Positions 1 to 64,000 of a DNA stretch of 64,000 nucleotides are shown here, piece after piece. How positions within the stretch are numbered: position 1 is the stretch's first letter; each line of letters starts with the position of its first letter. The translations under genes and the position numbers were made by a program. The notes under the pieces were generated by a model. The model was not told where the DNA came from and did not search any database. It saw only the letters and a program-made list of their open reading frames with translations. Location of the stretch: sequence record OR699282.2. One strand, given 5' to 3'. This stretch comes from Escherichia phage BAU.Micro_ELP-22.

Positions 1-365
1 AGTAGGCAGAGGAAGTCTGCCGTACTTTGTAGTTTCCAAGCTCCTTTTCCATTTTTCAAATTACATCAAATGTAATCAAAAGTAATCACGCAATGATTAG
101 TACTGAATTATTACTTTCACCTTAATTTCAATTACCCCTTTACCCTTCGGGGTAAAATTCCATTACCCCTTGAGGCTCCAGCAAAAAGTTGGTTAGTACT
201 CCATCCTAAATCTCGATCCTAAAAATTTTGGAGTACCTATGAAATAAAAGTTGGATCTTCGAAAGTTGAAATTTACGTTGGGACGTTTATGATTTGTGGG
301 ATATAATGATGTTTGTAGTCGGGTAGTTCTCAAGAATATCAGTACTGAATGGTGAAAGAAAGTTA

Positions 366-393
366 TTGACATTATGATTCAGTACTGTATAAT
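366..393 (+). promoter_or_regulatory. sigma70-like promoter without downstream ORF
   Basis: TTGACA 366-371, 16-bp spacer with CAGTACTG, TATAAT 388-393. Confidence 0.45.
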
Positions 394-782
394 GTTCTAC
401 ATAGAGAGATGAGTTGCTGCGAACAATTCATTTACTCTACCTCCTGTCGTGAGACAGTACAGAAAAGATAGTTCCTCCTGTGGTGGTACATCTTTTTGAA
501 CCTCATATGAAAATCGTAATAACAGTACTGATATTAACAGAATGGTGTCAGTACTGATTTTAATCTAAATCATTATGCCACCAGCACAAGCTGGTGGATT
601 CCCTCTAACAGTATTCAGTACTACATGATAGTCTTCATCCTCCTAGGGTAACATAGTGAGGGCTATGATGGCAGTACTGAATACTCCCTTTCAAAAGATA
701 GATCTATGGTATAGTACTGACGGATTTTGGGTGTAGTTACCCTGGATGGATTTTGGGCGTAGATATGTCTAGCCCTCCAGAA

Positions 783-897
783 GTCTGGAAGTAAAGATGG
801 CTATCCATCTAGACGGCTAAACGGCTAGATTTCTGGATGGCTGGATGGCTAGACGTTTGGACGGCTAAACGGCTAGATGGTTACACGTCTGGAAGTA
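783..897. repeat. Short imperfect direct repeats
   Basis: ACGGCTAAACGGCTAGAT at 813-830 and 861-878; GTCTGGAAGTA at 783-793 and 887-897. Confidence 0.6.
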
Positions 898-1527
898 TAG
901 ACGGCTAAATCAAAATTTTATTTTGTTTTTTCCAATAGTTCCCCTACCGCGTGGGGATAGTTTCCCCGCAGTATCTGGTGTTAGATTTTTCTGAATCTGG
1001 AATCATTATCTTATAAACTGGGGGCAATGTCAACGACCTGGACGGATATTTTTAAAAATTTTTTCAGTACTGAATTTTGGGCGTAACTATGCACCCGGTG
1101 GGCTGGAGTCTTTCTCGACTTGATGGAACTATTATACAGTACTGGAAAAATAAAGCAATACCCTGGAAGCAAAAAAGTTTTAATTAATTTGCTTGCTATC
1201 CTGGGCCGGACTATGGTACTATAATTCAGTACTGAGAAAGTGCGTTTGCCTGCTAGGGTGCGGGAGTGTATCCTTTTTTTATATCTTGAATTTTGGGCGT
1301 AATTCCGCACCCTCTGGGGTTTCCGCTTTCTCGTGTCTATGTAGTAATTATACGCTTTTTCAGGATCAAGTCAATACCTAAAAACAAAATAATTGAAAAT
1401 AATTTAACGCGTTTAAACGGCCTGTAAAGCCCTGGAATGATTGGAATGGTGCAAATGTATAGCTTATGTGTATTAATGCGTTAGAATGCGTCTGAGGCCG
1501 TTTTTTGGGGTGTAGTAGTGATTTGGT

Positions 1528-1619
1528 TGATTCAGTACTGAATAATAGTACTCCTATATAGAAAGATAGTTCCCCTGGATTGATTCAGTACTGAATAATA
1601 GTACTCCTATATAGAAAGA
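1528..1619. repeat. Direct repeat, two copies of 39 bp
   Basis: TGATTCAGTACTGAATAATAGTACTCCTATATAGAAAGA at 1528-1566 and 1581-1619. Confidence 0.8.
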
Positions 1620-1645
1620 AAACTATTTTAAAAGTATTTGTAGAA

Positions 1646-1709
1646 AGTACTTGCACCGTACTGATAAAAGCGTATAATGTTTTACATCGAGAGCGGGAAC
1701 ACTTCCCGC
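1646..1709 (+). promoter_or_regulatory. Early promoter + stem-loop cassette (PeSL-like)
   Basis: AGTACT 1646-1651, -35 TTGCAC 1651-1656, -10 TATAAT 1673-1678, hairpin GCGGGAA-CAC-TTCCCGC 1693-1709. Confidence 0.7.
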
Positions 1710-1724
1710 TACACTTTAAAAGAG

Positions 1725-2096
1725 ATGAAAACGATGGCGACTCAAATCAATAAAATCATGCTTAACCTGGTAAACTTCCGCGATGAGATGAAAGGTCTTC
1801 CGGCTGAAACTGTAAAAATTCACATTGCAGCTTATCGGGAACTTATTGCAATGTTGCCGCTTAAGCGTGAACAATACGCCGCTACTTTGATGCTGGATTC
1901 AATGATCCATATAATGATCTCAAATGATTTGACGATGGTTTATCAGTATATGGGCGAAAATTTCGCGGTGTGTAGTAAGCCAGTACCAGGGATGGCAACA
2001 ACTGAGGAATTGCACGGCTTAAACTTAAAACAAGATGCATGGGATAATATGCCTCGTTTCCTGGTATGGGCTGACAGTGGCAAAATTTACAAATAA
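1725..2096 (+). CDS. hypothetical protein (123 aa)
   Basis: Track ORF 1677..2096 trimmed to first ATG after promoter/hairpin; SD-like AAGAG just upstream. Confidence 0.65.
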   Translation: MKTMATQINKIMLNLVNFRDEMKGLPAETVKIHIAAYRELIAMLPLKREQYAATLMLDSMIHIMISNDLTMVYQYMGENFAVCSKPVPGMATTEELHGLNLKQDAWDNMPRFLVWADSGKIYK

Positions 2097-2105
2097 GTTT
2101 AATAA

Positions 2106-2169
2106 AGTACTTGCATACTAAGTTAAAACAAGTATAATACTTTCTATCAGGTGGGGAATAGTTCCCCAC
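2106..2169 (+). promoter_or_regulatory. PeSL-like promoter cassette
   Basis: AGTACT 2106-2111, TTGCAT 2111-2116, TATAAT 2133-2138, hairpin GTGGGGAATAGTTCCCCAC 2151-2169. Confidence 0.7.
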
Positions 2170-2190
2170 TATAATTAAGAGATTAATTTT

Positions 2191-2424
2191 ATGAGTACTA
2201 TTTTAACTGTTTCTCAATCCGTTGCACTGACTGACCTATTAAACGCTTTAAGCCGTTGCACTGAGGTTGGCTTGTTTGATGTGGTTGACGTTGCACCGGA
2301 CGTTATTAATCATTTTTGTGATGCGATGGAAGAATGTAAGGAAGATGATAGCCGTATGATGGCGGTCGCCTTTGAGGAAGTACAGCCAGGTGAGATCAAA
2401 GGTTTACCAGTACTGAAAAAATAG
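2191..2424 (+). CDS. hypothetical protein (77 aa)
   Basis: ATG 2191 after SD-like AAGAG; downstream of PeSL 2106-2169. Confidence 0.7.
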   Translation: MSTILTVSQSVALTDLLNALSRCTEVGLFDVVDVAPDVINHFCDAMEECKEDDSRMMAVAFEEVQPGEIKGLPVLKK

Positions 2425-2486
2425 TACTTGCAAACTAAGTTTAAAAGCGTATAATGTTTTACATCAGGTGGGGAATAGTTCCCCAC
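2423..2486 (+). promoter_or_regulatory. PeSL-like promoter cassette
   Basis: AGTACT 2423-2428, TTGCAA 2428-2433, TATAAT 2450-2455, hairpin 2468-2486. Confidence 0.7.
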
Positions 2487-2506
2487 TATATAAGAGGATT
2501 AAAAAA

Positions 2507-2746
2507 ATGGCAAAATCAAAAATGTTCTTAGGTCACAAAAACAAAACTCATTGGAATGTAAGCCTGTGGATTAATAACGATGAGGGATTGTATCGGTTGG
2601 CCCTGGATTTTATTAACGACAACACTAATCGCAATGATGCGGCCCGTCATATGATGTTATTTTTAGAACAGACTGGACAAGATAAAACACCGGACGGATT
2701 CAAATATAGCACTACTGCGATCCGTGCGGCGATGGTTGGAATGTAA
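2507..2746 (+). CDS. hypothetical protein, early paralog family A (79 aa)
   Basis: Track ORF 2468 trimmed to ATG 2507 (SD AAGAGGA); paralog of 4620..4859 (GHKNKTHWNVSLWINN ... TPDGFKYSTTAIRAAMVGM). Confidence 0.7.
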   Translation: MAKSKMFLGHKNKTHWNVSLWINNDEGLYRLALDFINDNTNRNDAARHMMLFLEQTGQDKTPDGFKYSTTAIRAAMVGM

Positions 2747-2765
2747 TAGAATAGAATTTATTTAA

Positions 2766-2799
2766 AGTACTATCGCAAAAAATGATAGTACTTTATAAT
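2766..2799 (+). promoter_or_regulatory. Promoter-like site with AGTACT inverted repeat
   Basis: AGTACTATC...GATAGTACT inverted repeat 2766-2792, TATAAT 2794-2799; no clear -35. Confidence 0.45.
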
Positions 2800-2836
2800 A
2801 GTGTTTTATTCATACACCAACGATAAGGGCAACAGC

Positions 2837-3103
2837 ATGAATATTAAGTATTTTGCGACGCGTGAACAAGCTCGGATCGCCGCACGCCAGGACGGGGCAA
2901 CGTTTAAAGATATGGGCGTACAATCGGAACGTGGTAAACGTTGGGCCATTGTAAAGCGTAGTACCGCCAGATCATTACAGTACTGGTTAGCGGCCTTAAA
3001 AAGTCCCGATAGTGTATCGCGTCGAGTGGTAGAAATAAAGCTCGACCGAAAGGGCAACCGCGTGACCGTGTACCGTACTAAAAAGATTGCAGTACTTGAA
3101 TAA
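2837..3103 (+). CDS. hypothetical protein, early paralog family B (88 aa)
   Basis: Track ORF 2801 trimmed to ATG 2837; N-terminal YFATREQARIAAR..TFKDMG and C-terminal DRKGNRVTVY shared with 16025..16420. Confidence 0.65.
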   Translation: MNIKYFATREQARIAARQDGATFKDMGVQSERGKRWAIVKRSTARSLQYWLAALKSPDSVSRRVVEIKLDRKGNRVTVYRTKKIAVLE

Positions 3104-3105
3104 AA

Positions 3106-3169
3106 AGTACTTGCAAACTAAGTTTAAAAGCGTATAATGTTTTACATCGAGAGCGGGAACACTTCCCGC
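3106..3169 (+). promoter_or_regulatory. PeSL-like promoter cassette
   Basis: AGTACT 3106-3111, TTGCAA 3111-3116, TATAAT 3133-3138, hairpin GCGGGAACACTTCCCGC 3153-3169. Confidence 0.7.
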
Positions 3170-3190
3170 CTATAACCTGGAGTAATAAAA

Positions 3191-3421
3191 ATGACTAATA
3201 TGTATATGACTGAAGTTAAAACCGTAAAAGATACTACCACAAATAAAGTTACTTACTTACAGCGGATCTGTGGTGTATGGCAACGTATCAGCAAATCAAA
3301 GTACTTTAAATTAACATCATATGCAAACCGTTCGGATTCATTCAGTACTGAAATAAAAGGTAATAAAGTACACCAATATGGCACTTATTATTATTATAGC
3401 CTGGACGCGATTGCAGTATAA
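3191..3421 (+). CDS. hypothetical protein (76 aa)
   Basis: ATG 3191 with SD GGAG; follows PeSL. Confidence 0.7.
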   Translation: MTNMYMTEVKTVKDTTTNKVTYLQRICGVWQRISKSKYFKLTSYANRSDSFSTEIKGNKVHQYGTYYYYSLDAIAV

Positions 3422-3451
3422 GCAGTTTACAAATCTTTACAATTGCCGGTA

Positions 3452-3530
3452 TTGACTTATTTTGTCAGTACTGGCATAATGTATTCATTGGCAGATAAGC
3501 CGTAGCCCATAGGGTGCGGGAGTGTATCTA
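3452..3530 (+). repeat. Repeated intergenic element, type A (promoter-like + conserved GCCCAyAGGGTGC segment)
   Basis: TTGACT 3452-3457, CATAAT 3475-3480, then CATTG..AGATA..TAGCCCATAGGGTGCGGGAGTGTATCT; related copies at 10639, 14687, 17668, 19931. Confidence 0.6.
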
Positions 3531-3561
3531 TAGAAAAATTAGTTTAGTATAGTTACAATTG

Positions 3562-3625
3562 TGCACCCGGTGGGTTAGCTGTTGTCATGTGGTATATTAT
3601 GCCAGTACTTGATAATGCTGTCAAT
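3562..3625 (-). repeat. Repeated intergenic element, type B (minus-strand promoter-like + CTAACCCACCGGGTGC)
   Basis: Reverse complement reads TTGACA-17-CATAAT then ..CTAACCCACCGGGTGCAC; convergent with element at 3452-3530; similar to 5798-5869 and 12313-12388. Confidence 0.55.
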
Positions 3626-3665
3626 ACTTTTTTTTACTATTCAGTACTGAAAACTATTTTTAAAA

Positions 3666-3698
3666 AGTACTTGCAAACTATGTTTAAAGGCGTATAAT
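3666..3698 (+). promoter_or_regulatory. PeSL-type promoter driving a non-coding element
   Basis: AGTACT 3666-3671, TTGCAA 3671-3676, TATAAT 3693-3698. Confidence 0.65.
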
Positions 3699-3705
3699 GT
3701 TTTAC

Positions 3706-3780
3706 ATCAGGACGGGGAACGAAATAAGTAACTTCCCGTTAAGTAGCCCAGGAGTAAGGCACACGAAAAACTCCCCTGAT
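3706..3780 (+). ncRNA. Candidate small structured RNA (repeated about 75-nt element)
   Basis: Starts at predicted TSS; closing helix ATCAGG/CCTGAT plus internal helix ACGGGGAA/TTCCCGT; no ATG; second copy at 14831-14903 with substitutions and a 2-nt indel. Confidence 0.4.
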
Positions 3781-3788
3781 AAAATAGT

Positions 3789-3816
3789 TTGACAAATGTT
3801 TTTAAAAGCGTATAAT
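3789..3816 (+). promoter_or_regulatory. sigma70-like promoter
   Basis: TTGACA 3789-3794, 16-bp spacer, TATAAT 3811-3816. Confidence 0.6.
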
Positions 3817-3848
3817 ACTTACATCAACTACTGAATGAGGGTTACAAA

Positions 3849-4537
3849 ATGAAAACTATCACTACTACTACTTTCGTTATGGATTTTTCTGAATTGAACG
3901 CAGAACAAAAAACGTCAGCTATCGAACTGGTTCGGGAACGTGAAAAAAACTCAAACGACATTTTTCTGAATTGAACGCAGAACAAAAAACGTCAGCTATC
4001 GAACTGGTTCGGGAACGTGAAAAAAACTCAAACGACAATTATTTTTCTGAAAGTGAAATTGAATACTATAAAGAAACAGTACTACCGGAATATGGCATTA
4101 ATGACGCTGAAATACAATTCAGTGGTTTTTGGTCCCAGGGTGACGGTGCATCAATCAGTACTGACCACGTTGACGCAGTGAAGTTTTTACGCAAGGTAAG
4201 AGCATTAACTAAGTATCGCTCAATCCGTCACTTGCTGAATGAAGATGATTTGGCGATGAGTGTAAAGCGTTCGCACTCCCACTACTCGCATGAGAATACT
4301 GTAAGCGGGTACATTGAATCGGCTTACACTGATTTAACCGCAAAACAAGAAACGTTAGTTAATGAGCTTGAGGAACTACTCACTGAAACTATTCGTGAAT
4401 TGTCCCGCAAGTTGTACCGTGATTTAGAGAATGCATATGAGGATCAATTCACTACTGAAAACATTACGGCACTGATTGAGGGTAACGAGTATCAATTCAA
4501 TGTTATTGATGGCGTAGTGGAATCAATCGAATATTAA
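3849..4537 (+). pseudogene. Acidic hypothetical protein gene disrupted by a 77-bp perfect tandem duplication
   Basis: ATG 3849; units 3884-3960 and 3961-4037 identical; 77 is not a multiple of 3, so frame from 3849 stops at 3972-3974 and the remainder (3971..4537) lacks an ATG; removing one unit restores one ORF. Confidence 0.7.
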
Positions 4538-4544
4538 TTTAAAA

Positions 4545-4600
4545 AGTACTTGTTTAAAGGCGTATAATACTTTATATCGAGGCGGGGAGTGGTTCCCCGC
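4545..4600 (+). promoter_or_regulatory. Degenerate PeSL cassette (shortened spacer)
   Basis: AGTACT 4545-4550, TATAAT 4563-4568 but -35/-10 spacing collapsed relative to other copies; hairpin GCGGGGAGTGGTTCCCCGC 4582-4600. Confidence 0.4.
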
Positions 4601-4619
4601 TCAAACGAGGATTAAAAAA

Positions 4620-4859
4620 ATGGCTAGTACTAAAACTTACAACGGGCACAAAAACAAAACTCATTGGAATGTAAGCCTTTGGATTAATAACGGTGAGTCA
4701 TTGTATCGGCTTGCTCAAAGTTGCATCGCACAAAGTAGAACTAAAGATATTGCAGCGGAATGTATGTACCGCAGATTAAAAGCCAACGGTACTACTACAA
4801 CGCCGGACGGATTCAAATATAGCACTACTGCGATCCGTGCGGCGATGGTTGGAATGTAA
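4620..4859 (+). CDS. hypothetical protein, early paralog family A (79 aa)
   Basis: ATG 4620, SD GAGGA; paralog of 2507..2746. Confidence 0.7.
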   Translation: MASTKTYNGHKNKTHWNVSLWINNGESLYRLAQSCIAQSRTKDIAAECMYRRLKANGTTTTPDGFKYSTTAIRAAMVGM

Positions 4860-4916
4860 TATTCAGTACTGAGATAATGGCGGGTAATAGTTCCCGCCTT
4901 TACTGAGGGTTATCTA

Positions 4917-5204
4917 ATGAGTAAAGTAATAAAGTACAATGTGTTAAGCAAATCATTGTCTATCAGTGAATGCACCGATGGTTTTTGGATGTACGATGAA
5001 ACGCGTGGCATGAATTTAGCTATGCGTGCAAAAACTGCTGAGGCGGCGTATATTCAAGCACTGGAATACTACCAGGAACGTTTAAAGGAAGTAGAAGAAG
5101 ATTATAAAAGCCTCAAAGCGAAAGTAGATCATTTCGTCGGTCAATTCGTGGAAGACAACGACGAGGACGGGCACTACTGCGACCGTTGCGGATCTTACAG
5201 TTAA
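4917..5204 (+). CDS. hypothetical protein (95 aa), C-terminal Cys pair
   Basis: ATG 4917, SD GAGGG; start context CTGAGGGTTATCTAATGAGT repeated at next gene. Confidence 0.65.
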   Translation: MSKVIKYNVLSKSLSISECTDGFWMYDETRGMNLAMRAKTAEAAYIQALEYYQERLKEVEEDYKSLKAKVDHFVGQFVEDNDEDGHYCDRCGSYS

Positions 5205-5221
5205 GTACTGAGGATTATCTA

Positions 5222-5425
5222 ATGAGTGATTTAATCGACCGCATCAAAGAGCTTGAAGAAAAAGAATTGCAGTTGATCGGGTTACGGAATAAAGTATTCC
5301 ATGATTTAGGTGGCTTTATTAATGCCTGGGATAGTGGCGATCCTGATGCGTTACCTGCTAACCGCCAGGCGATGATCAATGATGTGCGTGGTGTCTTTGA
5401 GTATGTTTTAAAGCAATTAAATTAA
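5222..5425 (+). CDS. hypothetical protein (67 aa)
   Basis: Track ORF 5186 (TTG) trimmed to ATG 5222; SD GAGGA. Confidence 0.65.
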   Translation: MSDLIDRIKELEEKELQLIGLRNKVFHDLGGFINAWDSGDPDALPANRQAMINDVRGVFEYVLKQLN

Positions 5426-5428
5426 AAA

Positions 5429-5492
5429 AGTACTTGCAATTAGTTTTCAGTACTGTATAATGGTTTACATCAAAGGGAGAAATGGTTCTCCC
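5429..5492 (+). promoter_or_regulatory. PeSL-like promoter cassette
   Basis: AGTACT 5429-5434, TTGCAA 5434-5439, TATAAT 5456-5461, hairpin GGGAGAAATGGTTCTCCC 5475-5492. Confidence 0.7.
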
Positions 5493-5511
5493 TGGTAATG
5501 AGGAAAATAAA

Positions 5512-5733
5512 ATGGCAAATATCACTACTCTTTCCCAACTGGAAGCACTGGTTAAATCTATGCGGGAACATGCCGACAAAATCGGCGTACAAGATCCAGC
5601 CGTTTGCTTCTGCGACGAATTGAATGATGATACCCTGGTAATAGCAGAAGTCCAGGACGTTTCTAACTATTCCTCGCGTTACACTGGCGGCGTAGCAAAT
5701 AAAGGTGACTTCTGTTTATACCTTACAAAATAA
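5512..5733 (+). CDS. hypothetical protein (73 aa)
   Basis: Track ORF 5482 trimmed to ATG 5512; SD GAGGAA. Confidence 0.7.
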   Translation: MANITTLSQLEALVKSMREHADKIGVQDPAVCFCDELNDDTLVIAEVQDVSNYSSRYTGGVANKGDFCLYLTK

Positions 5734-5738
5734 CAACG

Positions 5739-5768
5739 CGGGGAGATAATAACTCCCCGTTACTTTTT
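5739..5768 (+). terminator. Rho-independent terminator
   Basis: Stem CGGGGAG/CTCCCCG 5739-5759 with loop ATAATAA, then TTACTTTTTC. Confidence 0.65.
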
Positions 5769-5797
5769 CAGTACTGAATCATTTAATAGACGGATCT

Positions 5798-5869
5798 CGG
5801 CACCCGGTGGGTTAGTGACTGTTTCGTCTTGATGTAGTAATTATGCCAGTACTGGATGCACTTGTCAAC
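5798..5869 (-). repeat. Repeated intergenic element, type B
   Basis: Reverse complement: TTGACA-17-CATAAT then ACATCAAGACGAAACAGTCACTAACCCACCGGGTGC. Confidence 0.55.
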
Positions 5870-5901
5870 AACTATTTTTCAAATACTTTTTATTAAAATA
5901 C

Positions 5902-5954
5902 TTGCTAATAGTTTTTAAACGCGTATAATGTTTTGCATAGGGGAGCGGTTCCCC
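5902..5954 (+). promoter_or_regulatory. PeSL-like promoter cassette
   Basis: TTGCTA 5902-5907, TATAAT 5924-5929, hairpin GGGGAGCGGTTCCCC 5940-5954. Confidence 0.65.
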
Positions 5955-5975
5955 TGGTAACTAAGGAATAAGAAA

Positions 5976-6212
5976 ATGCTTGAACAAATCAAATCAACGT
6001 CTGCTAATGTAACGGGAACGGTATCACACTTTATTGGTGATGAATCGCGGGGCGTTCCCTATTGTGCTGTACATGTAAACACTGAGGGTAACTACTGGTT
6101 TACGGTTTACGGATCATATTCATTTGGACGGCCAGGGCATCAAAAAATTCTGGATAAAGTACAGCCAACGGGTAAAAATATCACGGCTGAAATGTTTTAT
6201 AAAAAATCATAA
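5976..6212 (+). CDS. hypothetical protein (78 aa)
   Basis: ATG 5976, SD AAGGAA. Confidence 0.7.
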   Translation: MLEQIKSTSANVTGTVSHFIGDESRGVPYCAVHVNTEGNYWFTVYGSYSFGRPGHQKILDKVQPTGKNITAEMFYKKS

Positions 6213-6276
6213 AGTACTTGATAATAGTTTTTAGTACTGTATAATATTTTACATAGCACGGGGGAGCGGTTCCCCC
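6213..6276 (+). promoter_or_regulatory. PeSL-like promoter cassette
   Basis: AGTACT 6213-6218, TTGATA 6218-6223, TATAAT 6240-6245, hairpin GGGGGAGCGGTTCCCCC 6260-6276. Confidence 0.7.
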
Positions 6277-6296
6277 TGGTAACTAAGGATAATCAA

Positions 6297-6596
6297 ATGA
6301 AAATTGCAATCATCGCCCTGGCTTTATCTGTTTCCTCTTTCGCTGTTAATGCGTCGTTAGATGTGAGTAGTGAAAAATTCATTCAGTGCACTGTTGCGAT
6401 GACCAATGAAAGTACGGGCGAGATTGTTTTAAAGGATTTAGAGATCCAGCCACAAGCATTTAAAAACGGGCCGTTCCATGAAGAAGACGAAAACGGTAGC
6501 ACAACCATTTACTATGATGCCAGTACTAAACGCGGTTCGGTCACGGTTATGGATACTGAGAAAGTAACTCATACAGGCGTTATTAATTGCCGTTGA
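6297..6596 (+). CDS. small secreted/periplasmic protein (99 aa) with N-terminal signal peptide
   Basis: MKIAIIALALSVSSFAVNA-SLD: basic N-terminus, hydrophobic core, AxA-like cleavage motif; SD AAGGA. Confidence 0.65.
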   Translation: MKIAIIALALSVSSFAVNASLDVSSEKFIQCTVAMTNESTGEIVLKDLEIQPQAFKNGPFHEEDENGSTTIYYDASTKRGSVTVMDTEKVTHTGVINCR

Positions 6597-6617
6597 TTGA
6601 TACTACGGGGTAACATC

Positions 6618-6848
6618 ATGACAGCACGAATAGTTTTACTTAACGAAAGCAGTACTACACAACTACTTAACGCCGTGCATTATGATATTGAAACGAGCGT
6701 TAATCTTATCAGTACTGTCGTACTGTTGGACACTGGAAAGGTCGCCAATGATAAAGCGATTGCAGGTATACTAACGGATCTTGAGCCTGGTAGCAGTGCA
6801 CCAATAACGTTAAATGGTAAAGTGTTTAACATTTTACTTACTGATTAA
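6618..6848 (+). CDS. hypothetical protein (76 aa)
   Basis: Track ORF 6597 trimmed to ATG 6618 (GGGG upstream); immediately follows 6297..6596. Confidence 0.55.
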   Translation: MTARIVLLNESSTTQLLNAVHYDIETSVNLISTVVLLDTGKVANDKAIAGILTDLEPGSSAPITLNGKVFNILLTD

Positions 6849-6854
6849 GTACAT

Positions 6855-6883
6855 AGCCCACCTGGTGGGCTTTTTTGTTTTTG
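6855..6883 (+). terminator. Rho-independent terminator
   Basis: AGCCCACC..GGTGGGCT stem followed by TTTTTTGTTTTTG. Confidence 0.7.
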
Positions 6884-6930
6884 TAGTATCGTAGTACTGA
6901 GATACTTTGAAAATAGTTTTAAAAAAGTAG

Positions 6931-6958
6931 TTGACATTACCGCAGAAAAGCGTAGAAT
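6931..6958 (+). promoter_or_regulatory. sigma70-like promoter
   Basis: TTGACA 6931-6936, 16-bp spacer, TAGAAT 6953-6958. Confidence 0.6.
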
Positions 6959-6965
6959 GTATTAC

Positions 6966-7027
6966 ATCAAGACGGGGAGCACTAAGTAGACCGCCAGTAA
7001 GTCGAACGAAAAACTGGACACGTCGAG
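6966..7027 (+). ncRNA. Diverged third copy of the candidate structured RNA element
   Basis: ATCAAGACGGGGAGC..AAGTAG..CAGTAAG..ACGAAAAACT resembles 3706-3780 and 14831-14903; no ORF. Confidence 0.3.
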
Positions 7028-7081
7028 AAAACTTTGATACACTAATAAACGTAAACTAAACTTTAATTGAGGATTTATAAA

Positions 7082-7564
7082 ATGGCTAATGTAAAATCAT
7101 TCATCAAAGCACTGGTAGCAAATGAAACTAACGTCGCGGCTGAGATCCTGGCTGAACTGGATAACGATACCATGAAAGCGGTACGCAATAATTTTAACAT
7201 CGCGTACAGTACTGCGAAAGAACTACAAGCAAATAAAGCGGCAGAAATTGAAGCGGCAAAGGCGGCCCGTGAAGCAGAACTACAAGCAACAATCGAAAGT
7301 ATTCAGGCGGCAGTAGTTGGATTGGATCTGGAAGTAGTTACAGAGATGGCACAAAAAGCCCTGGCGGTTAAGTATGGGGAAGACAAGCCAGAAGTAAAAG
7401 CCAAAAAATGGATTCAGGAACGCGTAGCGGTAGTACTGGACAACGGGGAAGAATATCTGATTCCGGTGCGTGGTAACTGTATTGCGGTAGTACTGGACGC
7501 GATTAACTCCAGTGGTATGACTCGCGAGGAATGGATCGAAGCTCATCGCAAAGTTGAAGCATAA
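7082..7564 (+). CDS. hypothetical protein (160 aa), Ala/Glu-rich helical N-terminus
   Basis: Track ORF 7067 trimmed to ATG 7082, SD GAGGA; followed by strong terminator. Confidence 0.7.
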   Translation: MANVKSFIKALVANETNVAAEILAELDNDTMKAVRNNFNIAYSTAKELQANKAAEIEAAKAAREAELQATIESIQAAVVGLDLEVVTEMAQKALAVKYGEDKPEVKAKKWIQERVAVVLDNGEEYLIPVRGNCIAVVLDAINSSGMTREEWIEAHRKVEA

Positions 7565-7585
7565 CAATTAAAGTACTGAATCACT

Positions 7586-7613
7586 AGCCCACCTTAAACG
7601 GTGGGCTTTTTTG
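7586..7613 (+). terminator. Rho-independent terminator
   Basis: AGCCCACC-TTAAAC-GGTGGGCT then TTTTTTG. Confidence 0.8.
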
Positions 7614-7761
7614 TGTTTATCGTTTACCAGGCCACCAGCACCGCCTAGAAACGATTCTAACGCATTAAACTGATTATCTGATGCATTGCCCTAGCTGGTG
7701 GCGTTAAGGTCGTTGTAATGCGATTGAGAGCGTTTAAAGTATTTTGCAAAAAGTAATAAAA

Positions 7762-7822
7762 AGTACTTGCACGATTAAGAGATTAGCGTATAATGTTTTA
7801 CATCGAGAGGGGGAAACGGTTC
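7762..7822 (+). promoter_or_regulatory. PeSL-like promoter cassette
   Basis: AGTACT 7762-7767, TTGCAC 7767-7772, TATAAT 7789-7794, hairpin in GAGAGGGGGAAACGGTTCTCC. Confidence 0.65.
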
Positions 7823-7849
7823 TCCTTCCAAATCAAAGGAATCAAAACA

Positions 7850-8077
7850 ATGGCTATTATCATTACTCGCGTATCTGGTACTACTGGCAACGAACAAGTA
7901 GTTGCAGTCATTACCAACAAGGAAGGTGCGGAATTGCAAAATGCAATGAATACCTGGGCCGTTAATGAGTTCGGTCAGTGGGCAAGTGTAGCATACATTG
8001 AAACCTATCAAGTGCCGTCGATTAGTTTAACTGATTTGGGCGTTGAGCGTATCCTTTGCCTGGATGAATTAAATTAA
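7850..8077 (+). CDS. hypothetical protein (75 aa)
   Basis: Track ORF 7793 (starts inside promoter) trimmed to ATG 7850; SD AAGGAA. Confidence 0.7.
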   Translation: MAIIITRVSGTTGNEQVVAVITNKEGAELQNAMNTWAVNEFGQWASVAYIETYQVPSISLTDLGVERILCLDELN

Positions 8078-8080
8078 AAA

Positions 8081-8145
8081 AGTACTTGCAAAGTAAATCG
8101 AATAAAGTATAATACATTACATCAAGGGGAGAAATGATTCTCCCC
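8081..8145 (+). promoter_or_regulatory. PeSL-like promoter cassette
   Basis: AGTACT 8081-8086, TTGCAA 8086-8091, TATAAT 8108-8113, hairpin GGGGAGAAATGATTCTCCCC 8126-8145. Confidence 0.7.
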
Positions 8146-8162
8146 ACTACAAGGAAACTAAT

Positions 8163-8306
8163 ATGAAAACTTGTCAATGTGGTCAGAAATCTATTACTGG
8201 TTTAAAGCGGGGCGTTGCTCTTTGCCAGTACCATTATAATTTACAAGTATGGGGTAAAGAATGGGCCGACCAGGTGGAAGCAGCAAAGAAAGCAAAAAGT
8301 AAGTAA
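8163..8306 (+). CDS. small Cys-containing protein (47 aa), not in ORF track
   Basis: ATG 8163 after SD AAGGAA and PeSL; MKTCQCGQ...CQYHY possible metal-binding Cys cluster; stop 8304-8306. Confidence 0.5.
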   Translation: MKTCQCGQKSITGLKRGVALCQYHYNLQVWGKEWADQVEAAKKAKSK

Positions 8307-8318
8307 AAATATTATCAC

Positions 8319-8354
8319 AGTACTATTGACATAGTTTGATAGTACTGGCATAAT
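8319..8354 (+). promoter_or_regulatory. Class-II promoter (AGTACT-TTGACA ... AGTACT-CATAAT), no stem-loop
   Basis: AGTACT 8319-8324, TTGACA 8326-8331, AGTACT 8341-8346, CATAAT 8349-8354; near-identical at 11513-11548. Confidence 0.65.
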
Positions 8355-8397
8355 AGATTTTATCAAAACGACACATATTAATTTAAGGAATACCAAA

Positions 8398-8721
8398 ATG
8401 GCTAAAACTATCATCAACACCGTTTCCCTGGCTGCAATCCGTGCAATCAATGTTGACGGTAAACGTTGGACTGATTCATATGGCAATACTTATCATTCTT
8501 GTCATGTAAGCGTTGAACTGGATAACGGTTTGAATGATCTGGCGGTTGAATCATTTACTTATGGCTATGAAGATGCATATCAACAAACGGCGTTTGATCT
8601 CTTAAAGGAATCAGTAGACGGGCTTGATACTGTTGAAACCTCCCTTACTCGTTTATGTAATGATTTGTCTATCCCGTTGCATTGTACTGTACAGAATGTT
8701 AAACGTAAAAAAGATCTTTAA
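8398..8721 (+). CDS. hypothetical protein, early paralog family C (107 aa)
   Basis: ATG 8398, SD AAGGAA; shares RWTDSxGNTYHSC and DVKRKKD with 15606..15929. Confidence 0.7.
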   Translation: MAKTIINTVSLAAIRAINVDGKRWTDSYGNTYHSCHVSVELDNGLNDLAVESFTYGYEDAYQQTAFDLLKESVDGLDTVETSLTRLCNDLSIPLHCTVQNVKRKKDL

Positions 8722-8801
8722 TTAGCTTTACTTTATGCAGATACTTTGATATAGTGTCTGCATAGGGGAAAGAAATTAAATTAACTTAAGAGGATAGTAT
8801 A

Positions 8802-9071
8802 ATGAAAAATATCAGTACTTTAATCGATGCAGGTACACATGTTCGTCGGTCTATGGTTACAACCAGTACTACAAAACAAGTAGCAAGCGGTTATCTTGTA
8901 TTTGTGCACGATGGAAAACTCCTGGAACGTTCAATCAATTTTGATGTTAAAAACAATTGCCGTTTTATTATCTTTAAGCGTGAACAATATAAAATCGATT
9001 TACCAGCGAAGCCCATAAGCGGGGCGTACAACGTGCAATCATTGTTTGAGCGTCAACCATACACCTATTAA
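8802..9071 (+). CDS. hypothetical protein (89 aa)
   Basis: ATG 8802, SD AAGAGGA; imperfect palindrome ATGCAGATA...TGTCTGCAT upstream (8736-8765). Confidence 0.65.
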   Translation: MKNISTLIDAGTHVRRSMVTTSTTKQVASGYLVFVHDGKLLERSINFDVKNNCRFIIFKREQYKIDLPAKPISGAYNVQSLFERQPYTY

Positions 9072-9122
9072 TCAAAACATCGTTAGCGGTCGATTCAGGC
9101 CGCTTATATTGGGGATTATACC

Positions 9123-9395
9123 ATGAACGTTAATCAAGTACTGAATGAGATCGAAAGCATCATTAAACCGATGAAGCGTACTGATGCTATGTTAACACCG
9201 GAAGAATGCCGCCTTTATGAGCGTTACAGCGTCGAACAAGTCCAGGCAATGGCTATGGCTACCCCAGCCGTTAAACCGCCTGAGAATGCGTTACAGGACG
9301 TTACAGGGGATTATATCATTAATCCAGTACTAGGGAAGATGGCTGCAATCACCGAAGATCAACAAGACTACTTAAGCCAGTACTTAAAAGGTTAA
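9123..9395 (+). CDS. hypothetical protein (90 aa)
   Basis: ATG 9123, SD GGGG. Confidence 0.6.
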   Translation: MNVNQVLNEIESIIKPMKRTDAMLTPEECRLYERYSVEQVQAMAMATPAVKPPENALQDVTGDYIINPVLGKMAAITEDQQDYLSQYLKG

Positions 9396-9400
9396 TTAAT

Positions 9401-9610
9401 ATGCTTACTGTACAGGATAAGATCGACATCTTAAAGGTTAATATGTATGTGATTGATGCAGTACCTGGTAAAGTATTTGCATACGATGACACTACTGTAA
9501 GCAATTTCTACTATAGCCAGGACGTGGGGGATCTTTCTGTACAGTCGGTTATTGAAAACGTAGTTAATGCAGCGTATGAGCATTTACTTTCAAATAGTAC
9601 TTGCAATTAG
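9401..9610 (+). CDS. hypothetical protein (69 aa)
   Basis: ATG 9401 tightly following previous gene; last codons overlap the -35 of the next PeSL. Confidence 0.6.
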   Translation: MLTVQDKIDILKVNMYVIDAVPGKVFAYDDTTVSNFYYSQDVGDLSVQSVIENVVNAAYEHLLSNSTCN

Positions 9611-9660
9611 TTTTTAAACGCGTATAATGTTTTACATGAAGGGGAGAAATGATTCTCCCC
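9596..9660 (+). promoter_or_regulatory. PeSL-like promoter cassette
   Basis: AGTACT 9596-9601, TTGCAA 9601-9606, TATAAT 9623-9628, hairpin GGGGAGAAATGATTCTCCCC 9641-9660. Confidence 0.7.
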
Positions 9661-9679
9661 ACTAATTAAGGAATATGAA

Positions 9680-9826
9680 ATGAAAGCATCAAAAAAGAGT
9701 AATACTAAGAAAGCACGTTCAACCTTAGATGGGGTATTCCCTTTACGTTTCGTTGATGAAGTAGTTTCCTACCCGCCGGGCCTTACTCCTGAGATGGTAG
9801 AAAGTTTGCGTAAATCTAAAAAATAG
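9680..9826 (+). CDS. small basic protein (48 aa), not in ORF track
   Basis: ATG 9680 with SD AAGGAA at 7-nt spacing, directly after PeSL; Lys/Arg-rich. Confidence 0.5.
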   Translation: MKASKKSNTKKARSTLDGVFPLRFVDEVVSYPPGLTPEMVESLRKSKK

Positions 9827-9885
9827 TACTTGCAATTAGTTTTTAGTACTGTATAATAGTTTACATGAAGGGGAAAACGTTCCCC
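9825..9885 (+). promoter_or_regulatory. PeSL-like promoter cassette
   Basis: AGTACT 9825-9830, TTGCAA 9830-9835, TATAAT 9852-9857, hairpin GGGGAAAACGTTCCCC 9870-9885. Confidence 0.7.
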
Positions 9886-9908
9886 TTACACCTAACGAGG
9901 AAAGTATA

Positions 9909-10160
9909 ATGGAAACAATTTTAATCAAAGACACTGCTACTACTGTAACTTATGATAATGATTGCATTATCCCAGGGACTGAGTACGGCGAACGTGTACC
10001 CGTTCAAGTAGAGATTGATACCACATACATCGACAAGGCTGACCAGTGTATCACTATTGTAATTGGTGAATATCGTTTTCTACCAGAAGAGATCCAAAAA
10101 TGGCAGAATATGATTGACCGTGCGAAATTAGTCGCACAAAGTTTAAAATACAAAGTTTAA
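9909..10160 (+). CDS. hypothetical protein (83 aa)
   Basis: ATG 9909, SD GAGGAAAG. Confidence 0.7.
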   Translation: METILIKDTATTVTYDNDCIIPGTEYGERVPVQVEIDTTYIDKADQCITIVIGEYRFLPEEIQKWQNMIDRAKLVAQSLKYKV

Positions 10161-10163
10161 AAT

Positions 10164-10228
10164 AATACTTGCAATTAGTTTTTAGTACTGTATAATGTTT
10201 TACATGAAGGGGAGAAATGATTCTCCCC
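10164..10228 (+). promoter_or_regulatory. PeSL-like promoter cassette
   Basis: TTGCAA 10169-10174, TATAAT 10191-10196, hairpin GGGGAGAAATGATTCTCCCC 10209-10228. Confidence 0.7.
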
Positions 10229-10246
10229 AATAACAGGAGAAACAAA

Positions 10247-10399
10247 ATGAAACAATACAACGCTCGGTTTGATGTTACTATCGGTAACGGCAAAGGTCAA
10301 TTCTCTTTCAGTACTCGCCGCAGTTATACAGAAAACTTCCTGCGTAATTGTGCACTGACCGCCGCTCAAATTAAACATTATTTTCAGGCTAAAAAATGA
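10247..10399 (+). CDS. hypothetical protein (50 aa)
   Basis: Track ORF 10217 trimmed to ATG 10247; SD AGGAGA. Confidence 0.6.
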   Translation: MKQYNARFDVTIGNGKGQFSFSTRRSYTENFLRNCALTAAQIKHYFQAKK

Positions 10400-10485
10400 G
10401 ATCATTAGCTTATTACAGTTCGGCCCTGGTCGGTGCATTGATCGCGGCGTTGTTAGTAACCTATCTATTCTTTATGGTGATTTAA
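10396..10485 (+). CDS. tiny hydrophobic peptide (29 aa), candidate membrane peptide
   Basis: ATG 10396 overlaps upstream stop (ATGA); single hydrophobic stretch SALVGALIAALLVTYLFFMVI. Confidence 0.4.
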   Translation: MRSLAYYSSALVGALIAALLVTYLFFMVI

Positions 10486-10629
10486 ATGAATCCAACAGGT
10501 TTAAACTATAAAAGTTGTTCGGCATTTACGAAAGCAAATAAAGCGAATGCACGTAAAGCGAAAGTACAGGAATACATCAAGCAAGGCATGACGCGAAAGG
10601 CGGCGATTCTAAAAGCTAAAAATAAATGA
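10486..10629 (+). CDS. small basic protein (47 aa)
   Basis: ATG 10486 directly after TAA of preceding peptide; Lys-rich; not in ORF track. Confidence 0.35.
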   Translation: MNPTGLNYKSCSAFTKANKANARKAKVQEYIKQGMTRKAAILKAKNK

Positions 10630-10638
10630 AAAAAGTGG

Positions 10639-10717
10639 TTGACTCCGGTCAGCCATTTTGCTATTATATATTCATTGAGAGATAGCTCACTAGCCCACAG
10701 GGTGCAGGAGTGTATCT
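10639..10717 (+). repeat. Repeated intergenic element, type A
   Basis: TTGACTCCGGTCAG..TATTATAT then CATTGAGAGATAGCTCACTAGCCCACAGGGTGCAGGAGTGTATCT. Confidence 0.6.
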
Positions 10718-10766
10718 ATTGTATAATGTTTGAGTACTGAAAACTATTTTAAAGTATTTGATAAAA

Positions 10767-10830
10767 AGTACTTGCAAACTATCTCAATAAGCGTATAATG
10801 TTTTACATCGCAAGGGGAAACGGTTTCCCC
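10767..10830 (+). promoter_or_regulatory. PeSL-like promoter cassette
   Basis: AGTACT 10767-10772, TTGCAA 10772-10777, TATAAT 10794-10799, hairpin GGGGAAACGGTTTCCCC 10814-10830. Confidence 0.7.
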
Positions 10831-10850
10831 TAGTAATAAGGAAACGAATC

Positions 10851-11192
10851 ATGACTATCTCAATTGCTCAATCTAACTTTGAAAATGAAATCATCGCCCA
10901 GGCACTGCGTTTAAATGATGGTCGGGCCGAAATCAATTACGGTTTCAATTCAGGCGGTTGTGAAAAATATCAGTACTTTGTAACGGCTGATGGCGGTGTC
11001 CTGGGTATCAATACAGTTATTGTAAACATCCAAAAAATTAATTTCAATGATCCAGACGATAGCCAGTTTTACATCACTGGCGTAGACGTGAACTATGAGG
11101 ATGACTCACTAACTGATGATCACACTGGTGAGCGGTTAGAAAGTGCATACGGTGAAGATGATTATCAGTCCGGTCCAGAAGATTTCGAATAA
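10851..11192 (+). CDS. acidic hypothetical protein (113 aa) with D/E-rich C-terminal tail
   Basis: ATG 10851; C-terminal third strongly acidic (DDSLTDDHTGERLESAYGEDDYQSGPEDFE). Confidence 0.7.
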   Translation: MTISIAQSNFENEIIAQALRLNDGRAEINYGFNSGGCEKYQYFVTADGGVLGINTVIVNIQKINFNDPDDSQFYITGVDVNYEDDSLTDDHTGERLESAYGEDDYQSGPEDFE

Positions 11193-11206
11193 TATAAAAA
11201 AATAGT

Positions 11207-11265
11207 TTGACAATAGATTATAGTACTGTATAATAGTTTACATCAAGGGGAGAATAGTTCTCCCC
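11207..11265 (+). promoter_or_regulatory. PeSL-like promoter cassette
   Basis: TTGACA 11207-11212, TATAAT 11229-11234, hairpin GGGGAGAATAGTTCTCCCC 11247-11265. Confidence 0.7.
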
Positions 11266-11287
11266 ACTAACAGAGAGAGAAAACAAA

Positions 11288-11500
11288 ATGGCTAATATCC
11301 GGTCGAAATTAAAAAATGCAAAACAAGTTTTATTTTCAGATCATGAATACTTTAATAAAGATATTACAGGAGTTACAAGTATCAAGGAAGTAAAAGAAAA
11401 AACCGGCGTTTTGTGTGATGTGCGATTAGTTGGAACATTTGGGAATAACGTGCTATATCGCTGCGGTGATTACAATTTTACACTGACTATCATTAACTAA
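11288..11500 (+). CDS. hypothetical protein (70 aa)
   Basis: ATG 11288, SD-like GAGAGAGA. Confidence 0.65.
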   Translation: MANIRSKLKNAKQVLFSDHEYFNKDITGVTSIKEVKEKTGVLCDVRLVGTFGNNVLYRCGDYNFTLTIIN

Positions 11501-11512
11501 AAATATTATCAC

Positions 11513-11548
11513 AGTACTATTGACATAGTTTGATAGTACTGACATAAT
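11513..11548 (+). promoter_or_regulatory. Class-II promoter
   Basis: AGTACT 11513-11518, TTGACA 11520-11525, AGTACT 11535-11540, CATAAT 11543-11548. Confidence 0.65.
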
Positions 11549-11582
11549 AACTTTTATCAACTACACTACTAAGGAATTAAAA

Positions 11583-11762
11583 ATGGCTATCATCGCAAAA
11601 ACTGAAATCATCGGCCTGGATTCTATCATCATGACGTTTGAAGATCAAAAAGGTATGTATGTGGTTTCCTATGGTGATTATGTTCGGGAGTATGAAACGG
11701 TAGACGAAGCCTTTGAAAGTTACATTCGCCAGGTGAATAAAGCATACGACGACTACCGCTAA
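11583..11762 (+). CDS. hypothetical protein (59 aa), not in ORF track
   Basis: ATG 11583 with SD AAGGAA; downstream of class-II promoter. Confidence 0.55.
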   Translation: MAIIAKTEIIGLDSIIMTFEDQKGMYVVSYGDYVREYETVDEAFESYIRQVNKAYDDYR

Positions 11763-11773
11763 AATATATTACC

Positions 11774-11817
11774 AGTACTATTAAATCTATTGACAATGTT
11801 TGATAGTACTGTATAAT
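11774..11817 (+). promoter_or_regulatory. Class-II promoter
   Basis: AGTACT upstream, TTGACA 11790-11795, TATAAT 11812-11817. Confidence 0.6.
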
Positions 11818-11861
11818 AAGTTTTATCAACAGTAGTTAACTTAACCTAAGAGAGAAACAAA

Positions 11862-12005
11862 ATGATCGCACTGGATTCATTCATCGACGCAGTACTGGCA
11901 AAAACTGGCGAGGATCTGACCGCAGAACAATACGCAATGATCGAGCAATGCCAGCAAGACGGTAAATCGGTGAAAGATACTGTTAAGATTATCCGCAAGA
12001 TGTAA
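11862..12005 (+). CDS. hypothetical protein (47 aa), not in ORF track
   Basis: ATG 11862 with SD AAGAGAGA; followed by stem-loop 12012-12037. Confidence 0.5.
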   Translation: MIALDSFIDAVLAKTGEDLTAEQYAMIEQCQQDGKSVKDTVKIIRKM

Positions 12006-12011
12006 GATTAT

Positions 12012-12040
12012 AGCCCACTGGTTAACGCTGGTGGGCTTTA
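12012..12040 (+). terminator. Stem-loop, possible terminator (weak U-run)
   Basis: AGCCCAC..GTGGGCT then TTTAATTC. Confidence 0.45.
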
Positions 12041-12110
12041 ATTCATTACCCTATACAATGCCAGTACTAAACCGTTTATCTCGTTAGAATGCGTTACAGG
12101 ACGTTTAACA

Positions 12111-12308
12111 ATGATTAGCATGAAATCAGTACAAAAACAAATAGAAACATTATCAAAAATTAAACGTAAACAGTACTCCTTAGAATATACAATCAATGGT
12201 AACTATCATCTAATGAAAGAAAATAATTTTATAGTCATTGATGAATCATTGCAAATCATTAGTATAGTACTGAAAGCATTAATCAATGACAGAAAAAAAT
12301 TAAAATAA
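12111..12308 (+). CDS. hypothetical protein (65 aa)
   Basis: ATG 12111; weak SD; AT-rich. Confidence 0.4.
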   Translation: MISMKSVQKQIETLSKIKRKQYSLEYTINGNYHLMKENNFIVIDESLQIISIVLKALINDRKKLK

Positions 12309-12312
12309 ACTA

Positions 12313-12388
12313 TTGACAATATCATCCAGTACTGGCATAATACTTACATCAAGACGAGAACGTCACTAACCCATAGGGTGCACAAATG
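12313..12388 (+). repeat. Repeated intergenic element (B-type sequence, plus orientation)
   Basis: TTGACA 12313-12318, CATAAT 12336-12341, then ACATCAAGACGAGAACGTCACTAACCCATAGGGTGCACA. Confidence 0.55.
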
Positions 12389-12403
12389 TAACTGTATAAT
12401 ATT

Positions 12404-12434
12404 GATCAAAAAATGATCTGATCAATACTTGATC
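12404..12434. promoter_or_regulatory. Cluster of four GATC sites (TGATCA repeats)
   Basis: GATC at 12404, 12415, 12420, 12431 within 31 bp, directly downstream of TATAAT 12395-12400. Confidence 0.4.
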
Positions 12435-12639
12435 AATTTGCGTAAAGTAGTATAATTCTATGCAGTTGGTTAGACGAAAGGTTATGATTAGTAGTGCAAG
12501 TGTATAAAAATTTTCATGGTGTATCGTTCCGCACATATGGGGATGAATATGTGGTATCATGTGGATTGGAAAAAGTAAGAACAAGTAATATTATTGTCGC
12601 ATTACAGTACTATAGTATTTTTATAATGAGGTTAAAATA

Positions 12640-12897
12640 ATGGCTGTAGGATTCGCGAAAGATGGGGCCGAACAAGACGAGATTAACGCAGTGATTCAGG
12701 CTGCCGTTAACCACGCTAGAAAGCAAATTAACGCACAAATAGAATCACTGATACATTGCCTCGACTGCGGCGATATAATCCCTGAGAAACGACGCCAGGC
12801 CGTTAAGGGATGTAAGTACTGCATAACTTGCCAGGAGGATCATGATAGTACTTTTAAACGTCCCCCGCGTAATTGTTGGCATAGATCTATGAGATAA
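12640..12897 (+). CDS. TraR/DksA-family C4 zinc-finger protein (85 aa)
   Basis: C-x2-C...C-x2-C (CLDCGDIIPEKRRQAVKGCKYCITC) C-terminal zinc-finger arrangement typical of TraR/DksA; SD GAGG. Confidence 0.7.
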   Translation: MAVGFAKDGAEQDEINAVIQAAVNHARKQINAQIESLIHCLDCGDIIPEKRRQAVKGCKYCITCQEDHDSTFKRPPRNCWHRSMR

Positions 12898-12904
12898 AAA
12901 GTAA

Positions 12905-12932
12905 TTGACAGTACTGAAAGATAGTGTATAAT
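12905..12932 (+). promoter_or_regulatory. sigma70-like promoter
   Basis: TTGACA 12905-12910, 16-bp spacer with CAGTACTG, TATAAT 12927-12932. Confidence 0.65.
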
Positions 12933-12961
12933 GTTTTATATCTTAACTGAGGATAGTAATC

Positions 12962-13318
12962 ATGGGAATACAACATATCACGCGTACTACTGACAATGGC
13001 GAGATCACTGGCTATCAAGTACAGGGCAAAGTAGCACAATTGCAGTACTGGTTTGTTAAACGTGGAATCATTGCACCGGATCTTGATTATGACCGTGTAG
13101 CGTTTATTGATTCTCTTTATGTTGATCCTGATAGTCGGGGCAATGGTGAAGGTAACGAATTAATGAATGCCTTTATCGATGCCGCCGATGATTCAGATTG
13201 TATCATCTTAGAATGCGATACGGGAGAAGATAACGCCTTTAATCTTAAAGAATGGTACGAAGGTTTCGGATTCGAGGTATTGATAGATAGTGAATATCCT
13301 ATCATGATTTTATCATAG
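12962..13318 (+). CDS. GNAT-family N-acetyltransferase (118 aa)
   Basis: IDSLYVDPDSRGNGEGNELMNAFIDAA matches the GNAT acetyl-CoA binding motif (V-x-P-x-x-R-G-x-G); SD GAGGA. Confidence 0.65.
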   Translation: MGIQHITRTTDNGEITGYQVQGKVAQLQYWFVKRGIIAPDLDYDRVAFIDSLYVDPDSRGNGEGNELMNAFIDAADDSDCIILECDTGEDNAFNLKEWYEGFGFEVLIDSEYPIMILS

Positions 13319-13378
13319 TACTTGCATTTAGTTTTCAGTACTGTTATAGTACTTGCATCAAGGGGAAACATCTTCCCC
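13317..13378 (+). promoter_or_regulatory. PeSL-like promoter cassette
   Basis: AGTACT 13317-13322, TTGCAT 13322-13327, TATAGT 13345-13350, hairpin GGGGAA-ACAT-CTTCCCC 13363-13378. Confidence 0.6.
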
Positions 13379-13396
13379 TACTAAGAGGAAATAAAA

Positions 13397-13585
13397 ATGG
13401 AAAACTTATCAAGTATTTTAGTACAAGATGATTTCGGTAATCCTGGAAGTGCTATCATTGTTCGGGGTAATAAAGCAACATTTGTTATTGCTGGTGGACC
13501 TGTACAGCGTAGCATTAAAAACAATGCCGTTACTATTAATAATGTACGCTATCGCTTAGATAAAGAATTGATTCATAAACTGTAA
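13397..13585 (+). CDS. hypothetical protein (62 aa)
   Basis: ATG 13397, SD AAGAGGAA. Confidence 0.65.
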   Translation: MENLSSILVQDDFGNPGSAIIVRGNKATFVIAGGPVQRSIKNNAVTINNVRYRLDKELIHKL

Positions 13586-13612
13586 TATTAATTTAATAGA
13601 GGATAACAATAA

Positions 13613-13936
13613 ATGTACATTCATACTACTATCACAAAGGAAGTCCGTTGCCAGTTCGAAAGTATTCCGGGCGTATGTTTCATCACTGGTACGTTTTCCC
13701 CTGGTGATCGTGATAATCCAGTACTGTTACAATTACGCCATCCATCATGGGATAAAGCATTTGATCTACCGTTGAATGAATTCGCAACTACTGCTGAAAA
13801 GTACATTAAAAATATTCGCGAGAATGATCGACTATTCATTAATGCTTTTAGTGATTCCGCGTTAAGCGAGATCCACGGCGTATTGGTTGCAATCATGGAA
13901 TCAATGCAGAAAACTAAATTCAAACAAGGTGAATAA
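13613..13936 (+). CDS. hypothetical protein (107 aa)
   Basis: ATG 13613, SD AGAGGA; no own promoter, likely co-transcribed. Confidence 0.65.
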   Translation: MYIHTTITKEVRCQFESIPGVCFITGTFSPGDRDNPVLLQLRHPSWDKAFDLPLNEFATTAEKYIKNIRENDRLFINAFSDSALSEIHGVLVAIMESMQKTKFKQGE

Positions 13937-13942
13937 AAACTA

Positions 13943-14002
13943 TTGACAATGCAATCCAGTACTGTATAATAAGTTACATGAAGGGGAGAAATGATTCTCC
14001 CC
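13943..14002 (+). promoter_or_regulatory. PeSL-like promoter cassette
   Basis: TTGACA 13943-13948, TATAAT 13965-13970, hairpin GGGGAGAAATGATTCTCCCC 13983-14002. Confidence 0.7.
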
Positions 14003-14019
14003 ACTGAGAGGAAAGAAAA

Positions 14020-14232
14020 ATGCAAGGTCAACTAATCGTTCGTAAATGGTCTGATACTAACGAAAAACCGTGGGATGTACAATACATCGGACCGGATGGG
14101 GTATCACGTTATCAGCCTGGCGTAACGCATAGTACTGAGCAATATGCCGCCGCTCACCGCGAACGCCTGTTAGAATCCATGAAACAGGGATACGGTGAAA
14201 AATTCATTCAAGATCATTGGCTGAAAGATTAA
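14020..14232 (+). CDS. hypothetical protein (70 aa)
   Basis: ATG 14020, SD GAGAGGAAAG. Confidence 0.7.
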   Translation: MQGQLIVRKWSDTNEKPWDVQYIGPDGVSRYQPGVTHSTEQYAAAHRERLLESMKQGYGEKFIQDHWLKD

Positions 14233-14249
14233 TAGAAGGAGTACAGCTT

Positions 14250-14342
14250 ATGCAAATGAATCCGATGATTATTGTTTTAGCTGTACTTATGATCATTCAT
14301 GCAATTGTAGAAGTATTAACGCAATCAGGAGTAATAAAATGA
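14250..14342 (+). CDS. tiny hydrophobic peptide (30 aa), candidate membrane peptide
   Basis: ATG 14250 with strong SD AAGGAG at 7 nt; MQMNPMIIVLAVLMIIHAIVEVL hydrophobic; not in ORF track. Confidence 0.5.
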   Translation: MQMNPMIIVLAVLMIIHAIVEVLTQSGVIK

Positions 14343-14512
14343 TTCAAGTAGAATTATCAGTACTGAAAGATCTGTTTTATCGGTTAGGTACTACTGGAGA
14401 GTATCCTAAAAGTGATACCGCAAAACTTTTTGTATCACTCGACTTATGGCAACGCGAACAATTAGTAATGTCCTGGCGTAAAGGTAAAGCAGATAGCGAG
14501 GTGAAAGCATGA
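14339..14512 (+). CDS. hypothetical protein (57 aa)
   Basis: ATG 14339 overlaps upstream stop (ATGA); not in ORF track. Confidence 0.45.
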   Translation: MIQVELSVLKDLFYRLGTTGEYPKSDTAKLFVSLDLWQREQLVMSWRKGKADSEVKA

Positions 14513-14658
14513 AAGAATTCTTATTCGAAGTAGTGTTTCAAGGTGTCGGTAGTAACCAACTGATTCGCTCAAGTGGTTACAATGTTAACCAGGCATGGAA
14601 TAACATTAAACAAATGTACCCGAACGCTATCACCTATCGCAACCCGAAAGAAGTTTAA
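14509..14658 (+). CDS. hypothetical protein (49 aa)
   Basis: ATG 14509 overlaps upstream stop (ATGA); third member of a coupled mini-operon. Confidence 0.45.
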   Translation: MKEFLFEVVFQGVGSNQLIRSSGYNVNQAWNNIKQMYPNAITYRNPKEV

Positions 14659-14686
14659 AAATAATTGAAAAAGGGATTGACTCCGG

Positions 14687-14750
14687 TCAGTCCCTTTGCT
14701 ATTATATACGCATAGAAACAAATCAGCCCACAGGGTGCATAAATGTATCT
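14687..14750 (+). repeat. Repeated intergenic element, type A
   Basis: TTGACTCCGGTCAGTCCCTTTGCTATTATAT then CGCATAGAAACAAATCAGCCCACAGGGTGCATAAATGTATCT. Confidence 0.6.
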
Positions 14751-14790
14751 ATTGTTAGCTGGTGGCTAGTACTGAAAACTATTTTTAAAA

Positions 14791-14823
14791 AGTACTTGCA
14801 TTGTACTTAGAATCAAGTATAAT
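14791..14823 (+). promoter_or_regulatory. PeSL-type promoter driving non-coding element
   Basis: AGTACT 14791-14796, TTGCAT 14796-14801, TATAAT 14818-14823. Confidence 0.65.
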
Positions 14824-14830
14824 GTTTTAC

Positions 14831-14903
14831 ATCAGGACGGGGAACGAAACAAGTAACCCCGTTAAGTAGTCCAGGAGTAAGACATACGAAAACCTCCCCT
14901 GAT
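14831..14903 (+). ncRNA. Candidate small structured RNA (second copy)
   Basis: ATCAGGACGGGGAACGAAACAAGTAACCCCGTTAAGTAGTCCAGGAGTAAGACATACGAAAACCTCCCCTGAT; same layout as 3706-3780. Confidence 0.4.
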
Positions 14904-14911
14904 AAAAAAGA

Positions 14912-14940
14912 TTGACAATAGTTTGAAGTACTGATAAAAT
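14912..14940 (+). promoter_or_regulatory. sigma70-like promoter
   Basis: TTGACA 14912-14917, 17-bp spacer with AGTACT, TAAAAT 14935-14940. Confidence 0.5.
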
Positions 14941-14972
14941 AATCACATCAACTACTGATAAGGAAACATAAA

Positions 14973-15248
14973 ATGCGGATTCTACTGACAGCTAACGAAA
15001 TCGAACAAGTACTGACTACTAACCTGGAAGACTGGAAACGTGAAGCAGATATCCAGGCGGTTCAATGGCTTAACGATAAGTTAACGCCGGATGACTTAAG
15101 CAAGATTGTAGATCCTCAATTCTACGAAGATATTCACGACACCGCGTTAAGCGTCGAGGATGTACTAGATAAGCACTACATTGATACTGATTTGCAGGTT
15201 TACGGTCGTAAAAACTTTATCACTATTCACGATATTTACAATAATTAA
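14973..15248 (+). CDS. hypothetical protein (91 aa)
   Basis: ATG 14973, SD AAGGAA. Confidence 0.7.
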   Translation: MRILLTANEIEQVLTTNLEDWKREADIQAVQWLNDKLTPDDLSKIVDPQFYEDIHDTALSVEDVLDKHYIDTDLQVYGRKNFITIHDIYNN

Positions 15249-15249
15249 G

Positions 15250-15310
15250 TATTGACAAAGTATCTTAGTACTGTATAATAGTTTACATCGAGAGGGGGAA
15301 TGGTTCCCCT
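15250..15310 (+). promoter_or_regulatory. PeSL-like promoter cassette (identical 44-bp promoter, copy 1 of 3)
   Basis: TTGACA 15252-15257, TATAAT 15274-15279, hairpin GGGGGAATGGTTCCCC; same promoter at 15519 and 18096. Confidence 0.7.
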
Positions 15311-15334
15311 CCTAACTAAAAGAGAGAAATAAAA

Positions 15335-15517
15335 ATGGCTAAGTGCACTATCTGTAATAAAGAAATAGTATTAGTTCCAAGTGCCCGTGAACGTGCCGCT
15401 CGGTTCGGTGGCAAAGCGTCAGACTATACAAAAATGTTTACTGCCCATACAGCTTGCCAGGTAGCAAAACGTTCACAAGAAAGCGTAGAATTAATGCGTA
15501 AACTTTCCAAAAAATAA
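15335..15517 (+). CDS. small Cys-containing protein (60 aa)
   Basis: ATG 15335; CTICNKE ... HTACQ possible zinc-ribbon; SD-like AGAGAGA. Confidence 0.65.
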   Translation: MAKCTICNKEIVLVPSARERAARFGGKASDYTKMFTAHTACQVAKRSQESVELMRKLSKK

Positions 15518-15518
15518 G

Positions 15519-15582
15519 TATTGACAAAGTATCTTAGTACTGTATAATAGTTTACATCAAGTGAGGGGAAACGGTTCCCCTC
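15519..15582 (+). promoter_or_regulatory. PeSL-like promoter cassette (copy 2 of 3)
   Basis: TTGACA 15521-15526, TATAAT 15543-15548, hairpin GAGGGGAAACGGTTCCCCTC 15564-15582. Confidence 0.7.
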
Positions 15583-15605
15583 CTAACAAAGAGAGAGAAA
15601 TAAAA

Positions 15606-15929
15606 ATGGCTATGATCCTTACCCAGAAAGTGGAACTGAAAATTGTAACCTCCTTTGACATTAACGTTAATCGGTGGACTGATTCACACGGCAATACTTA
15701 CCACTCTTGCTACGTGTCTGCTTTAATTGGCGACCGCTGGGAAGACCTGGGACACGAAACCTTTACATACGGTTACGGTACACAAGGCGAATACACGGGC
15801 TTGGAGATCATTAAAGAAACCGTTATAGGTTTCAACCCGAAAGAAAAAGTTATTCACCGCATCGAGGAAGAGATCAACAAAGAAATAACAGTTCGCTACC
15901 ACGATGTAAAACGTAAGAAAGACATGTAA
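15606..15929 (+). CDS. hypothetical protein, early paralog family C (107 aa)
   Basis: Track ORF 15561 trimmed to ATG 15606; paralog of 8398..8721. Confidence 0.7.
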   Translation: MAMILTQKVELKIVTSFDINVNRWTDSHGNTYHSCYVSALIGDRWEDLGHETFTYGYGTQGEYTGLEIIKETVIGFNPKEKVIHRIEEEINKEITVRYHDVKRKKDM

Positions 15930-15943
15930 TAGAATCCATTTAA

Positions 15944-15980
15944 AGTACTATTTGACATTGCCCAGATAGTACTTTATAAT
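15944..15980 (+). promoter_or_regulatory. Class-II promoter
   Basis: AGTACT 15944-15949, TTGACA 15952-15957, 17-bp spacer with AGTACT, TATAAT 15975-15980. Confidence 0.65.
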
Positions 15981-16024
15981 AGACTCTAACTTGTAGTACT
16001 AACTTAACTAATAGGATGTATACC

Positions 16025-16420
16025 ATGATTACTAAATTCTACGCTACCCGTGAAGCTGCCCGTATTGTTGCACGCGAGGAAGGCGAAACATTTAAAGACA
16101 TGGGCAAAGATGCACCGAAAGGTCAACGCTGGGCCGTACAGTTCAAAGAGATCTCTGATATTGTGAATTCACCGGAGCCAGTACTAACAGCAGCAGAACT
16201 AAAACGAGCGGATTTACTGGCGTCAATACTTGATGCACAAGATGAGTTTATCGCTGATTCTGATATCAAAGTACAGACAAACCATACCGCATGGACTCAC
16301 GCGGATCACCTGGCAAACCTTAAGCGTCCAAGTGAACTGATTCGCAACCAGAAAGAGATCCGACACGACCGTAAGGGTAATCGTGTAACAGTATACAGTA
16401 AACGCCGCCAGGTTATCTAA
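16025..16420 (+). CDS. hypothetical protein, early paralog family B (131 aa)
   Basis: ATG 16025 (SD AGGA at 8 nt; alternative ATG 16016); paralog of 2837..3103. Confidence 0.65.
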   Translation: MITKFYATREAARIVAREEGETFKDMGKDAPKGQRWAVQFKEISDIVNSPEPVLTAAELKRADLLASILDAQDEFIADSDIKVQTNHTAWTHADHLANLKRPSELIRNQKEIRHDRKGNRVTVYSKRRQVI

Positions 16421-16441
16421 TAACTTGCAGTACTAACAACA

Positions 16442-16468
16442 CGGCGGGATCAGTTCCCGCCTTTTTTA
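16442..16468 (+). terminator. Rho-independent terminator
   Basis: GGCGGGA-TCAG-TTCCCGCC then TTTTTTA. Confidence 0.75.
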
Positions 16469-16481
16469 TAGGACAAACAAA

Positions 16482-16736
16482 ATGATTAAGGTTCAACTAT
16501 ATAAAGATAACATCTTACGGGTACACTATAAAGCACCACAGAGAATCATCACAAAGGCCGTACAGCTTGCTAATGAGTTTATTAATGGTAACCTATTACC
16601 TAGGAAGTTAAGCAACGGGAAACTGCGTGTAATCGACGTGGACACTAACAACAGGATAGTAATCGAGAACACAGGAAAGATAAACCTTTATGAGCATCAA
16701 CAATACAATAAGAAAATAAAACTAATATCACGTTGA
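16482..16736 (+). CDS. hypothetical protein (84 aa)
   Basis: ATG 16482; SD weak. Confidence 0.6.
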   Translation: MIKVQLYKDNILRVHYKAPQRIITKAVQLANEFINGNLLPRKLSNGKLRVIDVDTNNRIVIENTGKINLYEHQQYNKKIKLISR

Positions 16737-16790
16737 CAGTACTCAAATGTTTTAGTACTATATGTACATACCAACACGGGGAGAAACAAA

Positions 16791-17033
16791 ATGATTACTT
16801 TAGAAAAACGTATCAAAGAAACTACATCGCTGGTGGAACTGTTAACAGTACTCAAATGTAAAACTACTCGGTTTAGTACACCGGACTTTATTAATATGGT
16901 TGATGTTAACGGTCGTTATCGTATTGCAGTAGAACAAGGCACGGCAAAAGTATTCAGTACTAAAAACACTAAGGAAGTGATTCACGCGGTTAGTGTGAAA
17001 AAAGTGGTTGCCATTGATAGTAAAGTACTGTAA
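16791..17033 (+). CDS. hypothetical protein (80 aa)
   Basis: ATG 16791, SD GGGGAG. Confidence 0.65.
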   Translation: MITLEKRIKETTSLVELLTVLKCKTTRFSTPDFINMVDVNGRYRIAVEQGTAKVFSTKNTKEVIHAVSVKKVVAIDSKVL

Positions 17034-17064
17034 GATAGTTTCATTAACTCAAGGAGAACATGCA

Positions 17065-17649
17065 ATGCGTAATTATACTAAATTCATCCGTACCCTGTCA
17101 GAAATGGAAACCAACAAAGAGATCCTTTCAGCTTGTCGGTTAGCTGGCCTGGAGATCATCGGTGCTGGTTCTTCCCGTATAGTTTTCGCTTTAAATGATC
17201 GGTTAGTGATTAAGGTCGCGAATTGTGATGCGGGTGTAGAACAAAATGAAACTGAATGTAAGGTATGGAATTTTTTAGACTATGACCGCCCTCAGTTGAA
17301 ACAGTACTTTGCAAAGGTGCATATGCATTTATGCGATCCTGATAATATGTTTATCGTTATGGATCGGTTGAGTACTGCAAGCAAAGGCAGTGTGAAGCAC
17401 GTAAACGCGTGCAATGAATTAAAGTACAATATTAAACGTAATGCAATCGAACGCCAGCACCGCTTTGCTGATGCACTACAACACGTTGATGATACATTAT
17501 CAACACTAACGATAAGAGATATCAGAAAACAGAATATCGGCCAGGATCGTAATGGACTTATTAAAGTACTTGATTACGGTTTAACCAGCAATATCTGGAA
17601 TCAGTACTATAAAAAGCGTGATGTGGCAGCAAGTAAGGTAACACGATAA
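17065..17649 (+). CDS. minimal Ser/Thr protein kinase-like protein (194 aa)
   Basis: Track ORF 17008 trimmed to ATG 17065 (SD AAGGAG, 8 nt); Gly-rich loop GAGSSRIVF, Lys in VIKVAN, catalytic-loop-like RDIRKQNIG, DFG-like LDYG. Confidence 0.65.
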   Translation: MRNYTKFIRTLSEMETNKEILSACRLAGLEIIGAGSSRIVFALNDRLVIKVANCDAGVEQNETECKVWNFLDYDRPQLKQYFAKVHMHLCDPDNMFIVMDRLSTASKGSVKHVNACNELKYNIKRNAIERQHRFADALQHVDDTLSTLTIRDIRKQNIGQDRNGLIKVLDYGLTSNIWNQYYKKRDVAASKVTR

Positions 17650-17667
17650 AAAAGATTAAAAAAGGGA

Positions 17668-17746
17668 TTGACTCCGGTCAGTCCCTTTGCTATTATATAT
17701 CCATTGAGAGATAACTCACTGACCCATAGGGTGCGGAAGTGTATCT
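17668..17746 (+). repeat. Repeated intergenic element, type A
   Basis: TTGACTCCGGTCAGTCCCTTTGCTATTATAT then CATTGAGAGATAACTCACTGACCCATAGGGTGCGGAAGTGTATCT. Confidence 0.6.
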
Positions 17747-17785
17747 ATTATATAAGTATTCAGTACTGAAAACTATTTGATAAAA

Positions 17786-17850
17786 AGTACTTGCATTGTA
17801 CTTAGAATCAAGTATAATGTTTTATATCGAGAGGGGGAAATGGTTCTCCC
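17786..17850 (+). promoter_or_regulatory. PeSL-like promoter cassette
   Basis: AGTACT 17786-17791, TTGCAT 17791-17796, TATAAT 17813-17818, hairpin GGGGGAAATGGTTCTCCC 17833-17850. Confidence 0.7.
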
Positions 17851-17872
17851 TGGTATATTAAGGAATAAAATC

Positions 17873-18094
17873 ATGACTACAATGACTTGCATTTACGCTT
17901 CCAATCTTCTGAATGATGCGGCCTTTAATGTTGATTCAGAATATCAATGTTATCGGGATGAAAATAAAAAAGTTTTTGTAGTTGATAATAATGGTTTCCA
18001 TATTGAATTGCAATCCGGTTTCACTGGTGTTGATGGTAAATCAGTATGGGGCGTACAGGATGATAAAGGCACATATCATTTTAAACGTAATTAA
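17873..18094 (+). CDS. hypothetical protein (73 aa)
   Basis: Track ORF 17777 trimmed to ATG 17873; SD AAGGAA. Confidence 0.7.
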   Translation: MTTMTCIYASNLLNDAAFNVDSEYQCYRDENKKVFVVDNNGFHIELQSGFTGVDGKSVWGVQDDKGTYHFKRN

Positions 18095-18095
18095 G

Positions 18096-18156
18096 TATTG
18101 ACAAAGTATCTTAGTACTGTATAATAGTTTACATCAAGGGGAGAATAGTTCTCCCC
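18096..18156 (+). promoter_or_regulatory. PeSL-like promoter cassette (copy 3 of identical promoter)
   Basis: TTGACA 18098-18103, TATAAT 18120-18125, hairpin GGGGAGAATAGTTCTCCCC 18138-18156. Confidence 0.7.
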
Positions 18157-18180
18157 ACACCAATAAAAGGAAACATAATT

Positions 18181-18453
18181 ATGTCTAGCTACTCCGCTAC
18201 TATGATCATTAAAGATATGAACGGTAATCCTACTTCTGCTGGTGGATCATTTGGAAACATTAATTTAGATGGTCGGTTATCCATGCAATCAGCAATCGAT
18301 GCAGCGAAAGAAGTTTTTAAGAATGAATGTACTGTTAGTAAGCTGGATTATATGGGATTTGCTATCGAAAAAACTAATCGTTTTGTGAACTACAAAAAAC
18401 CATTGATGATTGATACTAACCTGAAAGCTAACGAAGTGGAGTACTTATTATGA
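18181..18453 (+). CDS. hypothetical protein (90 aa)
   Basis: ATG 18181, SD AAAGGAAA. Confidence 0.7.
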   Translation: MSSYSATMIIKDMNGNPTSAGGSFGNINLDGRLSMQSAIDAAKEVFKNECTVSKLDYMGFAIEKTNRFVNYKKPLMIDTNLKANEVEYLL

Positions 18454-18641
18454 CAGTTGAAGAAGTTAAAAAAGTACTGGCAGTACTACGCTATCATAAT
18501 CATTGCAAGGTGAAGAATGATCCTGATTATCTCGATTCATCCCTGGAAGAGGATACACTACAAGCAATAAGCCATATGCAAACATTAGCAAAGCGTATGA
18601 CTGAAAAGAACATGCCGGACTATATCGGAAATAAAATTTAA
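18450..18641 (+). CDS. hypothetical protein (63 aa)
   Basis: ATG 18450 overlaps upstream stop (ATGA). Confidence 0.6.
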   Translation: MTVEEVKKVLAVLRYHNHCKVKNDPDYLDSSLEEDTLQAISHMQTLAKRMTEKNMPDYIGNKI

Positions 18642-18643
18642 AA

Positions 18644-18710
18644 AGTACTTGCATTGTAGTTAGATTAACGTATAATGTTTTATATCGAGAGGGGGAAATG
18701 GTTTCCCCTC
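18644..18710 (+). promoter_or_regulatory. PeSL-like promoter cassette
   Basis: AGTACT 18644-18649, TTGCAT 18649-18654, TATAAT 18671-18676, hairpin GAGGGGGAAATGGTTTCCCCTC 18687-18710. Confidence 0.7.
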
Positions 18711-18728
18711 AAGTCCAGGAGATACACC

Positions 18729-18992
18729 ATGAACACTATCGAAATCACTATCAATGCACACGTATACGACAACGTAGTACTGCAAACTACTATGACCGCT
18801 AATGATACCAGTACTTTGCGGAATACTGTTATTAGTGCCGTATGTGCCGCTATCGGTGATGTCGCCCTGGAAAATGCAAAACACGTAAACGATGGTTTCA
18901 CTATGTGCAAACGTGATAACGCAAAACATATCATCGTAGAAGGTTACGGCGGTGTAGAATATAATGTTTATATGAAAAAAGTACTTGCATAA
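18729..18992 (+). CDS. hypothetical protein (87 aa)
   Basis: Track ORF 18675 trimmed to ATG 18729 (SD AGGAGA); C-terminal codons overlap -35 of next PeSL. Confidence 0.7.
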   Translation: MNTIEITINAHVYDNVVLQTTMTANDTSTLRNTVISAVCAAIGDVALENAKHVNDGFTMCKRDNAKHIIVEGYGGVEYNVYMKKVLA

Positions 18993-19041
18993 TAACTAAA
19001 ACAAAGTATAATGTTTTGCATAGGGGGAGATATCCTCCCCC
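18980..19041 (+). promoter_or_regulatory. PeSL-like promoter cassette
   Basis: AGTACT 18980-18985, TTGCAT 18985-18990, TATAAT 19007-19012, hairpin GGGGGAGATATCCTCCCCC 19023-19041. Confidence 0.7.
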
Positions 19042-19059
19042 ACTAAAAGGAGTAATAAA

Positions 19060-19284
19060 ATGGCTAACTTTGATGAACTGATGCGGGAAGTAGCTACCCT
19101 GGCAGAAGAAAAGAAATCATTCGATTCTATCTATAGCACCGCTCACCGTGATTCAGTACTGGCATGTAACCAGGATCAAAAAGATGAACTAATCGCCACC
19201 TATCATGAAGCATGGAAGTACTACCGACAATGGGAGAAAGAAGAAAGAGAGTCTACCATTGACGGCCTCAATAATCTAATCTAA
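19060..19284 (+). CDS. hypothetical protein (74 aa)
   Basis: ATG 19060, SD AAGGAG. Confidence 0.7.
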   Translation: MANFDELMREVATLAEEKKSFDSIYSTAHRDSVLACNQDQKDELIATYHEAWKYYRQWEKEERESTIDGLNNLI

Positions 19285-19296
19285 AAGTTTTATTTC

Positions 19297-19333
19297 AGTA
19301 CTATTGACATAGCTTGATAGTACTGATGTAATA
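19297..19333 (+). promoter_or_regulatory. Class-II promoter
   Basis: AGTACT 19297-19302, TTGACA 19304-19309, AGTACT in spacer, -10-like GTAATA. Confidence 0.55.
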
Positions 19334-19360
19334 ACTTTACTAACTACAAGGGGAAACATA

Positions 19361-19618
19361 ATGGAACAGTTCACACAATATCGGGTAAATCCTCAAGCTA
19401 TGGCCTACGTAGAAGACCATAAAACATTACCAGTACTAACACCAATTAAAGGCCATATCTATCGTGCAATGTCATGGAATACCGCCCAGGATAGATATAC
19501 TACCGCTGGCGTGGGTATGTATTGCGGGAATGGTGAATGGTTTGATCCAAATAATCCGGTAGCCATTGACAGTACTGAAAAAATGAAATGGGCCGACTAC
19601 ATCGAAGATATTTCATAA
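19361..19618 (+). CDS. hypothetical protein (85 aa)
   Basis: ATG 19361, SD GGGGAAA. Confidence 0.65.
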   Translation: MEQFTQYRVNPQAMAYVEDHKTLPVLTPIKGHIYRAMSWNTAQDRYTTAGVGMYCGNGEWFDPNNPVAIDSTEKMKWADYIEDIS

Positions 19619-19625
19619 AAACTAT

Positions 19626-19686
19626 TTGACAGTACTAACCAGTAATGTATAATGTTTTACATAGAGCGGGGGAATAGTTCTCCCGC
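19626..19686 (+). promoter_or_regulatory. PeSL-like promoter cassette
   Basis: TTGACA 19626-19631, TATAAT 19648-19653, hairpin GCGGGGGAATAGTTCTCCCGC 19666-19686. Confidence 0.7.
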
Positions 19687-19708
19687 CAATAGTTTGGAGT
19701 AAAACATT

Positions 19709-19909
19709 ATGTCTATCGCTATCGCCCTGGTTGAAGTACTGAAAGAAGCTAAAGCCAACCAGATCGACGTAAAGATCCAGGAACTACAAAACGGCGTAAT
19801 CGGCTGTACTTGTACCGCTGGTGGAGCGGCAGACTATCGAGAACACGAATCACTCGAATCACTGGTTCGGTATCTTACCATGATCGTTGATGATTGGAGA
19901 ATCATCTAA
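19709..19909 (+). CDS. hypothetical protein (66 aa)
   Basis: ATG 19709, SD GGAG. Confidence 0.65.
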   Translation: MSIAIALVEVLKEAKANQIDVKIQELQNGVIGCTCTAGGAADYREHESLESLVRYLTMIVDDWRII

Positions 19910-19930
19910 CAAAAAAGAATAAAAAAGGGA

Positions 19931-20004
19931 TTGACTCCGGTCAGTCCCTTTGCTATTATATACGCATAGACAAAAACTAGCCCACAGGGTGCATAGGTGT
20001 ATCC
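19931..20004 (+). repeat. Repeated intergenic element, type A
   Basis: TTGACTCCGGTCAGTCCCTTTGCTATTATAT then CGCATAGACAAAAACTAGCCCACAGGGTGCATAGGTGTATCC. Confidence 0.6.
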
Positions 20005-20070
20005 AAAATATATAGTTAATAACGGTGAGTAACTATCTGCTGGTGGAGTGAAAACTATTAATAAAAAAGT

Positions 20071-20100
20071 ATTGACAAAGTATATCAGTACTGCGATAAT
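20071..20100 (+). promoter_or_regulatory. sigma70-like promoter
   Basis: TTGACA 20071-20076, spacer with CAGTACTG, GATAAT 20095-20100. Confidence 0.55.
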
Positions 20101-20153
20101 GTATCTCGTAGGGCGGCAATGGTGCAACGGCCCACAAAGTTAGGAGATTCAAA

Positions 20154-20486
20154 ATGAGTACTTCAATCGCTATCGTTAAAGCTTTCATCCGTACCAATGT
20201 TTCATCTGTATTCATCGACGGACTGGATCGTGAAGTAGAATACTCAATCATTATCGCACAGACTGCAAACGGTGCTCGGTATATCCTCAATGATAGTGAA
20301 GCAAATCACTACTACTTCACTAAAGCTACTGGCTTTAAACGCATCGATGCCGATGTAGTATACGCTAAGATGAATAAGCTGGTAGACAAGATTAACGCTA
20401 AAGGCACTATTGATTTACAGTACTGGACCGAAACCGATCCAGAATATGGATCTCACCGCTACCTGAATCCAGGTATCAAAATGTAA
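20154..20486 (+). CDS. hypothetical protein (110 aa)
   Basis: ATG 20154, SD AGGAGA. Confidence 0.7.
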   Translation: MSTSIAIVKAFIRTNVSSVFIDGLDREVEYSIIIAQTANGARYILNDSEANHYYFTKATGFKRIDADVVYAKMNKLVDKINAKGTIDLQYWTETDPEYGSHRYLNPGIKM

Positions 20487-20488
20487 AA

Positions 20489-20554
20489 AGTACTTGCATA
20501 GTACTTAGATTCATGTATAATGTTTTACATAGAGAGGGGGAAATGGTTCTCCCT
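20489..20554 (+). promoter_or_regulatory. PeSL-like promoter cassette
   Basis: AGTACT 20489-20494, TTGCAT 20494-20499, TATAAT 20516-20521, hairpin GAGGGGGAAATGGTTCTCCCTC 20533-20554. Confidence 0.7.
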
Positions 20555-20575
20555 CCTAAATTAAGGAGTTTTATC

Positions 20576-20977
20576 ATGACCTTCTCAATCACTTCCTTCG
20601 CTGACGTTTTAGTACTGGCTCGGACTTTTGGTAAAGATGCACTGGAGTACGCTGTAAGTAATGGCACTATCCAACCGGAACAGTGCCGCATCATTGGAAA
20701 CTGCAAACGTTGGGCGGTATCCAATACTATTGCACTGGAAAACTTCCACGATGGCAACAATGAATATTCTGTTGATGTAGTATTCGAAGCCGTTGATCTC
20801 GGCGGTATCTATAATACTAACCTGAATGATGTGCGTATCGTTCGCACTGGGTTCGGTGCTTATGATGTATCTATTCGTGAAGCTATGAACACCGGATACA
20901 TTAGCAAGGACTTACTTGCTCACATCATGCAGCTGTGTACGGAACGTAACGAAGCACGCACTATCTTAGGACTGTAA
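20576..20977 (+). CDS. hypothetical protein (133 aa)
   Basis: Track ORF 20513 trimmed to ATG 20576; SD AAGGAG. Confidence 0.7.
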   Translation: MTFSITSFADVLVLARTFGKDALEYAVSNGTIQPEQCRIIGNCKRWAVSNTIALENFHDGNNEYSVDVVFEAVDLGGIYNTNLNDVRIVRTGFGAYDVSIREAMNTGYISKDLLAHIMQLCTERNEARTILGL

Positions 20978-21045
20978 GCGTTACACATCACCAAACATCA
21001 TAGGCCGCTCTCTAGCGGCCTTAACTATATCAGGAGTACATACAC

Positions 21046-21255
21046 ATGATCTATACAGTATACAGCGTCCTAGGCACTATTGCAGGCGTACATGATAACG
21101 TCGATAGTGCTATGCGTACAGTACTGCAACAGGTTCCACTAAAGCCTAAGACCATTAAGCAGATGACAGCACGACTAACCAGGGCGACCGATGGCGTGGA
21201 AGTATGGCAGGACTACGGGGATACACAGATAATCGTTAGCGTAACGAAGGATTAA
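21046..21255 (+). CDS. hypothetical protein (69 aa)
   Basis: ATG 21046, SD AGGAG; last gene before the compositional shift. Confidence 0.65.
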   Translation: MIYTVYSVLGTIAGVHDNVDSAMRTVLQQVPLKPKTIKQMTARLTRATDGVEVWQDYGDTQIIVSVTKD

Positions 21256-21505
21256 TGCGTAAAGGGATCTAGTACTGATTCAGAAAAAAGTCAAGGCGTT
21301 TTTTAAATTATGCGTTAAAAAAATGCATAGGTAATCCCTTGACTTTTTTGAAATAAAAGGGATTGGACTATGGCAAAATGCGTAGGGGGCTAAAGGGCGG
21401 GTAACCTTTAGCGACTTCGATAAAGGGGTATTACGAATAAAATGTTATTGATTTTTTATACGAATCGTATATTATAGGATTGATATTATTTTTAATGGAG
21501 TCCCT
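21256..21505. promoter_or_regulatory. Boundary intergenic region with nested inverted repeats; probable array promoter
   Basis: AAAAAAGTCAAGG (21283-21296) / CCTTGACTTTTTT (21337-21350); GCTAAAGG..CCTTTAGC hairpin near 21388-21412; TTGATT 21448-21453 plus TATTAT-like -10. Confidence 0.45.
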
Positions 21506-21703
21506 ATGCGTATTTTAACTAAAGAACAGCACCACGAAAGACTTATCAATAACATGGCTATGATAATGTATAAGTCCCATGACCGTGGTATTGCCTATAA
21601 GCGTGAATTAATTATGGCACTATTCATTGGAACTAACTTTCAGGAAAGGTATGTCAACGATTGGATTTGGTATTTAATTGAAGATATAACGAGTAAACTA
21701 TGA
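21506..21703 (+). CDS. small tandem family F1 paralog (65 aa)
   Basis: ATG 21506, SD GGAG; C-terminal FIGTNFQERYV..WI..LI..I core. Confidence 0.65.
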   Translation: MRILTKEQHHERLINNMAMIMYKSHDRGIAYKRELIMALFIGTNFQERYVNDWIWYLIEDITSKL

Positions 21704-21900
21704 AAATGCGTATTTTAAATAAAGAAGAATATCAATCACTGTTACGTAAAAACTTCACAAAGATTTATAATACAGACACACACGTAGAACGAATGGAGTT
21801 ATACCTTTTGATTACTTTGGGAACTAACTATCAGGAAAGATGGGTGATTCAATATATGGATACATTGAAAAATAAAATATTGTCCACGAGGAAACAATGA
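21700..21900 (+). CDS. F1 paralog (66 aa)
   Basis: ATGA stop/start overlap; LGTNYQERWV core. Confidence 0.65.
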   Translation: MKMRILNKEEYQSLLRKNFTKIYNTDTHVERMELYLLITLGTNYQERWVIQYMDTLKNKILSTRKQ

Positions 21901-22106
21901 AAACTATAACACGAACCCAATCATACGGTCTTATCTTGAAATACATGGACTTAATGGTGGATATCAGCAAAGACCTTCCTAAAACTGAAATTGAAGTTGC
22001 AAGAGCAGAGATCCGCATGTTGGCTGTACTGAACACAAACCATCAGGAAGATTATGTTGAAGAATGGATTCGATTTTTAATAGAAGATATTAAGAGTAAA
22101 CTATGA
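21897..22106 (+). CDS. F1 paralog (69 aa)
   Basis: ATGA overlap; LNTNHQEDYV core. Confidence 0.65.
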   Translation: MKTITRTQSYGLILKYMDLMVDISKDLPKTEIEVARAEIRMLAVLNTNHQEDYVEEWIRFLIEDIKSKL

Positions 22107-22318
22107 TTATTATAGAAAACTCATATCAATATACTGAACGCATCGCTGCCAGACAACTTGAAATCCTCATAATATACGAAGAGACTTCTGATTTAAACTT
22201 AGCCGAGGTATTGGAAAATGATATACTATTGGGTGCATTCTTAGGAACAGACTATCAGAAGTATTATGAGGAAAAGTATTTGTCATCTCTTGAGAAATAT
22301 ATCAGGAGCAAATTATGA
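22103..22318 (+). CDS. F1 paralog (71 aa)
   Basis: ATGA overlap; LGTDYQKYY core. Confidence 0.65.
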   Translation: MIIIENSYQYTERIAARQLEILIIYEETSDLNLAEVLENDILLGAFLGTDYQKYYEEKYLSSLEKYIRSKL

Positions 22319-22527
22319 TTTTTTTAACACCAGAAGAATATAAGAAACGTTTCAATTCCGCACAGGGTGAAATCTTACTTATATACCTTTCAAATGCAGA
22401 CCTTAACTTATCAAGGGTATTAGAAAAAGATTTACTTATGGGTGCATTCCTTGATACAGACTTTCAGGTGTATTATGTAGGGGAATACTTAATTGCACTT
22501 CAGAATTATATCAGGAGTAAACTATGA
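22315..22527 (+). CDS. F1 paralog (70 aa)
   Basis: ATGA overlap; LDTDFQVYYV core; close to 22103..22318. Confidence 0.65.
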   Translation: MIFLTPEEYKKRFNSAQGEILLIYLSNADLNLSRVLEKDLLMGAFLDTDFQVYYVGEYLIALQNYIRSKL

Positions 22528-22742
22528 AACATTTAAGTAACTCCGAGAAGAATAAAATTATCGTTGCTGCAATAAACAAATATTTTACACTTCCTCACAC
22601 AGAAGGTTTATGTGTAAGGGAACACAGGATAAACACCACCGATATACGCATGATGGCTGTACTGGGGACGAACTTTCAGGAAGAGTATGTTGTTGCACAC
22701 ATAGTTGCCCTCACTGATCTAATAAGGGACAAATGTAAATGA
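22524..22742 (+). CDS. F1 paralog (72 aa)
   Basis: ATGA overlap; LGTNFQEEYV core. Confidence 0.65.
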   Translation: MKHLSNSEKNKIIVAAINKYFTLPHTEGLCVREHRINTTDIRMMAVLGTNFQEEYVVAHIVALTDLIRDKCK

Positions 22743-22996
22743 AACACTTAACTGATGATGAATTTGAAACTATAATTCGTAAACTAACCCCCATCACAAG
22801 GATAGTCTACGGTGACCCCAGCCTTACATGGAACCAAATGCGAGCTAAAGTTAATGAGCTATGGTTGCTGTACTTTATGGGGACTCAATATCAAGATAAG
22901 TTTTGCACAGAATATATCGAACAATTAACGAATGTTATACAGGATAAACTAGATGATTATTTGCTCACAAAACATGAAGACTTTATCAGGAGTTGA
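22739..22996 (+). CDS. F1 paralog (85 aa) with C-terminal extension
   Basis: ATGA overlap; MGTQYQDKF core; stop displaced so the reading frame runs into the next gene. Confidence 0.6.
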   Translation: MKHLTDDEFETIIRKLTPITRIVYGDPSLTWNQMRAKVNELWLLYFMGTQYQDKFCTEYIEQLTNVIQDKLDDYLLTKHEDFIRS

Positions 22997-23225
22997 GTAT
23001 CAAACTGCCCTATTCTCTTTAATCCATGCCCTTAGAAAAAACAATGCCTTATATGGTGCACCTGAAGTGGATGTTATCAACGGTGAACTTTATCTTATGA
23101 AATTCATTGGAACAAACTATCAAGATCTGTTCATTCAACGATACTTATCAGCATTAAGAAACCAAATCCAATATAAAACCCAGAGAGCCAAAAAAGAATG
23201 GAATAAACAATGCGACACAGACTAA
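22953..23225 (+). CDS. F1 paralog (90 aa; start uncertain, alt ATG 22974)
   Basis: IGTNYQDLFI core. Confidence 0.6.
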   Translation: MIICSQNMKTLSGVEYQTALFSLIHALRKNNALYGAPEVDVINGELYLMKFIGTNYQDLFIQRYLSALRNQIQYKTQRAKKEWNKQCDTD

Positions 23226-23458
23226 ATCACAAAATGTATTGTAAACTATTACAGACACTGGCACAGAAACACTATGACACGGTATCTGGAATATTACCCT
23301 ATGATATCATGCGTTTACTTCACTGTGAGGCCGAGATGCTTGTACTGATGACAGGCACTGATAAAAACGCAATTGCCAAATCAATAGATATGTTCATCGA
23401 AGCACACTGCCAACACATGAGAACCGAAATCTGGAGGAAAGAGAATGATAATCCTTAA
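23210..23458 (+). CDS. F1 paralog, divergent (82 aa; start uncertain)
   Basis: MTGTDKNAIAKSIDMFI core variant. Confidence 0.55.
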   Translation: MRHRLNHKMYCKLLQTLAQKHYDTVSGILPYDIMRLLHCEAEMLVLMTGTDKNAIAKSIDMFIEAHCQHMRTEIWRKENDNP

Positions 23459-23660
23459 TGAGTATCAGTATCATTGGAGGTTACAAACTATCAAATCAAA
23501 AGTGTATAGTATTGTGTTAAACAAATCTATTGCACAAGAGGACAAATGTGTTATAATAGCTGAAATGAAGTTGGGTGCTTTCGTAGGGACAAACTATCAA
23601 AACATCTACACTGACGTATTGTTAAGTGCCTTACGTAACAAGGTGGTATCCAAAATATGA
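23445..23660 (+). CDS. F1 paralog (71 aa)
   Basis: VGTNYQNIY core. Confidence 0.65.
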   Translation: MIILNEYQYHWRLQTIKSKVYSIVLNKSIAQEDKCVIIAEMKLGAFVGTNYQNIYTDVLLSALRNKVVSKI

Positions 23661-23875
23661 GAAATTTACAAGGCTTTGAATACATCAGACTCCTGAAAAC
23701 ATGTGGAAGCAGAAGGAGAATGATATCAAGCGATAAGAGCATCCAAGCTAACCTTAAGCACGCACTAGTAACTGAACTCTATGTAGGTGCACTCTTAGGC
23801 ACAAACTATCAACAAATGTATGTAGATCTATGGATTGACGCTCTACAGAAAGAGGTTAAAAGTAAATGCAAATGA
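23657..23875 (+). CDS. F1 paralog (72 aa)
   Basis: ATGA overlap; LGTNYQQMYV core. Confidence 0.65.
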   Translation: MRNLQGFEYIRLLKTCGSRRRMISSDKSIQANLKHALVTELYVGALLGTNYQQMYVDLWIDALQKEVKSKCK

Positions 23876-24084
23876 TTAATTTAAGTAAAGACGAATTTTA
23901 TGTTATACTGGCGAAAACTTATCCAGCACGTAAGGCCGTTTATGATAGTCACATTATTGAACCCTCAAAGAAGTTGATTTTAGTAAATGAGATAAAGATG
24001 CTTTCAGTCTTAGGAACAAACTATCAAGAGAATGCTGTACTGATGTTAATTGATGCCCTCCAGAGAGAGGTTAAACGTAAATGA
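23866..24084 (+). CDS. F1 paralog (72 aa)
   Basis: LGTNYQENAV core. Confidence 0.65.
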   Translation: MQMINLSKDEFYVILAKTYPARKAVYDSHIIEPSKKLILVNEIKMLSVLGTNYQENAVLMLIDALQREVKRK

Positions 24085-24311
24085 AAATGATTAATTTAAC
24101 TTACCATGAATATCAAAAACGTTTAAATGCATCCAGAGATATAAGGATTCAAATATTCAATAACAAAAAATTGAAACCTGATACCAGAAGAATCAAAATC
24201 ATAGAAGCCGTGTTGTGTAACTTCCTAGGGACTAACTATCAGGAAGGTAAGGTAGAAAACTATCTTATAGAACTCATGAATAGTATTGAAAATAAATGTA
24301 AGGGTAATTAA
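24081..24311 (+). CDS. F1 paralog (76 aa)
   Basis: ATGA overlap; LGTNYQEGKV core. Confidence 0.65.
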   Translation: MKMINLTYHEYQKRLNASRDIRIQIFNNKKLKPDTRRIKIIEAVLCNFLGTNYQEGKVENYLIELMNSIENKCKGN

Positions 24312-24312
24312 C

Positions 24313-24552
24313 ATGAAAATGATTAAATTATCTCAAGCAAAATATAAAGAACGCCTGGTGAAAATTGCACCTGGACTTAATGAAATCCATCACGGAGAAG
24401 TCATTAAACACGGAAATAAGATGATTATGAAACTTGAGTTAAAGGTGGGTGCATTCATAGGAACAAACTATCAGGAGTATTATGTAGATGAATACATAAT
24501 CGCACTTAAGAGATACATTGGAAGAAAACTATATATACAAACTAAAGAATAG
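24313..24552 (+). CDS. F1 paralog (79 aa)
   Basis: Track ORF 24286 trimmed to ATG 24313; IGTNYQEYYV core; shares about 50-bp junction repeat with next gene. Confidence 0.6.
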   Translation: MKMIKLSQAKYKERLVKIAPGLNEIHHGEVIKHGNKMIMKLELKVGAFIGTNYQEYYVDEYIIALKRYIGRKLYIQTKE

Positions 24553-24581
24553 TATTGAAAATAAATGTAAGGGTATTTAAC

Positions 24582-24845
24582 ATGAAAATGATTAATTTAA
24601 GTAAAGATGAATATACCGAGCGTATGACAAAAATTACGCACAAACGTAATACAATCTATCACAACCCAGAAATTCAACACAGTAAGAAAATGATTATGAT
24701 GCGTGAGTTAAAGATGGGTGTATTCTTAGGAACAAACTATCAAGATACAGAAGTAAATCGCTTAATCGCGGAGTTACTACTGGAAATCAGAGGTAAGCTG
24801 TACTTTCATCAAATGACCCAACCACTGAGGTGTACTGATCGATGA
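24582..24845 (+). CDS. F1 paralog (87 aa)
   Basis: Track ORF 24555 trimmed to ATG 24582; LGTNYQDTEV core. Confidence 0.6.
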   Translation: MKMINLSKDEYTERMTKITHKRNTIYHNPEIQHSKKMIMMRELKMGVFLGTNYQDTEVNRLIAELLLEIRGKLYFHQMTQPLRCTDR

Positions 24846-25093
24846 ATGCGATGAATATTGTGAATAACATCAGATTAGCAGAAAGATTTGATAGAATTGG
24901 GGAAGCACTGAGAAGATACGATAAAGAATATGGTCATTTGAGCTTTTCTATAGAAAAGAGATATGAACTTGAAGCAGAGTTTAAAATGCAGAGTCTCTTA
25001 GGCACACAGTATCAAAACCAATATATTCAAACTTGGATTGATTGTTTAATCCAGACAATTTACGTAAGAAACATTAAATGCAAAATGAAATGA
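24842..25093 (+). CDS. F1 paralog (83 aa)
   Basis: ATGA overlap; LGTQYQNQYI core. Confidence 0.65.
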   Translation: MNAMNIVNNIRLAERFDRIGEALRRYDKEYGHLSFSIEKRYELEAEFKMQSLLGTQYQNQYIQTWIDCLIQTIYVRNIKCKMK

Positions 25094-25332
25094 TATACTT
25101 AACACATGATGAGTTAACAGAAAGACTAGATAAATCCAAAAGACTTACAAATAAACTTCCTCACAACACAAATCAAACCCCAGCAGAAAGGAGTGCAGAA
25201 GTTTTATTCCAAAGATTACCATACCTTCTTGGAACTGATAGGCAAGAGTATCACATTGAACGTATAATTAAATATCTCAAAATTACTATTAAGGAAAAAG
25301 TAAATGCAAATGAAATACTTAACAGACGATGA
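25078..25332 (+). CDS. F1 paralog (84 aa; start uncertain)
   Basis: LGTDRQEYHI core; close paralog of 25304..25555. Confidence 0.6.
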   Translation: MQNEMIYLTHDELTERLDKSKRLTNKLPHNTNQTPAERSAEVLFQRLPYLLGTDRQEYHIERIIKYLKITIKEKVNANEILNRR

Positions 25333-25555
25333 GTTAAAAGAACGACTAATTAAATCCAGAAAACTTACAAATCAACTTCCAAACGACACAAACAAGTCAC
25401 ATGCCGAAAGGAGTGCAGAAGTTTTATACATTCAACTCATGTACTTTCTTGGCACTGACAGACAAGAGTATTACATTGAAAGTATGCTTCGATATCTTAA
25501 ATTCTCTATAAAGGAAAAGATACATGCTCAAGAATTTAAAAATCCTAACAGTTAA
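25304..25555 (+). CDS. F1 paralog (83 aa; start uncertain)
   Basis: LGTDRQEYYI core; shares HAERSAEVL with previous gene. Confidence 0.6.
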   Translation: MQMKYLTDDELKERLIKSRKLTNQLPNDTNKSHAERSAEVLYIQLMYFLGTDRQEYYIESMLRYLKFSIKEKIHAQEFKNPNS

Positions 25556-25766
25556 TGAATATCATACGATTGTAATGAAAACTAATAGTGCAATTTCTAA
25601 AAAATCAAACCCCAAGTACATACTGGAACACACATTTGAAGAACGTCAATTAGCTTTAGTTGAAGCAAAACTTCTTGCACTCCTAGGAACAAACTATCAA
25701 GAAGAATACATCAGAAAACTAATATACCTTTTAACTAAACATATAAGAAAAAGAAAAAATGCATGA
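25524..25766 (+). CDS. F1 paralog (80 aa)
   Basis: LGTNYQEEYI core. Confidence 0.6.
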   Translation: MLKNLKILTVNEYHTIVMKTNSAISKKSNPKYILEHTFEERQLALVEAKLLALLGTNYQEEYIRKLIYLLTKHIRKRKNA

Positions 25767-25993
25767 AACACTTGACAGATGATGAACATGGGCTTATAGT
25801 AATGGATGTAATCAACATCGAATACAAAAAGTTGATACGCTACCGTTGTTATGAAGATAAGCAACTCGTTCTAGCAGAACAGAAGTTGTTTCGACTCTTA
25901 AACACAAACTTCCAAGCACAATACGAAGAATCGTATATGTACCTTTTGGCGAGGAAAGCAAAAAGAGATTATGAAAATTTTAAGCAAAGGTGA
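25763..25993 (+). CDS. F1 paralog (76 aa)
   Basis: ATGA overlap; LNTNFQAQY core. Confidence 0.65.
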   Translation: MKHLTDDEHGLIVMDVINIEYKKLIRYRCYEDKQLVLAEQKLFRLLNTNFQAQYEESYMYLLARKAKRDYENFKQR

Positions 25994-26186
25994 TTCAGTA
26001 ATATTACTTATAGAGAGTTCAAGTAAATTCTTAAACATAACACTGTCTGATATAGATGAAGATGACAAAGAAGTACTGAGAGCAGATTTAAGAGTACTGT
26101 TACATATCGGAACAAACCTACAAGAAGAATATGTAGAGTGCTACATCAATGAACTTAAAGAATTAGTACTGAGAACATGCAAATGA
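25971..26186 (+). CDS. F1 paralog (71 aa)
   Basis: IGTNLQEEYV core. Confidence 0.6.
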   Translation: MKILSKGDSVILLIESSSKFLNITLSDIDEDDKEVLRADLRVLLHIGTNLQEEYVECYINELKELVLRTCK

Positions 26187-26419
26187 AAATCCTTTCACCA
26201 AGTGAATACCACGAACTATTAAGTAGTTTAATTCTAAAATTGTATATAGCAAAGACCACAGATTTACCTGATGAAGAAAAAAATATTCTAATGAGTGAAA
26301 TCTATGTTAATTCTACCCTAGGGACTAACTATCAAGAATGTAATATTAATGATTACATCAAAGAACTAAAAAGGTTTATCCAATGCAAATGCGAATCATT
26401 ACCGAAACAGAATACCTAA
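26177..26419 (+). CDS. F1 paralog (80 aa)
   Basis: LGTNYQECNI core; close paralog of next gene. Confidence 0.65.
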   Translation: MQMKILSPSEYHELLSSLILKLYIAKTTDLPDEEKNILMSEIYVNSTLGTNYQECNINDYIKELKRFIQCKCESLPKQNT

Positions 26420-26625
26420 CAATCATAAATGGACTGTTTTTGAAGTTATTTGCCATTAACACATCAAAACTACCAGATACTGATAAAATTATTAAGTTAA
26501 ATGAAATCTATGTTCAAGCTACACTGGGAACTAACTATCAAGAAGCCAATGTGTATAATTACATTAATACACTCAAAAGGGTAATAAAATTAAAATGCAC
26601 AAACAGCCAATACACAAACCACTAG
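26383..26625 (+). CDS. F1 paralog (80 aa)
   Basis: LGTNYQEANV core. Confidence 0.65.
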   Translation: MQMRIITETEYLTIINGLFLKLFAINTSKLPDTDKIIKLNEIYVQATLGTNYQEANVYNYINTLKRVIKLKCTNSQYTNH

Positions 26626-26825
26626 GAACAGCAGAATACATTGAACTCATGGCATTACACTTCTCATCCTTTCAGAAACTTAGGCGAGAATCAAAGAATG
26701 ATTTAGAATATACCATCAGAGGTTCCGATTTAAGAATGCTTCTCACCCTAGACACAGATTCCCAAGAGCGATTTGTCAATGAGCATATTAGAGCACTTTT
26801 AATGGAAATTCAAAGTAAACTATGA
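26595..26825 (+). CDS. F1 paralog (76 aa)
   Basis: LDTDSQERFV core. Confidence 0.6.
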   Translation: MHKQPIHKPLGTAEYIELMALHFSSFQKLRRESKNDLEYTIRGSDLRMLLTLDTDSQERFVNEHIRALLMEIQSKL

Positions 26826-27037
26826 AGATAATATCAAACCAAGAGTACTTGGCACTATTCAGGAAGAATAATCACAAATATATGGCACTTGATTCAAGAA
26901 CTGATATAAGTGAACTTGAAAAAAATCTTTTGCGTTCAGATATGATAGTACTGACACTCTTAGGAACACAGCATCAAGAGAGAACTGTTAATTCACACAT
27001 AGGGATTCTTATGCAGATAGTACAGGAAAAGATATGA
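26822..27037 (+). CDS. F1 paralog (71 aa)
   Basis: ATGA overlap; LGTQHQERTV core. Confidence 0.65.
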   Translation: MKIISNQEYLALFRKNNHKYMALDSRTDISELEKNLLRSDMIVLTLLGTQHQERTVNSHIGILMQIVQEKI

Positions 27038-27255
27038 GAATCATAACACAACAAGATATTCTTAAGTTCACAAGGGTTCATGCATCTGAATTTGATGCTA
27101 TATTATCAAAAAGTTACAACAACCCTTATACACAAGATGTACATTACAGTGAATTATGGATGTATATACTTTTAGGTACAAATAAGCAAGAGCAAGCCGT
27201 ACAGAAGTATTTGACAGCTTTACGTGATGCTACTGCTAATGGAGTACATGTTTAA
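27034..27255 (+). CDS. F1 paralog (73 aa)
   Basis: ATGA overlap; LGTNKQEQAV core. Confidence 0.65.
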   Translation: MRIITQQDILKFTRVHASEFDAILSKSYNNPYTQDVHYSELWMYILLGTNKQEQAVQKYLTALRDATANGVHV

Positions 27256-27256
27256 T

Positions 27257-27499
27257 ATGAAAGTACTGACAGAACTAGAAATGTATCATAGATTTAATAA
27301 GTACTATCATTTACTTAAGCCTATACAGAGGATTAAATGTCCATTTGAAGAGAAACAGGTTTTAATCTATGAGCACAAGTTCTTTGTATCATTAGGTACA
27401 GATCAACAAGAGTACTATTTGACGTTGTACTTGATTACATTAATAGATTTAATTCACTATAAAACCAAACAAGCTAATAAAGAGAAATATGAAAACTAA
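27257..27499 (+). CDS. F1 paralog (80 aa)
   Basis: Track ORF 27224 trimmed to ATG 27257; LGTDQQEYYL core. Confidence 0.6.
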   Translation: MKVLTELEMYHRFNKYYHLLKPIQRIKCPFEEKQVLIYEHKFFVSLGTDQQEYYLTLYLITLIDLIHYKTKQANKEKYEN

Positions 27500-27833
27500 T
27501 ATACAACTCAAGGTATATAAATCATTTGAACATACATATATCAAAAGTAGTCTATGTAGAGATGTAATGGATTACAAGGGTAAGCCATTCACAATTACCT
27601 ATGATTCTTATGTTAGTGATTTATATATATCATTTGTTAATTACGAAAATAAAATATACAAGCACGTTGATATTAAAGATTTAAGTACTTTATCACCAGA
27701 GGAATACTTTCAGGAATCATTAGTATGGGATTTAGAGTTTCCTATGCCATTAGTACATAAGATGATAGTACTAATGAAAGAATCTAAACAGGAGCCTAAT
27801 GGTGATTATGAAGAACACACAGTTGAGTATTAA
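27489..27833 (+). CDS. large tandem family F2 paralog (114 aa)
   Basis: PEEYFQESLVWD core followed by short helical C-terminus. Confidence 0.6.
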   Translation: MKTNIQLKVYKSFEHTYIKSSLCRDVMDYKGKPFTITYDSYVSDLYISFVNYENKIYKHVDIKDLSTLSPEEYFQESLVWDLEFPMPLVHKMIVLMKESKQEPNGDYEEHTVEY

Positions 27834-28203
27834 AAGTACTGATAATATTAAGAGTTATACAAGCTCAAGTACTGTGACAATCGAAGTGAATTCTCTTAAT
27901 GCTGGTAATACAGTAGATAAGTTCTTTATTGCTCAAGGGTACAGGAAAGATATTCATCAATATTGTTCAGTATATGGGGAGTACAATAGTACTGAAGATA
28001 TAATTTATTGGTCAACACATCAAGATTATATAACTAAAATTGGCGTTCCAGATGTTAGTACTTTATCTGAAGAAGAATACTTTCAGTACAGCTTAATATG
28101 TGATGTACCTATACCTTTAGGGTTAATCAAGGGTATACAGGAAGAGGTTCATAAGCTTAAATCCATGAGTAAAGGTACTTTCATTAGAACAGTGCAATAC
28201 TAG
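27799..28203 (+). CDS. F2 paralog (134 aa; start uncertain)
   Basis: EEEYFQYSLICD core. Confidence 0.6.
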   Translation: MVIMKNTQLSIKSTDNIKSYTSSSTVTIEVNSLNAGNTVDKFFIAQGYRKDIHQYCSVYGEYNSTEDIIYWSTHQDYITKIGVPDVSTLSEEEYFQYSLICDVPIPLGLIKGIQEEVHKLKSMSKGTFIRTVQY

Positions 28204-28204
28204 C

Positions 28205-28233
28205 TTGACAGTACTTTTCATTACTGATATAGT
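28205..28233 (+). promoter_or_regulatory. sigma70-like promoter inside array
   Basis: TTGACA 28205-28210, 17-bp spacer with AGTACT, TATAGT 28228-28233. Confidence 0.55.
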
Positions 28234-28262
28234 ACACTAACGTTAATCATAGGGTAAAAATT

Positions 28263-28508
28263 ATGTTAAATTTTTTAAATTTTCTTATCGTCTTGTGTAT
28301 TGTTCTTGGGATTGCACCATTTGTATTGTATTTCATGGATTCAGATGAAATGCAAAAGATGAATTGCACAAGGACAGGACAGAGTAGAGTAGAGACGATT
28401 CTTATGCCTGTTACGGTTATTGTTAATAATATGCCCATTACCAACATGGTCCCTACCCTAACGACAACGTACCAGTACTCTTGTGCTGACGGAGAGAGGT
28501 GGAGATGA
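28263..28508 (+). CDS. small membrane protein (81 aa), not a family member
   Basis: N-terminal hydrophobic helix FLNFLIVLCIVLGIAPFVLYF; own promoter; SD AGGG. Confidence 0.6.
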   Translation: MLNFLNFLIVLCIVLGIAPFVLYFMDSDEMQKMNCTRTGQSRVETILMPVTVIVNNMPITNMVPTLTTTYQYSCADGERWR

Positions 28509-28816
28509 AATTTAATATAGCAAAAACATCGAGTATATGTATTTTTGGTTATGCAGAAGAGTTAGGTGATATTGACATTCTTTTGTACAAAAAGGATGGT
28601 GTTATGCATTTCAAGTACCAGGATGAAGAGGCAGACAATTATCTTTTACCTAATTTAGTACAAATGCAGGAAGAGGAATTATTCCAGTACAGCTTAGTAT
28701 ACGACATTGATATTTGCACGATGCCAGTACTAATTAGTATTCAAAAAGTGATGCTCGATATGTATGATAAGCTAATACAAGGTATGTCAGGGAGGATCAT
28801 TGAAATTGACATATAA
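28505..28816 (+). CDS. F2 paralog (103 aa)
   Basis: Track ORF 28499 (GTG) trimmed to ATG 28505; EEELFQYSLVYD core. Confidence 0.6.
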   Translation: MKFNIAKTSSICIFGYAEELGDIDILLYKKDGVMHFKYQDEEADNYLLPNLVQMQEEELFQYSLVYDIDICTMPVLISIQKVMLDMYDKLIQGMSGRIIEIDI

Positions 28817-28838
28817 GAATATACCTAATGCATATGAA

Positions 28839-29012
28839 ATGAAGTACAGGGAGTTTATTAAAAATGTACACACCGATCCTTTTAATATCAAAATATCAGA
28901 GTTTGATGTATTATTTTATCTAGGGTCAATAGCACAGGATCAATGCGTTGATAAGCTCATATGGTCCTTGAAAATGGAGATACAATGCAGACCCAAATAT
29001 ATAAAAAGGTAG
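28839..29012 (+). CDS. F1-type paralog embedded in F2 array (57 aa)
   Basis: Track ORF 28800 (TTG) trimmed to ATG 28839; FYLGSIAQDQCV core. Confidence 0.55.
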   Translation: MKYREFIKNVHTDPFNIKISEFDVLFYLGSIAQDQCVDKLIWSLKMEIQCRPKYIKR

Positions 29013-29248
29013 ATTCTTTATTGTACGCTTCAAAGTACAGGGATTTTTGTTTACGAGGGGGAGAGGAAGATTTCTCTCTGAGATTATCTGAATTTAATAT
29101 GTTATTTTATCTTGGTACAAAAGATCAAGAAGATACAGTACAGAAATTTATCAAGCACCTTGAACAAAAAATTAATATGCAAATTTTGATGCTTAAGTTA
29201 CAGAATGAGATAAATGAATATGAATCCAGAAATAGTTCAGGATCTTAA
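28961..29248 (+). CDS. F1-type paralog embedded in F2 array (95 aa; alt ATG 28985)
   Basis: FYLGTKDQEDTV core. Confidence 0.55.
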   Translation: MVLENGDTMQTQIYKKVDSLLYASKYRDFCLRGGEEDFSLRLSEFNMLFYLGTKDQEDTVQKFIKHLEQKINMQILMLKLQNEINEYESRNSSGS

Positions 29249-29606
29249 AAAAGTAATATTTCTTTTGAATACCAGAAGTGAATTGTATACAGAGTTAAAA
29301 GAGATTAATGCATTTTATCAGAATTTTGTAATCCAAGAGATCAGTGATTTAATTACAGATGCATTATTTGAATTCTCGGAGAAATACAAAGGTTCAGAGT
29401 TCAGTGTTAAGAATGTTATTCGTCCAAGTGCAAGGAAAATTATATTATCACATTTTACATTTGACAATAAAGATTTATTCAGTCATAATCCAAGTACAGC
29501 TTTATATTTTATTCCTGATTCAGACAAAAATCATCCTATTCATTACGGATGGATTTTGTCATATATAGTACAAGGAAAGGAGTATCCTATTAAATGGAAA
29601 GATTAG
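29214..29606 (+). CDS. hypothetical protein (130 aa)
   Basis: Long ORF in array, no family core recognised. Confidence 0.5.
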   Translation: MNMNPEIVQDLKKVIFLLNTRSELYTELKEINAFYQNFVIQEISDLITDALFEFSEKYKGSEFSVKNVIRPSARKIILSHFTFDNKDLFSHNPSTALYFIPDSDKNHPIHYGWILSYIVQGKEYPIKWKD

Positions 29607-29754
29607 GGCGATTAGATTATTACACAATTAATACAAATTATTTGTTGCGTAATATAAAATCCGATTACAAAATATGGATAAAGAACAGAGATAGCATGTG
29701 TTATGAATTTTATTTAGATTATGCTATCAAACGATTTTTAAGAGAAGAACATTA

Positions 29755-29958
29755 ATGCAAAAGATTAATACGATAACATTAAATGCATTACAGGATTCAT
29801 TATTAGATAGTATTAAGATGTATTACAATATACATTTGAAGGGTGGTATTGATAATTACGATTATTATTTGAGTTTAATTACATTTGAGCACCTTTCAGT
29901 ACAGGACAGGATTTTACATCCTACAAATCCTAGGTATCCATCGATAGGTAAATTATGA
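29755..29958 (+). CDS. hypothetical protein (67 aa)
   Basis: ATG 29755; ATGA overlap with next gene. Confidence 0.5.
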   Translation: MQKINTITLNALQDSLLDSIKMYYNIHLKGGIDNYDYYLSLITFEHLSVQDRILHPTNPRYPSIGKL

Positions 29959-30503
29959 ATGAGATAGAGTTATTAGCACACAAGATAAGTACAATAATGC
30001 TTATCCTCAATAACAACCATCCTATATCGCATATAGATGGAATCCTGAGTCAGAGAACAGGTGGTAGTTTATATTTGTCCATAAACGCAGATATCGCAAG
30101 GAAATACATTGATATTGATGTTGAAATCGAATATGATACAACGGGGATTGTTGATGTAGGTGCATTAATCAGTTCAAATCCAGTATCAGCATCCCCATTG
30201 ACCAAAGGTGTTAGTACAGGATTCGAAGGGTATTTGTGGTACAATACCAATGATGATTATTTTATATATCAGCATTCCAATACAAATTATGATGAAGACA
30301 AATTTCAGTTCATAGACCCTTATGATGAAGCTGGCGTATTCCAACAATCATTAATCACAAAACCGCATGAGATGATGTATCTAATGTTATTCAGTACAAT
30401 GCATTTGAATTCATTAATTAAAGGTTTAAAATTTTATATTCAATTAAATTTAGTCCATGTAGTTTATGATTTATTAATGCAAGGATATAGTTATGAAGTA
30501 TAA
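29955..30503 (+). CDS. F2 paralog (182 aa), member of duplicated unit
   Basis: MNEIELLAHKIST N-terminus and LMQGYSYEV C-terminus shared with 30575..31081; VFQQSLI core. Confidence 0.65.
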   Translation: MNEIELLAHKISTIMLILNNNHPISHIDGILSQRTGGSLYLSINADIARKYIDIDVEIEYDTTGIVDVGALISSNPVSASPLTKGVSTGFEGYLWYNTNDDYFIYQHSNTNYDEDKFQFIDPYDEAGVFQQSLITKPHEMMYLMLFSTMHLNSLIKGLKFYIQLNLVHVVYDLLMQGYSYEV

Positions 30504-30574
30504 AATGTTGTATACCCCAAGATATGATTTATGTTGAATTAGAAGATGATGCATCCATCAATAGGTAATAATAT
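30493..30574 (+). pseudogene. Truncated, frameshifted remnant of a copy of gene 31071..31382
   Basis: ATGAAGTATAAAATGTTGTATACCCCAAGATATGATTTATGTTGAATTAGAAGATGATG matches start of 31071 gene but has 1-nt insertion and early stop. Confidence 0.6.
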
Positions 30575-31081
30575 ATGAATGAGATAGAATTATTAGCACA
30601 CAAGATTAGTACAGTAATGCTTATGCTCAAGAATAATCATTCTATGCATAAGTACATTTATATAGGTGATTTACGCATAGAAGATAGATATGATAAATTA
30701 TCGTTTTTGTTTAAAGATGAAAGTAATGCAAAAGTTTGTTTTGCAGCATTTGCCCAAGGCAATCCAGAACAAGCATCTCCTGTTATATACGAAAATAGTG
30801 AAGGGTATTTGTGGGTCAACACAAACGATTATTTCTTTTATGATTTGAAACAAAATGATGAAGTAGAAGCACGAATTGATTTAATTGATATTAGTTCAGA
30901 TTGTAGTTCTGAATTATTTCAGAAATCGTTATTATACAGTCCTCGTCAAATACATTATCTAAAGTTATTCAGTTCATTGTACGCGAATCCTTTAATTAAG
31001 GGTTTTAAATTTTATATCAAAATTCCGTACCTTTCAAACGTTTATGATATTTTGATGCAAGGATATAGTTATGAAGTATAA
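30575..31081 (+). CDS. F2 paralog (168 aa), duplicated unit
   Basis: Paralog of 29955..30503; ELFQKSLLY core. Confidence 0.65.
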   Translation: MNEIELLAHKISTVMLMLKNNHSMHKYIYIGDLRIEDRYDKLSFLFKDESNAKVCFAAFAQGNPEQASPVIYENSEGYLWVNTNDYFFYDLKQNDEVEARIDLIDISSDCSSELFQKSLLYSPRQIHYLKLFSSLYANPLIKGFKFYIKIPYLSNVYDILMQGYSYEV

Positions 31082-31382
31082 AATGATGTATACCCCAGAT
31101 ATGATTTATGTTGAATTAGAAGATGATGACGATGGGTGGAATTTGATTTATTCAAGAAGTTCAGGTTGGTACATGGCACATTTAAATGATTCGATAGTTA
31201 CAGATTATTTTGTAGATTTCAATACATTATCCGATGAAGAATTGTTCCAACAGCAATTAGTGATTGACACGGGTGGTTATGATGTCTTATTATTAAAAAA
31301 GATACAAAAAGCTGTTATTGATTTTAAGCCCATGATATGGCAAAGGAAATATTATGACCTCGAAGTACCATACCAGCAATGA
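31071..31382 (+). CDS. F2 paralog (103 aa)
   Basis: DEELFQQQLVID core. Confidence 0.6.
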   Translation: MKYKMMYTPDMIYVELEDDDDGWNLIYSRSSGWYMAHLNDSIVTDYFVDFNTLSDEELFQQQLVIDTGGYDVLLLKKIQKAVIDFKPMIWQRKYYDLEVPYQQ

Positions 31383-31920
31383 AATTCAGTACACCTACGC
31401 TAATGCCATCCTTATGGGACAAAAGTTAGCTTGTATTGTTGCAGCCTTATATAATGCCCAGAAATATCACAAGCGTCATTTCCACAAATGTATTGGTATT
31501 ATTCCATCGAAGTACAATACATATATTGCGTGCACGAGTCATTTTGATAAACGATTCAATACACCTGATACCCCAAATTCCCGTAGTGTTATTGGTCTTT
31601 TGGATTTCGCCCCTGGTGCTGTTATTGGAAAGAATGATTTAGAGTACGCATGGTATAATAAAAATGCCCCGTTAGTAATGGTAAAATATGATACAGAAAC
31701 GAACAAAACAATAGAGTACAATACATATAAATCAGAGGAAGAATTTTTCCAAGGTTCATTGCTTGTACCAGTGCGTTTGTTGTTTTATAATGTCCTTATT
31801 AGTACAGTACACAATAGTCCATTACACAAGAATCACAAAATTAATTTCAATTTTTGTGCTTATGCGATTGATGGTGTGTATGAGTGTTTAATGGAGGTAT
31901 TGAGTTATGAAGCTGAATAA
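31354..31920 (+). CDS. F2 paralog (188 aa; start uncertain)
   Basis: EEEFFQGSLL core. Confidence 0.6.
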   Translation: MTSKYHTSNEIQYTYANAILMGQKLACIVAALYNAQKYHKRHFHKCIGIIPSKYNTYIACTSHFDKRFNTPDTPNSRSVIGLLDFAPGAVIGKNDLEYAWYNKNAPLVMVKYDTETNKTIEYNTYKSEEEFFQGSLLVPVRLLFYNVLISTVHNSPLHKNHKINFNFCAYAIDGVYECLMEVLSYEAE

Positions 31921-32248
31921 TACATTTGATATTAATAAGTTAAGAGAATGGTTTTATAGTATTGAAATTGAAGCCATCCCGTATCATAGATATGAACAAT
32001 ATAATTTAACCAGTATTGATATCAGTGAGTTGTACGCGTATTATCAAAGTGCATTAGAGATGCATAAGTTATTTTTGAGTACAGATTTTGTTCTAAATTA
32101 CAATTTTGAGGAATTTAAAAATTATAATTTAGTACAGAAATATGTAGTAGCAAAGTACATGTACAATCAAGGAATCAAAGGTTGCATCGAATTCAATACC
32201 GTTCTTGTTTTAGTTGAGGTAATTTTATGCACCGCATGTCTGATTTAG
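31907..32248 (+). CDS. F2-like paralog, divergent (113 aa)
   Basis: ELYAYYQSAL variant core. Confidence 0.5.
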   Translation: MKLNNTFDINKLREWFYSIEIEAIPYHRYEQYNLTSIDISELYAYYQSALEMHKLFLSTDFVLNYNFEEFKNYNLVQKYVVAKYMYNQGIKGCIEFNTVLVLVEVILCTACLI

Positions 32249-32733
32249 AGTTCAGTTTAGATGCAGCATTTAAATTTGTTCACAAAATAGAAACAATATA
32301 CAGTACATTATGTGCAATAACATCAGTATCAAAAGAGCTTGATGTTGGTGAAAGGTATCAGGTGTGGAATAATTCATTTTTTAATAAAGAACATTCTTCG
32401 ACGGCATTTTATATTTTAGCATTTAATCCCAGCAATTGTTACCCAGAGAAGCATGAACGTTATCCGAATGACGACATGTGGTTTGAGTACAAAGAAGATT
32501 CTGATATGTCGTCAATTGTAGTTCCTGATGATTTTAATGCACAAGATTTAACAGAAGAGTGGTGGTTCCAGCAGAATTTAGTACATGATGATATTGATTT
32601 ATTTTTCTATATTGCATTTAAAATGCTTTATCACAACAATATAGTTAAAGAAAGTGTATCGTTTTCATGTCTATATATTGATGATTTGTACAATGAAATT
32701 CAAATAAACATGCCCAGAACGCCTGTATCGTAA
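32227..32733 (+). CDS. F2 paralog (168 aa)
   Basis: EEWWFQQNLVHD core. Confidence 0.6.
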   Translation: MHRMSDLEFSLDAAFKFVHKIETIYSTLCAITSVSKELDVGERYQVWNNSFFNKEHSSTAFYILAFNPSNCYPEKHERYPNDDMWFEYKEDSDMSSIVVPDDFNAQDLTEEWWFQQNLVHDDIDLFFYIAFKMLYHNNIVKESVSFSCLYIDDLYNEIQINMPRTPVS

Positions 32734-32815
32734 GATATGGGCTTTTTTCGTTTTGGTATTGACATAGAAGACCAAAGCTGTTATCATGTGTATTCATTTT
32801 AAAGGAGAACATATA

Positions 32816-33328
32816 GTGAGTTTCATAATCCCAAGTACATACGAAGATGCATCAAGTGCAGTTCATAAGATTCATTATATTTTTAATTTAATTATTAGAT
32901 CTGCAAAAATTAAAATGTATGCACCTCTTGTGACAAATAATCGAAATGAAGAAATTTTTATTAGCACAGACAAAATTATTTTTCCATATTTCAATGAAGA
33001 TAGATTGTGGTTCATACATTTAGCTGCATTACAAAAATATAAGATGTCAATTCGTAATAATTTGGTTATACCGTTATATCATCCCGATATTGGAGAGGAT
33101 GAGTATTTTCAGTACAGCACAGTACACCGCCATGAAGATATCTTTGCTGCTATGCTTATTGCTAAATTGAACACCGTTGATTTGGAGCAGTACAAATACA
33201 ATAATAAATCATGTAAGATCATAATCCCTGCATTCATAGCTCTTTATGATTATGTGGTGCATAACAAAAAAGATGATACATATGCTTTCAATGAAGAGTA
33301 TTTGAATTTTTTTAAGGAGAAAATATGA
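32816..33328 (+). CDS. F2 paralog (about 170 aa; GTG start favoured)
   Basis: GTG 32816 has strong SD AAGGAG at 8 nt; alternative ATG 32786 lacks SD; EDEYFQYSTVH core. Confidence 0.55.
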   Translation: MSFIIPSTYEDASSAVHKIHYIFNLIIRSAKIKMYAPLVTNNRNEEIFISTDKIIFPYFNEDRLWFIHLAALQKYKMSIRNNLVIPLYHPDIGEDEYFQYSTVHRHEDIFAAMLIAKLNTVDLEQYKYNNKSCKIIIPAFIALYDYVVHNKKDDTYAFNEEYLNFFKEKI

Positions 33329-33864
33329 GCAGTACAACAGTATCAAAAGTACAGAAAGCAATGTCATTCAATGAAATTGGTACATTTAAAGATAAGATCA
33401 TTGATTGCCTTGAATACATGATTTGTAGTAATATCGAAAGTATCGAGATATTTAACAAGACAAATCGCTCTTACCATATGATGTACATTGCAAACAATAA
33501 TGGTATCATTCCATTTATTTCGGATAGTACAATATGGTACGCATGTGATACGAAAAAATACACAGCAGGTTCGTATAGCTTAGGGTCACATACGGAATTG
33601 ATTATTCCTGAGCATTGTATGCAAGAAGAAGAATATTTTCAAATGCAATGTATACATTCACCATTAGTGTTGTTTAGTTTATATATTATACCTTATATCA
33701 CCAAATGTGTTCATGAGAATAAAGCTCCGTGGAATCATGAATTTGTATCGTTGAAGTTATTGTATAATGTATTAGTAGAATATTATGATTACAGGCACAA
33801 TGGTACAATCAGTGATGTATGGGAATTTGAATCGCTAAGGGTGAAAACATACACAGGTGAATGA
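33325..33864 (+). CDS. F2 paralog (179 aa)
   Basis: ATGA overlap; EEEYFQMQCIH core. Confidence 0.6.
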   Translation: MSSTTVSKVQKAMSFNEIGTFKDKIIDCLEYMICSNIESIEIFNKTNRSYHMMYIANNNGIIPFISDSTIWYACDTKKYTAGSYSLGSHTELIIPEHCMQEEEYFQMQCIHSPLVLFSLYIIPYITKCVHENKAPWNHEFVSLKLLYNVLVEYYDYRHNGTISDVWEFESLRVKTYTGE

Positions 33865-34480
33865 TATGACCAGAATTAAAATGTATGATTTGATGCAGTA
33901 CAGTAAAATTGCCATTCCAGTGCTTAATAAAGTGCTGGATGCATTCATTGCCAAATACCCTGAGAATTCAGTGTTATGTATTCCATTTAGTGTTCCAGAT
34001 AAAGATGATATATTCCAAGTGAATGTCAGTACACGTGGTATTACATTACAGCAGAAATACATGGATACGGAATATTATGGAATAAAGTTGGATTCAGTAC
34101 AGGGTTCAAAATCAGCCTATGATTTTTTTGTTCCTAATAATATAGAGTCATGGGAAACAAACATTTCAAAGAAAGATGAAAATGATGTTCCTATTAGTGG
34201 TGTGTTCAACAATAAAGTTTTTTATTATTACGAAACCGACAAATTCCCTGAAGAGTTATATTACAATTCAGAAATGAATGAAGATGTAGATGCATTCATG
34301 TTTCAATTATCTTTAGTACATGATATCATTGATGTTCAAGAGTTAAGAGCAGAAATCAATTTAGCTAAAGAGTTATCGGACATGCTGCCACCGTTTAGTA
34401 TGCTTTTTTGTGAAGGTGGTTATTTTTCAAAAGAAGTGTTTGAACATTTCGTAGATGTTGTAAAAGGGTTGGATATATAG
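33857..34480 (+). CDS. F2 paralog (207 aa)
   Basis: DAFMFQLSLVHD core. Confidence 0.6.
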   Translation: MNDMTRIKMYDLMQYSKIAIPVLNKVLDAFIAKYPENSVLCIPFSVPDKDDIFQVNVSTRGITLQQKYMDTEYYGIKLDSVQGSKSAYDFFVPNNIESWETNISKKDENDVPISGVFNNKVFYYYETDKFPEELYYNSEMNEDVDAFMFQLSLVHDIIDVQELRAEINLAKELSDMLPPFSMLFCEGGYFSKEVFEHFVDVVKGLDI

Positions 34481-34481
34481 T

Positions 34482-34676
34482 ATGCTTACAGTTGATGTTA
34501 AACAAAAATACCGTAAGTTTGATTGGTTCACCGACAGTTTCCAGCTTGAATTATTACATTTGAATATCTGTGAAACATTATGTGCAGAAACACAAGATGA
34601 ATTTGATGATAGAGTGATGAACATAGTAATGCTTTCTTGCTTTAAACATTTTGGTTATTTTTTCGGACAGAATTGA
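34482..34676 (+). CDS. hypothetical protein (64 aa)
   Basis: ORF between family members; no core recognised. Confidence 0.45.
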   Translation: MLTVDVKQKYRKFDWFTDSFQLELLHLNICETLCAETQDEFDDRVMNIVMLSCFKHFGYFFGQN

Positions 34677-34684
34677 GGTAAAAA

Positions 34685-35203
34685 ATGCATCAACACAAGC
34701 ATCATTCATATGATTTTGCAATTAACATTATGAAGTTCATTCGAGCGTTGGAGGATGGGAAGCTTAGTCATAAGTACAGAAAAGAGGGTAACAATTGGTT
34801 CAGAAATGATGATGATGAGTTCAGAAGTCATAAGATTGTTTACAGCAATAATTACAGTGCCAATTACCTACAAGATGTAGTGATGTGTTTTGAATACGTG
34901 TTGCAGTTCAGGGGTTCAATCCAGGATGAGTTGATGGAGCACATGTACATCAGATACCTTCCAATGCTCAAAGATGAAAATGTATTATTAAATTCAATAT
35001 ACCAACGAGTTCGTGAAATTGAGTGCAGGGATATATTAGATACAGAAGAATCGTATTTCCAGCAATCCCTGATTTATGCACCTGATTTATTACAGGTACA
35101 TAATTTGTTTAATACATTACGTCAAAACATCAGTACAGACATATTTTTGTCATTATCGGATTATGATACATTTGTCAAAGATTTAGAGGAAATAGGTTTA
35201 TGA
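34685..35203 (+). CDS. F2 paralog (172 aa)
   Basis: EESYFQQSLIY core. Confidence 0.6.
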   Translation: MHQHKHHSYDFAINIMKFIRALEDGKLSHKYRKEGNNWFRNDDDEFRSHKIVYSNNYSANYLQDVVMCFEYVLQFRGSIQDELMEHMYIRYLPMLKDENVLLNSIYQRVREIECRDILDTEESYFQQSLIYAPDLLQVHNLFNTLRQNISTDIFLSLSDYDTFVKDLEEIGL

Positions 35204-35544
35204 GTCAATTTTCGGTTTATATAGTAAACGTCAGTAAAGATGGTAGTTTAATTGAATTTGATGTAGTTGATAACAATGATAATTCATATGGTATTAAGGT
35301 ACAGGACAATGATGTACAGTTCAGTACAAGGACAAATTTTGAGAATCCAGTCCAAGTTCCGAATTTCATAGAAGATGAAGCTGCACGATTCCAATACGAA
35401 ACGGCATATGACAATGTACATATGCATATTATTATGCAAACGAGTTTAGTTCAATTAGTTCCTTTGTTCAGACAAAATATATATGTACATGAAGTGTCGA
35501 TTAATGGCATTCAAAGTTCCGTTTTGTTCGGTACAAATATGTAA
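35200..35544 (+). CDS. F2 paralog, divergent (114 aa)
   Basis: ATGA overlap; ARFQYETAYD core variant. Confidence 0.55.
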   Translation: MSQFSVYIVNVSKDGSLIEFDVVDNNDNSYGIKVQDNDVQFSTRTNFENPVQVPNFIEDEAARFQYETAYDNVHMHIIMQTSLVQLVPLFRQNIYVHEVSINGIQSSVLFGTNM

Positions 35545-35554
35545 GGAAAGTACA

Positions 35555-36106
35555 ATGAGTTCAATGAGTTTATTAGATACATTAGAAAAAGACAGAAGTG
35601 CAATTAAGCGTTTAAAAGAGCAAGTACAAAAGATTGTATACAACGTTGATAAGTTTGAAGTCCCAGGAAGATTTGGTGATATTTCCCATACGGAGATCAA
35701 ATCCCTTAAGTCAGATTTGTTGATTAAAAATAAAAATGGGTTGATTTTAGTTTTGAGTTCAGATATGATGGGGGCAACACATAGTTATAATGCAGTATCG
35801 GTGCGTTCAGAGTGTGAAGGTATATATCTATCACAGGGTTTCAATAGCGAGACACAGGTTTGTTTTTGTGATGCAGTACATGACCCTATGAAGTTCACGA
35901 GAAGTGAAGCCCAAGCGTTATTAGAGCTATCAGACGAGAGTTTGTTTCAGTACAGTACAATGTATGACAATGATAAGCTTCGTTGTATGTACGCTGTAAA
36001 GCATTATACACAGGAGTTTTCTGGATTTGCATACCTTTTAGTTAGAACCAATACCAGATATATTGATATGTTAGAAGATTACATCGATAAAGTTGTTAAT
36101 GTATGA
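35555..36106 (+). CDS. F2 paralog (183 aa)
   Basis: Track ORF 35483 trimmed to ATG 35555 (SD AAGGAAAG); DESLFQYSTMYD core. Confidence 0.6.
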   Translation: MSSMSLLDTLEKDRSAIKRLKEQVQKIVYNVDKFEVPGRFGDISHTEIKSLKSDLLIKNKNGLILVLSSDMMGATHSYNAVSVRSECEGIYLSQGFNSETQVCFCDAVHDPMKFTRSEAQALLELSDESLFQYSTMYDNDKLRCMYAVKHYTQEFSGFAYLLVRTNTRYIDMLEDYIDKVVNV

Positions 36107-36296
36107 TGTATTATTATGGGATGGGATAATGCTGATGAAAGAGTTATTTGAAGATCAGTTCAATACATATGTGGATAATATTCTTTATTCCAGCCGTGCT
36201 AGTCAACGAGGAAATCGTGCTTACAATATAGATTACCTATTAGTGGTGCTGAGTTCACAGTACACCTACGCTGTACAGAGGACATATTATGAATAA
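36093..36296 (+). CDS. hypothetical protein (67 aa)
   Basis: Small overlapping ORF, no core. Confidence 0.4.
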   Translation: MLMYDVLLWDGIMLMKELFEDQFNTYVDNILYSSRASQRGNRAYNIDYLLVVLSSQYTYAVQRTYYE

Positions 36297-36492
36297 TTTT
36301 AGAGATGTTGCTAAGGAGAAGTTCAAGTGCAGTTTAGATTACGGTTTAAATGATTTTCTTACATGCACAATGTACAGGAATGATGATTATGAGCAATCCG
36401 TAATTTCGTTGCACAGATATTTCGAAATAATTTACGCAAGATATCTTAGAAGGTTAGATGGGATAGGGGATTGGAATTATGATTACGTTTGA
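36289..36492 (+). CDS. hypothetical protein (67 aa)
   Basis: Small overlapping ORF, no core. Confidence 0.4.
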   Translation: MNNFRDVAKEKFKCSLDYGLNDFLTCTMYRNDDYEQSVISLHRYFEIIYARYLRRLDGIGDWNYDYV

Positions 36493-36688
36493 AGAGCCGG
36501 AAGTGTTAAGTTCGCATAGTATTAAGGGTTTTGAATACATGATGGATTTGATTTTGAAGGATACATATTTGGTTCAGAGTGTAGATAATACGGTACACCG
36601 AGTATTGAATTTATACGAGATGACGAGTCGAAGGCTTTGTGCGATGAAAAGGATTGAAGAAATCAAGCTTTCTAGGCTGAATAAATAG
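36479..36688 (+). CDS. hypothetical protein (69 aa)
   Basis: Small overlapping ORF, no core. Confidence 0.4.
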   Translation: MITFEEPEVLSSHSIKGFEYMMDLILKDTYLVQSVDNTVHRVLNLYEMTSRRLCAMKRIEEIKLSRLNK

Positions 36689-36884
36689 AGACGTTTCATT
36701 TTTACAGGCCGCAGGGGGTCAAAAAAATTTCCGCTGAAAAACATGCTAAGGTATATGTTTAATATAAAGTTTTATATTGTGTTTTTCAGAGTACAGTCCA
36801 TGTTTCCTGAAACAAAAAATACCCCGCCCCCGCAACGTGCTCCTTATATTGGAGTTTACCTTATTAATTATAGTAGAGATTAAG

Positions 36885-37262
36885 ATGGAAATAAAATATA
36901 ATGAATTTTGTGCAAGGACATGGATGTACACTGGTGAGTTAGTTACGCACTCTAACTTATACAAGGGTGATTTAAACTACGCTAGGGACAAGATTTTAAA
37001 GTACTGGAATGCTGACTTTTATTTGATGGATTTTAGTACTGGGTTTCATGGGATATCTATCGAGATGCCGGACTATACAGTACTTGATGATGCTGCACTG
37101 TTCCAGGAGGCATTAGTATTTGATAAGAAGTACATCTGTACATTAGAAGAGATGATTGAATTACAGCGTAGAATTAAATGTATTCACAGGGAATGTATAG
37201 ATATCTGGTGCAGTACTGGTGAGGCCGATTTCTGGAAATTTTTTAATCTAGGAGAAGAGTGA
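36885..37262 (+). CDS. F2 paralog, subfamily ELFQESLVFDKKY (125 aa)
   Basis: Track ORF 36777 trimmed to ATG 36885; MPDYTVLDDAALFQEALVFDKKYICTLEE. Confidence 0.6.
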   Translation: MEIKYNEFCARTWMYTGELVTHSNLYKGDLNYARDKILKYWNADFYLMDFSTGFHGISIEMPDYTVLDDAALFQEALVFDKKYICTLEEMIELQRRIKCIHRECIDIWCSTGEADFWKFFNLGEE

Positions 37263-37618
37263 TGGAATTTGATTTTTTAATATCAGTACATACTTTCAAG
37301 CACAGTTATCAGTACTTTTGTAATTTAAACAAAGGTGATTTAATGCACAGTGCGAATGAGTATGTTCATTACACTCAGGGTAAATTTACATTCATTGATT
37401 ACAGTTCATTACAGTATCCACACCAAGATATGCCGGACTATACATTAATGGATACCGCAGAACTATTCCAAGAATCATTAGTATTTGATAAGAAGTACTT
37501 GTGTACATTTGAAGAAGTTATTGCAATACAAAATGAAATGAAAGAGTATGCTGCTTTGCATAAACCCAATGCAAGTATTAATCAAGAATACAAATTCAAT
37601 TTAGGAATTCAAGAATGA
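37259..37618 (+). CDS. F2 paralog, same subfamily (119 aa)
   Basis: ATGA overlap; MPDYTLMDTAELFQESLVFDKKYLCTFEE. Confidence 0.65.
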   Translation: MMEFDFLISVHTFKHSYQYFCNLNKGDLMHSANEYVHYTQGKFTFIDYSSLQYPHQDMPDYTLMDTAELFQESLVFDKKYLCTFEEVIAIQNEMKEYAALHKPNASINQEYKFNLGIQE

Positions 37619-37974
37619 CATATGATTATTCTATGTACTATTATAAGTTACCTAAAGGATGGGACTTGTGCTGTAATCTTATTAAGGGCGACTCGGAACA
37701 TGAGTTGAGTTTATATATGCATTACAAAGATTCTTGTTTTAAATTTATTCATGTATCACATGACGACTATGACTATGAATCTGAGAGTCTTATAGATTAT
37801 ACAGTACTGGACGATGGCGAACTATTTCAGGCTGCATTAGTGTTTGATAAGAATAAGTACTCCTGTACATTTGAAGAAATGGTTTCTTTGCAAAATGAAA
37901 TGAAGAGATTTGAAAAAGAAAACGTATTTAATCCATCCCCATCAAGAACGAATAATTATTATTTCAATATATGA
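37615..37974 (+). CDS. F2 paralog, same subfamily (119 aa)
   Basis: ATGA overlap; IDYTVLDDGELFQAALVFDKNKYSCTFEE. Confidence 0.65.
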   Translation: MTYDYSMYYYKLPKGWDLCCNLIKGDSEHELSLYMHYKDSCFKFIHVSHDDYDYESESLIDYTVLDDGELFQAALVFDKNKYSCTFEEMVSLQNEMKRFEKENVFNPSPSRTNNYYFNI

Positions 37975-37983
37975 GATTATAAA

Positions 37984-38475
37984 ATGACATTACAGAGTTC
38001 ATTGGAAAAAGCAAAGAAGATTCATGAGTACATGAATATGGCAAAAGAAGGTTCAGTTTACGGTGTTTTCAAAGACACAAGTACTCAATATTATGTACCG
38101 GATAACCTCCTTTATAATGACTGCTCAGATACAGAAACGTGCGTACTGGATACAGAAACGTGCATACTAGATACCGACCCTAATGATTATGAATGCTTCA
38201 TTAATATGCATAATGAGTACATGGTCTATATTAATGATACAGATACCATCAACAGTACTGACAGCGATTCCAATGACATTATAATTCCGAGTGAAGTACT
38301 GGAAGGTCCGTGGGATAGTGAAGAGTATTACTTCCAACAAAGTACTGTATATGATAATGAAGTACTTGATGTTATTATAATTATGTGGTACTTTAAAAGT
38401 ATTGGTTCTGGGAACTTCTATTTCGATTACAAATACGTAAAGAAAACTGTAGATAACGGTATTAACAGGGGTTGA
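37984..38475 (+). CDS. F2 paralog, subfamily MSLESALK (163 aa)
   Basis: EEYYFQQSTVYDNEVLDVIIIMWYFKSIG; very close to 39387..39878. Confidence 0.65.
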   Translation: MTLQSSLEKAKKIHEYMNMAKEGSVYGVFKDTSTQYYVPDNLLYNDCSDTETCVLDTETCILDTDPNDYECFINMHNEYMVYINDTDTINSTDSDSNDIIIPSEVLEGPWDSEEYYFQQSTVYDNEVLDVIIIMWYFKSIGSGNFYFDYKYVKKTVDNGINRG

Positions 38476-38476
38476 A

Positions 38477-38947
38477 ATGAGTTTAGAAAGAGCATTAGAG
38501 ATTGCGAAGTTAATTGATTTATGCAGCAAAGAAATTGTAGCAAATTGTCTTAATGGATATCTATTCAAGGAAGGTAAATCTTATTGTCGAATGAGATACG
38601 ATGACAGTAGTGAGTACATTCACATGTATGAAGAAAACTTAGATTCTTCTGAAACAACACTCAATGGGTGTGATGTTAATTTGGAAGATAATTACATGTA
38701 CTTCTGTCGTGATGCTGATATTTTAATACAAGATTCTGACATTATATCTGGTGCAGCAGAGAAACATCTTCCGTATTCAGTACTGGATAATGACTGGGGA
38801 AGTGAAGAGTTCTACTTCCAGCAGAATACTATCTACGAGGAATATGTGCTTGACAAGCTTGTCATTCTGTGGTACTTTAATAATACCGATTGTCCTAGCT
38901 TCTATCTGGACTTGGATCTACTACGAGTTATTAAAGAGGATATATGA
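38477..38947 (+). CDS. F2 paralog, same subfamily (156 aa)
   Basis: EEFYFQQNTIYEEYVLDKLVILWYF. Confidence 0.65.
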   Translation: MSLERALEIAKLIDLCSKEIVANCLNGYLFKEGKSYCRMRYDDSSEYIHMYEENLDSSETTLNGCDVNLEDNYMYFCRDADILIQDSDIISGAAEKHLPYSVLDNDWGSEEFYFQQNTIYEEYVLDKLVILWYFNNTDCPSFYLDLDLLRVIKEDI

Positions 38948-39384
38948 GTTTAGCAAGTGCACTTAAACTGGCACACAAAATACATCACTTCCACGATAAC
39001 ATAAAAAGTGGTTTCTATGGTGATAAAGTAAGTGCATTTGGTAATGAGTATTATCTATCAGGTATAAAGACATACTCTGATGATATTTTACTTATGGGCC
39101 ATGATAAAGACAATACTATACAGTACTCTTCATGTAGTCAATATACTAGTTTCTTTGTATATATTCCAGGTACTAAGATTACTTTTGACACATCAAATAC
39201 ACCTGTTGACTTCGGGGTACTTGATGGGCCGTGGGGTACTGAAGAGTATTACTTCCAACAGAGTCTTATTTTTAACCAAGAAATGCTTGATTCCTTGGTT
39301 GTTTTGTGGTACTTTAAGGAATTGAATTTTGAACCCTTCTTCCTTGACTGGGGAGCATGTGAATATTTAAGTACAGGGGATTAG
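38944..39384 (+). CDS. F2 paralog, same subfamily (146 aa)
   Basis: ATGA overlap; EEYYFQQSLIFNQEMLDSLVVLWYF. Confidence 0.65.
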   Translation: MSLASALKLAHKIHHFHDNIKSGFYGDKVSAFGNEYYLSGIKTYSDDILLMGHDKDNTIQYSSCSQYTSFFVYIPGTKITFDTSNTPVDFGVLDGPWGTEEYYFQQSLIFNQEMLDSLVVLWYFKELNFEPFFLDWGACEYLSTGD

Positions 39385-39386
39385 TA

Positions 39387-39878
39387 ATGTCATTAGAAAG
39401 TGCATTGAAAGAAGCAAAGAAGATTCATGAGTACATGATTATGGTACAAGAAGGTTCAGTGCCTGGTGTGTATAAAACATCTGATACTGAATTTTTTGTA
39501 AAAGACCGCGACGATTATGATGAGTCAGAGATACATGCAGAAACGTTAGTACTACACACTGATACGGGTGATACTGATGACTGTGAATATCATATGTACA
39601 ATCAGTACATTAGTTATTGTAGAGATGAAGATATTATAATTTACAGCCCTGATTACGATGATTATGACACAATCATTCCGTATTCAGTACTAGAAGGTCC
39701 GTGGGATAGTGAAGAATATTACTTCCAGAATAGTACGTTGTACAATGAAGAAGAATTAGATGTTATTGTAATTATGTGGTACTTTAAAAGTATTGGTTCT
39801 GATAGTTTCTATTTCGATTATGAATACGTAGAGAATACTGTAGGGGAAGATAATGTCATTACAAAGTGCTCTGGATAA
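39387..39878 (+). CDS. F2 paralog, same subfamily (163 aa)
   Basis: EEYYFQNSTLYNEEELDVIVIMWYFKSIG. Confidence 0.65.
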   Translation: MSLESALKEAKKIHEYMIMVQEGSVPGVYKTSDTEFFVKDRDDYDESEIHAETLVLHTDTGDTDDCEYHMYNQYISYCRDEDIIIYSPDYDDYDTIIPYSVLEGPWDSEEYYFQNSTLYNEEELDVIVIMWYFKSIGSDSFYFDYEYVENTVGEDNVITKCSG

Positions 39879-40296
39879 AGCAAAAGAACTACAGGTATAT
39901 ATTGAAGATATCAAGGCTGGGAAGTTCGAAGAAGTATACAAAGCCGAGAATGGTAACTACTACAAGGATAGTGATTTTGCTACAACTACAGTTATTCTTG
40001 GGTTGAATTCCAAAAGTCCCGCAGATTTTTCACAATACAATCCAGATGCAGAATTTATCAGTTATGCTTATGGTGGTGAAATCCGTTTTTATAATCGCAG
40101 CAGACCTTTAAAATTGAACTTTGAAGTACTGAAAGGTCCGTGGGATAGTGAAGAGTATTACTTTCAGAATAGTACTTTGTATGATGATGAAGTACTAGAT
40201 ACTTTAGTTATTATGTGGTACTTTAAAAGTATTGATAGTACAAGGTTTTATTTGGATTATGAATATGTACGTGCCGAACATAAGGGTAAACGATGA
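39853..40296 (+). CDS. F2 paralog, same subfamily (147 aa)
   Basis: EEYYFQNSTLYDDEVLDTLVIMWYFKSID. Confidence 0.65.
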   Translation: MSLQSALDKAKELQVYIEDIKAGKFEEVYKAENGNYYKDSDFATTTVILGLNSKSPADFSQYNPDAEFISYAYGGEIRFYNRSRPLKLNFEVLKGPWDSEEYYFQNSTLYDDEVLDTLVIMWYFKSIDSTRFYLDYEYVRAEHKGKR

Positions 40297-40607
40297 AATT
40301 ATTATACAGTATTCAGTACATTCCAGGTACAATTAGTTTAATGTATTTCTTCGATCATGATAATTTCCAGCACCTTGCCGTTAGAAGATGTAATGAATCT
40401 TTAATGATTGAATATCTTCACGATTGTGATTATCTTCCTGACTTCCTTGAATGTGATTACAGAGATGATCATGAATCATTTATTTTTCAGGAATCACTTG
40501 TATGGGATAAGAGAATTAATTTTTATGCTTTACTTGAGATACAAAAACATGTGAAGTACTACTGGGATTACTTAATTACCCAAAAATATATAGAGATTGA
40601 AATATAA
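40293..40607 (+). CDS. F2 paralog (104 aa)
   Basis: ATGA overlap; HESFIFQESLVWD core. Confidence 0.6.
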   Translation: MKLLYSIQYIPGTISLMYFFDHDNFQHLAVRRCNESLMIEYLHDCDYLPDFLECDYRDDHESFIFQESLVWDKRINFYALLEIQKHVKYYWDYLITQKYIEIEI

Positions 40608-41080
40608 TGTACGAAAGTGATCTTAAGCACGCTGAGGAATTAGTTAATATAGTAAAGTTCTTTCAAAATAATGTAAAGTACTTAGACGACAAAGGGGCAT
40701 ATATTAGTACTATAAGTGTTGGTACAGATATTCTAGGATTAGGTAATGAATATAAGTACGAGTCCCATGATTATGATTTGGAATTCAAGTACTTCGAATG
40801 GAATCCTGGAACTTTCTATTCAATCGATGAAAGTGGGAAATATTTTGAATTCACCGAAGAAGACGTACTATTCTTAAATTCAGAAGATGCTTACTTCCAG
40901 TACAGTACTATATACCCAAATAGTGCATTAAGATCTTTAGTAGTTTTTAATGCATTTCTGAAAGAGAACTTTAATAATTCTATATTCATTGATTTAAATT
41001 ATGTATATGAACTAAATCAGGTGATATATATGGAGTCCAGAAAAAATGAGTTACGAAAGTGCAATCAAGAAAGCAAATGA
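40607..41080 (+). CDS. F2 paralog (157 aa)
   Basis: EDAYFQYSTIY core. Confidence 0.6.
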   Translation: MYESDLKHAEELVNIVKFFQNNVKYLDDKGAYISTISVGTDILGLGNEYKYESHDYDLEFKYFEWNPGTFYSIDESGKYFEFTEEDVLFLNSEDAYFQYSTIYPNSALRSLVVFNAFLKENFNNSIFIDLNYVYELNQVIYMESRKNELRKCNQESK

Positions 41081-41492
41081 TATTCTAAAAGTTGTTAAGT
41101 TCTTCAAAGAAAATCCTGAATACGTAGATGATGAACGAAGAGAAGTTTCTAATGGCACGAAGATTACAATTGATTCTTTATTTGATACTAGCAACAACAA
41201 CTGTAGTACTATTGAATTAGCATACGATTATATTTCATTGAACAGAAAATATGATGAAGTTACGATAGAGCGTCATGAGAATGAAGAATCTTTTAAAATT
41301 TCTGATATTTTATCTCTGAGTACAGAAGAAGGGTACTTCCAGGGAAGTACTGTTTATAATGAAGGAACACTAGACAATCTATGTACATTTAGTGTACTAT
41401 ATCAGAAGTCAGTACTGGATATATTTTATCTAGACACTGAAAAACTTGATAGGTTAGTTGATTTCGTTACTATAGAAGAGGCATCCGTTTGA
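41046..41492 (+). CDS. F2 paralog (148 aa)
   Basis: EEGYFQGSTVY core. Confidence 0.6.
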   Translation: MSYESAIKKANDILKVVKFFKENPEYVDDERREVSNGTKITIDSLFDTSNNNCSTIELAYDYISLNRKYDEVTIERHENEESFKISDILSLSTEEGYFQGSTVYNEGTLDNLCTFSVLYQKSVLDIFYLDTEKLDRLVDFVTIEEASV

Positions 41493-42025
41493 GAAAAATT
41501 AACATTAATGATTATGATGCATTACAAGATTTATCAAAAAAGATTCGCACTATCGTACCAGTACTGAAGAAATGCAGTACTGGTTTAATCGATCCTAGTA
41601 CTGTTGTTAATGAGAAGTACAATTTTCATTATGTATTACAGGGTACTGGGGCATTCCAGAAGTGTGAGGTGCGTGAGACACACGTAATTGATACATCATT
41701 GTTTTCTATTGGTGCACCTGTGTCGAATAATACTATTTTCCTAGACAACGCTGGAAATATTCAACAATTAACATTTAAGAAAAGGAAAAAGAACAATAAC
41801 ATTGGTGTGTATGCGATGAAGTGGGGTCAACCTGATTTGAAGCGTGAAATTCACATCCCTAAGTACAATTACAATGCATTTGACGAACAGTGTTTTCAAC
41901 TATCGTGTACTGACCCTGACTATGCTATTATTCAGTTCTATATGGAATTGCAGATAGCATTTAACAGTAATTTGTATATTAACTTATTGGCGATGAACAT
42001 CGATGAAGTATTCAAAAACATTTAA
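41489..42025 (+). CDS. F2 paralog, divergent (178 aa)
   Basis: ATGA overlap; DEQCFQLSCTD core variant. Confidence 0.55.
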   Translation: MRKININDYDALQDLSKKIRTIVPVLKKCSTGLIDPSTVVNEKYNFHYVLQGTGAFQKCEVRETHVIDTSLFSIGAPVSNNTIFLDNAGNIQQLTFKKRKKNNNIGVYAMKWGQPDLKREIHIPKYNYNAFDEQCFQLSCTDPDYAIIQFYMELQIAFNSNLYINLLAMNIDEVFKNI

Positions 42026-42221
42026 TCGAATTGAATACATGAGAACTGTGAGTGCAGTGTGGGACATATGGTTCACTACTAAACCAAAAATGGATTACCA
42101 TGACTTTAAGCTCTTGTTCTTCGTTGGCTCTAACAAACAGGATGTTGCAATGAAGGGTTATATTCAGCACTTACAGGAACTAATCCAGAAGAGAATATAT
42201 GAAAATAATAGACCAAAATGA
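42003..42221 (+). CDS. F1-type paralog embedded in F2 array (72 aa)
   Basis: FFVGSNKQDVAMKGYIQHLQELI core. Confidence 0.55.
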   Translation: MKYSKTFNRIEYMRTVSAVWDIWFTTKPKMDYHDFKLLFFVGSNKQDVAMKGYIQHLQELIQKRIYENNRPK

Positions 42222-42390
42222 CATTGCTAAACTATTCAATATATATTCTACTAGAATGATGCAAACAGACTCATATAGTACTGAATTCAAAGAGTTGAAA
42301 GTCCTGATGTACTTGGGAACCCAATATCAGGAACAAGTTATTTTGGAATATATTAATTCGCTGAAGAAGGATATCCGTTATGTACGATGA
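42199..42390 (+). CDS. F1-type paralog embedded in F2 array (63 aa)
   Basis: MYLGTQYQEQVILEYINSL core. Confidence 0.6.
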   Translation: MKIIDQNDIAKLFNIYSTRMMQTDSYSTEFKELKVLMYLGTQYQEQVILEYINSLKKDIRYVR

Positions 42391-42940
42391 TTTAGATCTT
42401 GCGTTTGAACGTATGGTAATTTTAATGCAATGTGCAGAAATGCATGAAACAATCCGTCGCACCAAAGGGATTGAATATACAAGTAAACTATTCTCATACG
42501 AAAGTCGTCGAGGGATGGATCATTTTTACTGCACTGATTGTTCAAAGTTTTCAGTACTGAAATATTATCATCCTACTGTTTCCAATAATAGTTTAATATC
42601 CACATATGACGGTGATCTGTTTAGTGTAATGTATGACACATTACATCCATCAATTTCAATCTATAAAGATTGCGATAGTAGTTTATCGTATATAATTGAA
42701 GATTACTTATCTCCTAATACTGAAGAGAATATTTTTCAGAACAGTGTGTTGTATGATGAATTAAGTATAAAATGCATCTATATGTTCAATAAGTTAAAAG
42801 AGTACGCCGATAATAATTACTTAATTGATAAGTTAGCAGTATTGTCTGTTTCCGTTTTTAATACAAATGACATTGATATGAAATACTATAATGAGATTTG
42901 TAAAGTACATCATATGTATAAGGAACTATTATGTCAATAA
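42380..42940 (+). CDS. F2 paralog (186 aa)
   Basis: EENIFQNSVLYD core. Confidence 0.6.
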   Translation: MYDDLDLAFERMVILMQCAEMHETIRRTKGIEYTSKLFSYESRRGMDHFYCTDCSKFSVLKYYHPTVSNNSLISTYDGDLFSVMYDTLHPSISIYKDCDSSLSYIIEDYLSPNTEENIFQNSVLYDELSIKCIYMFNKLKEYADNNYLIDKLAVLSVSVFNTNDIDMKYYNEICKVHHMYKELLCQ

Positions 42941-43533
42941 ATGCAAATAAATGTTGTAGTGCAGATGTGCATTTGTTTTTTAAGAAATTAGCAAATGATA
43001 TTATATATATGCAGGAAATGATTTATCACAAACGAGCGGATTTAGAAAAAGCATTAGTACAGTTCTCATTTATGCTTGATGGTGATATATTTCTAGAGAG
43101 TGATGCATTGCGAATAGTATTAGACAAAAATGCTAAAAGATTTTTATTTCATATAGATAATAAATTATGTTCCTCCGTATGTCGTACTTTTTATAATCGT
43201 GATTCGGACTTATATCAATTCCTTTATTCTAAAGGTGCAGTAGAAGCATCATATGGTGATGGTTATGCCCTAGGAAAGAGTATTCCATTTATGAAATCAT
43301 TTAAAATAGAACACATCAGTACTGATGAAGATGTAATGTTCACAAATGATATAACTATGGGACGTGAAGATGCAATGCGATATATTACAAATTCTATGCA
43401 TACATTCTTTCAACGAACAGAATTTGATAATGTATATATATCAAATGTAAATATTTTCAATGACCTGTGTCAGTACTTGAAAAGTGTTTGTGATTTTGAT
43501 GAAAGCTATTGTAAGCTATACACTGAGGTATAA
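42931..43533 (+). CDS. hypothetical protein in array (200 aa), core not evident
   Basis: Long ORF; possible degenerate core DVMFTNDIT. Confidence 0.5.
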   Translation: MSINANKCCSADVHLFFKKLANDIIYMQEMIYHKRADLEKALVQFSFMLDGDIFLESDALRIVLDKNAKRFLFHIDNKLCSSVCRTFYNRDSDLYQFLYSKGAVEASYGDGYALGKSIPFMKSFKIEHISTDEDVMFTNDITMGREDAMRYITNSMHTFFQRTEFDNVYISNVNIFNDLCQYLKSVCDFDESYCKLYTEV

Positions 43534-43538
43534 AACCA

Positions 43539-43901
43539 ATGAACACATTAAGTATTACATACTATACAACTAAAAAATTAGTTACTTGTTTAATATCATT
43601 GAAGACAAATCATGATGATATGTTTGATATGGCGGCATATGAATTAGAATTATCAGAAGATGGCTTCAAGAGCTATGAAGTATATAGCTATGTTCGTGAA
43701 GATGTAATTGACACTACACTAATGCAAGAGGATGAGTTATTCCAAGAAAGTTTAGTATGGGATAATAAGTACGATTGTAACTTTGATTTCTTATGTTTAA
43801 TCCAGAAAGAAATGAAAAGAATCTTTGATAATTATCCAGTGAAGAGATTGAGTACTGGACCGGAGCAGTACAGGAGAATTTTATTCCGTTATGAAGACTG
43901 A
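43539..43901 (+). CDS. F2 paralog, ELFQESLV subfamily (120 aa)
   Basis: EDELFQESLVWDNKYDCNFD. Confidence 0.6.
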   Translation: MNTLSITYYTTKKLVTCLISLKTNHDDMFDMAAYELELSEDGFKSYEVYSYVREDVIDTTLMQEDELFQESLVWDNKYDCNFDFLCLIQKEMKRIFDNYPVKRLSTGPEQYRRILFRYED

Positions 43902-44226
43902 ATTAGTGAAAGTAATGTACGCTACTCATATTAAACTACTACTTGTGAAATTTGATTATAATAAAAAACATAATGATTTCTATACTTTAATTCGTGATGA
44001 AAATACATTCTCCTTGCGATGCAACAATATACCGTTGAAGATAAATGATTTTACTTCACTTGACGAGGGTGAATTATTTCAAGAATCATTAGTTTTTAAT
44101 AGTAATATAAAAATTGATATAGAAGTTATTAAAAAATACCAGATTTTATTGAACAAAATTATGAATTGTTATCCATGTGAAATAGGTGGTCATATGCAGT
44201 TCAAATCAAAAATGTATGAATTATGA
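43891..44226 (+). CDS. F2 paralog, ELFQESLV subfamily (111 aa)
   Basis: EGELFQESLVFNSN. Confidence 0.6.
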   Translation: MKTELVKVMYATHIKLLLVKFDYNKKHNDFYTLIRDENTFSLRCNNIPLKINDFTSLDEGELFQESLVFNSNIKIDIEVIKKYQILLNKIMNCYPCEIGGHMQFKSKMYEL

Positions 44227-44233
44227 GGTTTAT

Positions 44234-44770
44234 ATGTTAGATGAAAAAATGAACAATGGAACACAATATAATCATCTTAAGTTAGATACATTCGAATCAG
44301 CTATCAGTACTGCACAAGATATAATTGATATTATCAAGTTCATTAAAGAAAATAAGTTCAAATGTTTGAAAATACTAAATCGTTCAATGTACCGTGATAA
44401 CAATATTCATGTATCAGTACGTAGACCGAAAGATAAAGAAAGTGGGAGAGATTTCTATAACAACAGTGAGCAGTTCGAATGTGAATATGATCCAGAATTC
44501 AGAGGCGGTTTCATGTGTTACAGTATAAAGGATACCTCACACATTGAGATACGTTCATCGAAAGGTGGCATACGTACATTAGAGTTCATTGATATAGTTT
44601 TAAATCAGGAATACTACTTTCAACTATCATTATTGTTTCCTGCATACGATTTAGGAGTTCTATTCATGTATAAGTACTTTTATGAGCACTGGAATGAAGA
44701 CTTCTATCTGGACTTAGAAGATTACCAATTAGTTTGGAAAGAAATGGTAGAACTTCGCAATCCCTCTTGA
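44234..44770 (+). CDS. F2 paralog (178 aa)
   Basis: Track ORF 44186 trimmed to ATG 44234 (SD GAGG); QEYYFQLSLLF core. Confidence 0.6.
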   Translation: MLDEKMNNGTQYNHLKLDTFESAISTAQDIIDIIKFIKENKFKCLKILNRSMYRDNNIHVSVRRPKDKESGRDFYNNSEQFECEYDPEFRGGFMCYSIKDTSHIEIRSSKGGIRTLEFIDIVLNQEYYFQLSLLFPAYDLGVLFMYKYFYEHWNEDFYLDLEDYQLVWKEMVELRNPS

Positions 44771-44819
44771 CACCCACCGATTCTTTGTGATATAATCCCT
44801 TTATATTAATTGTAAAGGG
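44767..44819 (+). promoter_or_regulatory. Internal array promoter with stem-loop
   Basis: TTGACA 44767-44772, 18-bp spacer, TG-n-TATAAT 44791-44796, hairpin CCCTTTA..TAAAGGG 44797-44819. Confidence 0.6.
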
Positions 44820-44829
44820 TTATAACACA

Positions 44830-45306
44830 ATGTCCAAAGACCTATCATTTAGCAATGCACAAAAAATAGCAAAAGACATTATCAGGGTTTATAAATTCCT
44901 TGCGAATGTTACTGAAGATTTTTCCGTGGGGGAACATAAAGTTATTAAACGAAATGGATACCTTTCATTTATGGATGGGTTACTCTATAGTTCAGATGAA
45001 TCAACTTGTAGCATTAGAGTACTTGATGAAGTACCAAGTGGTGATTTTATTTCATACCATTTTCCAAGTTCAGATAATTTCAAATACTACAATCATCTTC
45101 TTATAAATGAAGCATTTAATACGATTGTAATTAACACTGAAGAAGAGTTCTTCCAGTACAGTACTGTGTATCCAGAGAGGATTGTTTTCAGTTCAGTGAT
45201 TTTAACAGCCCTTAAAAATGAACTAAATTCCGATAGTGATCATTTCTACTTGGACCTGAACAATGTCGATTGTATTATTGAGTACCTGGAGAAAAATGGT
45301 TTATGA
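44830..45306 (+). CDS. F2 paralog (158 aa)
   Basis: EEEFFQYSTVYP core. Confidence 0.6.
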   Translation: MSKDLSFSNAQKIAKDIIRVYKFLANVTEDFSVGEHKVIKRNGYLSFMDGLLYSSDESTCSIRVLDEVPSGDFISYHFPSSDNFKYYNHLLINEAFNTIVINTEEEFFQYSTVYPERIVFSSVILTALKNELNSDSDHFYLDLNNVDCIIEYLEKNGL

Positions 45307-45788
45307 TTACTACAGAATATGATTACTATGGTGTTTTAGAATTTACAGAAAATATCTATCGCATTGCAAAGGAGTTCAGAAGTCCTAAGCCTTTTGGTGG
45401 AATGCCTTTTGGTGGTATGTTTCAATACGATGAGTTCAGTTCATCTAAAGGAAGACTAGCATTTACTAATGGTAGAGGTAATCAAATCTACGCGGAGTAC
45501 TTTGATGATAATGACTTTCATTACAAAGCCGAATACATTTCATATTGCCCTGGGTCTGATTTGAAGATTAATATTGATACATTTAGAGAAGCAGTATTTG
45601 TTCCGTATAATGATTTAGTCTTCATGTCAGAGGAAATGTACTTTCAGGGTTCTTGTATTCATGATGTAAAAGTACTTAATGCTATGTTATTTTATGGTGC
45701 ACTACTTAATCATTACAAATACAATCAACGATTCTTTTTAGATTTAGCAGTCTACTATAAATGCGTGGATTATTTGAATGCAAAATAA
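45303..45788 (+). CDS. F2 paralog (161 aa)
   Basis: ATGA overlap; EEMYFQGSCIHD core. Confidence 0.6.
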   Translation: MITTEYDYYGVLEFTENIYRIAKEFRSPKPFGGMPFGGMFQYDEFSSSKGRLAFTNGRGNQIYAEYFDDNDFHYKAEYISYCPGSDLKINIDTFREAVFVPYNDLVFMSEEMYFQGSCIHDVKVLNAMLFYGALLNHYKYNQRFFLDLAVYYKCVDYLNAK

Positions 45789-46140
45789 GAAAACAATTCA
45801 GTACATGACGGATGGCAATGAATGCTTTGCTTCAAGATATGAATTCAACAAGAACCATTTCGTAACCTATATCCCTGAATATAATCAGTTTTATCTACAG
45901 ATTTACCAAAATGATTCATATATGAATGAGATATATTCTGAAATAAAAATCCTGGATTATAGTACTTTATCAGAAGAGGAATTGTTTCAGCAGAGCACTA
46001 TCAGTACTGAAGATGTGTATGAAATAATGGAATACCAGAAGGTACTTAAATATTTCCATGAAGTTCAGGATATACAAATGGATAGTGTTAAAGCGTGGAA
46101 TTATAACACATACGAGGTAAATTATGTTCGAAATGATTAA
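45778..46140 (+). CDS. F2 paralog (120 aa)
   Basis: EEELFQQSTIS core. Confidence 0.6.
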   Translation: MQNKKTIQYMTDGNECFASRYEFNKNHFVTYIPEYNQFYLQIYQNDSYMNEIYSEIKILDYSTLSEEELFQQSTISTEDVYEIMEYQKVLKYFHEVQDIQMDSVKAWNYNTYEVNYVRND

Positions 46141-46537
46141 AATTATGCAACGATGTATTGTAGACCAACACGGGATATATGGATATAGTTTAAGTGCTCC
46201 TATTGACAAAAATAAAACAACCTATGTAAGCTATAATGCTGTACAAGGATTTGATATATTCATTGATGCCAACAATAAAATCAAACAAGCTAAGGATGTG
46301 TCTATAATGACCCCTGACGAGCTATTTCAGTACAGCTTAGTTCTGCCTACCTGTATTGATTTACAACGTCTAGGAGCTATACAGAAGGTTTTACGCGAAC
46401 ATAAAGTACAACCCAATAAAGTCACACACATTCCAGAAACAATCTTCAAAACCATAGAAGTAGAAACTCCTGATTATATGTTAAGTGATGATGAGTACTA
46501 CGAGAAACACTTCCCTGGTAAAGTTTGGAGAGACTAA
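46124..46537 (+). CDS. F2 paralog (137 aa)
   Basis: PDELFQYSLVLP core. Confidence 0.6.
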   Translation: MFEMIKIMQRCIVDQHGIYGYSLSAPIDKNKTTYVSYNAVQGFDIFIDANNKIKQAKDVSIMTPDELFQYSLVLPTCIDLQRLGAIQKVLREHKVQPNKVTHIPETIFKTIEVETPDYMLSDDEYYEKHFPGKVWRD

Positions 46538-47019
46538 TGAACCGAAAGTACAGAGAAACTATGAAGTTCGCTAAGGAGTGTTTAGAGACAGTTGATTTCA
46601 TTTTCGATAACAAAGACTCACTGGGTCATCACTTCGTAATTACAAAGAAAGAAGATAAGAGATACAAGTGTGAAAGATTAGGATACAGTATTGAGTTCTC
46701 CTTAATGATTGATGGAATGATAAACTCCTTATATGAATGTGGTAAGACTGATTACCTTTCATTTAGATCATGGAGTGAAGGTATCATGTTCTTGAGAACA
46801 AATGGAGTTTTATATCCGTTTCTTGATGATTTATCAGAAGAAAGTTACTTTCAAAATAGTTTAATTTACACAGAAAAAGAACTCAAGATGCTATTCATTA
46901 TGTCGTACTTTAAAAAGTACTGCAATTTTAAATCATTATCTTTTGAGATCTCTGCAATGAAAGTATTCATTAAAAATGTAAAAGAATTAAAGAGGATTTA
47001 CGATGTACATAGAAAATGA
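46525..47019 (+). CDS. F2 paralog (164 aa)
   Basis: EESYFQNSLIY core. Confidence 0.6.
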   Translation: MERLMNRKYRETMKFAKECLETVDFIFDNKDSLGHHFVITKKEDKRYKCERLGYSIEFSLMIDGMINSLYECGKTDYLSFRSWSEGIMFLRTNGVLYPFLDDLSEESYFQNSLIYTEKELKMLFIMSYFKKYCNFKSLSFEISAMKVFIKNVKELKRIYDVHRK

Positions 47020-47545
47020 TAATGTAAAATGCATTGCCGACATTTGTATAAAATTAATGAAAATTTTCATTAACCCAAAATACAAGACTCGTTCTTTACG
47101 TCATAATATTGATGAGCATTGTACCATTAATATACTAGGTAGTATTCTTGATGTAAAATATGATGGTAAAATGTTATTCGGTATAAGAGAAGAGAAGATA
47201 GATGATGCATTCTTTTCTTCTAAAGATAAATTTGAACCTTCTGATTATAAAGTGATTATTCGTGATGATAGCATCTATATTAGTAGTGATTATTCAAATT
47301 ACTTCGATAAAATATACACTGAAAACGTTGACTACCATTATGAAATGATTGATTTACCAGTAACAGACATTGATATGGAGAGAATCAAATTTTCATTATC
47401 AGATAATGAGTACTTAGGTATACAAACATATTATTCACTACAAGGAAAGATTCCACCTGCTATGTATATAAGGATTGAGATTGGTAATGTATTCAATGAT
47501 AAGGTTATATCAATTGCTGATAAAATATTGAGGGTTGAATTATGA
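47003..47545 (+). CDS. hypothetical protein in array (180 aa), core not evident
   Basis: Long ORF, ATGA coupling to next gene. Confidence 0.5.
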   Translation: MYIENDNVKCIADICIKLMKIFINPKYKTRSLRHNIDEHCTINILGSILDVKYDGKMLFGIREEKIDDAFFSSKDKFEPSDYKVIIRDDSIYISSDYSNYFDKIYTENVDYHYEMIDLPVTDIDMERIKFSLSDNEYLGIQTYYSLQGKIPPAMYIRIEIGNVFNDKVISIADKILRVEL

Positions 47546-48105
47546 ATATCAATGATTACCAATTTCATAGGCTTGAATTTCGTCATTGTGTTGCATTTGC
47601 AAAAACATTGATGTGCATCATTGACACTCTTTCATCCAAACAATTTCGTAAGGATAATGATTTATTTCTGAAAAAAGGTCGTGTAACATCATCCGATATC
47701 AGTGTTGAACTATTTGTTGATATCAGTGTTGATACCGGAGACAGTACAAGGGTTGGTTGTATAGGTCATATTGGTACACATTGCTTCACATGGAATCCAA
47801 ATACAAGTCAAGTACGAATTGATTATAGAAATTCACGTTGGGTTGATCTTAGTACTGAATCCGATTTAGAATCAGCTATGTTCCAGCTAAGTTTAATTCA
47901 CAATCCTAATGAACTTCTTTACATTATTACTTTCAGTTATCTGTTACAAAACTACGATAATCCATCAGGGTTTTTCATAGAATCGGATATAGAAGAAATT
48001 ATGGAAGAGTTTCCTAGTTTAAAGGATATTCTGGAAGAAAAAGATTTCTATGAAGACTTCAGAGATTTATACGACATGCACTTGGAGTTATTTAAGAATG
48101 GATAA
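47542..48105 (+). CDS. F2 paralog (187 aa)
   Basis: ATGA overlap; LESAMFQLSLIHN core. Confidence 0.6.
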   Translation: MNINDYQFHRLEFRHCVAFAKTLMCIIDTLSSKQFRKDNDLFLKKGRVTSSDISVELFVDISVDTGDSTRVGCIGHIGTHCFTWNPNTSQVRIDYRNSRWVDLSTESDLESAMFQLSLIHNPNELLYIITFSYLLQNYDNPSGFFIESDIEEIMEEFPSLKDILEEKDFYEDFRDLYDMHLELFKNG

Positions 48106-48616
48106 AGATGATATTCTAATTAGACTAATTAAGAGTTTAATAAAGTTCTCAAATAATGATGTCGATACATACAAAGTAGGGGATATTGAATTCAAATCAT
48201 TTGGTATGTACGGTGAGGACAAAACATATTATGCGTCAATGAAAATTCAAGATTTTCACGAGATGTTAATATCGTTATCATATGAAGATGTTGATCCAAG
48301 ATGGAGTTCCAGTATTTCACTATCGAGAATGGTAATTCGTAGTAAGCATCGTTACATTTCGTCAAAGAATACTCCTAACTTGATTAATATTGTGTTGAAT
48401 GAAAATACCAATCCTATATCTAAACTTGATATCGTACCGTTAACCGATGAAGTACTTTTTCAATTGAGTACCATTTGTGATGAAGATGTGATATCATGTA
48501 TGAAAATTTATGAGACGGTTGGGAGTGATATTCCCATGAACTATTACCTAACGATAGATGGAACATACCTCAGAGATGAAGCTCTAGCGTACATTGACAG
48601 TGTTTTACCAAAATAA
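48098..48616 (+). CDS. F2 paralog (172 aa)
   Basis: Track ORF 48050 trimmed to ATG 48098 (overlaps upstream stop); DEVLFQLSTICD core. Confidence 0.55.
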   Translation: MDKDDILIRLIKSLIKFSNNDVDTYKVGDIEFKSFGMYGEDKTYYASMKIQDFHEMLISLSYEDVDPRWSSSISLSRMVIRSKHRYISSKNTPNLINIVLNENTNPISKLDIVPLTDEVLFQLSTICDEDVISCMKIYETVGSDIPMNYYLTIDGTYLRDEALAYIDSVLPK

Positions 48617-48640
48617 AGACCCTTATTGGGTCTTTTTGTG
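48617..48640 (+). terminator. Rho-independent terminator inside array
   Basis: AGACCC-TTATT-GGGTCT then TTTTTGTGTTT. Confidence 0.75.
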
Positions 48641-48648
48641 TTTACGTC

Positions 48649-48677
48649 TTTACAGTAGCATTCAGATGTGTTATAAT
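48649..48677 (+). promoter_or_regulatory. Promoter with extended -10
   Basis: TG-T-TATAAT 48669-48677; weak -35 TTACAG; precedes gene 48705. Confidence 0.5.
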
Positions 48678-48704
48678 CGCTTTTAATAGAGTACAGGAGA
48701 AGAT

Positions 48705-49271
48705 ATGAGTACTGAATTAATTAAAGAAGTTACCTTACTTCTGAAGCATTGTTTTAAGTTCATTCCTGATACTGGTTCACGCCAGTACATTAAAGTTAAT
48801 GAGAAATATAACATCAATATCCTTGTATCTGAAACTGCGAGCAGTTATGCTAACATTGAGTTGGATTCTGAAGAAAAATATACAGTATTACAAATCATAG
48901 CAGATGTACAACGTAAACAAGATTATCGTTCTTCATTTTACAACGATTATCTGTGTGTTTGCTCAAACTTCAGTGAGAATAAAATTGTGTATAAGAATTT
49001 ATACACACATGAAGTGATTGATACATATAATTATAAAATTTCATCTGATGAATACAATGTGCTAATGTTCAACGCAAACCTTTTGTATGATGCCAGTACT
49101 GTACGCTGTTTAGAGTTAGCATATAAAATTCCAAAGATCATGGAAAGAAAAGATTTGATTCACTTTAAAACTATTTTAAAATACAGTACAAAAGAATTAG
49201 AGGATTTAGTACAGGCTCTTAAGAATTTCATTAATGAACATGTACCTGTTAAATTCGAGGATGCACAATGA
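48705..49271 (+). CDS. F2-like paralog (188 aa)
   Basis: SD AGGAGA; variant core VLMFNANLLYD. Confidence 0.55.
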   Translation: MSTELIKEVTLLLKHCFKFIPDTGSRQYIKVNEKYNINILVSETASSYANIELDSEEKYTVLQIIADVQRKQDYRSSFYNDYLCVCSNFSENKIVYKNLYTHEVIDTYNYKISSDEYNVLMFNANLLYDASTVRCLELAYKIPKIMERKDLIHFKTILKYSTKELEDLVQALKNFINEHVPVKFEDAQ

Positions 49272-49852
49272 ACCATATCAGAACTAAAATTTTGAGACTC
49301 ATGCATGACATTGCAGAACTTTCAGAGATTCATGACATTACAGAAATTGTTGAATTTGATGATTATCGACTGAAAATTGAAAACAAATCCAAACATCGTT
49401 TTGGATCAGTTCAGTTGGATGTATATAAAACTTATGAATTTTCTAAAAAAATTAAAAGTTCATGGGATACGATTACTATGTACATTCGCACATCCAGAAA
49501 TCGTGAACGTATTGGTTCTATTTCTTCTAATATGGTATTTGCGAATGCATTACATGAAAAAATGAATAAAATTGTAGAATCTGATTTCAGTGAAGATGAT
49601 GGTTTTATTGGGTTGGATGTTCCACCAGAATTAGACCAAAGTGAAGATATTCGAGATGCATTCATTTTCCAGAAATCATTGTTGGACAATTACAAAGAAT
49701 TCGAGTACTTAATGCTTTGTTACGATACTGCAAAAGTTCTTGATTGTGGTGAACTAGTTATGTACAATGATTTTATCAATTACAAGACTGATGTTCTGAA
49801 TACACTACTTCAAAATATAGAATCGGTTAAGGAAAAATATGAACGCTTATAG
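49268..49852 (+). CDS. F2 paralog (194 aa)
   Basis: ATGA overlap; DAFIFQKSLLDN core. Confidence 0.6.
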   Translation: MNHIRTKILRLMHDIAELSEIHDITEIVEFDDYRLKIENKSKHRFGSVQLDVYKTYEFSKKIKSSWDTITMYIRTSRNRERIGSISSNMVFANALHEKMNKIVESDFSEDDGFIGLDVPPELDQSEDIRDAFIFQKSLLDNYKEFEYLMLCYDTAKVLDCGELVMYNDFINYKTDVLNTLLQNIESVKEKYERL

Positions 49853-50417
49853 TTATATGACAGAACGCCATCAGTTATTATATGATATCAGTACAAAAAT
49901 GTTATCAATTGTTAGTAGTGCAAAAGAAATTGAAAAACAATACCTCATCCGTGATGTAGCAATTTCATCTAAATGTTGGTCCAATGAATATTACGATCAC
50001 GGTATTCTTACTATTTCTGGGGCTAGAAATATTTGTATTGTAAAAAATAAAAATAAAAGTAATGAAGAGTGTGAGATTATAACCGATATACAAATTAAGG
50101 ATGATGGAAGTTTTTCACACCACCCATTCCATATTAGTACTATTGGTGTTTTATATAATATTAAAGTACTATTCGGTGATGAAGAGTATGTGTTAAAATC
50201 TATCAATCCAGAATCAAGTACAGTTGAAGAAGAACTGTTCCAGATGAGCACTGTTATACCTGAAGAGGTTCTTAGTACTGTTATTTTTTGTAGTTTAATT
50301 TATCATGAATACAAAAAGTACCAGTTCGATTTCCACATGTTAGGAACATACATCTTCAATAATTTGAATGTAGATCGTTTAACAGCATTAAATGCAGCAA
50401 TGGATAAGGTGCTATAA
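49839..50417 (+). CDS. F2 paralog (192 aa)
   Basis: EEELFQMSTVIP core. Confidence 0.6.
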   Translation: MNAYSYMTERHQLLYDISTKMLSIVSSAKEIEKQYLIRDVAISSKCWSNEYYDHGILTISGARNICIVKNKNKSNEECEIITDIQIKDDGSFSHHPFHISTIGVLYNIKVLFGDEEYVLKSINPESSTVEEELFQMSTVIPEEVLSTVIFCSLIYHEYKKYQFDFHMLGTYIFNNLNVDRLTALNAAMDKVL

Positions 50418-50845
50418 TGACAAGAGATGATTGTTTGTACATATGGGATATAATTGAAACTACACTTTCAAATCCAGAAAATTATAAAACAAAAAAAAGA
50501 CAACGACACAAAATATGGATAGATTTGTTCGTTGAGGGCATACACGCAGTGACTATTTGGGATTCACCGAGGGCATCATCATCTACTCTGTTGGACAATG
50601 AATGCATTGATTGCATTAATTCCACTTTTCATCTCCACGGTACTACAATTTTTGGTACATTTCTGGATATTGAAAGTAAAGATGATATTGATTCACTTGC
50701 GTTACAATACCAAGTACTATATAATACTAAATTAATTTACGATTTAGTACTAGCTTCTTATGTGTATAAATTAATGATGAAATATAATCATATTTCTGTT
50801 TCAGTTTATACTAAGGATATTCTTTCATTAAGAGACAAAACATGA
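50417..50845 (+). CDS. F2-like paralog, divergent (142 aa)
   Basis: Variant core SLALQYQVLYN. Confidence 0.5.
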   Translation: MTRDDCLYIWDIIETTLSNPENYKTKKRQRHKIWIDLFVEGIHAVTIWDSPRASSSTLLDNECIDCINSTFHLHGTTIFGTFLDIESKDDIDSLALQYQVLYNTKLIYDLVLASYVYKLMMKYNHISVSVYTKDILSLRDKT

Positions 50846-51351
50846 GTTTATTAAATGCACGCGAATTGGTTGAGATGTATGAGATTTTGTCTTCATATAA
50901 AAATTCTCCAAAAGATGTAATTCTAAACAAAAAGTTCCATGTCAGTGTTGAACATATAACAAATATAGATATGATTTCTTTGGTGGAAAGTAATAAGTCA
51001 GGTCTGGAGCGTGATATCATGCGTTTGATTTATATTCCTAAACCATCATATACTAATGATAGTACTATTAGCAATGAGACATTCATGTATAGTCCTGGTA
51101 CGGATTCTACTATAGTATCGCTGTCCAATAAATCAATGGATACTTTCCAATTCATCTATACCAGTACTGATAACATTGAAGAAATTGAATTTCAAAACAA
51201 TACATTAAGTCCATGTAGTAGTGTTATAACCTTTATGTCATATCTATGGTCAACTAAAACAAGTGCTGTTGTATATAGTTCAAATTATACACAAGATAGT
51301 ATTGTTGAATCATATAAAGTTCTAAAGGAATACTATGAAAATAACAAATGA
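50842..51351 (+). CDS. hypothetical protein in array (169 aa)
   Basis: ATGA overlap; weak variant MDTFQFIYTSTD. Confidence 0.5.
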   Translation: MSLLNARELVEMYEILSSYKNSPKDVILNKKFHVSVEHITNIDMISLVESNKSGLERDIMRLIYIPKPSYTNDSTISNETFMYSPGTDSTIVSLSNKSMDTFQFIYTSTDNIEEIEFQNNTLSPCSSVITFMSYLWSTKTSAVVYSSNYTQDSIVESYKVLKEYYENNK

Positions 51352-51916
51352 TTTTATTAAAAGTGTAGTACACCCTATGCTTAGTATTATGAAAAAAATA
51401 CAGAATCTACCGGAAGATAACGATTACAAGTTTAATCGTTTTGATTCAGATGTGTTTTGTATTGAAATTGAAATTAATAACAATCGTAATTTACATTTAA
51501 AATTCAAAGAATCTTCGAGTCCGTACTACAACTTTGATATGAATTTTAAAATAGATACTGACATTGAAGAAAACGTAATATCAAATCATACTAGCAAAAA
51601 TGGTTTTATGCATAGAACTACTATGTACAATAATAAAAATAGTATTATATCTAAATGGAATCAACAATTCACTAAAATTTGTGAAATTGAATATAATGAT
51701 TTTGGTGAAGAACATTACTTTCAGTTAAGTACAATTCATGAACTTCCACCATATGATTATGTTAAAACATGGTTTGATATTCATAATATAATTGATGATG
51801 CAATCAAACTTCCATTTGGTGTGTCAATATCATATACTGCTCCTAAAACATTTGTTTTTACTGAAGATATGATTATGAAAAAGATATGGGCAATCATCCC
51901 ACTTATGATGGATTAA
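51335..51916 (+). CDS. F2 paralog (193 aa)
   Basis: EEHYFQLSTIHE core. Confidence 0.6.
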   Translation: MKITNDFIKSVVHPMLSIMKKIQNLPEDNDYKFNRFDSDVFCIEIEINNNRNLHLKFKESSSPYYNFDMNFKIDTDIEENVISNHTSKNGFMHRTTMYNNKNSIISKWNQQFTKICEIEYNDFGEEHYFQLSTIHELPPYDYVKTWFDIHNIIDDAIKLPFGVSISYTAPKTFVFTEDMIMKKIWAIIPLMMD

Positions 51917-51921
51917 ATTTG

Positions 51922-51947
51922 TACCAGGGGTTGACTCTGGTTTTTTT
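51922..51947 (+). terminator. Possible terminator (short stem, long T-run)
   Basis: ACCAGG..CTGGT then TTTTTTT; overlaps candidate -35 TTGACT. Confidence 0.4.
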
Positions 51948-51977
51948 GTATGATACATTGTTCTCAAGGAGAATTTT

Positions 51978-52529
51978 ATGAACTACAATCATGATCTTTT
52001 TACATTATGTGCATCCAAATGTGTTGAAGGATGGGCAGATAAAATCAATACCATAATTCATCGATATCTCGTCTTTAGTTCCCGTGCACGAAGTGAGGGG
52101 GCTATGGATTTCAAATATACACTATCTATTGATGGTGTAACTATCCATGCAGACGAAGAACGTCTGAACATTAATTTGTATGATTCCTGTGTATTTGCTA
52201 TTCACCAAAAGATGGGGAAAGGATGGGGTTGTAATAACATTAACTCCAAAGCTATCTTTTGGGTTGGTCACCATCAGACAGTACTTGATCCTTCAATCAA
52301 ATCTAATCTTTTATCCGATAATATGGTTTATGATTTATTGTACTCCGAAGAACAACATTTTCAGTTAAGTACATTACATGATCTGGCACAGTACGAGGAT
52401 TGTTACAAAACATTAGAACTATGCCATTCCCTTGAACTTAAAGATAAATTGATACAAGTTTACCCTTCATTCTTTCATGAAGAAGTACAAAGTACACTAG
52501 ATCATATTTTATATGGATACGATAAATGA
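51978..52529 (+). CDS. F2 paralog (183 aa)
   Basis: SD AAGGAG; EEQHFQLSTLHD core. Confidence 0.6.
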   Translation: MNYNHDLFTLCASKCVEGWADKINTIIHRYLVFSSRARSEGAMDFKYTLSIDGVTIHADEERLNINLYDSCVFAIHQKMGKGWGCNNINSKAIFWVGHHQTVLDPSIKSNLLSDNMVYDLLYSEEQHFQLSTLHDLAQYEDCYKTLELCHSLELKDKLIQVYPSFFHEEVQSTLDHILYGYDK

Positions 52530-53128
52530 GAAAAAGTTATCAAGAAGCTATTGACTTAATTCGTGAAGTTATCAAGGTGGCTCCTGCTGCTATTGAGTTC
52601 AAGAAGTCCATATACAAGAAGTATGGTTCAATGTCGAGTATGTGCTTTCAAAAGAAACGTAGAGCATTCACTACCCAGTACTGGAATGATTCTATCATCC
52701 TGAGCAATGAGACTCAGCGTATTTTAACACTAGAATCTGAACCTAATGAGTACGGGGAAGGGAACATTTGTGTACCTGATTATGATGAAATTAACTTCAA
52801 CTGCGGTGATTTTGAAACAACATTATTACTTCATGAGGGTTATCCAGAAGGTGATGTATTAGCTGAGTACAATCCAAAAACTAAAATTCTCAAAAGAGGA
52901 ATCCAGTTCACTATTAATAACAAAGATGATGTTCAAGCAGCACTGATGCAACTGAGTACAAGTGAACCTATCACTATTAGTGTAGAAGAGTTATGGGGAA
53001 TTATTTCAGTACTCAATGAGTGCTACAAAGTAAAATCATTGCGTAAACACAGCATTATATTACATACCAATATGGCAAATATAAAATGTAAGCACATTCA
53101 AGAAATGGTGGTTCCAGATGGACTTTAA
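52526..53128 (+). CDS. F2-like paralog (200 aa)
   Basis: ATGA overlap; variant AALMQLSTSEP. Confidence 0.5.
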   Translation: MRKSYQEAIDLIREVIKVAPAAIEFKKSIYKKYGSMSSMCFQKKRRAFTTQYWNDSIILSNETQRILTLESEPNEYGEGNICVPDYDEINFNCGDFETTLLLHEGYPEGDVLAEYNPKTKILKRGIQFTINNKDDVQAALMQLSTSEPITISVEELWGIISVLNECYKVKSLRKHSIILHTNMANIKCKHIQEMVVPDGL

Positions 53129-53702
53129 AGAAATTGAAAGTAAATTAAAGTACTTCAAAGATATCAAACTTCTTTGGAAAAAGTATAAAGTTGATTACAA
53201 TTTCAGTGATGATGAGACAATAAAATACATTGAGATTAATATCAAAATCAAGTTCAAGAATAATAATTATGGTGAAGTAACCTTAAATCATACTGGTATA
53301 TCACTCAAGGACTATGATGGTACAACACTCGCATATTTTGACTTCACACCAGAACCAGGTGAAACACTACTTAGTGAGATAAATTCCTATGACATGGAAG
53401 TGTTCGGCGGGAATCCGTTACTGTTCCGACTTTCTGAAGAGTGGAGTGAAGAGTACTACACTTACAAAGATGGTGTAGTACTTGACATTCATGGAGAAGT
53501 TGTGAATGACTTGGAAGAACGTTTGTTCCAAGAATTGTGTGTTTCAAATACTTCATATGCATACAATCATATCCTTGACATGTTTGATTTATATAGTAAA
53601 ATAGATGCTGAAATGAAGGCACATGGTATTCATTACCTTACAATTAACGACTATGCTCAACTCGAAACCGCTGTGAAAGCATTGACTAAAGTACTGAAAT
53701 AG
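53118..53702 (+). CDS. F2 paralog (194 aa)
   Basis: EERLFQELCVSN core. Confidence 0.55.
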   Translation: MDFKEIESKLKYFKDIKLLWKKYKVDYNFSDDETIKYIEINIKIKFKNNNYGEVTLNHTGISLKDYDGTTLAYFDFTPEPGETLLSEINSYDMEVFGGNPLLFRLSEEWSEEYYTYKDGVVLDIHGEVVNDLEERLFQELCVSNTSYAYNHILDMFDLYSKIDAEMKAHGIHYLTINDYAQLETAVKALTKVLK

Positions 53703-53711
53703 GAATGAAAT

Positions 53712-54125
53712 ATGAAACTGTATCATGCGAGTACTGTAAAAATTGATAACTTTTATATCCCGTATGGTGGTCTTCATATGGGAGGTAAACACAGTGCTTT
53801 GGAAGCTGCATTACGCAAGCTGAGAAGCCCACTGAACGTAGTAGACGCATGTACAGTATACTTGCATACCTTAGAAGTTGATGTTGATAACGTGCTTCTG
53901 TGTGAAGATTTAGGCAGTGATGATGAGTGGCGTTCACTTATTGAGAATTGCACTGCTCAAGGTTATGATGCTGTTCAGTACAAAAATGATTACGAGCCAG
54001 ACAATGTTCCTAGCTTTATGATTTGGGATGCATCTAAAGTTCGCATCATTGAAGTTGATGCTATGCATATGGATGAAGCTGAAATGATTATCGAAGATTT
54101 TCTTGATGAATATGAAGGTGTATAA
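53712..54125 (+). CDS. hypothetical protein (137 aa), not a family member
   Basis: ATG 53712 with SD AGGAA; no F1/F2 core; acidic C-terminus. Confidence 0.55.
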   Translation: MKLYHASTVKIDNFYIPYGGLHMGGKHSALEAALRKLRSPLNVVDACTVYLHTLEVDVDNVLLCEDLGSDDEWRSLIENCTAQGYDAVQYKNDYEPDNVPSFMIWDASKVRIIEVDAMHMDEAEMIIEDFLDEYEGV

Positions 54126-54661
54126 TGACTGACCCGATGGTAGCACTGGCACGTACTAAGTTACTATTAAAGATTGGTGAGATTTTTACGGTTCTTCTGT
54201 CCAATAATATTGATATTACTGAGCTAGATATTAAGCAACCGTGGGAAGTGACTATGTTCTCGGCGTTCCACCGATTGTCATATAAAGGTGAAAGTGTTCT
54301 TGATTTTAACCCTAAAGCAAAATTCATAGATTATGCTGCGTTGTACAGAGAGTTGCACCGAAATATTTATTCCGGTTGTATAACCAATAACTTCAAAGAA
54401 ATTAAAGTTCAAACTGCATCACATGAGTTCAATGATTTACTTTATCCAGAATTTAATCTAACGGAAGAATTACTCTTTCAGTACTCGTTAATTCTCACAA
54501 ATCTCGAAACGCTAGAGTACTACAAAGAGTTAGTAGATATTTTTATGAATACACGTCTTTCAAAAGATATTGTGATATTCTGGTATACAGAGCATGTTAC
54601 GGAGGAATTGCTTACTGAATTTCTTCTAAATATGACAGCTATAAAGGAGAAGTTATGTTAG
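54125..54661 (+). CDS. F2 paralog (178 aa)
   Basis: TEELLFQYSLIL core. Confidence 0.6.
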   Translation: MTDPMVALARTKLLLKIGEIFTVLLSNNIDITELDIKQPWEVTMFSAFHRLSYKGESVLDFNPKAKFIDYAALYRELHRNIYSGCITNNFKEIKVQTASHEFNDLLYPEFNLTEELLFQYSLILTNLETLEYYKELVDIFMNTRLSKDIVIFWYTEHVTEELLTEFLLNMTAIKEKLC

Positions 54662-55128
54662 ATATTTTAGGAAACATCGACACTGCAAATTATTTTATTC
54701 AAGATGCATTGTTTAATACAGTACAACAAGGTTTAGAAGTTCACCACAATGTTTATCAGGGTGATGGATATTTTGTTGATATTATCGAGACACGTAAAAA
54801 TACATTTAATGTTAACATTACGACGCTTGGAAGACAGAACATTGCACGAATTTTAGTAAGTAAAGATGAAATAGTACTGAGATACAGTGCTAAGTTTATG
54901 TTGACTTATAAGAAAAAAACTGATATGTTCAGTACTAATTTATTTGATGAGCCATTTGACCTTGAAGATATTGAAGCTACTTTCTTTACTCAAAGTACTA
55001 TGGTAAAATACACTGATGTTCAATTTTCTGCTGATGTAATGTCGGAAACATTACAAATGATCAAGGTATTATTTTATGCATTTGAGCAATTTAGAGAAGA
55101 AAGAAACAAGGTTAACAACCACAGATGA
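54655..55128 (+). CDS. F2-like paralog (157 aa)
   Basis: Variant core EATFFTQSTMV. Confidence 0.5.
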   Translation: MLDILGNIDTANYFIQDALFNTVQQGLEVHHNVYQGDGYFVDIIETRKNTFNVNITTLGRQNIARILVSKDEIVLRYSAKFMLTYKKKTDMFSTNLFDEPFDLEDIEATFFTQSTMVKYTDVQFSADVMSETLQMIKVLFYAFEQFREERNKVNNHR

Positions 55129-55489
55129 ACTAATAGAGGCGATCACTAAGGAGTCAAAATACCACAAAGGGATTCGTCTATATTTTATAGATATTGGTTC
55201 AATGGAAGGCATATACATTTATGGTTCACAATCTTTATCTTATGATGTAATGCCAAAAAAACATGTAAAAATCTTTTTAGGTTCAGATAAAAAAACTTTC
55301 TTGACAATTAATGATAAAAACGTTATTATGAATTCGTTGGGTCATGATAAGGTGGAAATTGATCTAAACACACTGGAGGATATTGATTTTTTTCAATACG
55401 AGTGTTTAGGTGTTGACTTACATGGCATTAGTAGCGATATGATAAAATCATTAATCAAATATTTCGAAGGTGTTCATAAATGTATCTAA
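55076..55489 (+). CDS. F2-like paralog (137 aa; start uncertain)
   Basis: Variant core DIDFFQYECLG. Confidence 0.5.
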   Translation: MHLSNLEKKETRLTTTDELIEAITKESKYHKGIRLYFIDIGSMEGIYIYGSQSLSYDVMPKKHVKIFLGSDKKTFLTINDKNVIMNSLGHDKVEIDLNTLEDIDFFQYECLGVDLHGISSDMIKSLIKYFEGVHKCI

Positions 55490-55977
55490 CTAAATCAATG
55501 AAAAATTCATTTGATAAAATCAAGAGTTGTCTTGATGGGGAAAATATTACAAGTGTTACACAAACTGCTGACCAAATTCAAAGCAGTTCAAGTGATTGTA
55601 CTGTTATTTTAGGTTTACATAGTCTACGTTTATCAATAGTAAATAATATTGACAACACTGCTATTGTAATCACACCATGCCATATTCAAAATGAGAATGG
55701 TGTATATCTTCATCACATGGGAACAGTATTTCATATTTTCAATACAAACGAAAACATTGTTAAGGAATACAAATCTCTTAATATTGATTCAGGTGAATTA
55801 TTTCAAATGAGTACTTTGTACTCATGTAATTTTACAGATACTTCATGTATTTTGCCATTTTTCTTGGAAATTATTAAGAAAATGGAAAATTTAAAACGTG
55901 AATACAATAAAGAAATGGTTCCTGAAGCTATATTAAATATTACTAATGCTATAGAGAAGTATAATGCAGTGACTTAA
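55480..55977 (+). CDS. F2 paralog (165 aa)
   Basis: SGELFQMSTLYS core; last member before array ends. Confidence 0.6.
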   Translation: MYLTKSMKNSFDKIKSCLDGENITSVTQTADQIQSSSSDCTVILGLHSLRLSIVNNIDNTAIVITPCHIQNENGVYLHHMGTVFHIFNTNENIVKEYKSLNIDSGELFQMSTLYSCNFTDTSCILPFFLEIIKKMENLKREYNKEMVPEAILNITNAIEKYNAVT

Positions 55978-56019
55978 TAAAAACGCACATGGAGTGCATT
56001 AGAAGATCAAGGATAGATC

Positions 56020-56493
56020 ATGGAGATTAAAACTGTTGAAAATGGGAAAATTGATGACATTTTAGAGTTGGACGCATTCAAAGTTCATGATATAATGTTT
56101 AATGTGAAGGACATTATTCAATGTCTATTTTTGTGTAGCAAGACAATGCATGATTTTTTTCACAACCCAAATACTAACGTTTTTATACTAACAATCAGTA
56201 CTGAAAACTCGTTTATCATGGGTATGCCTATGAGTACAAATGAACAATATATTGATTGTGTTATTCGTAATAACGATAGTATTACGCCACAATCTGAAGT
56301 ACGTAAAAAGAAAAACACCTACACAATCAAAGATGATAAAATTATGATGTGCTGTAGTAAAGGGTTTATATTAGATAATTTTATCATCAAAGACAGTTAT
56401 CACGACTTTAAAGTGTCTGAAAATCAATCCAATGTAGTTCTTTATGCGAGTGACATAGAAAGTCTAACAGTTAAAGATCCCAGTTTGGAGTAA
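56020..56493 (+). CDS. hypothetical protein (157 aa)
   Basis: ATG 56020, SD-like AAGGA; no family core. Confidence 0.6.
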   Translation: MEIKTVENGKIDDILELDAFKVHDIMFNVKDIIQCLFLCSKTMHDFFHNPNTNVFILTISTENSFIMGMPMSTNEQYIDCVIRNNDSITPQSEVRKKKNTYTIKDDKIMMCCSKGFILDNFIIKDSYHDFKVSENQSNVVLYASDIESLTVKDPSLE

Positions 56494-56495
56494 GT

Positions 56496-56627
56496 ATGGC
56501 TAAGAAAGTAAACAATTTCGTACAGAAACACATGAATGAGTTTAACAAGCCTCAGACACATGTTGATCGTAAGAAAGAAATGAAAAATGGTAAAGTAAAA
56601 CACAAGTCGAGATTTATTCTCGACTAA
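56496..56627 (+). CDS. small basic protein (43 aa), not in ORF track
   Basis: ATG 56496 with SD GGAG at 5 nt; Lys-rich. Confidence 0.45.
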   Translation: MAKKVNNFVQKHMNEFNKPQTHVDRKKEMKNGKVKHKSRFILD

Positions 56628-56656
56628 TTTTTTGTCTAAATTTATGGAGATTTTAT

Positions 56657-57508
56657 ATGTTAGATAGCACTGACTTTCGCAATTTCAAAAAGTATTCAGT
56701 TCTTGAACATATAAACGAATTTCTAAATTCTACTACACCATTTGGCATCAGTGCGTTCGACTCATACGATGGGTATAGAATCTTCTCATGCAATGACTTT
56801 CAAATTTCCGTCAAAAAAGGTTTTACAAAAGAAGTTGCAATTCGTGATGTAGTACTGTATAGCGATTCTTCCATTTCTTACTGTCATGATGCGAACAATT
56901 TTGAATCTCTTTCAACACCTAATTGTTCATACTACAAATCCCATGACACGATGATGTACAAAGAACAACATATCAATGGTGTTTCGTTCTATAAAACGAA
57001 CAGTGATAAGTCATATACATCGAGAGATGATTTTGGAAAGTACACATGTACTATGCACGCGGATAATGAAAAAACAAGCTACACACATTCATTCGAGTCC
57101 AAATTCAAAGAGAGTGACTTTTCAAATATCACTATTCAAGAACAAGTTACAGAAGAAGGTGTTGTATATCGTAGTACTGCATTCTTTCGCATGAAAGATA
57201 TTGTCACTGGTAGACCAATGATGTACAATATTGACATATATATGAAAGGTGATATATCCGAAGTAGTGATTAGTACTGGTTATCGTGAAAAATATACAGT
57301 TACGATGGAATCACCAGATGCATCACTAGTTCACCTCTTTAACAATTTATACACATTCCAATTCGAACTTAGTTTCGAACCCAATGAATATCAAATATTC
57401 GATGTATTAAAAAGTAATATTATTAATAAGTTAGAATATTACTACAAGTTAGGTGGGAAAATGAGCATAGTTAATACTATGTTACATAACATAAAAGAAA
57501 CATTATAA
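56657..57508 (+). CDS. hypothetical protein (283 aa)
   Basis: ATG 56657, SD GGAG; Ser/Thr/Tyr-rich. Confidence 0.65.
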   Translation: MLDSTDFRNFKKYSVLEHINEFLNSTTPFGISAFDSYDGYRIFSCNDFQISVKKGFTKEVAIRDVVLYSDSSISYCHDANNFESLSTPNCSYYKSHDTMMYKEQHINGVSFYKTNSDKSYTSRDDFGKYTCTMHADNEKTSYTHSFESKFKESDFSNITIQEQVTEEGVVYRSTAFFRMKDIVTGRPMMYNIDIYMKGDISEVVISTGYREKYTVTMESPDASLVHLFNNLYTFQFELSFEPNEYQIFDVLKSNIINKLEYYYKLGGKMSIVNTMLHNIKETL

Positions 57509-57523
57509 ATTGGAGGATTTGGG

Positions 57524-57817
57524 ATGGATACTAAATTCAAAGTTATATTTAAAACTAAGCCGTATATTCCGCATACAGCAGAACGTTTTATACCACATGG
57601 TGCAGAGGAAATTATTCACCATGATGGTACAAAGTTATATCTAGTGCCATGTTCATATGAACGTGCAGTAGAAATGTTACTCATGAATTCTAAATTATGT
57701 ACAAACAAGTACATTAGCTACTTATACAATGAACATATTTTAGATTTTAATGATGAAAATATGTTTATTCTAGCAATTGAAGATTTTAATAATTGGTACA
57801 ACATTATTAAAATCTGA
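57524..57817 (+). CDS. hypothetical protein (97 aa)
   Basis: ATG 57524, SD GGAGGA. Confidence 0.65.
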   Translation: MDTKFKVIFKTKPYIPHTAERFIPHGAEEIIHHDGTKLYLVPCSYERAVEMLLMNSKLCTNKYISYLYNEHILDFNDENMFILAIEDFNNWYNIIKI

Positions 57818-57825
57818 TAAAAATA

Positions 57826-57863
57826 TTGTGAACATATTAAATCTTTATGATATAATGTTCACA
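57826..57863 (+). promoter_or_regulatory. Promoter overlapped by 9-bp inverted repeat (candidate operator)
   Basis: TGTGAACAT 57827-57835 and ATGTTCACA 57855-57863 flank/overlap TATAAT 57851-57856. Confidence 0.5.
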
Positions 57864-57887
57864 TCTTTTTTGATAATGGAGATATAG

Positions 57888-58274
57888 ATGAATACAAGTT
57901 CAATCCTAAAAGCAATTGGTGGTGTTTTACTTATTGAAGTGAAAGGTGAACCAAAACTATGCTGTTTGGAAGATATGAAGAATACAAAACACTTCAGTAC
58001 TGGTCAGATTTTTAATGCCATTCGTGTTCTAAATGATAAATCAATCGCTGATTATGGTAAAGTTTGGCCTGTATATCAAAACGCAGAGGGTGATATCAGT
58101 TCTGACTGGAAAACCATCGAAGCAGTTCGACAAAGTTGCGATAGTGACTGGGACTTTATTGTCGAAGTATGTGATCAACTACAAGAAGATGTTCCAGAAA
58201 TTGTCGAACGAAAAGAAGTCCTAGCACGACTTGAAAAATTCCGTCACGGAACACTACAGTATGACACAATCTAA
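57888..58274 (+). CDS. hypothetical protein (128 aa)
   Basis: ATG 57888, SD GGAG. Confidence 0.65.
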   Translation: MNTSSILKAIGGVLLIEVKGEPKLCCLEDMKNTKHFSTGQIFNAIRVLNDKSIADYGKVWPVYQNAEGDISSDWKTIEAVRQSCDSDWDFIVEVCDQLQEDVPEIVERKEVLARLEKFRHGTLQYDTI

Positions 58275-58323
58275 TCTGCTTATTAAAAATATCTAATTAA
58301 CATTATATAAAAGGAATTTAAAA

Positions 58324-58629
58324 ATGGAAGACAATGGAATGAAATTTGATATGTTTGAAGGTGTACCAGAGTTCGATTTCAATAAACTTGAAAATGGTGA
58401 AGAATCAGAACTAGTAAGTGTTACACTAAAATCAGATACCAAAAAGAAATATTCCCCATCAGTTCGTTCACGTTCTCAAGAAGAATATGAAACCTTCATT
58501 GAGAGTATTCATTACGAAACGTTCCATCATGCAGATGGTACTCCGTATGAAGTTCGTGTTACAGTACTGAAGCCTGAAGTAAACCCAATGGAAAATCTAC
58601 GTCCTGTTTACTGCTGGGCAAGCCACTAA
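58324..58629 (+). CDS. hypothetical protein (101 aa)
   Basis: ATG 58324, SD AAGGAA; followed by strong terminator. Confidence 0.65.
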   Translation: MEDNGMKFDMFEGVPEFDFNKLENGEESELVSVTLKSDTKKKYSPSVRSRSQEEYETFIESIHYETFHHADGTPYEVRVTVLKPEVNPMENLRPVYCWASH

Positions 58630-58639
58630 TAAACCAAAG

Positions 58640-58669
58640 GACGGGATATAATATCTCGTCTTTTTTTTT
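58640..58669 (+). terminator. Rho-independent terminator
   Basis: GACGGGATAT..ATATCTCGTC stem then nine T. Confidence 0.8.
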
Positions 58670-58681
58670 GTCTGGAGATAT

Positions 58682-59530
58682 ATGAAACTTTATCTAATCG
58701 TTGACTACAGTAAGGGTTATTATGACTACGCAGAAGAATCTGAAGGGTATTGCTCGTCTACTAATGTCAATGTACGCACCAGTAGTACACATGAGCATGA
58801 ATCTATTACAAACCTAAAAGATTTCATCGCATATCGAGCATTTGAAAAGAATTTCTGTCGTAGTAGATATTCGAAGTTTGAGTACCCGTTAATTGATGTT
58901 CCTGATGAATTGATGTTCCAGTTAATGCTCACTGGAGTACAAGATTATGATTACATCGCGTACAATCACATTACTAAGAAAATTTATATCGGTACGTCAA
59001 CACATGACATTTCTATGTATGCATCATGCCCCGATGATCGAATGAATGATAGAAAATCATACTATAGTGGATCAGTTGGTTCAAATGATTCATTAAATAA
59101 AAATTTATTCTTTGAGTACGAGTTTGATAATCATCGAGGGAAAAAAGACCGAGAAGATTATTGTACTGAAATTGATAGTACCAATGGATATGAAGAAGTG
59201 AAAGAAGCGATAATGCCATATATCCTTGACAAGTACTACAAAGATTTTCAGTACTGTAGTAATTTTCTAATCCGAAATTCTATCATAATCGGTCGTCAAA
59301 GTACTGCATTCTCTAAGTACTACAATGATTCCCCTGTTGCTGAAAATGAAAACTGTAATATTCTCTCAATCCCACGTGAAGATATGGTATTCATGTTCAC
59401 ATCTTTCATTGAAGATGATGAGTTGTATGTAAAAAACAAGCACAGGTTCATGCCAAGTAAGATTGAGGTTATGAGAAGCTTAAGTGCAGATATCTTAACT
59501 AATTTCACTGAAAAAACAGAATACAACTGA
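58682..59530 (+). CDS. hypothetical protein (282 aa)
   Basis: ATG 58682, SD GGAGA. Confidence 0.65.
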   Translation: MKLYLIVDYSKGYYDYAEESEGYCSSTNVNVRTSSTHEHESITNLKDFIAYRAFEKNFCRSRYSKFEYPLIDVPDELMFQLMLTGVQDYDYIAYNHITKKIYIGTSTHDISMYASCPDDRMNDRKSYYSGSVGSNDSLNKNLFFEYEFDNHRGKKDREDYCTEIDSTNGYEEVKEAIMPYILDKYYKDFQYCSNFLIRNSIIIGRQSTAFSKYYNDSPVAENENCNILSIPREDMVFMFTSFIEDDELYVKNKHRFMPSKIEVMRSLSADILTNFTEKTEYN

Positions 59531-59560
59531 GACATACCATAAGTTTATGATATAATGTAA

Positions 59561-59594
59561 GGTGACAGCAGAATATGTTGTCGCCTTTTTTTTT
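59561..59594 (+). terminator. Rho-independent terminator
   Basis: GGTGACAGC-AGAATAT-GTTGTCGCC (G-U tolerant) then nine T. Confidence 0.7.
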
Positions 59595-60132
59595 AATCCT
59601 GAAAGGTTCCATATGGAAATGATTAAAGCCTAATCCACTCGAAAAGTAGAGGGTAGATGAGTAGTCCTTTCAGTACGAACAGCAAATGAAACCCGTTAGA
59701 TGATGGCATAGTTTGAACCACTCACGGCAATGCGGCTGTATAAAGAACTCCAATAGGATAAAGAGAGTTCCTCGATAGACATATAAGGATCGCACCTTAC
59801 CAATTATCTAAGGGAGATTTCATGAGAAATTTGCGGTCGTAATTTATACAAAATAGTTGCGTCCAAAATTCGTGAAATCAAATACAAGTACTGGTCATAT
59901 GGTATTTGTATTATGTGTCGGGATGTTTAAGACCGACGACCGTTGCTACAAGAACCGCGATAGAGAGAAACAGAGCAACCCGCTTTCGTCTCGTAAGAGA
60001 ATTCGTGATATGAACTATGTGAAGGCCACCAGCGTCAAACTTTTTTGTTCTTTCCCCTGCGGGGGGATGAAATATGCTCAAGCAAACCCCGTCAATATTA
60101 ATTAAAAGAAAATAGTACTTGTAGAATTAGAC
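59595..60132. other. Non-coding island, GC-richer than flanks
   Basis: No ORF with RBS; contains hairpin TCCCCTGCGGGGGGA near 60052-60068; no tRNA-like T-loop seen. Confidence 0.45.
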
Positions 60133-60753
60133 ATGCGTAGCATGGTAATTCTACTGATGTTGATGGAATCAACGTCACGTATATTCATTGATGTTTCCAT
60201 AGGAATAATGATGGCATTTATTAGAAAACAAAAAACTTTTACCTATAAGACTTTGGATTTTGTTGATTGTGAAAACCAATTACAAGATGAAGATAACTTT
60301 ACAGGATTTGTTGTTATTAAAGAAAAAGGATGCATTTCGTATATAAAGGAATTACAGAACGGCATTGAAGTTACTTCAGTCAAATTACTTCCTACACAAA
60401 AACCAACAATATTAAAAGCACAGTATGGTAATTATTTCGAGGAAAGATATAGTAATAATTTAATAAGTGTTAAGGCTCATATTATAAAAGGAGAACTAGA
60501 AGGAGAATATAGAAAATACAACCCACAAGGAAAATGTGTTTGGGTTAAATACTTCAATTCAGGAAATGATGTAACATCTGAAATAATTGAGTTTTTAGGT
60601 TTAACATGTACCCCTGAAACTCTTCATGATTACAAATTTAATACTGAAGAAGAGTTTAATCTGATGATGCGTTATGGTTCACATTTTAAATTTTTATATG
60701 AATATAACATTGACAGTAGTACTTTTGATAAGATAGTACAGAACTGTCTCTAA
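60133..60753 (+). CDS. hypothetical protein (206 aa; alternative start ATG 60208 with SD AGGAA)
   Basis: Long ORF; possible MORN-like G..Y..NG repeats (weak). Confidence 0.55.
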   Translation: MRSMVILLMLMESTSRIFIDVSIGIMMAFIRKQKTFTYKTLDFVDCENQLQDEDNFTGFVVIKEKGCISYIKELQNGIEVTSVKLLPTQKPTILKAQYGNYFEERYSNNLISVKAHIIKGELEGEYRKYNPQGKCVWVKYFNSGNDVTSEIIEFLGLTCTPETLHDYKFNTEEEFNLMMRYGSHFKFLYEYNIDSSTFDKIVQNCL

Positions 60754-60769
60754 CAAAAGGAATTATATA

Positions 60770-61291
60770 ATGTCGAAGAAGGATGCTTCGAAAAAACATT
60801 CAGTACATTTTAGTACTGGTAAAGATAACTGGACAACTCCAAAAGATTTCTTTGAAGAGTTAGATGAGTTATGGGGATTTACGCTTGATGCTGCTTGTGT
60901 TGATGAGACTGCATTATGTGAGAATTATTTTACACCAAATGATGATTCTCTTTCACAGGATTGGGGAAAGAATATAGTTTGGTTGAACCCTCCATATAGT
61001 GATTTGAAAACATGGTTATCTAAAGCAGTAGATGCGTATAATAAAGGAGCAACTGTATTAATTCTTGTACCATCAAGAACGGATACTATAGCCTTTCAGG
61101 ATTATGCTGCGAAAGTTTGTGATTGTATTTGTTTTATTAAGGGAAGGTTACGATTTGGTATCCCAGAAGAACCAGAGAAGAAAACAGATTCAGCACCATT
61201 TCCTTCGTGTCTGATAGTACTGGATAAGTACTTAACCACTGCTAAAATCAATTATCTTAAATCTCTTGGATTGGTGATGAAGAATTTATGA
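60770..61291 (+). CDS. dam: DNA N6-adenine methyltransferase, phage Dam type (173 aa)
   Basis: FTLDAAC...VWLNPPYS: target-binding/catalytic NPPY motif and overall layout typical of small phage Dam methylases; SD AAGGAA. Confidence 0.8.
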   Translation: MSKKDASKKHSVHFSTGKDNWTTPKDFFEELDELWGFTLDAACVDETALCENYFTPNDDSLSQDWGKNIVWLNPPYSDLKTWLSKAVDAYNKGATVLILVPSRTDTIAFQDYAAKVCDCICFIKGRLRFGIPEEPEKKTDSAPFPSCLIVLDKYLTTAKINYLKSLGLVMKNL

Positions 61292-61821
61292 AAGAAACAT
61301 GCGTATTAACTTTTGGACGTGTTAATCCCGTACATCGTGGACATGGTTTAGTTTTTGAAAAGGCCAAAACATTACAAGAACAGTACAATGCTGATTTAAA
61401 AATATATCTAAGCACCAGTACTGACAATATAAAAAACCCACTCCCACCTGAACTAAAAATGTATTATACAGAGGGATTTTATCCTTCAGTGCAAGAGAAC
61501 ATCTACACAGAAGACAATCTGTTTGATATAATGAGAGAACTGGATGGAAAGTACTTAGATGTTCTTTTCATATGTGGTTCTGACCGTATTGATTCTTTTC
61601 AAAAAACTCTTGACATGTACAATGGTAAGTTGTATAATTTTTGTAGTATAAAAGTAATTCAAGCAGGTATTGACCGTAATGTAAGTCAATATAGCTCAAC
61701 ACAAATGCGTAACTTCGCAAAAAATGAAGATTTTGATAGTTTTCGTGAGTTTTTACCTGGAAATGACGAGAACTTAAAAATACAATTATTTGAAGACGTT
61801 ATAAAATACATGAGGAAATAA
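61288..61821 (+). CDS. HxGH-motif nucleotidyltransferase (NMNAT/NadD-like adenylyltransferase) (177 aa)
   Basis: ATGA overlap with dam; FGRVNPVHRGH (G-x-F-x-P-x-H-x-G-H) and C-terminal SSTQMR (S-x-T-x-x-R) motifs. Confidence 0.7.
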   Translation: MKETCVLTFGRVNPVHRGHGLVFEKAKTLQEQYNADLKIYLSTSTDNIKNPLPPELKMYYTEGFYPSVQENIYTEDNLFDIMRELDGKYLDVLFICGSDRIDSFQKTLDMYNGKLYNFCSIKVIQAGIDRNVSQYSSTQMRNFAKNEDFDSFREFLPGNDENLKIQLFEDVIKYMRK

Positions 61822-61823
61822 TT

Positions 61824-62117
61824 ATGTCAGTACTGTTCAAAACCAATCCAGTACTTTGGGATCAAAATGAGCAATCAGGATTTCGTTCCATCCATGTTGA
61901 ATACAAAGGTAATACTGTAGTTGCAATTATTGCTAACAAAACTCTAGGAAACTGGACTGCACAGGTTGTTCCTATGGGATATTCTTACACATCTGATGAG
62001 GTTCAATTCCTGGCTGAACTATATCGTCAAGTGCCGTTTATCATTAATGTACTAGAAGGTAATGATACATTATCACATGCAGATGTGATTAATTTTCTTG
62101 GAAACTTGCATGTGTGA
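61824..62117 (+). CDS. hypothetical protein (97 aa)
   Basis: ATG 61824 two nt after upstream stop. Confidence 0.6.
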   Translation: MSVLFKTNPVLWDQNEQSGFRSIHVEYKGNTVVAIIANKTLGNWTAQVVPMGYSYTSDEVQFLAELYRQVPFIINVLEGNDTLSHADVINFLGNLHV

Positions 62118-62397
62118 TGAAATAAATCTTACAGGATATTTTTTACAAGAATCAATGATTAAATTTAGTGATAAATTTTCAGTACTGGATGGTATCGAAA
62201 TGTGGCATGTCAAACCACTGTTCCACACTTTCAGTAAAGAGCACAAAATGTTATTGACTGAAGCGAGTAAATCAAATAACATATGTGAAATCAAAATTGG
62301 TGTAAATGTCTATAAAGGGATGGTTATCTTTTTTGACAATAACAGCAACTACTTTTATATTGTTAAGGAGCATTACGTTGACAAATACAAATACTAA
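62110..62397 (+). CDS. hypothetical protein (95 aa)
   Basis: Track ORF 62098 (TTG) trimmed to ATG 62110; overlaps upstream gene by 8 nt. Confidence 0.55.
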   Translation: MCDEINLTGYFLQESMIKFSDKFSVLDGIEMWHVKPLFHTFSKEHKMLLTEASKSNNICEIKIGVNVYKGMVIFFDNNSNYFYIVKEHYVDKYKY

Positions 62398-62992
62398 TAC
62401 ATACTTCCGTTATCTTCGCTTAGGTCTTTCCCTACGTCCGATCCGTGGAAAGTGCGATTCACTCGCTGACCTTGACTATGCATATGCATTACATCATGAA
62501 GGTGTACAGTATGTATTGGGTGATTATGGTGAATTTGAAGAAACAAATGACAGTACTGGAATTAATGCTGGTGTAGAAAATCTTAACAACATTGCTAACA
62601 GTTCTCGCCATGACATTGTGTTACAGATTCAAAACTTTATTGAGCAGCACACAGGTAAACGTGTTTGGTGCTATGTCGGTACTGATGCACAAATGTCAAT
62701 TTCATTCGGTAACGATGAAGGATATGTTGCACAGCTTATTATGGATTTTGAATCTGAAGAGAAGTTTTTAGAATTCAAAGAAAAGATTATTCAGTCACTT
62801 GTTGATATGGGTATCCCCGAAGATAAAATGCCAGAAGTTCAAAACATTGATGAATTTGTTTTGATTCCATCTGATGAGAAATATGATGCAATGTTTACTG
62901 CCCTTAATATTCCAGGAGTTATTGTGGAGTACTTTGATGATGGTGATGATAGTATCTATATCGATCTAGATGACGATGACGACGATGAATAA
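62378..62992 (+). CDS. acidic hypothetical protein (204 aa), poly-Asp C-terminus, probable TTG start
   Basis: TTG 62378 preceded by SD AAGGAG at 7 nt; C-terminus DDGDDSIYIDLDDDDDDE. Confidence 0.55.
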   Translation: MTNTNTNTYFRYLRLGLSLRPIRGKCDSLADLDYAYALHHEGVQYVLGDYGEFEETNDSTGINAGVENLNNIANSSRHDIVLQIQNFIEQHTGKRVWCYVGTDAQMSISFGNDEGYVAQLIMDFESEEKFLEFKEKIIQSLVDMGIPEDKMPEVQNIDEFVLIPSDEKYDAMFTALNIPGVIVEYFDDGDDSIYIDLDDDDDDE

Positions 62993-62998
62993 TGTACA

Positions 62999-63027
62999 TA
63001 GCCCGACATAAGTTCGGGCTATTTTTG
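62999..63027 (+). terminator. Rho-independent terminator
   Basis: TAGCCCGA-CATAAGT-TCGGGCTA then TTTTTG. Confidence 0.8.
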
Positions 63028-63038
63028 TAAGGGGATAT

Positions 63039-63314
63039 ATGAATTATAAAGTTCTACAATATACATACAGTGTTTTGTTTGATTTACATCACAATGGAAG
63101 ATATCTCAATACAATACGAGAAAACACATTCACTCATACTATCTGGATTAATCACTTAATAATGATACGTGAATATTTTGTTAATAGTGAGATAATCATT
63201 CGTGGTAAAAAACAGAAGATAGAACAAGTTAATAGTTTTGGTGGTAAATTAGTACTATCATTTATAGATAGTAATACTAATGAAAGATATAGTATAGATT
63301 TGGTGGACATATGA
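63039..63314 (+). CDS. tandem family F3 paralog (91 aa)
   Basis: MNYKVLQYTYSVLFDLHHNG; SD GGGGA. Confidence 0.6.
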   Translation: MNYKVLQYTYSVLFDLHHNGRYLNTIRENTFTHTIWINHLIMIREYFVNSEIIIRGKKQKIEQVNSFGGKLVLSFIDSNTNERYSIDLVDI

Positions 63315-63577
63315 ATTATAAAGATTTCCTACTAACATACAAGATTATTCGAGATTTAGCACACGACAATGATAGCCCTAGTCTAGAAGACACATGCACT
63401 GAAATGATTCATACAATTCGTGGTAAGATTAAAAAAAAATTCAGTACTGTTATTATTGGTGATGACCATGCAGAATTTTCTGATATAATCATTAGACGTG
63501 ATGGTAAAGTTGAGGTTCAGTACTACACTGATTTTGGATTTACCAGTATTCCGTTGGAGATATTCCCTTGGGATTAA
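63311..63577 (+). CDS. F3 paralog (88 aa)
   Basis: ATGA overlap; MNYKDFLLTYKIIRDLAHDN. Confidence 0.6.
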   Translation: MNYKDFLLTYKIIRDLAHDNDSPSLEDTCTEMIHTIRGKIKKKFSTVIIGDDHAEFSDIIIRRDGKVEVQYYTDFGFTSIPLEIFPWD

Positions 63578-63879
63578 ATTTAAATGATATACAATTCACT
63601 TATAAGATCCTATATGATTTGTATGATGTATACCTTGTTAGTAACAAAATAGGTTCACATAACCCATACAAAGAACAACCATTTATTGATTTATATATTG
63701 AGTACTTAGATTCAGTAGGTGAATATATAAAAAAGAATTACAGTACTTTTATCGATGGAAATGATAAATTCGATTTCTATGGTGTGCAATCATATAATGG
63801 TATAATCCATGTTCAATTTCAGGAAATAACCGATAGGGGATTTATCGAGATTAAAGTTGTGAAGTTGGTGAATTTATAA
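63568..63879 (+). CDS. F3 paralog (103 aa), no in-frame ATG (TTG start?)
   Basis: LNDIQFTYKILYDLYDV; TTG 63568 with SD GGAGA upstream; may be decaying. Confidence 0.45.
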   Translation: MGLNLNDIQFTYKILYDLYDVYLVSNKIGSHNPYKEQPFIDLYIEYLDSVGEYIKKNYSTFIDGNDKFDFYGVQSYNGIIHVQFQEITDRGFIEIKVVKLVNL

Positions 63880-63889
63880 GAGGTTACAT

Positions 63890-64000
63890 ATGTTATTAAA
63901 TGATATACAATTCACATACAAATTTTTGTATATCCAATACGCTACGGTTGATGCTGGAGAATATCTCTACAGTGAAATCTATCGTTCGGTATGGATAAAG
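63890..64000 (+). CDS. F3 paralog, 5' partial (runs off window)
   Basis: ATG 63890; MLLNDIQFTYKFLY matches previous gene. Confidence 0.55.
   Translation, partial: MLLNDIQFTYKFLYIQYATVDAGEYLYSEIYRSVWIK

Follow-up and report, generated by a model that had tools for sequence, protein, structure and literature searches.

Paired GATC-cored half-sites at an early promoter of an Asteriusvirus jumbo phage: a conserved element that is most likely a repressor operator

Dam-dependent switches with GATC sites in the operator of a repressor are found where OxyR controls agn43 and the mom gene of phage Mu; pap is another methylation-sensitive promoter of this class. At the Fur/sci1 T6SS switch the repressor and Dam compete at a GATC inside the operator (PMC3145626). 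In systems of the Fur/sci1 and OxyR types several GATCs lie in a binding region that overlaps or abuts a sigma-70 promoter, the repressor blocks methylation, and methylation lowers its affinity. Small-gene cassettes autoregulated through paired palindromes are also known, for example those of phage repressors of the Arc/Mnt type. The YefM and Axe operators are paired TGTACA palindromes 12 bp apart from centre to centre, whose register relative to the -35 and -10 hexamers differs among homologous cassettes (PMC7730913). In yefM-yoeB and axe-txe this spacing of the 6-bp palindromic cores, about one helical turn, is strictly kept, and the operator is inherited together with its gene. SeqA and Dam are not known to need more than GATC, such as a flanking sequence. 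At oriC, SeqA binds tandem hemimethylated GATCs that share a helix face at a distance of one turn, several such sites being grouped closely (PMC2691817). The pac site of phage P1 contains clusters of TGATCA/G hexamers, and their Dam methylation governs cleavage.

The GATC cluster described here lies in a 64-kb stretch of phage DNA, called the window throughout, and shares traits with each of these systems. Like the Fur/sci1 and OxyR regions it has several GATCs in a putative binding region on a sigma-70 promoter, a layout that would permit the same competition between repressor and methylase. Whereas GATCs are incidental in the Fur and OxyR boxes, all half-sites in the window are built around GATC; the setting is the early region of a lytic jumbo phage rather than a phase-variable bacterial locus, and the regulator is a candidate. 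The cluster resembles yefM-yoeB and axe-txe in the spacing of its palindromic cores, in a register relative to -35 and -10 that varies between relatives, and in the co-inheritance of operator and gene. It differs from them in having no toxin partner, in using a Dam site as its core, and in the predicted fold of the product of the small gene that it precedes, gp293, which is AP2-like and not RHH or Phd/YefM. The arrangement of GATCs is that seen by SeqA at oriC, but the element has conserved flanks and an exact 11-bp period, and is tied to the promoter of one gene instead of an origin. Like P1 pac, the cluster groups TGATC hexamers (four of the form TGATC(A/T) within about 30 bp) in a phage that has its own Dam-type enzyme; in contrast to P1 pac, it is single, does not lie at a genome end, is missing from sibling phages and overlaps a promoter.

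Across positions 11500-13500 the window is 98-99% identical to the Asteriusvirus Escherichia jumbo phages E9.1, CRJP21, UB and PBECO4, and 90-94% identical to the 121Q clade; judged by its sequence, it belongs to a 121Q/PBECO4-like jumbo coliphage of the genus Asteriusvirus. In phage vB_Ec-M-J the homologous position falls within an annotated 21.5-kb direct terminal repeat that is dense with small genes, all on one strand, which places the GATC cluster in the early-gene region of a lytic phage of about 350 kb. A terminal repeat of about 20.7 kb has been reported for Sharanji (PMC11895373). A GATC cis-regulatory module is previously undescribed in the papers on Asteriusvirus, Sharanji and CBB, which leave GATC unmentioned and present methyltransferases only as anti-restriction genes.

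The cluster is part of a 332-bp cassette bounded by two copies of the 9-bp direct repeat TTAAAATAA. The features referred to below are the following.

12300..12308, left copy of TTAAAATAA, which also forms the end of an upstream 65-aa ORF (12111-12308); sequence verified
12313..12341, plus strand, distal promoter P1 from a promoter scan: TTGACA, 17-bp spacer, CATAAT, 11/12 consensus positions, TG before the -10
12342..12394, plus strand, leader, containing CCCATAGGGTGC (12370-12381)
12395..12400, plus strand, TATAAT cited in the first-pass annotation, probably not a functional -10
12403..12420, putative operator O1: half-sites TGATCAA (12403-12409) and TGATCTG (12414-12420), GATC cores 11 bp apart
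12419..12436, putative operator O2: half-sites TGATCAA (12419-12425) and TGATCAA (12430-12436), 11 bp apart, overlapping the -35 of P3
12429..12456, plus strand, proximal promoter P3: -35 TTGATC (12429-12434), 16-bp spacer, -10 TATAAT (12451-12456), 10/12 in the promoter scan
12494..12640, plus strand, small gene of 48 aa, 121Q gp293 family (phrog_38664), candidate DNA-binding autoregulator
12632..12640, right copy of TTAAAATAA, taking in the stop codon of gp293 and the opening base of the start codon of the DksA-like gene
12640..12897, plus strand, DksA/TraR-type C4 zinc-finger gene (Pfam PF01258, E=1.6e-10; NF008243, E=4.8e-23, below its cut-off)
60770..61291, plus strand, phage N6-adenine methyltransferase of the 'Dam' family (PF05869, E=6e-32)

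In ph0011, a phAPEC6-like phage, everything between the two repeats is absent and the upstream 65-aa gene adjoins the DksA-like gene. The absence of the whole segment from phAPEC6-like members identifies the element as an accessory cassette and not an essential site. The first-pass annotation had placed the cluster in a non-coding stretch of 240 bp; the true stretch is 185 bp long (12309-12493) once the conserved 48-aa ORF at 12494-12640 is counted.

The four GATC sites start at 12404, 12415, 12420 and 12431 and span 31 bp (12404-12434). Three of them occur as TGATCA (12403, 12419, 12430), and these three half-sites are BclI sites, blocked by Dam methylation. Together the four sites make up an imperfect palindrome of 37 nt (12401-12437), and can also be read as two 16-nt direct repeats, TGATCAAAAAATGATC and TGATCAATACTTGATC, that are 81% identical. 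The next densest span of four GATCs in the window covers 168 bp, making this cluster the densest; the chance of such a cluster is P ~0.004 over the whole window, assuming uniform placement of the observed number of sites, and P ~0.016 against the GATC-richer first 24 kb only. GATC is under-represented in the window as a whole (142 observed against 206 +/- 14 expected from dinucleotide shuffles). This depletion is confined to the part outside the first 24 kb (51 observed, about 116 expected), the first 24 kb having 91 GATCs against 82 expected. The complete genome of the relative TH47 (352,450 bp), used for a genome-wide count, has 581 GATCs against about 1130 expected, a depletion of about 2-fold. 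Its homologous site packs five GATCs into 70 bp, and no other four- or five-site cluster of that genome is as dense (next five-site span, 212 bp; P ~0.0025). The first-pass annotation had allowed that GATC density here might not differ from the background; in both the window and TH47 the cluster exceeds it. No other TGATCAA-type pair was found in the 64-kb window.

Two promoters precede gp293. P1 matches three of the four compared 121Q-clade genomes at 28/29 positions, and vB_Ec-M-J at 22/29. It is a member of a repeated promoter-plus-leader family, with about 10 related leader copies within the first 20 kb. The leader behind it is 52/53 identical between the two Asteriusvirus clades, against only 46-62% for the sequence further downstream, and its 3' half is kept in Erwinia phage Hallingskeid and in metagenomic relatives. 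An E-value scan of positions 1-24000, the leader included, matched no Rfam family, and a pattern scan of IMG/VR for the leader returned phage 121Q alone. The proximal promoter P3 has the attributes of a sigma-70 promoter, with near-consensus hexamers and a 16-bp spacer within the 16-18 bp range. The fourth GATC (12431-12434) lies inside its -35, and the remaining GATCs are found 8-25 bp before that hexamer. A promoter is found at the equivalent position in every lineage, in the form TTGAC(T/A/C)-17-AATAAT.

The cluster had initially been described as lying just downstream of a promoter TATAAT. The hexamer exists at 12395-12400, but it lacks a -35 at a distance of 16-18 bp and is missing from the calls of the promoter scan. 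In the Erwinia-phage lineage it has not been kept, the Hallingskeid-like sequences having AAATAT or TTTTAT in its place. Nor is it an extended -10, since the TG directly adjoins the hexamer, in the wrong register. The relevant promoter is most likely P3. With this change of promoter the annotation is supported in part: the conserved element overlaps P3, whose -35 contains the fourth GATC, and the cluster does sit at a promoter.

Comparison across lineages resolves the cluster into paired half-sites. A pair of GATCs at offsets 0 and 11 is present in 14/14 loci from three deeply diverged lineages. In these O1-type pairs the half-sites are invariant and the 4-nt spacer between them varies (GAAA, TAAA, TAAG, TTAT, AAAA). 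Counted over 59 sites (32 unique), GATC is conserved at 100%, T at -1 at 83-90%, A at +4 at 88-90%, A at +5 at 86-88%, and T at -2 at about 65%. As aligned, the conserved unit is TGATCAA (roughly TTGATCAA), larger than GATC. A unit of this kind, recurring at a constant distance of 11 bp, is what a sequence-specific binding protein would be expected to leave, more than Dam or SeqA on their own.

The surrounding DNA has diverged unevenly. Between the PBECO4-type clade, to which the window belongs, and the 121Q-type clade, the intergenic region is about 80% identical and the flanking genes 90-94%. Apart from the leader, inter-clade identity is 21-22/24 for TATAAT plus the first GATC pair (O1), 13/19 for the second pair, 12-13/19 for the P3 spacer plus -10, 17/37 for the next 37 nt and 57-58/93 for the 5' part of the ORF. 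The GATC offsets are 0, 11, 16 and 27 in the window, 0, 11, 27, 56 and 67 in the 121Q clade, and 0, 11, 43 and 54 in Hallingskeid-like phages. Sites 1, 2 and 4 are kept in the 121Q clade; site 3 (12420) is absent there, being specific to the clade of the window, and a new pair, TGATCAATTCTTGATCA, follows directly after the P3 -10. The absence of the one and the gain of the other indicate that site number is maintained (four versus five) while single sites turn over. One pair is always found on P3, in a register that differs: on the -35 in the window, between -4 and +14 in the 121Q clade, and to both sides of the -10 of the P3 equivalent (TTGATC-AATAAT-TGATC) in Hallingskeid-like phages and L040.

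The association extends beyond the genus. Every close gp293 homolog has such pairs upstream; the diverged lineages concerned number at least five, one of them represented by the Erwinia jumbo phage Hallingskeid. In this phage the 3' half of the leader is followed by TTGATCAAGAAATGATCA, a TTGACT-17-AATAAT promoter and a gene of 60 aa whose product is a homolog of that of the 48-aa ORF of the window; the two match phrog_38664 with E=6e-7 and E=7e-36, respectively. A tblastn search of the phage collection with this Hallingskeid-type homolog returned Hallingskeid itself only, and a profile search of metagenomes revealed six further homologs. All 11/11 contigs carrying these homologs share the Hallingskeid layout, with invariant half-sites in the first pair, a spacer of GAAA, TAAA, TAAG or TTAT and a fixed 11-bp period. 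The TGATCAA-N4-TGATC(AA) pairs thus persist in Hallingskeid and the eleven contigs, although the proteins are only 29-36% identical to that of the window. Among other-lineage neighbours the only clear Pfam match is an HNH endonuclease upstream of the cassette in Hallingskeid; a 196-aa neighbour has a weak, below-cut-off match to protein kinases.

An exhaustive HMM search added more distant gp293 homologs, all of 47-74 aa. The nearer of these show variants of the motif: one (L037) has kept the left half-sites TTGATCAA and has right half-sites without GATC (TGTTC). Another (L038) has one pair directly after a -10-like GACAAT, and the L040 locus combines the pair straddling AATAAT with a single site adjoining the -35. 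Upstream of L042-L044, the three most remote of the homologs examined, there are neither such pairs nor an obvious alternative repeat. TH47 has a pair of the same type at a second, intergenic locus, where it closely precedes a TAAATA that resembles a late promoter and compares with the described ATAAATA late motif (PMC5259590). This pair is conserved with a different spacer in UB and phAPEC6 and is lost in JNE01.

The architecture of the coding part suggests that two genes depend on P3. The DksA-like ATG overlaps the gp293 stop codon (TAATG), so that this gene is probably co-expressed with gp293. The SIP2 target SPE2, bound by a protein of the AP2/ERF class, consists of two 6-bp repeats 4 bp apart. 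The tandem AP2 domains of this Plasmodium protein have been solved with DNA (PDB 6sy0), and the predicted fold of gp293, a confident model of four strands plus a helix, resembles AP2. Unlike the AP2/ERF proteins, gp293 is a stand-alone phage protein of 48 aa, a candidate DNA binder with no Pfam AP2 sequence match. Its sequence hits no Pfam family at E up to 10, AP2 (PF00847) included, and Foldseek finds nothing significant for its model in the PDB; the AP2 likeness is for this reason a lead and not a membership. Since operator and gene travel together, gp293 is the first candidate for the protein that binds the half-sites, an assignment drawn in part from the model that we nevertheless regard as doubtful. 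Phages of the phAPEC6 type have no gp293 cassette yet keep the pair at the second locus, which speaks for a possible binder other than gp293, supplied by the host or encoded elsewhere in the phage. The GTG or TTG start codon of gp293, its long Shine-Dalgarno spacing and the lack of pairs at L042-L044 also count against our preferred explanation. The possibility that the product of the upstream 65-aa ORF (gp292) is a paralog of gp293, which would explain the second locus of phAPEC6, was rejected (hhalign probability 0.1%).

We favour the hypothesis that the module is most likely a repressor operator of Dam-site-cored repeats controlling the AP2-like protein and the DksA/TraR-like gene, and give this explanation as a whole a probability of about 0.5. 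The four GATCs would be the cores of four TGATCAA-type half-sites making up the adjacent operators O1 and O2, in which the 11-bp distance places paired half-sites on one face of the helix. A protein bound there could occlude the sigma-70 promoter P3 and could also act as a roadblock for transcripts arriving from P1. Either effect would repress the gp293 gene (12494-12640) and the translationally coupled DksA/TraR-like gene (12640-12897). Both protein binding at the half-sites and its repressive effect are inferred. The likeliest binder would be gp293 itself, acting by autorepression, a proposal founded on the union of operator and gene in one cassette and on the predicted AP2-like sheet-plus-helix fold. 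The operator reading draws on the fixed half-sites with a free spacer, the one-turn period, and the two sites per locus of which one is always on the proximal promoter. It is also favoured by the excess of GATC, by the retention of the pairs amid diverged sequence and next to one gene family, and by the recurrence of the pair at the second locus, with the YefM/Axe operators and the Fur/sci1 switch as precedents. That a protein operator controls P3 appears probable from these features, and more so than the complete scheme.

The contribution of methylation is a separate matter. The Dam-type methyltransferase attributed to the window in the first-pass annotation is confirmed at the family level by the PF05869 match (E=6e-32); the ORF scores 92.8 bits against TIGR01712, just under the cut-off of 97.05, and is 32-36% identical to methyltransferases of Stx phages and T1-like phages. 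A Dam homolog is a core gene of the whole group of Rak2-like jumbo phages; phAPEC6, ph0011, Sharanji and RaK2 all have it and are without the cassette. Co-occurrence of cassette and Dam gene was considered as evidence and found uninformative, and the link that had been drawn between the cluster and the phage enzyme carries no weight. The phage Dam-family enzyme is a possible source of GATC methylation that would not be specific to the cluster. The E. coli host also supplies Dam. Because every half-site is a Dam target, the host is Dam+ and the phage has a Dam-family enzyme, half-site binding and adenine methylation would be expected to influence each other, and this coupling could make expression depend on whether the phage DNA has been methylated or replicated. 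Sensitivity to methylation is in that sense a reasonable expectation from the Dam target at the core of every half-site; modulation of the operator or promoter by methylation is a serious possibility that, on the sequence, falls short of even odds. In a Dam+ host the adenines of the half-sites would become methylated wherever nothing protects them. The N6-methyl groups would project into the major groove, where a sheet-type reader may be expected to sit. A bolder version, a methylation timer, would have the 48-aa AP2-fold mini-repressor of the gp293 family read TGATCAA in one methylation state only, so that the injected genome, fully Dam-methylated, and newly made hemi- or unmethylated copies would be distinguished and the DksA/TraR-like secondary-channel factor of RNA polymerase would be switched on or off as replication starts, with phage Dam resetting the mark. 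We consider this scenario improbable.

The main competitor of a dedicated repressor is a pure Dam/SeqA switch, in which pairs left hemimethylated by replication bind SeqA with high affinity, or methylation of the -35 alters P3, and early genes are shut off in time with replication. The Escherichia and Erwinia hosts are enterobacteria with Dam and SeqA, and the phages carry a Dam-family gene. GATC is the sole fully invariant part of the half-site, T at -1 changing to C or G between clades; the fourth site lies inside a -35 hexamer, and the cluster is conspicuous against a genome poor in GATC elsewhere. The persistence of the second-locus pair in phAPEC6, devoid of gp293, also fits this switch. 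The 11-bp spacing on one helix face is the geometry preferred by SeqA, and the locus has the required GATCs, at least two on the same face within about three turns (PMC2691817). The independence from flanks that characterises SeqA binding is not observed here, T(-1), A(+4) and A(+5) being 83-90% conserved. These flanks and the exact 11-bp period are left unexplained by SeqA, which tolerates a range of spacings. The right half-sites of L037 have lost GATC (TGTTC) while the left TTGATCAA is retained, and the element co-travels with one gene family instead of being spread over many early promoters. These features make a switch built on Dam and SeqA alone unlikely, although less so than the remaining alternatives. 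An RNA element must be weighed, since the self-complementary TGATCA would allow every pair to fold as a hairpin in the P1 transcript. This limits the operator reading, as half-site conservation around a variable spacer is in itself compatible with a function in RNA as well as in DNA. The hairpins would form an attenuator, a processing site or an mRNA stability element at +55 to +90 from the near-consensus, conserved P1, behind a leader conserved at 52/53. The window folds as a hairpin UAUUGAUCA...UGAUCAAUA (z = -2.0, 12348-12500), and the very sequence of a TTGATCA-N5-TGATCAA pair gives a 7-bp stem around a variable loop. The z-score is marginal, the long hairpin requires the 12420 site that is absent from the 121Q clade, and there are no compensatory changes, pairing being broken by T to C at -1 in the 121Q clade and by TGATCTG in the window. 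There is also no terminator-like T-run and no Rfam family, and in most lineages the second pair lies on the -10 or -35 of P3, a position meaningful at the DNA level. We rate the RNA element as very unlikely.

P1 pac is built of clustered TGATCA/G hexamers with methylation-controlled cleavage, and GATC clusters are found in oriC and P1 oriR. Location within a terminal repeat of about 21 kb, downstream of a strong promoter like T4-type origins, could accordingly suggest another DNA transaction at this site: a replication origin, a packaging site like P1 pac or an injection-stop signal. The absence of the entire 332-bp cassette from phAPEC6-like members of the same genus excludes an essential origin or pac site. 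The site moreover lies about 12 kb inside the 21.5-kb repeat and not at a terminus, positions 12200-12700 contain no DnaA box (with at most 1 mismatch) and no IHF consensus, and there is one group of hexamers, not two around a cleavage site. Across lineages the element follows the small gene and its promoter. An origin or pac site was rejected on the dispensability of the cassette, the mid-repeat position and the lack of DnaA and IHF sites, and such DNA transactions taken together appear highly improbable. There remains chance expansion of an AT-rich repeat, without function, for which the 81%-identical 16-nt direct repeat formed by the two pairs (TGATCAAAAAATGATC and TGATCAATACTTGATC, as a tandem duplication), the clade-specific 12420 site and a P of only ~0.016 against the early-region background could be invoked. 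Retention of the pairs in at least five lineages, amid heavily diverged non-coding DNA and protein, their consistent overlap with a promoter and the top rank of the cluster in the complete TH47 genome speak against it, and the absence of function is strongly disfavoured. The comparisons establish the cluster as a genuine conserved regulatory element at a promoter, as far as sequence can do so, and a repressor operator remains the reading that we prefer for it.

If this reading is true, the module would illustrate in compact form how genes are controlled in the early region of Rak2-like jumbo phages, a region that is almost uncharacterised. Its roughly 330 bp combine two promoters and two putative operators with a candidate regulator of 48 aa, and the gene that follows encodes a DksA/TraR-type factor that probably acts on host RNA polymerase. 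It would also provide a function for the orphan protein family phrog_38664. The presence of Dam/BclI sites at the half-sites bears on whether adenine methylation serves as regulatory information in a lytic phage or for anti-restriction only. If methylation is irrelevant, the finding reduces to an ordinary autoregulated operator; if the methylation timer were true, the gp293 family would represent a new family of readers of m6A at GATC and the module would be the first epigenetic switch coupled to replication to be described for a jumbo phage with a lytic life cycle.

The type of TGATCA pair seen at 12403-12436 recurs at a second, intergenic position of the 352-kb relative TH47 (ATTGATCAAAAATTGATCC; locus L008, 26405-26435); this second pair was aligned across TH47, UB (L023), where it reads ATTGATCATATTTTGATCT, and phAPEC6 (L024), occupying alignment columns 130-160. 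In JNE01 the cores at this locus are altered to GTAC and GTCA. A conserved late-promoter-like TAAATA and an ORF of 174 aa with no assigned function are found just downstream of the pair. Judged by the record coordinates of the UB and E9.1 homologs, the second pair is expected outside the window, at about 81-82 kb counted from the window start.

The sole further GATC pair at 11-bp spacing within the window is at 56005-56019 (AGATCAAGGATAGATCATGG). This pair, which TH47 carries in identical form, has A and not T at the -1 base and extends across a probable ribosome-binding site and start codon; it is probably coding or ribosome-binding-site sequence rather than an operator. The Hallingskeid-like lineage has a fifth GATC (TATTAT-A-GATC-CC), devoid of TGATCAA flanks, where transcription from P1, the distal promoter of the cassette that carries the candidate operator, is predicted to start; related leaders elsewhere read TATATC or TATACG at this place. 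The site is located as follows:

465-475 of L017 (Erwinia phage Hallingskeid), fifth GATC
Equivalent position in L026, L028, L029, L031-L034 and L036 (further loci of this lineage), fifth GATC

The terminal-repeat early region shows no depletion of GATC (window 1-24000, 91 observed versus 82 expected), and the bulk genome shows an approximately 2-fold depletion (window 24001-64000, 51 versus 116). The early region of TH47 (85-106 kb) has 52 and 29 GATC per 10-kb bin versus about 14 in the remaining bins. G+C is also higher in the early region, at 37-41% versus 30-34%. In window 1-64000, GCGC has 0 copies versus about 55 expected, GGATCC and CGATCG have no copy, and CTAG and AGCT occur at 0.39x and 0.53x. 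The missing and scarce words together look like strong restriction-site avoidance.

The 48-aa ORF of the cassette has an uneven conservation between the two Asteriusvirus clades: its initial 93 nt share just ~62% identity and its final 54 nt (12587-12640) are identical at 52 of 54 positions. Two explanations are possible: a recombination boundary, and a signal that overlaps the ORF and serves the DksA-like gene translationally coupled to it.

About ten promoter-plus-leader elements with the common motif CCCAnnGGGTGC(A/G)nnnnTGTA are present in the window:

1102, minus strand
1318, minus strand
3506, plus strand
3574, minus strand
5811, minus strand
10694, plus strand
12370, plus strand
14727, plus strand
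17723, plus strand
19981, plus strand

The four minus-strand elements are opposite in sense to every annotated gene. Those at 3506(+) and 3574(-) form a convergent pair whose predicted transcripts would overlap. The one starting near 5868(-) has a clear intrinsic terminator at its end, suggesting a putative sRNA of ~100 nt. Copies are found also in RaK2, GAP32, Salmonella phage 7t3 and others, and no Rfam family matching these elements was found.

Upstream of early genes, near-perfect sigma-70 promoters are followed by ACATCAAG, a GC-rich stem-loop (e.g., GGGGAGAATAGTTCTCCCC) and then a ribosome-binding site, an arrangement resembling the promoter-early-stem-loop cassettes of T4-type phages. 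These promoter and stem-loop cassettes are:

11207-11260
13943-14000
15252-15310
15521-15580
18098-18150
19626-19680

The hexamer AGTACT is in enormous excess, with 137 copies versus 6.9 expected (20x) in the first 21.5 kb of the window and 118 versus 14 (8x) in the rest, while GTAC totals 582 versus 200 over the whole window. AGTACTG adjoins the -10 on its upstream side in many stereotyped early promoters (TTGACA-N9-AGTACTG-TATAAT); other AGTACT copies are paired between tandem promoters, the same place as the TGATCA pairs at 12403-12436. Examples of the hexamer are:

12329-12334, AGTACT
366, 6218, 11207, 13943 and 15252, AGTACT in promoter spacers

AGTACT may be a second operator or modification motif, acting genome-wide.

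Follow-up and report, generated by a model that had tools for sequence, protein, structure and literature searches.

A predicted YbiI-like zinc-finger protein and a predicted mini-GNAT encoded by neighbouring genes of an Asteriusvirus-like jumbo phage

Two adjacent genes of Escherichia phage BAU.Micro_ELP-22 code for members of the TraR/DksA and GNAT families and are independent neighbours that form no functional pair. We analyzed 64,000 nucleotides of the phage record OR699282.2 (the window). With moderate confidence we read the two as separate early accessory genes, one for a predicted polymerase-binding YbiI-like protein and the other for a predicted protein-acetylating mini-GNAT. Both open reading frames lie on the + strand exactly where a sequence-only reading of this DNA had placed them, and the check it proposed, profile searches for the DksA/TraR and GNAT families, returned significant matches to both, with scores well above what chance would give. 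Both genes belong to known kinds and are ordinary examples of them. Several public records of near-identical phages already annotate them, the first as 'DksA-like zinc-finger protein' or 'C-4 type zinc finger protein' and the second as 'acetyltransferase'; we found no paper connecting Asteriusvirus phages to DksA/TraR proteins. Mildly interesting are the tip of the YbiI-like branch, which is not of the DxxDxA type, and a mini-GNAT family common to large multidomain phage proteins. The features discussed are the following.

12429..12456, + strand: sigma-70-like promoter, TTGATC-16-TATAAT, 10 of 12 consensus positions (consensus scan, a pattern match only), 5' of the small ORF and the zinc-finger gene
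12494..12640, + strand: small putative ORF, 48 aa from a GTG start, gp293 in 121Q and gp253 in PBECO4
12640..12897, + strand: TraR/DksA-family C4 zinc-finger protein, 85 aa, YbiI-like phage branch (PF01258, phrog_54, 2KGO, AlphaFold)
12640..12675, + strand: its N-terminal tip, MAVGFAKDGAEQ, standing where TraR has DxxDxA
12757..12831, + strand: its zinc-binding module C40-x2-C43...C61-x2-C64, with I47-P-E-x-R51-R52 (read from the sequence)
12905..12932, + strand: sigma-70 promoter serving the GNAT gene, TTGACA-16-TATAAT, a perfect consensus at 12 of 12 positions (consensus scan)
12962..13318, + strand: minimal GNAT acetyltransferase, 118 aa, without the beta1-alpha1-alpha2 arm (Pfam, AlphaFold, Foldseek)
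13136..13153, + strand: its motif A, R59-G-N-G62-E-G64, the acetyl-CoA pyrophosphate-binding loop (read from the sequence)
17008..17649, + strand: truncated protein-kinase-like ORF, probable ATG at 17065 (sub-threshold Pkinase match, motifs, phrog_4301 of unknown function)

Two neighbours in a promoter-per-gene array

By DNA identity the window is assigned to Asteriusvirus, the PBECO4/121Q-like jumbo coliphages. Genomes of this genus (PBECO4, 121Q, JP4, vB_EcoM_E9.1 and others; 43 records) are 98% identical to 3 kb around both genes. All but two of the ORFs of at least 130 aa in the window are on the + strand, and no tRNA genes were found across it. The two genes sit in an array of small genes, mostly with near-consensus sigma-70 promoters of their own. 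Some 19 such promoters (TTGACA-16/17-TATAAT) are found on the + strand from about 366 to 20,100, roughly one for each small gene, and over the whole window the + strand has 31 near-consensus promoters vs 7 on the - strand. In vB_Ec-M-J, a 'Direct Terminal Repeats' feature at 1-21,525 takes in both genes, at coordinates almost the same as in the window. Since near-consensus sigma-70 promoters on the + strand surround the genes within a direct terminal repeat, the proposed placement of both among the early genes seems reasonable.

Each gene begins at the most upstream start available to its ORF (12640 and 12962). The ATG of the zinc-finger gene shares one base with the stop codon of the 48-aa ORF (TAATG), and the promoter at 12429..12456 precedes the two. 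The GNAT gene has its own perfect-consensus promoter with an AT-rich discriminator, GTTTTATA. Compared with phage 121Q, the zinc-finger gene has a dN/dS of 0.10 and the GNAT gene one of 0.05; both are under purifying selection and are therefore expressed, selected genes. The small upstream ORF has a dN/dS of 0.24 in the same comparison.

The sequence-only reading had also taken the two genes, together with a kinase, as a cluster of host-physiology modifiers, a view that the distribution of the genes does not bear out. The zinc-finger protein is encoded at a minimum of 80% identity in 33 phage records and the GNAT of the window in 24, with 23 of these at 80% identity or more. About 10 of the 33 close relatives keep the zinc-finger gene and lack the GNAT. 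The zinc-finger gene of PBECO4 is 99.6% identical and the entire GNAT cassette is missing there, the deletion joining promoter sequence to promoter sequence; the promoter at 12905..12932 is the left edge of this indel. Salmonella phage SD-1_S14 encodes a zinc-finger protein that is 100% identical and is not among the records holding the GNAT, the SD phages being without it. DNA comparison with Ecwhy_1 gives 99.7-100% identity for the GNAT gene together with the intergenic regions on either side, 90.7% for the zinc-finger gene and 74% for the upstream ORF. Relative to JP4, the GNAT flanks are 98.6-100% identical and the zinc-finger gene 93%. These values point to different recombination histories for the two genes. 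The gene at 13613-13936 is missing from 121Q, and the region is thus a gene-by-gene mosaic.

Beyond the close relatives, T4-type phages carry the zinc-finger gene without a GNAT of the window's type, and Klebsiella phage 05F01 (Stephanstirmvirinae) codes for a 122-aa GNAT, 47% identical, that has no zinc-finger neighbour. No conserved co-occurrence of a TraR-like gene and a GNAT was found across lineages; a detectable relative of the zinc-finger protein is encoded in 974 records of the phage collection, vs 24 for the GNAT.

We consider it very unlikely that zinc-finger protein, GNAT and kinase-like protein make up a co-selected module that jointly reprograms host physiology; in such a module the GNAT might, for example, acetylate RNA polymerase with the TraR-like protein seated in the channel of the enzyme. 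Every examined Asteriusvirus record that bears the GNAT has the two genes side by side. No terminator-like site was found between them, so read-through from the zinc-finger gene is possible. A phage GNAT acting on RNA polymerase also has a precedent in Rac (PMC7552054). Set against these points are the relatives with one gene and not the other, the promoter sequence at the indel edges, the discordant identities in Ecwhy_1, a kinship of GNAT and Rac that does not go beyond the superfamily level, and a kinase-like ORF 3.7 kb downstream of the two genes and about 10 genes away. Judged by gene distribution, the module is largely refuted. A single operon of both genes was rejected as well, given the separate consensus promoter of the GNAT and its independent history. 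The adjacency of these independent neighbours is best explained by the insertion of one cassette into an array of about 20 shuffled small genes with independent promoters.

The kinase meant in the earlier reading is most likely the ORF at 17008..17649, a plausible truncated kinase. Its match to Pkinase (E 0.0049, 16.7 bits) is below the cut-off of 31.7, and it has the motifs GAGSSRIVF (G-loop), VIKV (VxK), RDIRKQN (RDxKxxN) and DYG. Its best PDB sequence matches are without exception protein kinases, and the alignments fall at the catalytic loop and DFG. The ORF is outside any unit with the zinc-finger and GNAT genes.

A zinc-finger protein of the YbiI-like branch

The C-x2-C...C-x2-C zinc finger of the TraR/DksA family that had been read in 12640..12897 was confirmed by PF01258 (zf-dskA_traR; 41.2 bits, E 1.6e-10, gathering cut-off 24.9) and by phrog_54, 'DksA-like zinc-finger protein' (E 1.1e-18). 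Seventeen residues part the two Cys pairs (CxxC-x17-CxxC). The closest solved relative is E. coli YbiI (2KGO; E 2e-12, residues 1-74), while the TraR structure matches at E 1e-5 in an alignment that starts only at residue 18. The YbiI equivalog NF008243 is the best NCBIfam model, covering residues 1-72 only at 81.4 bits, below its cut-off of 96. TIGR02419 (C4_traR_proteo; 52.5, cut-off 59.7) and the TraR equivalog NF010268 (30.1, cut-off 108) also score below their cut-offs. These matches suggest that the protein belongs with the YbiI-like branch and not with TraR proper. With YbiI it shares an MA-G-[FW]-A-x-D-x-A N-terminal motif, the Zn site and IPxxRR. The C-terminus differs, the bacterial tail being GYNRRGSKDSQLR where the phage protein has a distinct, conserved basic tail, FKRxPRNCWHRSMR. 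YbiI itself has no established function.

Homologues with 62-75% identity are encoded by T4-type phages such as Citrobacter phage Moon, Yersinia phages and Escherichia phage vB_EcoM_RZ, and are 84-87 aa long except for one variant of 145 aa. A second tier at 49-62% identity consists of bacterial YbiI-like proteins of 88 aa. In the Dhakavirus phage dhabil the homologous gene is in the tk/rI/mobD early accessory region and, as in the window, a small gene upstream ends right at the ATG.

Work from the Gourse laboratory defines TraR by an N-terminal helix with DxxDxA, a globular C4 Zn domain with R48 and R49, and a C-terminal helix contacting beta Si1 (PMC9239242). R48 contacts the rim helices and R49 beta-prime Si3, and the DxxDxA tip motif is described as critical to TraR/DksA function (PMC9239242). 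All five TraR homologues tested bound RNA polymerase, among them P2 Orf82, in which DxxDxA is imperfect and activity lower (PMC9239242).

We aligned the 85-aa protein with TraR and with lambda Orf73 and P2 Orf82 as translated from the lambda and P2 records. The TraR sequence in this alignment comes in part from the structure search. C40, C43, I47, R51, R52, C61, C64 and Q65 are invariant in alignments including all three. R51 and R52 are the equivalents of TraR R48 and R49 and are invariant among 58 homologues. D3 and D6 are present in TraR, lambda Orf73 and P2 Orf82, whereas DxxDxA is absent from the tip of the zinc-finger protein, with only a D-x-A remnant (D8-G-A10). The tip, MAVGFAKDGAEQ, is the same in the eight phage homologues inspected save for F5, which is Y in Ecwhy_1 and JP4, and bacterial YbiI-like proteins have nearly the same tip, MAGGFAKDGAVQ. 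Ahead of the first Cys there are 39 residues vs 36 in TraR.

An AlphaFold model built from a 58-sequence alignment is only moderately confident (pLDDT 73). Residues 1-7 are disordered in it and are followed by a helix (8-32), the Zn domain, a helix (62-71) and the disordered basic tail. Foldseek aligned this model with RNA-polymerase-bound TraR (6N57_M) over 67 columns (TM 0.58/0.66, rmsd 3.2 Å). As predicted, then, the fold is TraR-like overall, with the Zn site and the Arg-Arg pair kept. The C-terminal helix is predicted to be short and is followed by Pro75-Pro76 and the basic tail, which TraR does not have.

Like F-plasmid TraR, lambda Orf73 and P2 Orf82, the protein is of similar size, has the C4 zinc finger, the Arg-Arg pair and the architecture of N helix, globular Zn domain and C helix, and is phage-encoded among early genes. 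Unlike them, it lacks DxxDxA, has an N-terminal segment three residues longer with another conserved tip and a shorter C helix before its tail, falls under the TIGR02419 and TraR equivalog cut-offs, and comes from a lytic jumbo phage and not from a temperate phage or plasmid.

These differences also fit a protein of the YbiI type with no TraR-like regulation of transcription, which we consider possible, though on the unlikely side. It could be a passive plug of the secondary channel excluding DksA and the Gre factors, like Rnk, or have a role unrelated to RNA polymerase. DxxDxA is absent, some C4 zinc-finger homologues of intermediate length do not act like DksA, and some known homologues without DxxDxA are inactive. 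The basic tail is distinct and conserved, and Blankschien et al. considered the nearest relative, YbiI, likelier to have a role in iron metabolism (PMC2613031). On the other side, the Arg-Arg pair, the Zn domain and the TraR-like fold are kept, and the near-invariance of the tip across phage and bacterial clades argues for a functional tip. Moreover, YbiI overexpressed at a high level was reported, as data not shown, to rescue the auxotrophy of a dksA deletion, not that of relA spoT (Blankschien et al.; PMC2613031).

[quoted passage not shown] It is plausible for the YbiI-like branch and the best-supported mechanism for the zinc-finger protein; its closest relative is nevertheless YbiI, and DxxDxA is absent. 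We infer RNA polymerase binding and promoter selectivity along the following lines. The zinc-finger protein most likely binds the host enzyme in the manner of TraR: its long N-terminal helix would reach into the secondary channel, and the Zn domain, which bears the conserved Arg-Arg pair, would rest against the rim helices of beta-prime and Si3. Promoters whose open complexes are short-lived, such as those for rRNA and ribosomal proteins, would be disfavoured, and polymerase would thereby be freed for the consensus early promoters of the phage with their AT-rich discriminators. Since the chemistry of the tip is unlike that of TraR, the strength or exact effect of the protein may differ. rrnB P1 and other promoters that DksA/TraR inhibit combine a GC-rich discriminator with a short-lived open complex. 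The discriminators of the phage promoters are AT-rich, typically AGTTTACA (mean GC 0.30), so these promoters would be expected to escape inhibition by a TraR-like factor.

A mini-GNAT shared with large phage proteins

The acetyl-CoA motif read earlier in 12962..13318, R59-G-N-G62-E-G64, is accompanied by matches above the cut-offs of three Pfam models: PF00583 (E 4.1e-9, 37.2 bits, cut-off 20.7), PF13508 (E 5.8e-8, 33.5 bits, cut-off 27) and PF13673 (E 7.9e-6). A PDB sequence search gave only marginal matches (best E 7e-4), and a word-indexed homologue search returned only the protein's own cluster and a broken 80-aa copy in phage CMSTMSU. Exhaustive searching with HMMER brought up 290 representatives (E<=1e-3). 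Of these, many are 117-150 aa and align end-to-end with the query; in others the domain is part of a larger protein, the longest having 2,284 aa. Singly, members of the family match generic GNAT models only. In an alignment of 30 members G62, G64, W98 and Y99 are invariant and G17-Y18, R59, D86-x2-E89 (the 'DTGE' stretch), F93, P113 and M115 nearly so; R59, G62 and G64 are all invariant in a 19-member alignment.

The AlphaFold model (pLDDT 86, pTM 0.80) has two N-terminal strands and a short helix followed by beta4-alpha3-beta5-alpha4-beta6-beta7, and the canonical beta1-alpha1-alpha2 arm is missing from it. Twenty-six PDB structures of GNATs match the model at E<=1e-3 by Foldseek, the best being the protein N-alpha-acetyltransferases Naa60, Naa50, Ard1 and RimI.

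That truncation and decay of a longer acetyltransferase produced the protein is extremely improbable. The broken version in CMSTMSU would fit decay, as would the Pfam GNAT profile, of which only the C-terminal half is matched (positions 53-116 of 116). Upstream extension of the ORF is impossible, however, and the dN/dS of 0.05, the dozens of homologues of 117-150 aa aligned over their full length, the compact and confident model and the many viral GNATs of 104-127 aa all tell against it. We rejected a pseudogene on the lack of upstream extension, the family alignment, the model and dN/dS, and take the 118-aa protein to be a complete, selected predicted mini-GNAT.

By modelled structure its nearest small solved analogue is AcrVA5 (6IUF), a 92-aa GNAT anti-CRISPR that gave the top target-normalised Foldseek score (TMt 0.73). 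Both are minimal GNATs encoded by mobile elements and lack the N-terminal arm. They differ in that identity is 16% and a match at the sequence level is absent. AcrVA5 acetylates Cas12a, which E. coli hosts of the phage studied here are not known to carry.

Some of the large proteins fuse the mini-GNAT domain to other domains, PARP/ART and ParB_N in one and Amidoligase_2 or DUF5661 in others. Iyer et al. described a GNAT family that adjoins ART domains in phage 'polyvalent proteins', predicted it to modify proteins and also mentioned solo versions (PMC5512222). The polyvalent-protein GNATs and the homologues of the window GNAT resemble each other in these neighbouring domains, and the PARP/ART fusion fits that family, a likely identity drawn from architecture only. 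At four family members from metagenomic contigs no conserved partner was found; the contexts are phage-like arrays with mostly unannotated small ORFs as neighbours. One member is flanked by RtcB and a CCA-adding enzyme, a context that hints at tRNA.

[quoted passage not shown] Rac-like roles have been predicted for jumbo-phage GNATs in a review of these phages. At 157 aa Rac is a full-length GNAT, unlike the 118-aa protein of the window, and we rejected a specific kinship between the two, as hhalign gave a probability of 4% over 33 columns covering motif A only.

We infer protein acetylation and the kind of target from fold and family. The mini-GNAT most likely acetylates a host protein from acetyl-CoA, for takeover or counter-defence, and the missing alpha1-alpha2 arm would leave its acceptor site open, as in AcrVA5. 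A doubtful alternative, though one to be taken seriously, is an acceptor that is not a protein, either a small molecule (an antibiotic, polyamine or nucleotide signal) or an aminoacyl-tRNA, as for the TacT/AtaT toxins. Weak NCBIfam similarities that include antibiotic-resistance acetyltransferases are consistent with this, as are the member next to RtcB and the CCA-adding enzyme and the presence of the GNAT toxin structure 7BYY among the fold matches. The top structural matches, in contrast, are protein N-terminal acetyltransferases and AcrVA5, and fusion to PARP/ART agrees with a GNAT family for which protein modification is predicted. Absence of the alpha1-alpha2 arm also takes away the usual wall of a small-molecule pocket, which may favour proteins.

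Implications for phage control of the host

A bolder reading, which we think unlikely, is that the YbiI-like proteins are a distinct class of secondary-channel effector and, separately, that the mini-GNAT acts as an AcrVA5-like anti-defence enzyme that acetylates a new target. The YbiI-like tip, MA-G-[FW]-A-K-D-G-A-x-Q, near-invariant, partly non-helical and three residues longer than that of TraR, would then engage the active-site region otherwise than the DxxDxA factors do. If so, lytic T4-type and jumbo phages would control polymerase differently, for example by blocking access of DksA/ppGpp or the Gre factors, with no mimicry.

The overall importance of the finding is modest. In arrays with one promoter per gene, adjacency implies no functional link, a lesson for annotation. 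The mini-GNAT family recurs as an uncharacterised domain in phage conflict proteins, and its target would extend a short list of phage acetyltransferase effectors. TraR-type factors give phages and plasmids a documented, ppGpp-independent way of reprogramming the host RNA polymerase. The ones tested to date are from temperate phages and plasmids and have DxxDxA or a close variant, whereas the YbiI-like branch, with its different conserved tip, occurs widely among lytic T4-type and jumbo phages. Study of this branch would be an inexpensive and informative way to learn which TraR features are truly needed, and might reveal the role of YbiI in E. coli.

Mosaic structure and the probable terminal repeat

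Across 11500-14500, the window was compared with four close relatives (L011, L012, L001, and L003), and the relationship is a mosaic, gene by gene, with identity shifting abruptly, within the range 74% to 100%, where one gene gives way to the next. Gene content also varies. PBECO4 is without the cassette containing the GNAT acetyltransferase, and 121Q is missing the gene at 13613-13936. In vB_Ec-M-J, a repeat_region spanning 1-21525 is annotated 'Direct Terminal Repeats', and by comparison window positions 1 to ~21500 are probably the long direct terminal repeat of this phage. The GNAT is present twice in the longer records (366-384 kb).

Features of the window
10632-10667, hairpin with a 12-bp stem, TTGACT -35 hexamer inside, then a TATTAT -10 (AAAGGGATTGACTCCGGTCAGTCCCTTT GCTATTAT)
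12494-12640, + strand, 48-aa ORF with a GTG/TTG start, its stop overlapping the zinc-finger ATG
13613-13936, + strand, 107-aa protein matching DUF7247 (PF23905; E 1.5e-7)
14670-14705, hairpin with a 12-bp stem, TTGACT -35 hexamer inside, then a TATTAT -10 (AAAGGGATTGACTCCGGTCAGTCCCTTT GCTATTAT)
17008-17649, + strand, truncated protein-kinase-like ORF (G-loop GAGSSRIVF, VIKV, RDIRKQN, DYG)

Promoters, hairpins, and other ORFs

About 19 near-consensus σ70 promoters (TTGACA-16/17-TATAAT) are arrayed on the + strand at 366-20100, approximately one per small ORF, and an AT-rich discriminator, AGTTTACA, recurs among them. Over the whole window, near-consensus σ70 promoters number 31 on the + strand versus 7 on the - strand. 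In T4-type phages, promoter-early-stem-loop cassettes are said to drive modular shuffling. The two hairpins, at 10632-10667 and 14670-14705, presumably resemble such cassettes.

The kinase-like ORF stops ~35 residues past its DFG-like motif. Its Pfam Pkinase score is sub-threshold and it belongs to phrog_4301, a family of unknown function. Farther along the + strand, at 29000-56500, there is a long back-to-back run of ORFs of ~140-200 aa in which overlaps of a few bases are common; these ORFs look like paralogues laid out in an array.

The zinc-finger tail and the ORF upstream

The TraR/DksA-family zinc-finger protein ends in F(K/T)RxxRNCWHR(S/T)MR (residues 71-85, window 12850-12897), a tail nearly invariant among the phage zinc-finger homologues inspected. 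The tail hits a PHROG of its own, phrog_25948 (E 4e-11), and in the T4-type phage PNJ-6 an isolated tblastn match covers only residues 60-85 of the protein. The 48-aa ORF upstream shares its 16 C-terminal residues exactly with its 121Q counterpart, and the remainder has diverged; dN/dS for the ORF is 0.24. An equivalent abutting layout, involving a different small gene, occurs in the T4-type phage dhabil.

Surroundings of a mini-GNAT relative

A member of the mini-GNAT family, to which the acetyltransferase belongs, is carried on L006, a 97 kb contig (Logan SRR12416833). There, within 384-7827, a CCA-adding enzyme (PolyA_pol) is encoded immediately downstream of the family member, and an RtcB RNA ligase lies ~4 kb further upstream of it. 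The proximity of these two enzymes suggests a tRNA-repair neighbourhood for this mini-GNAT.
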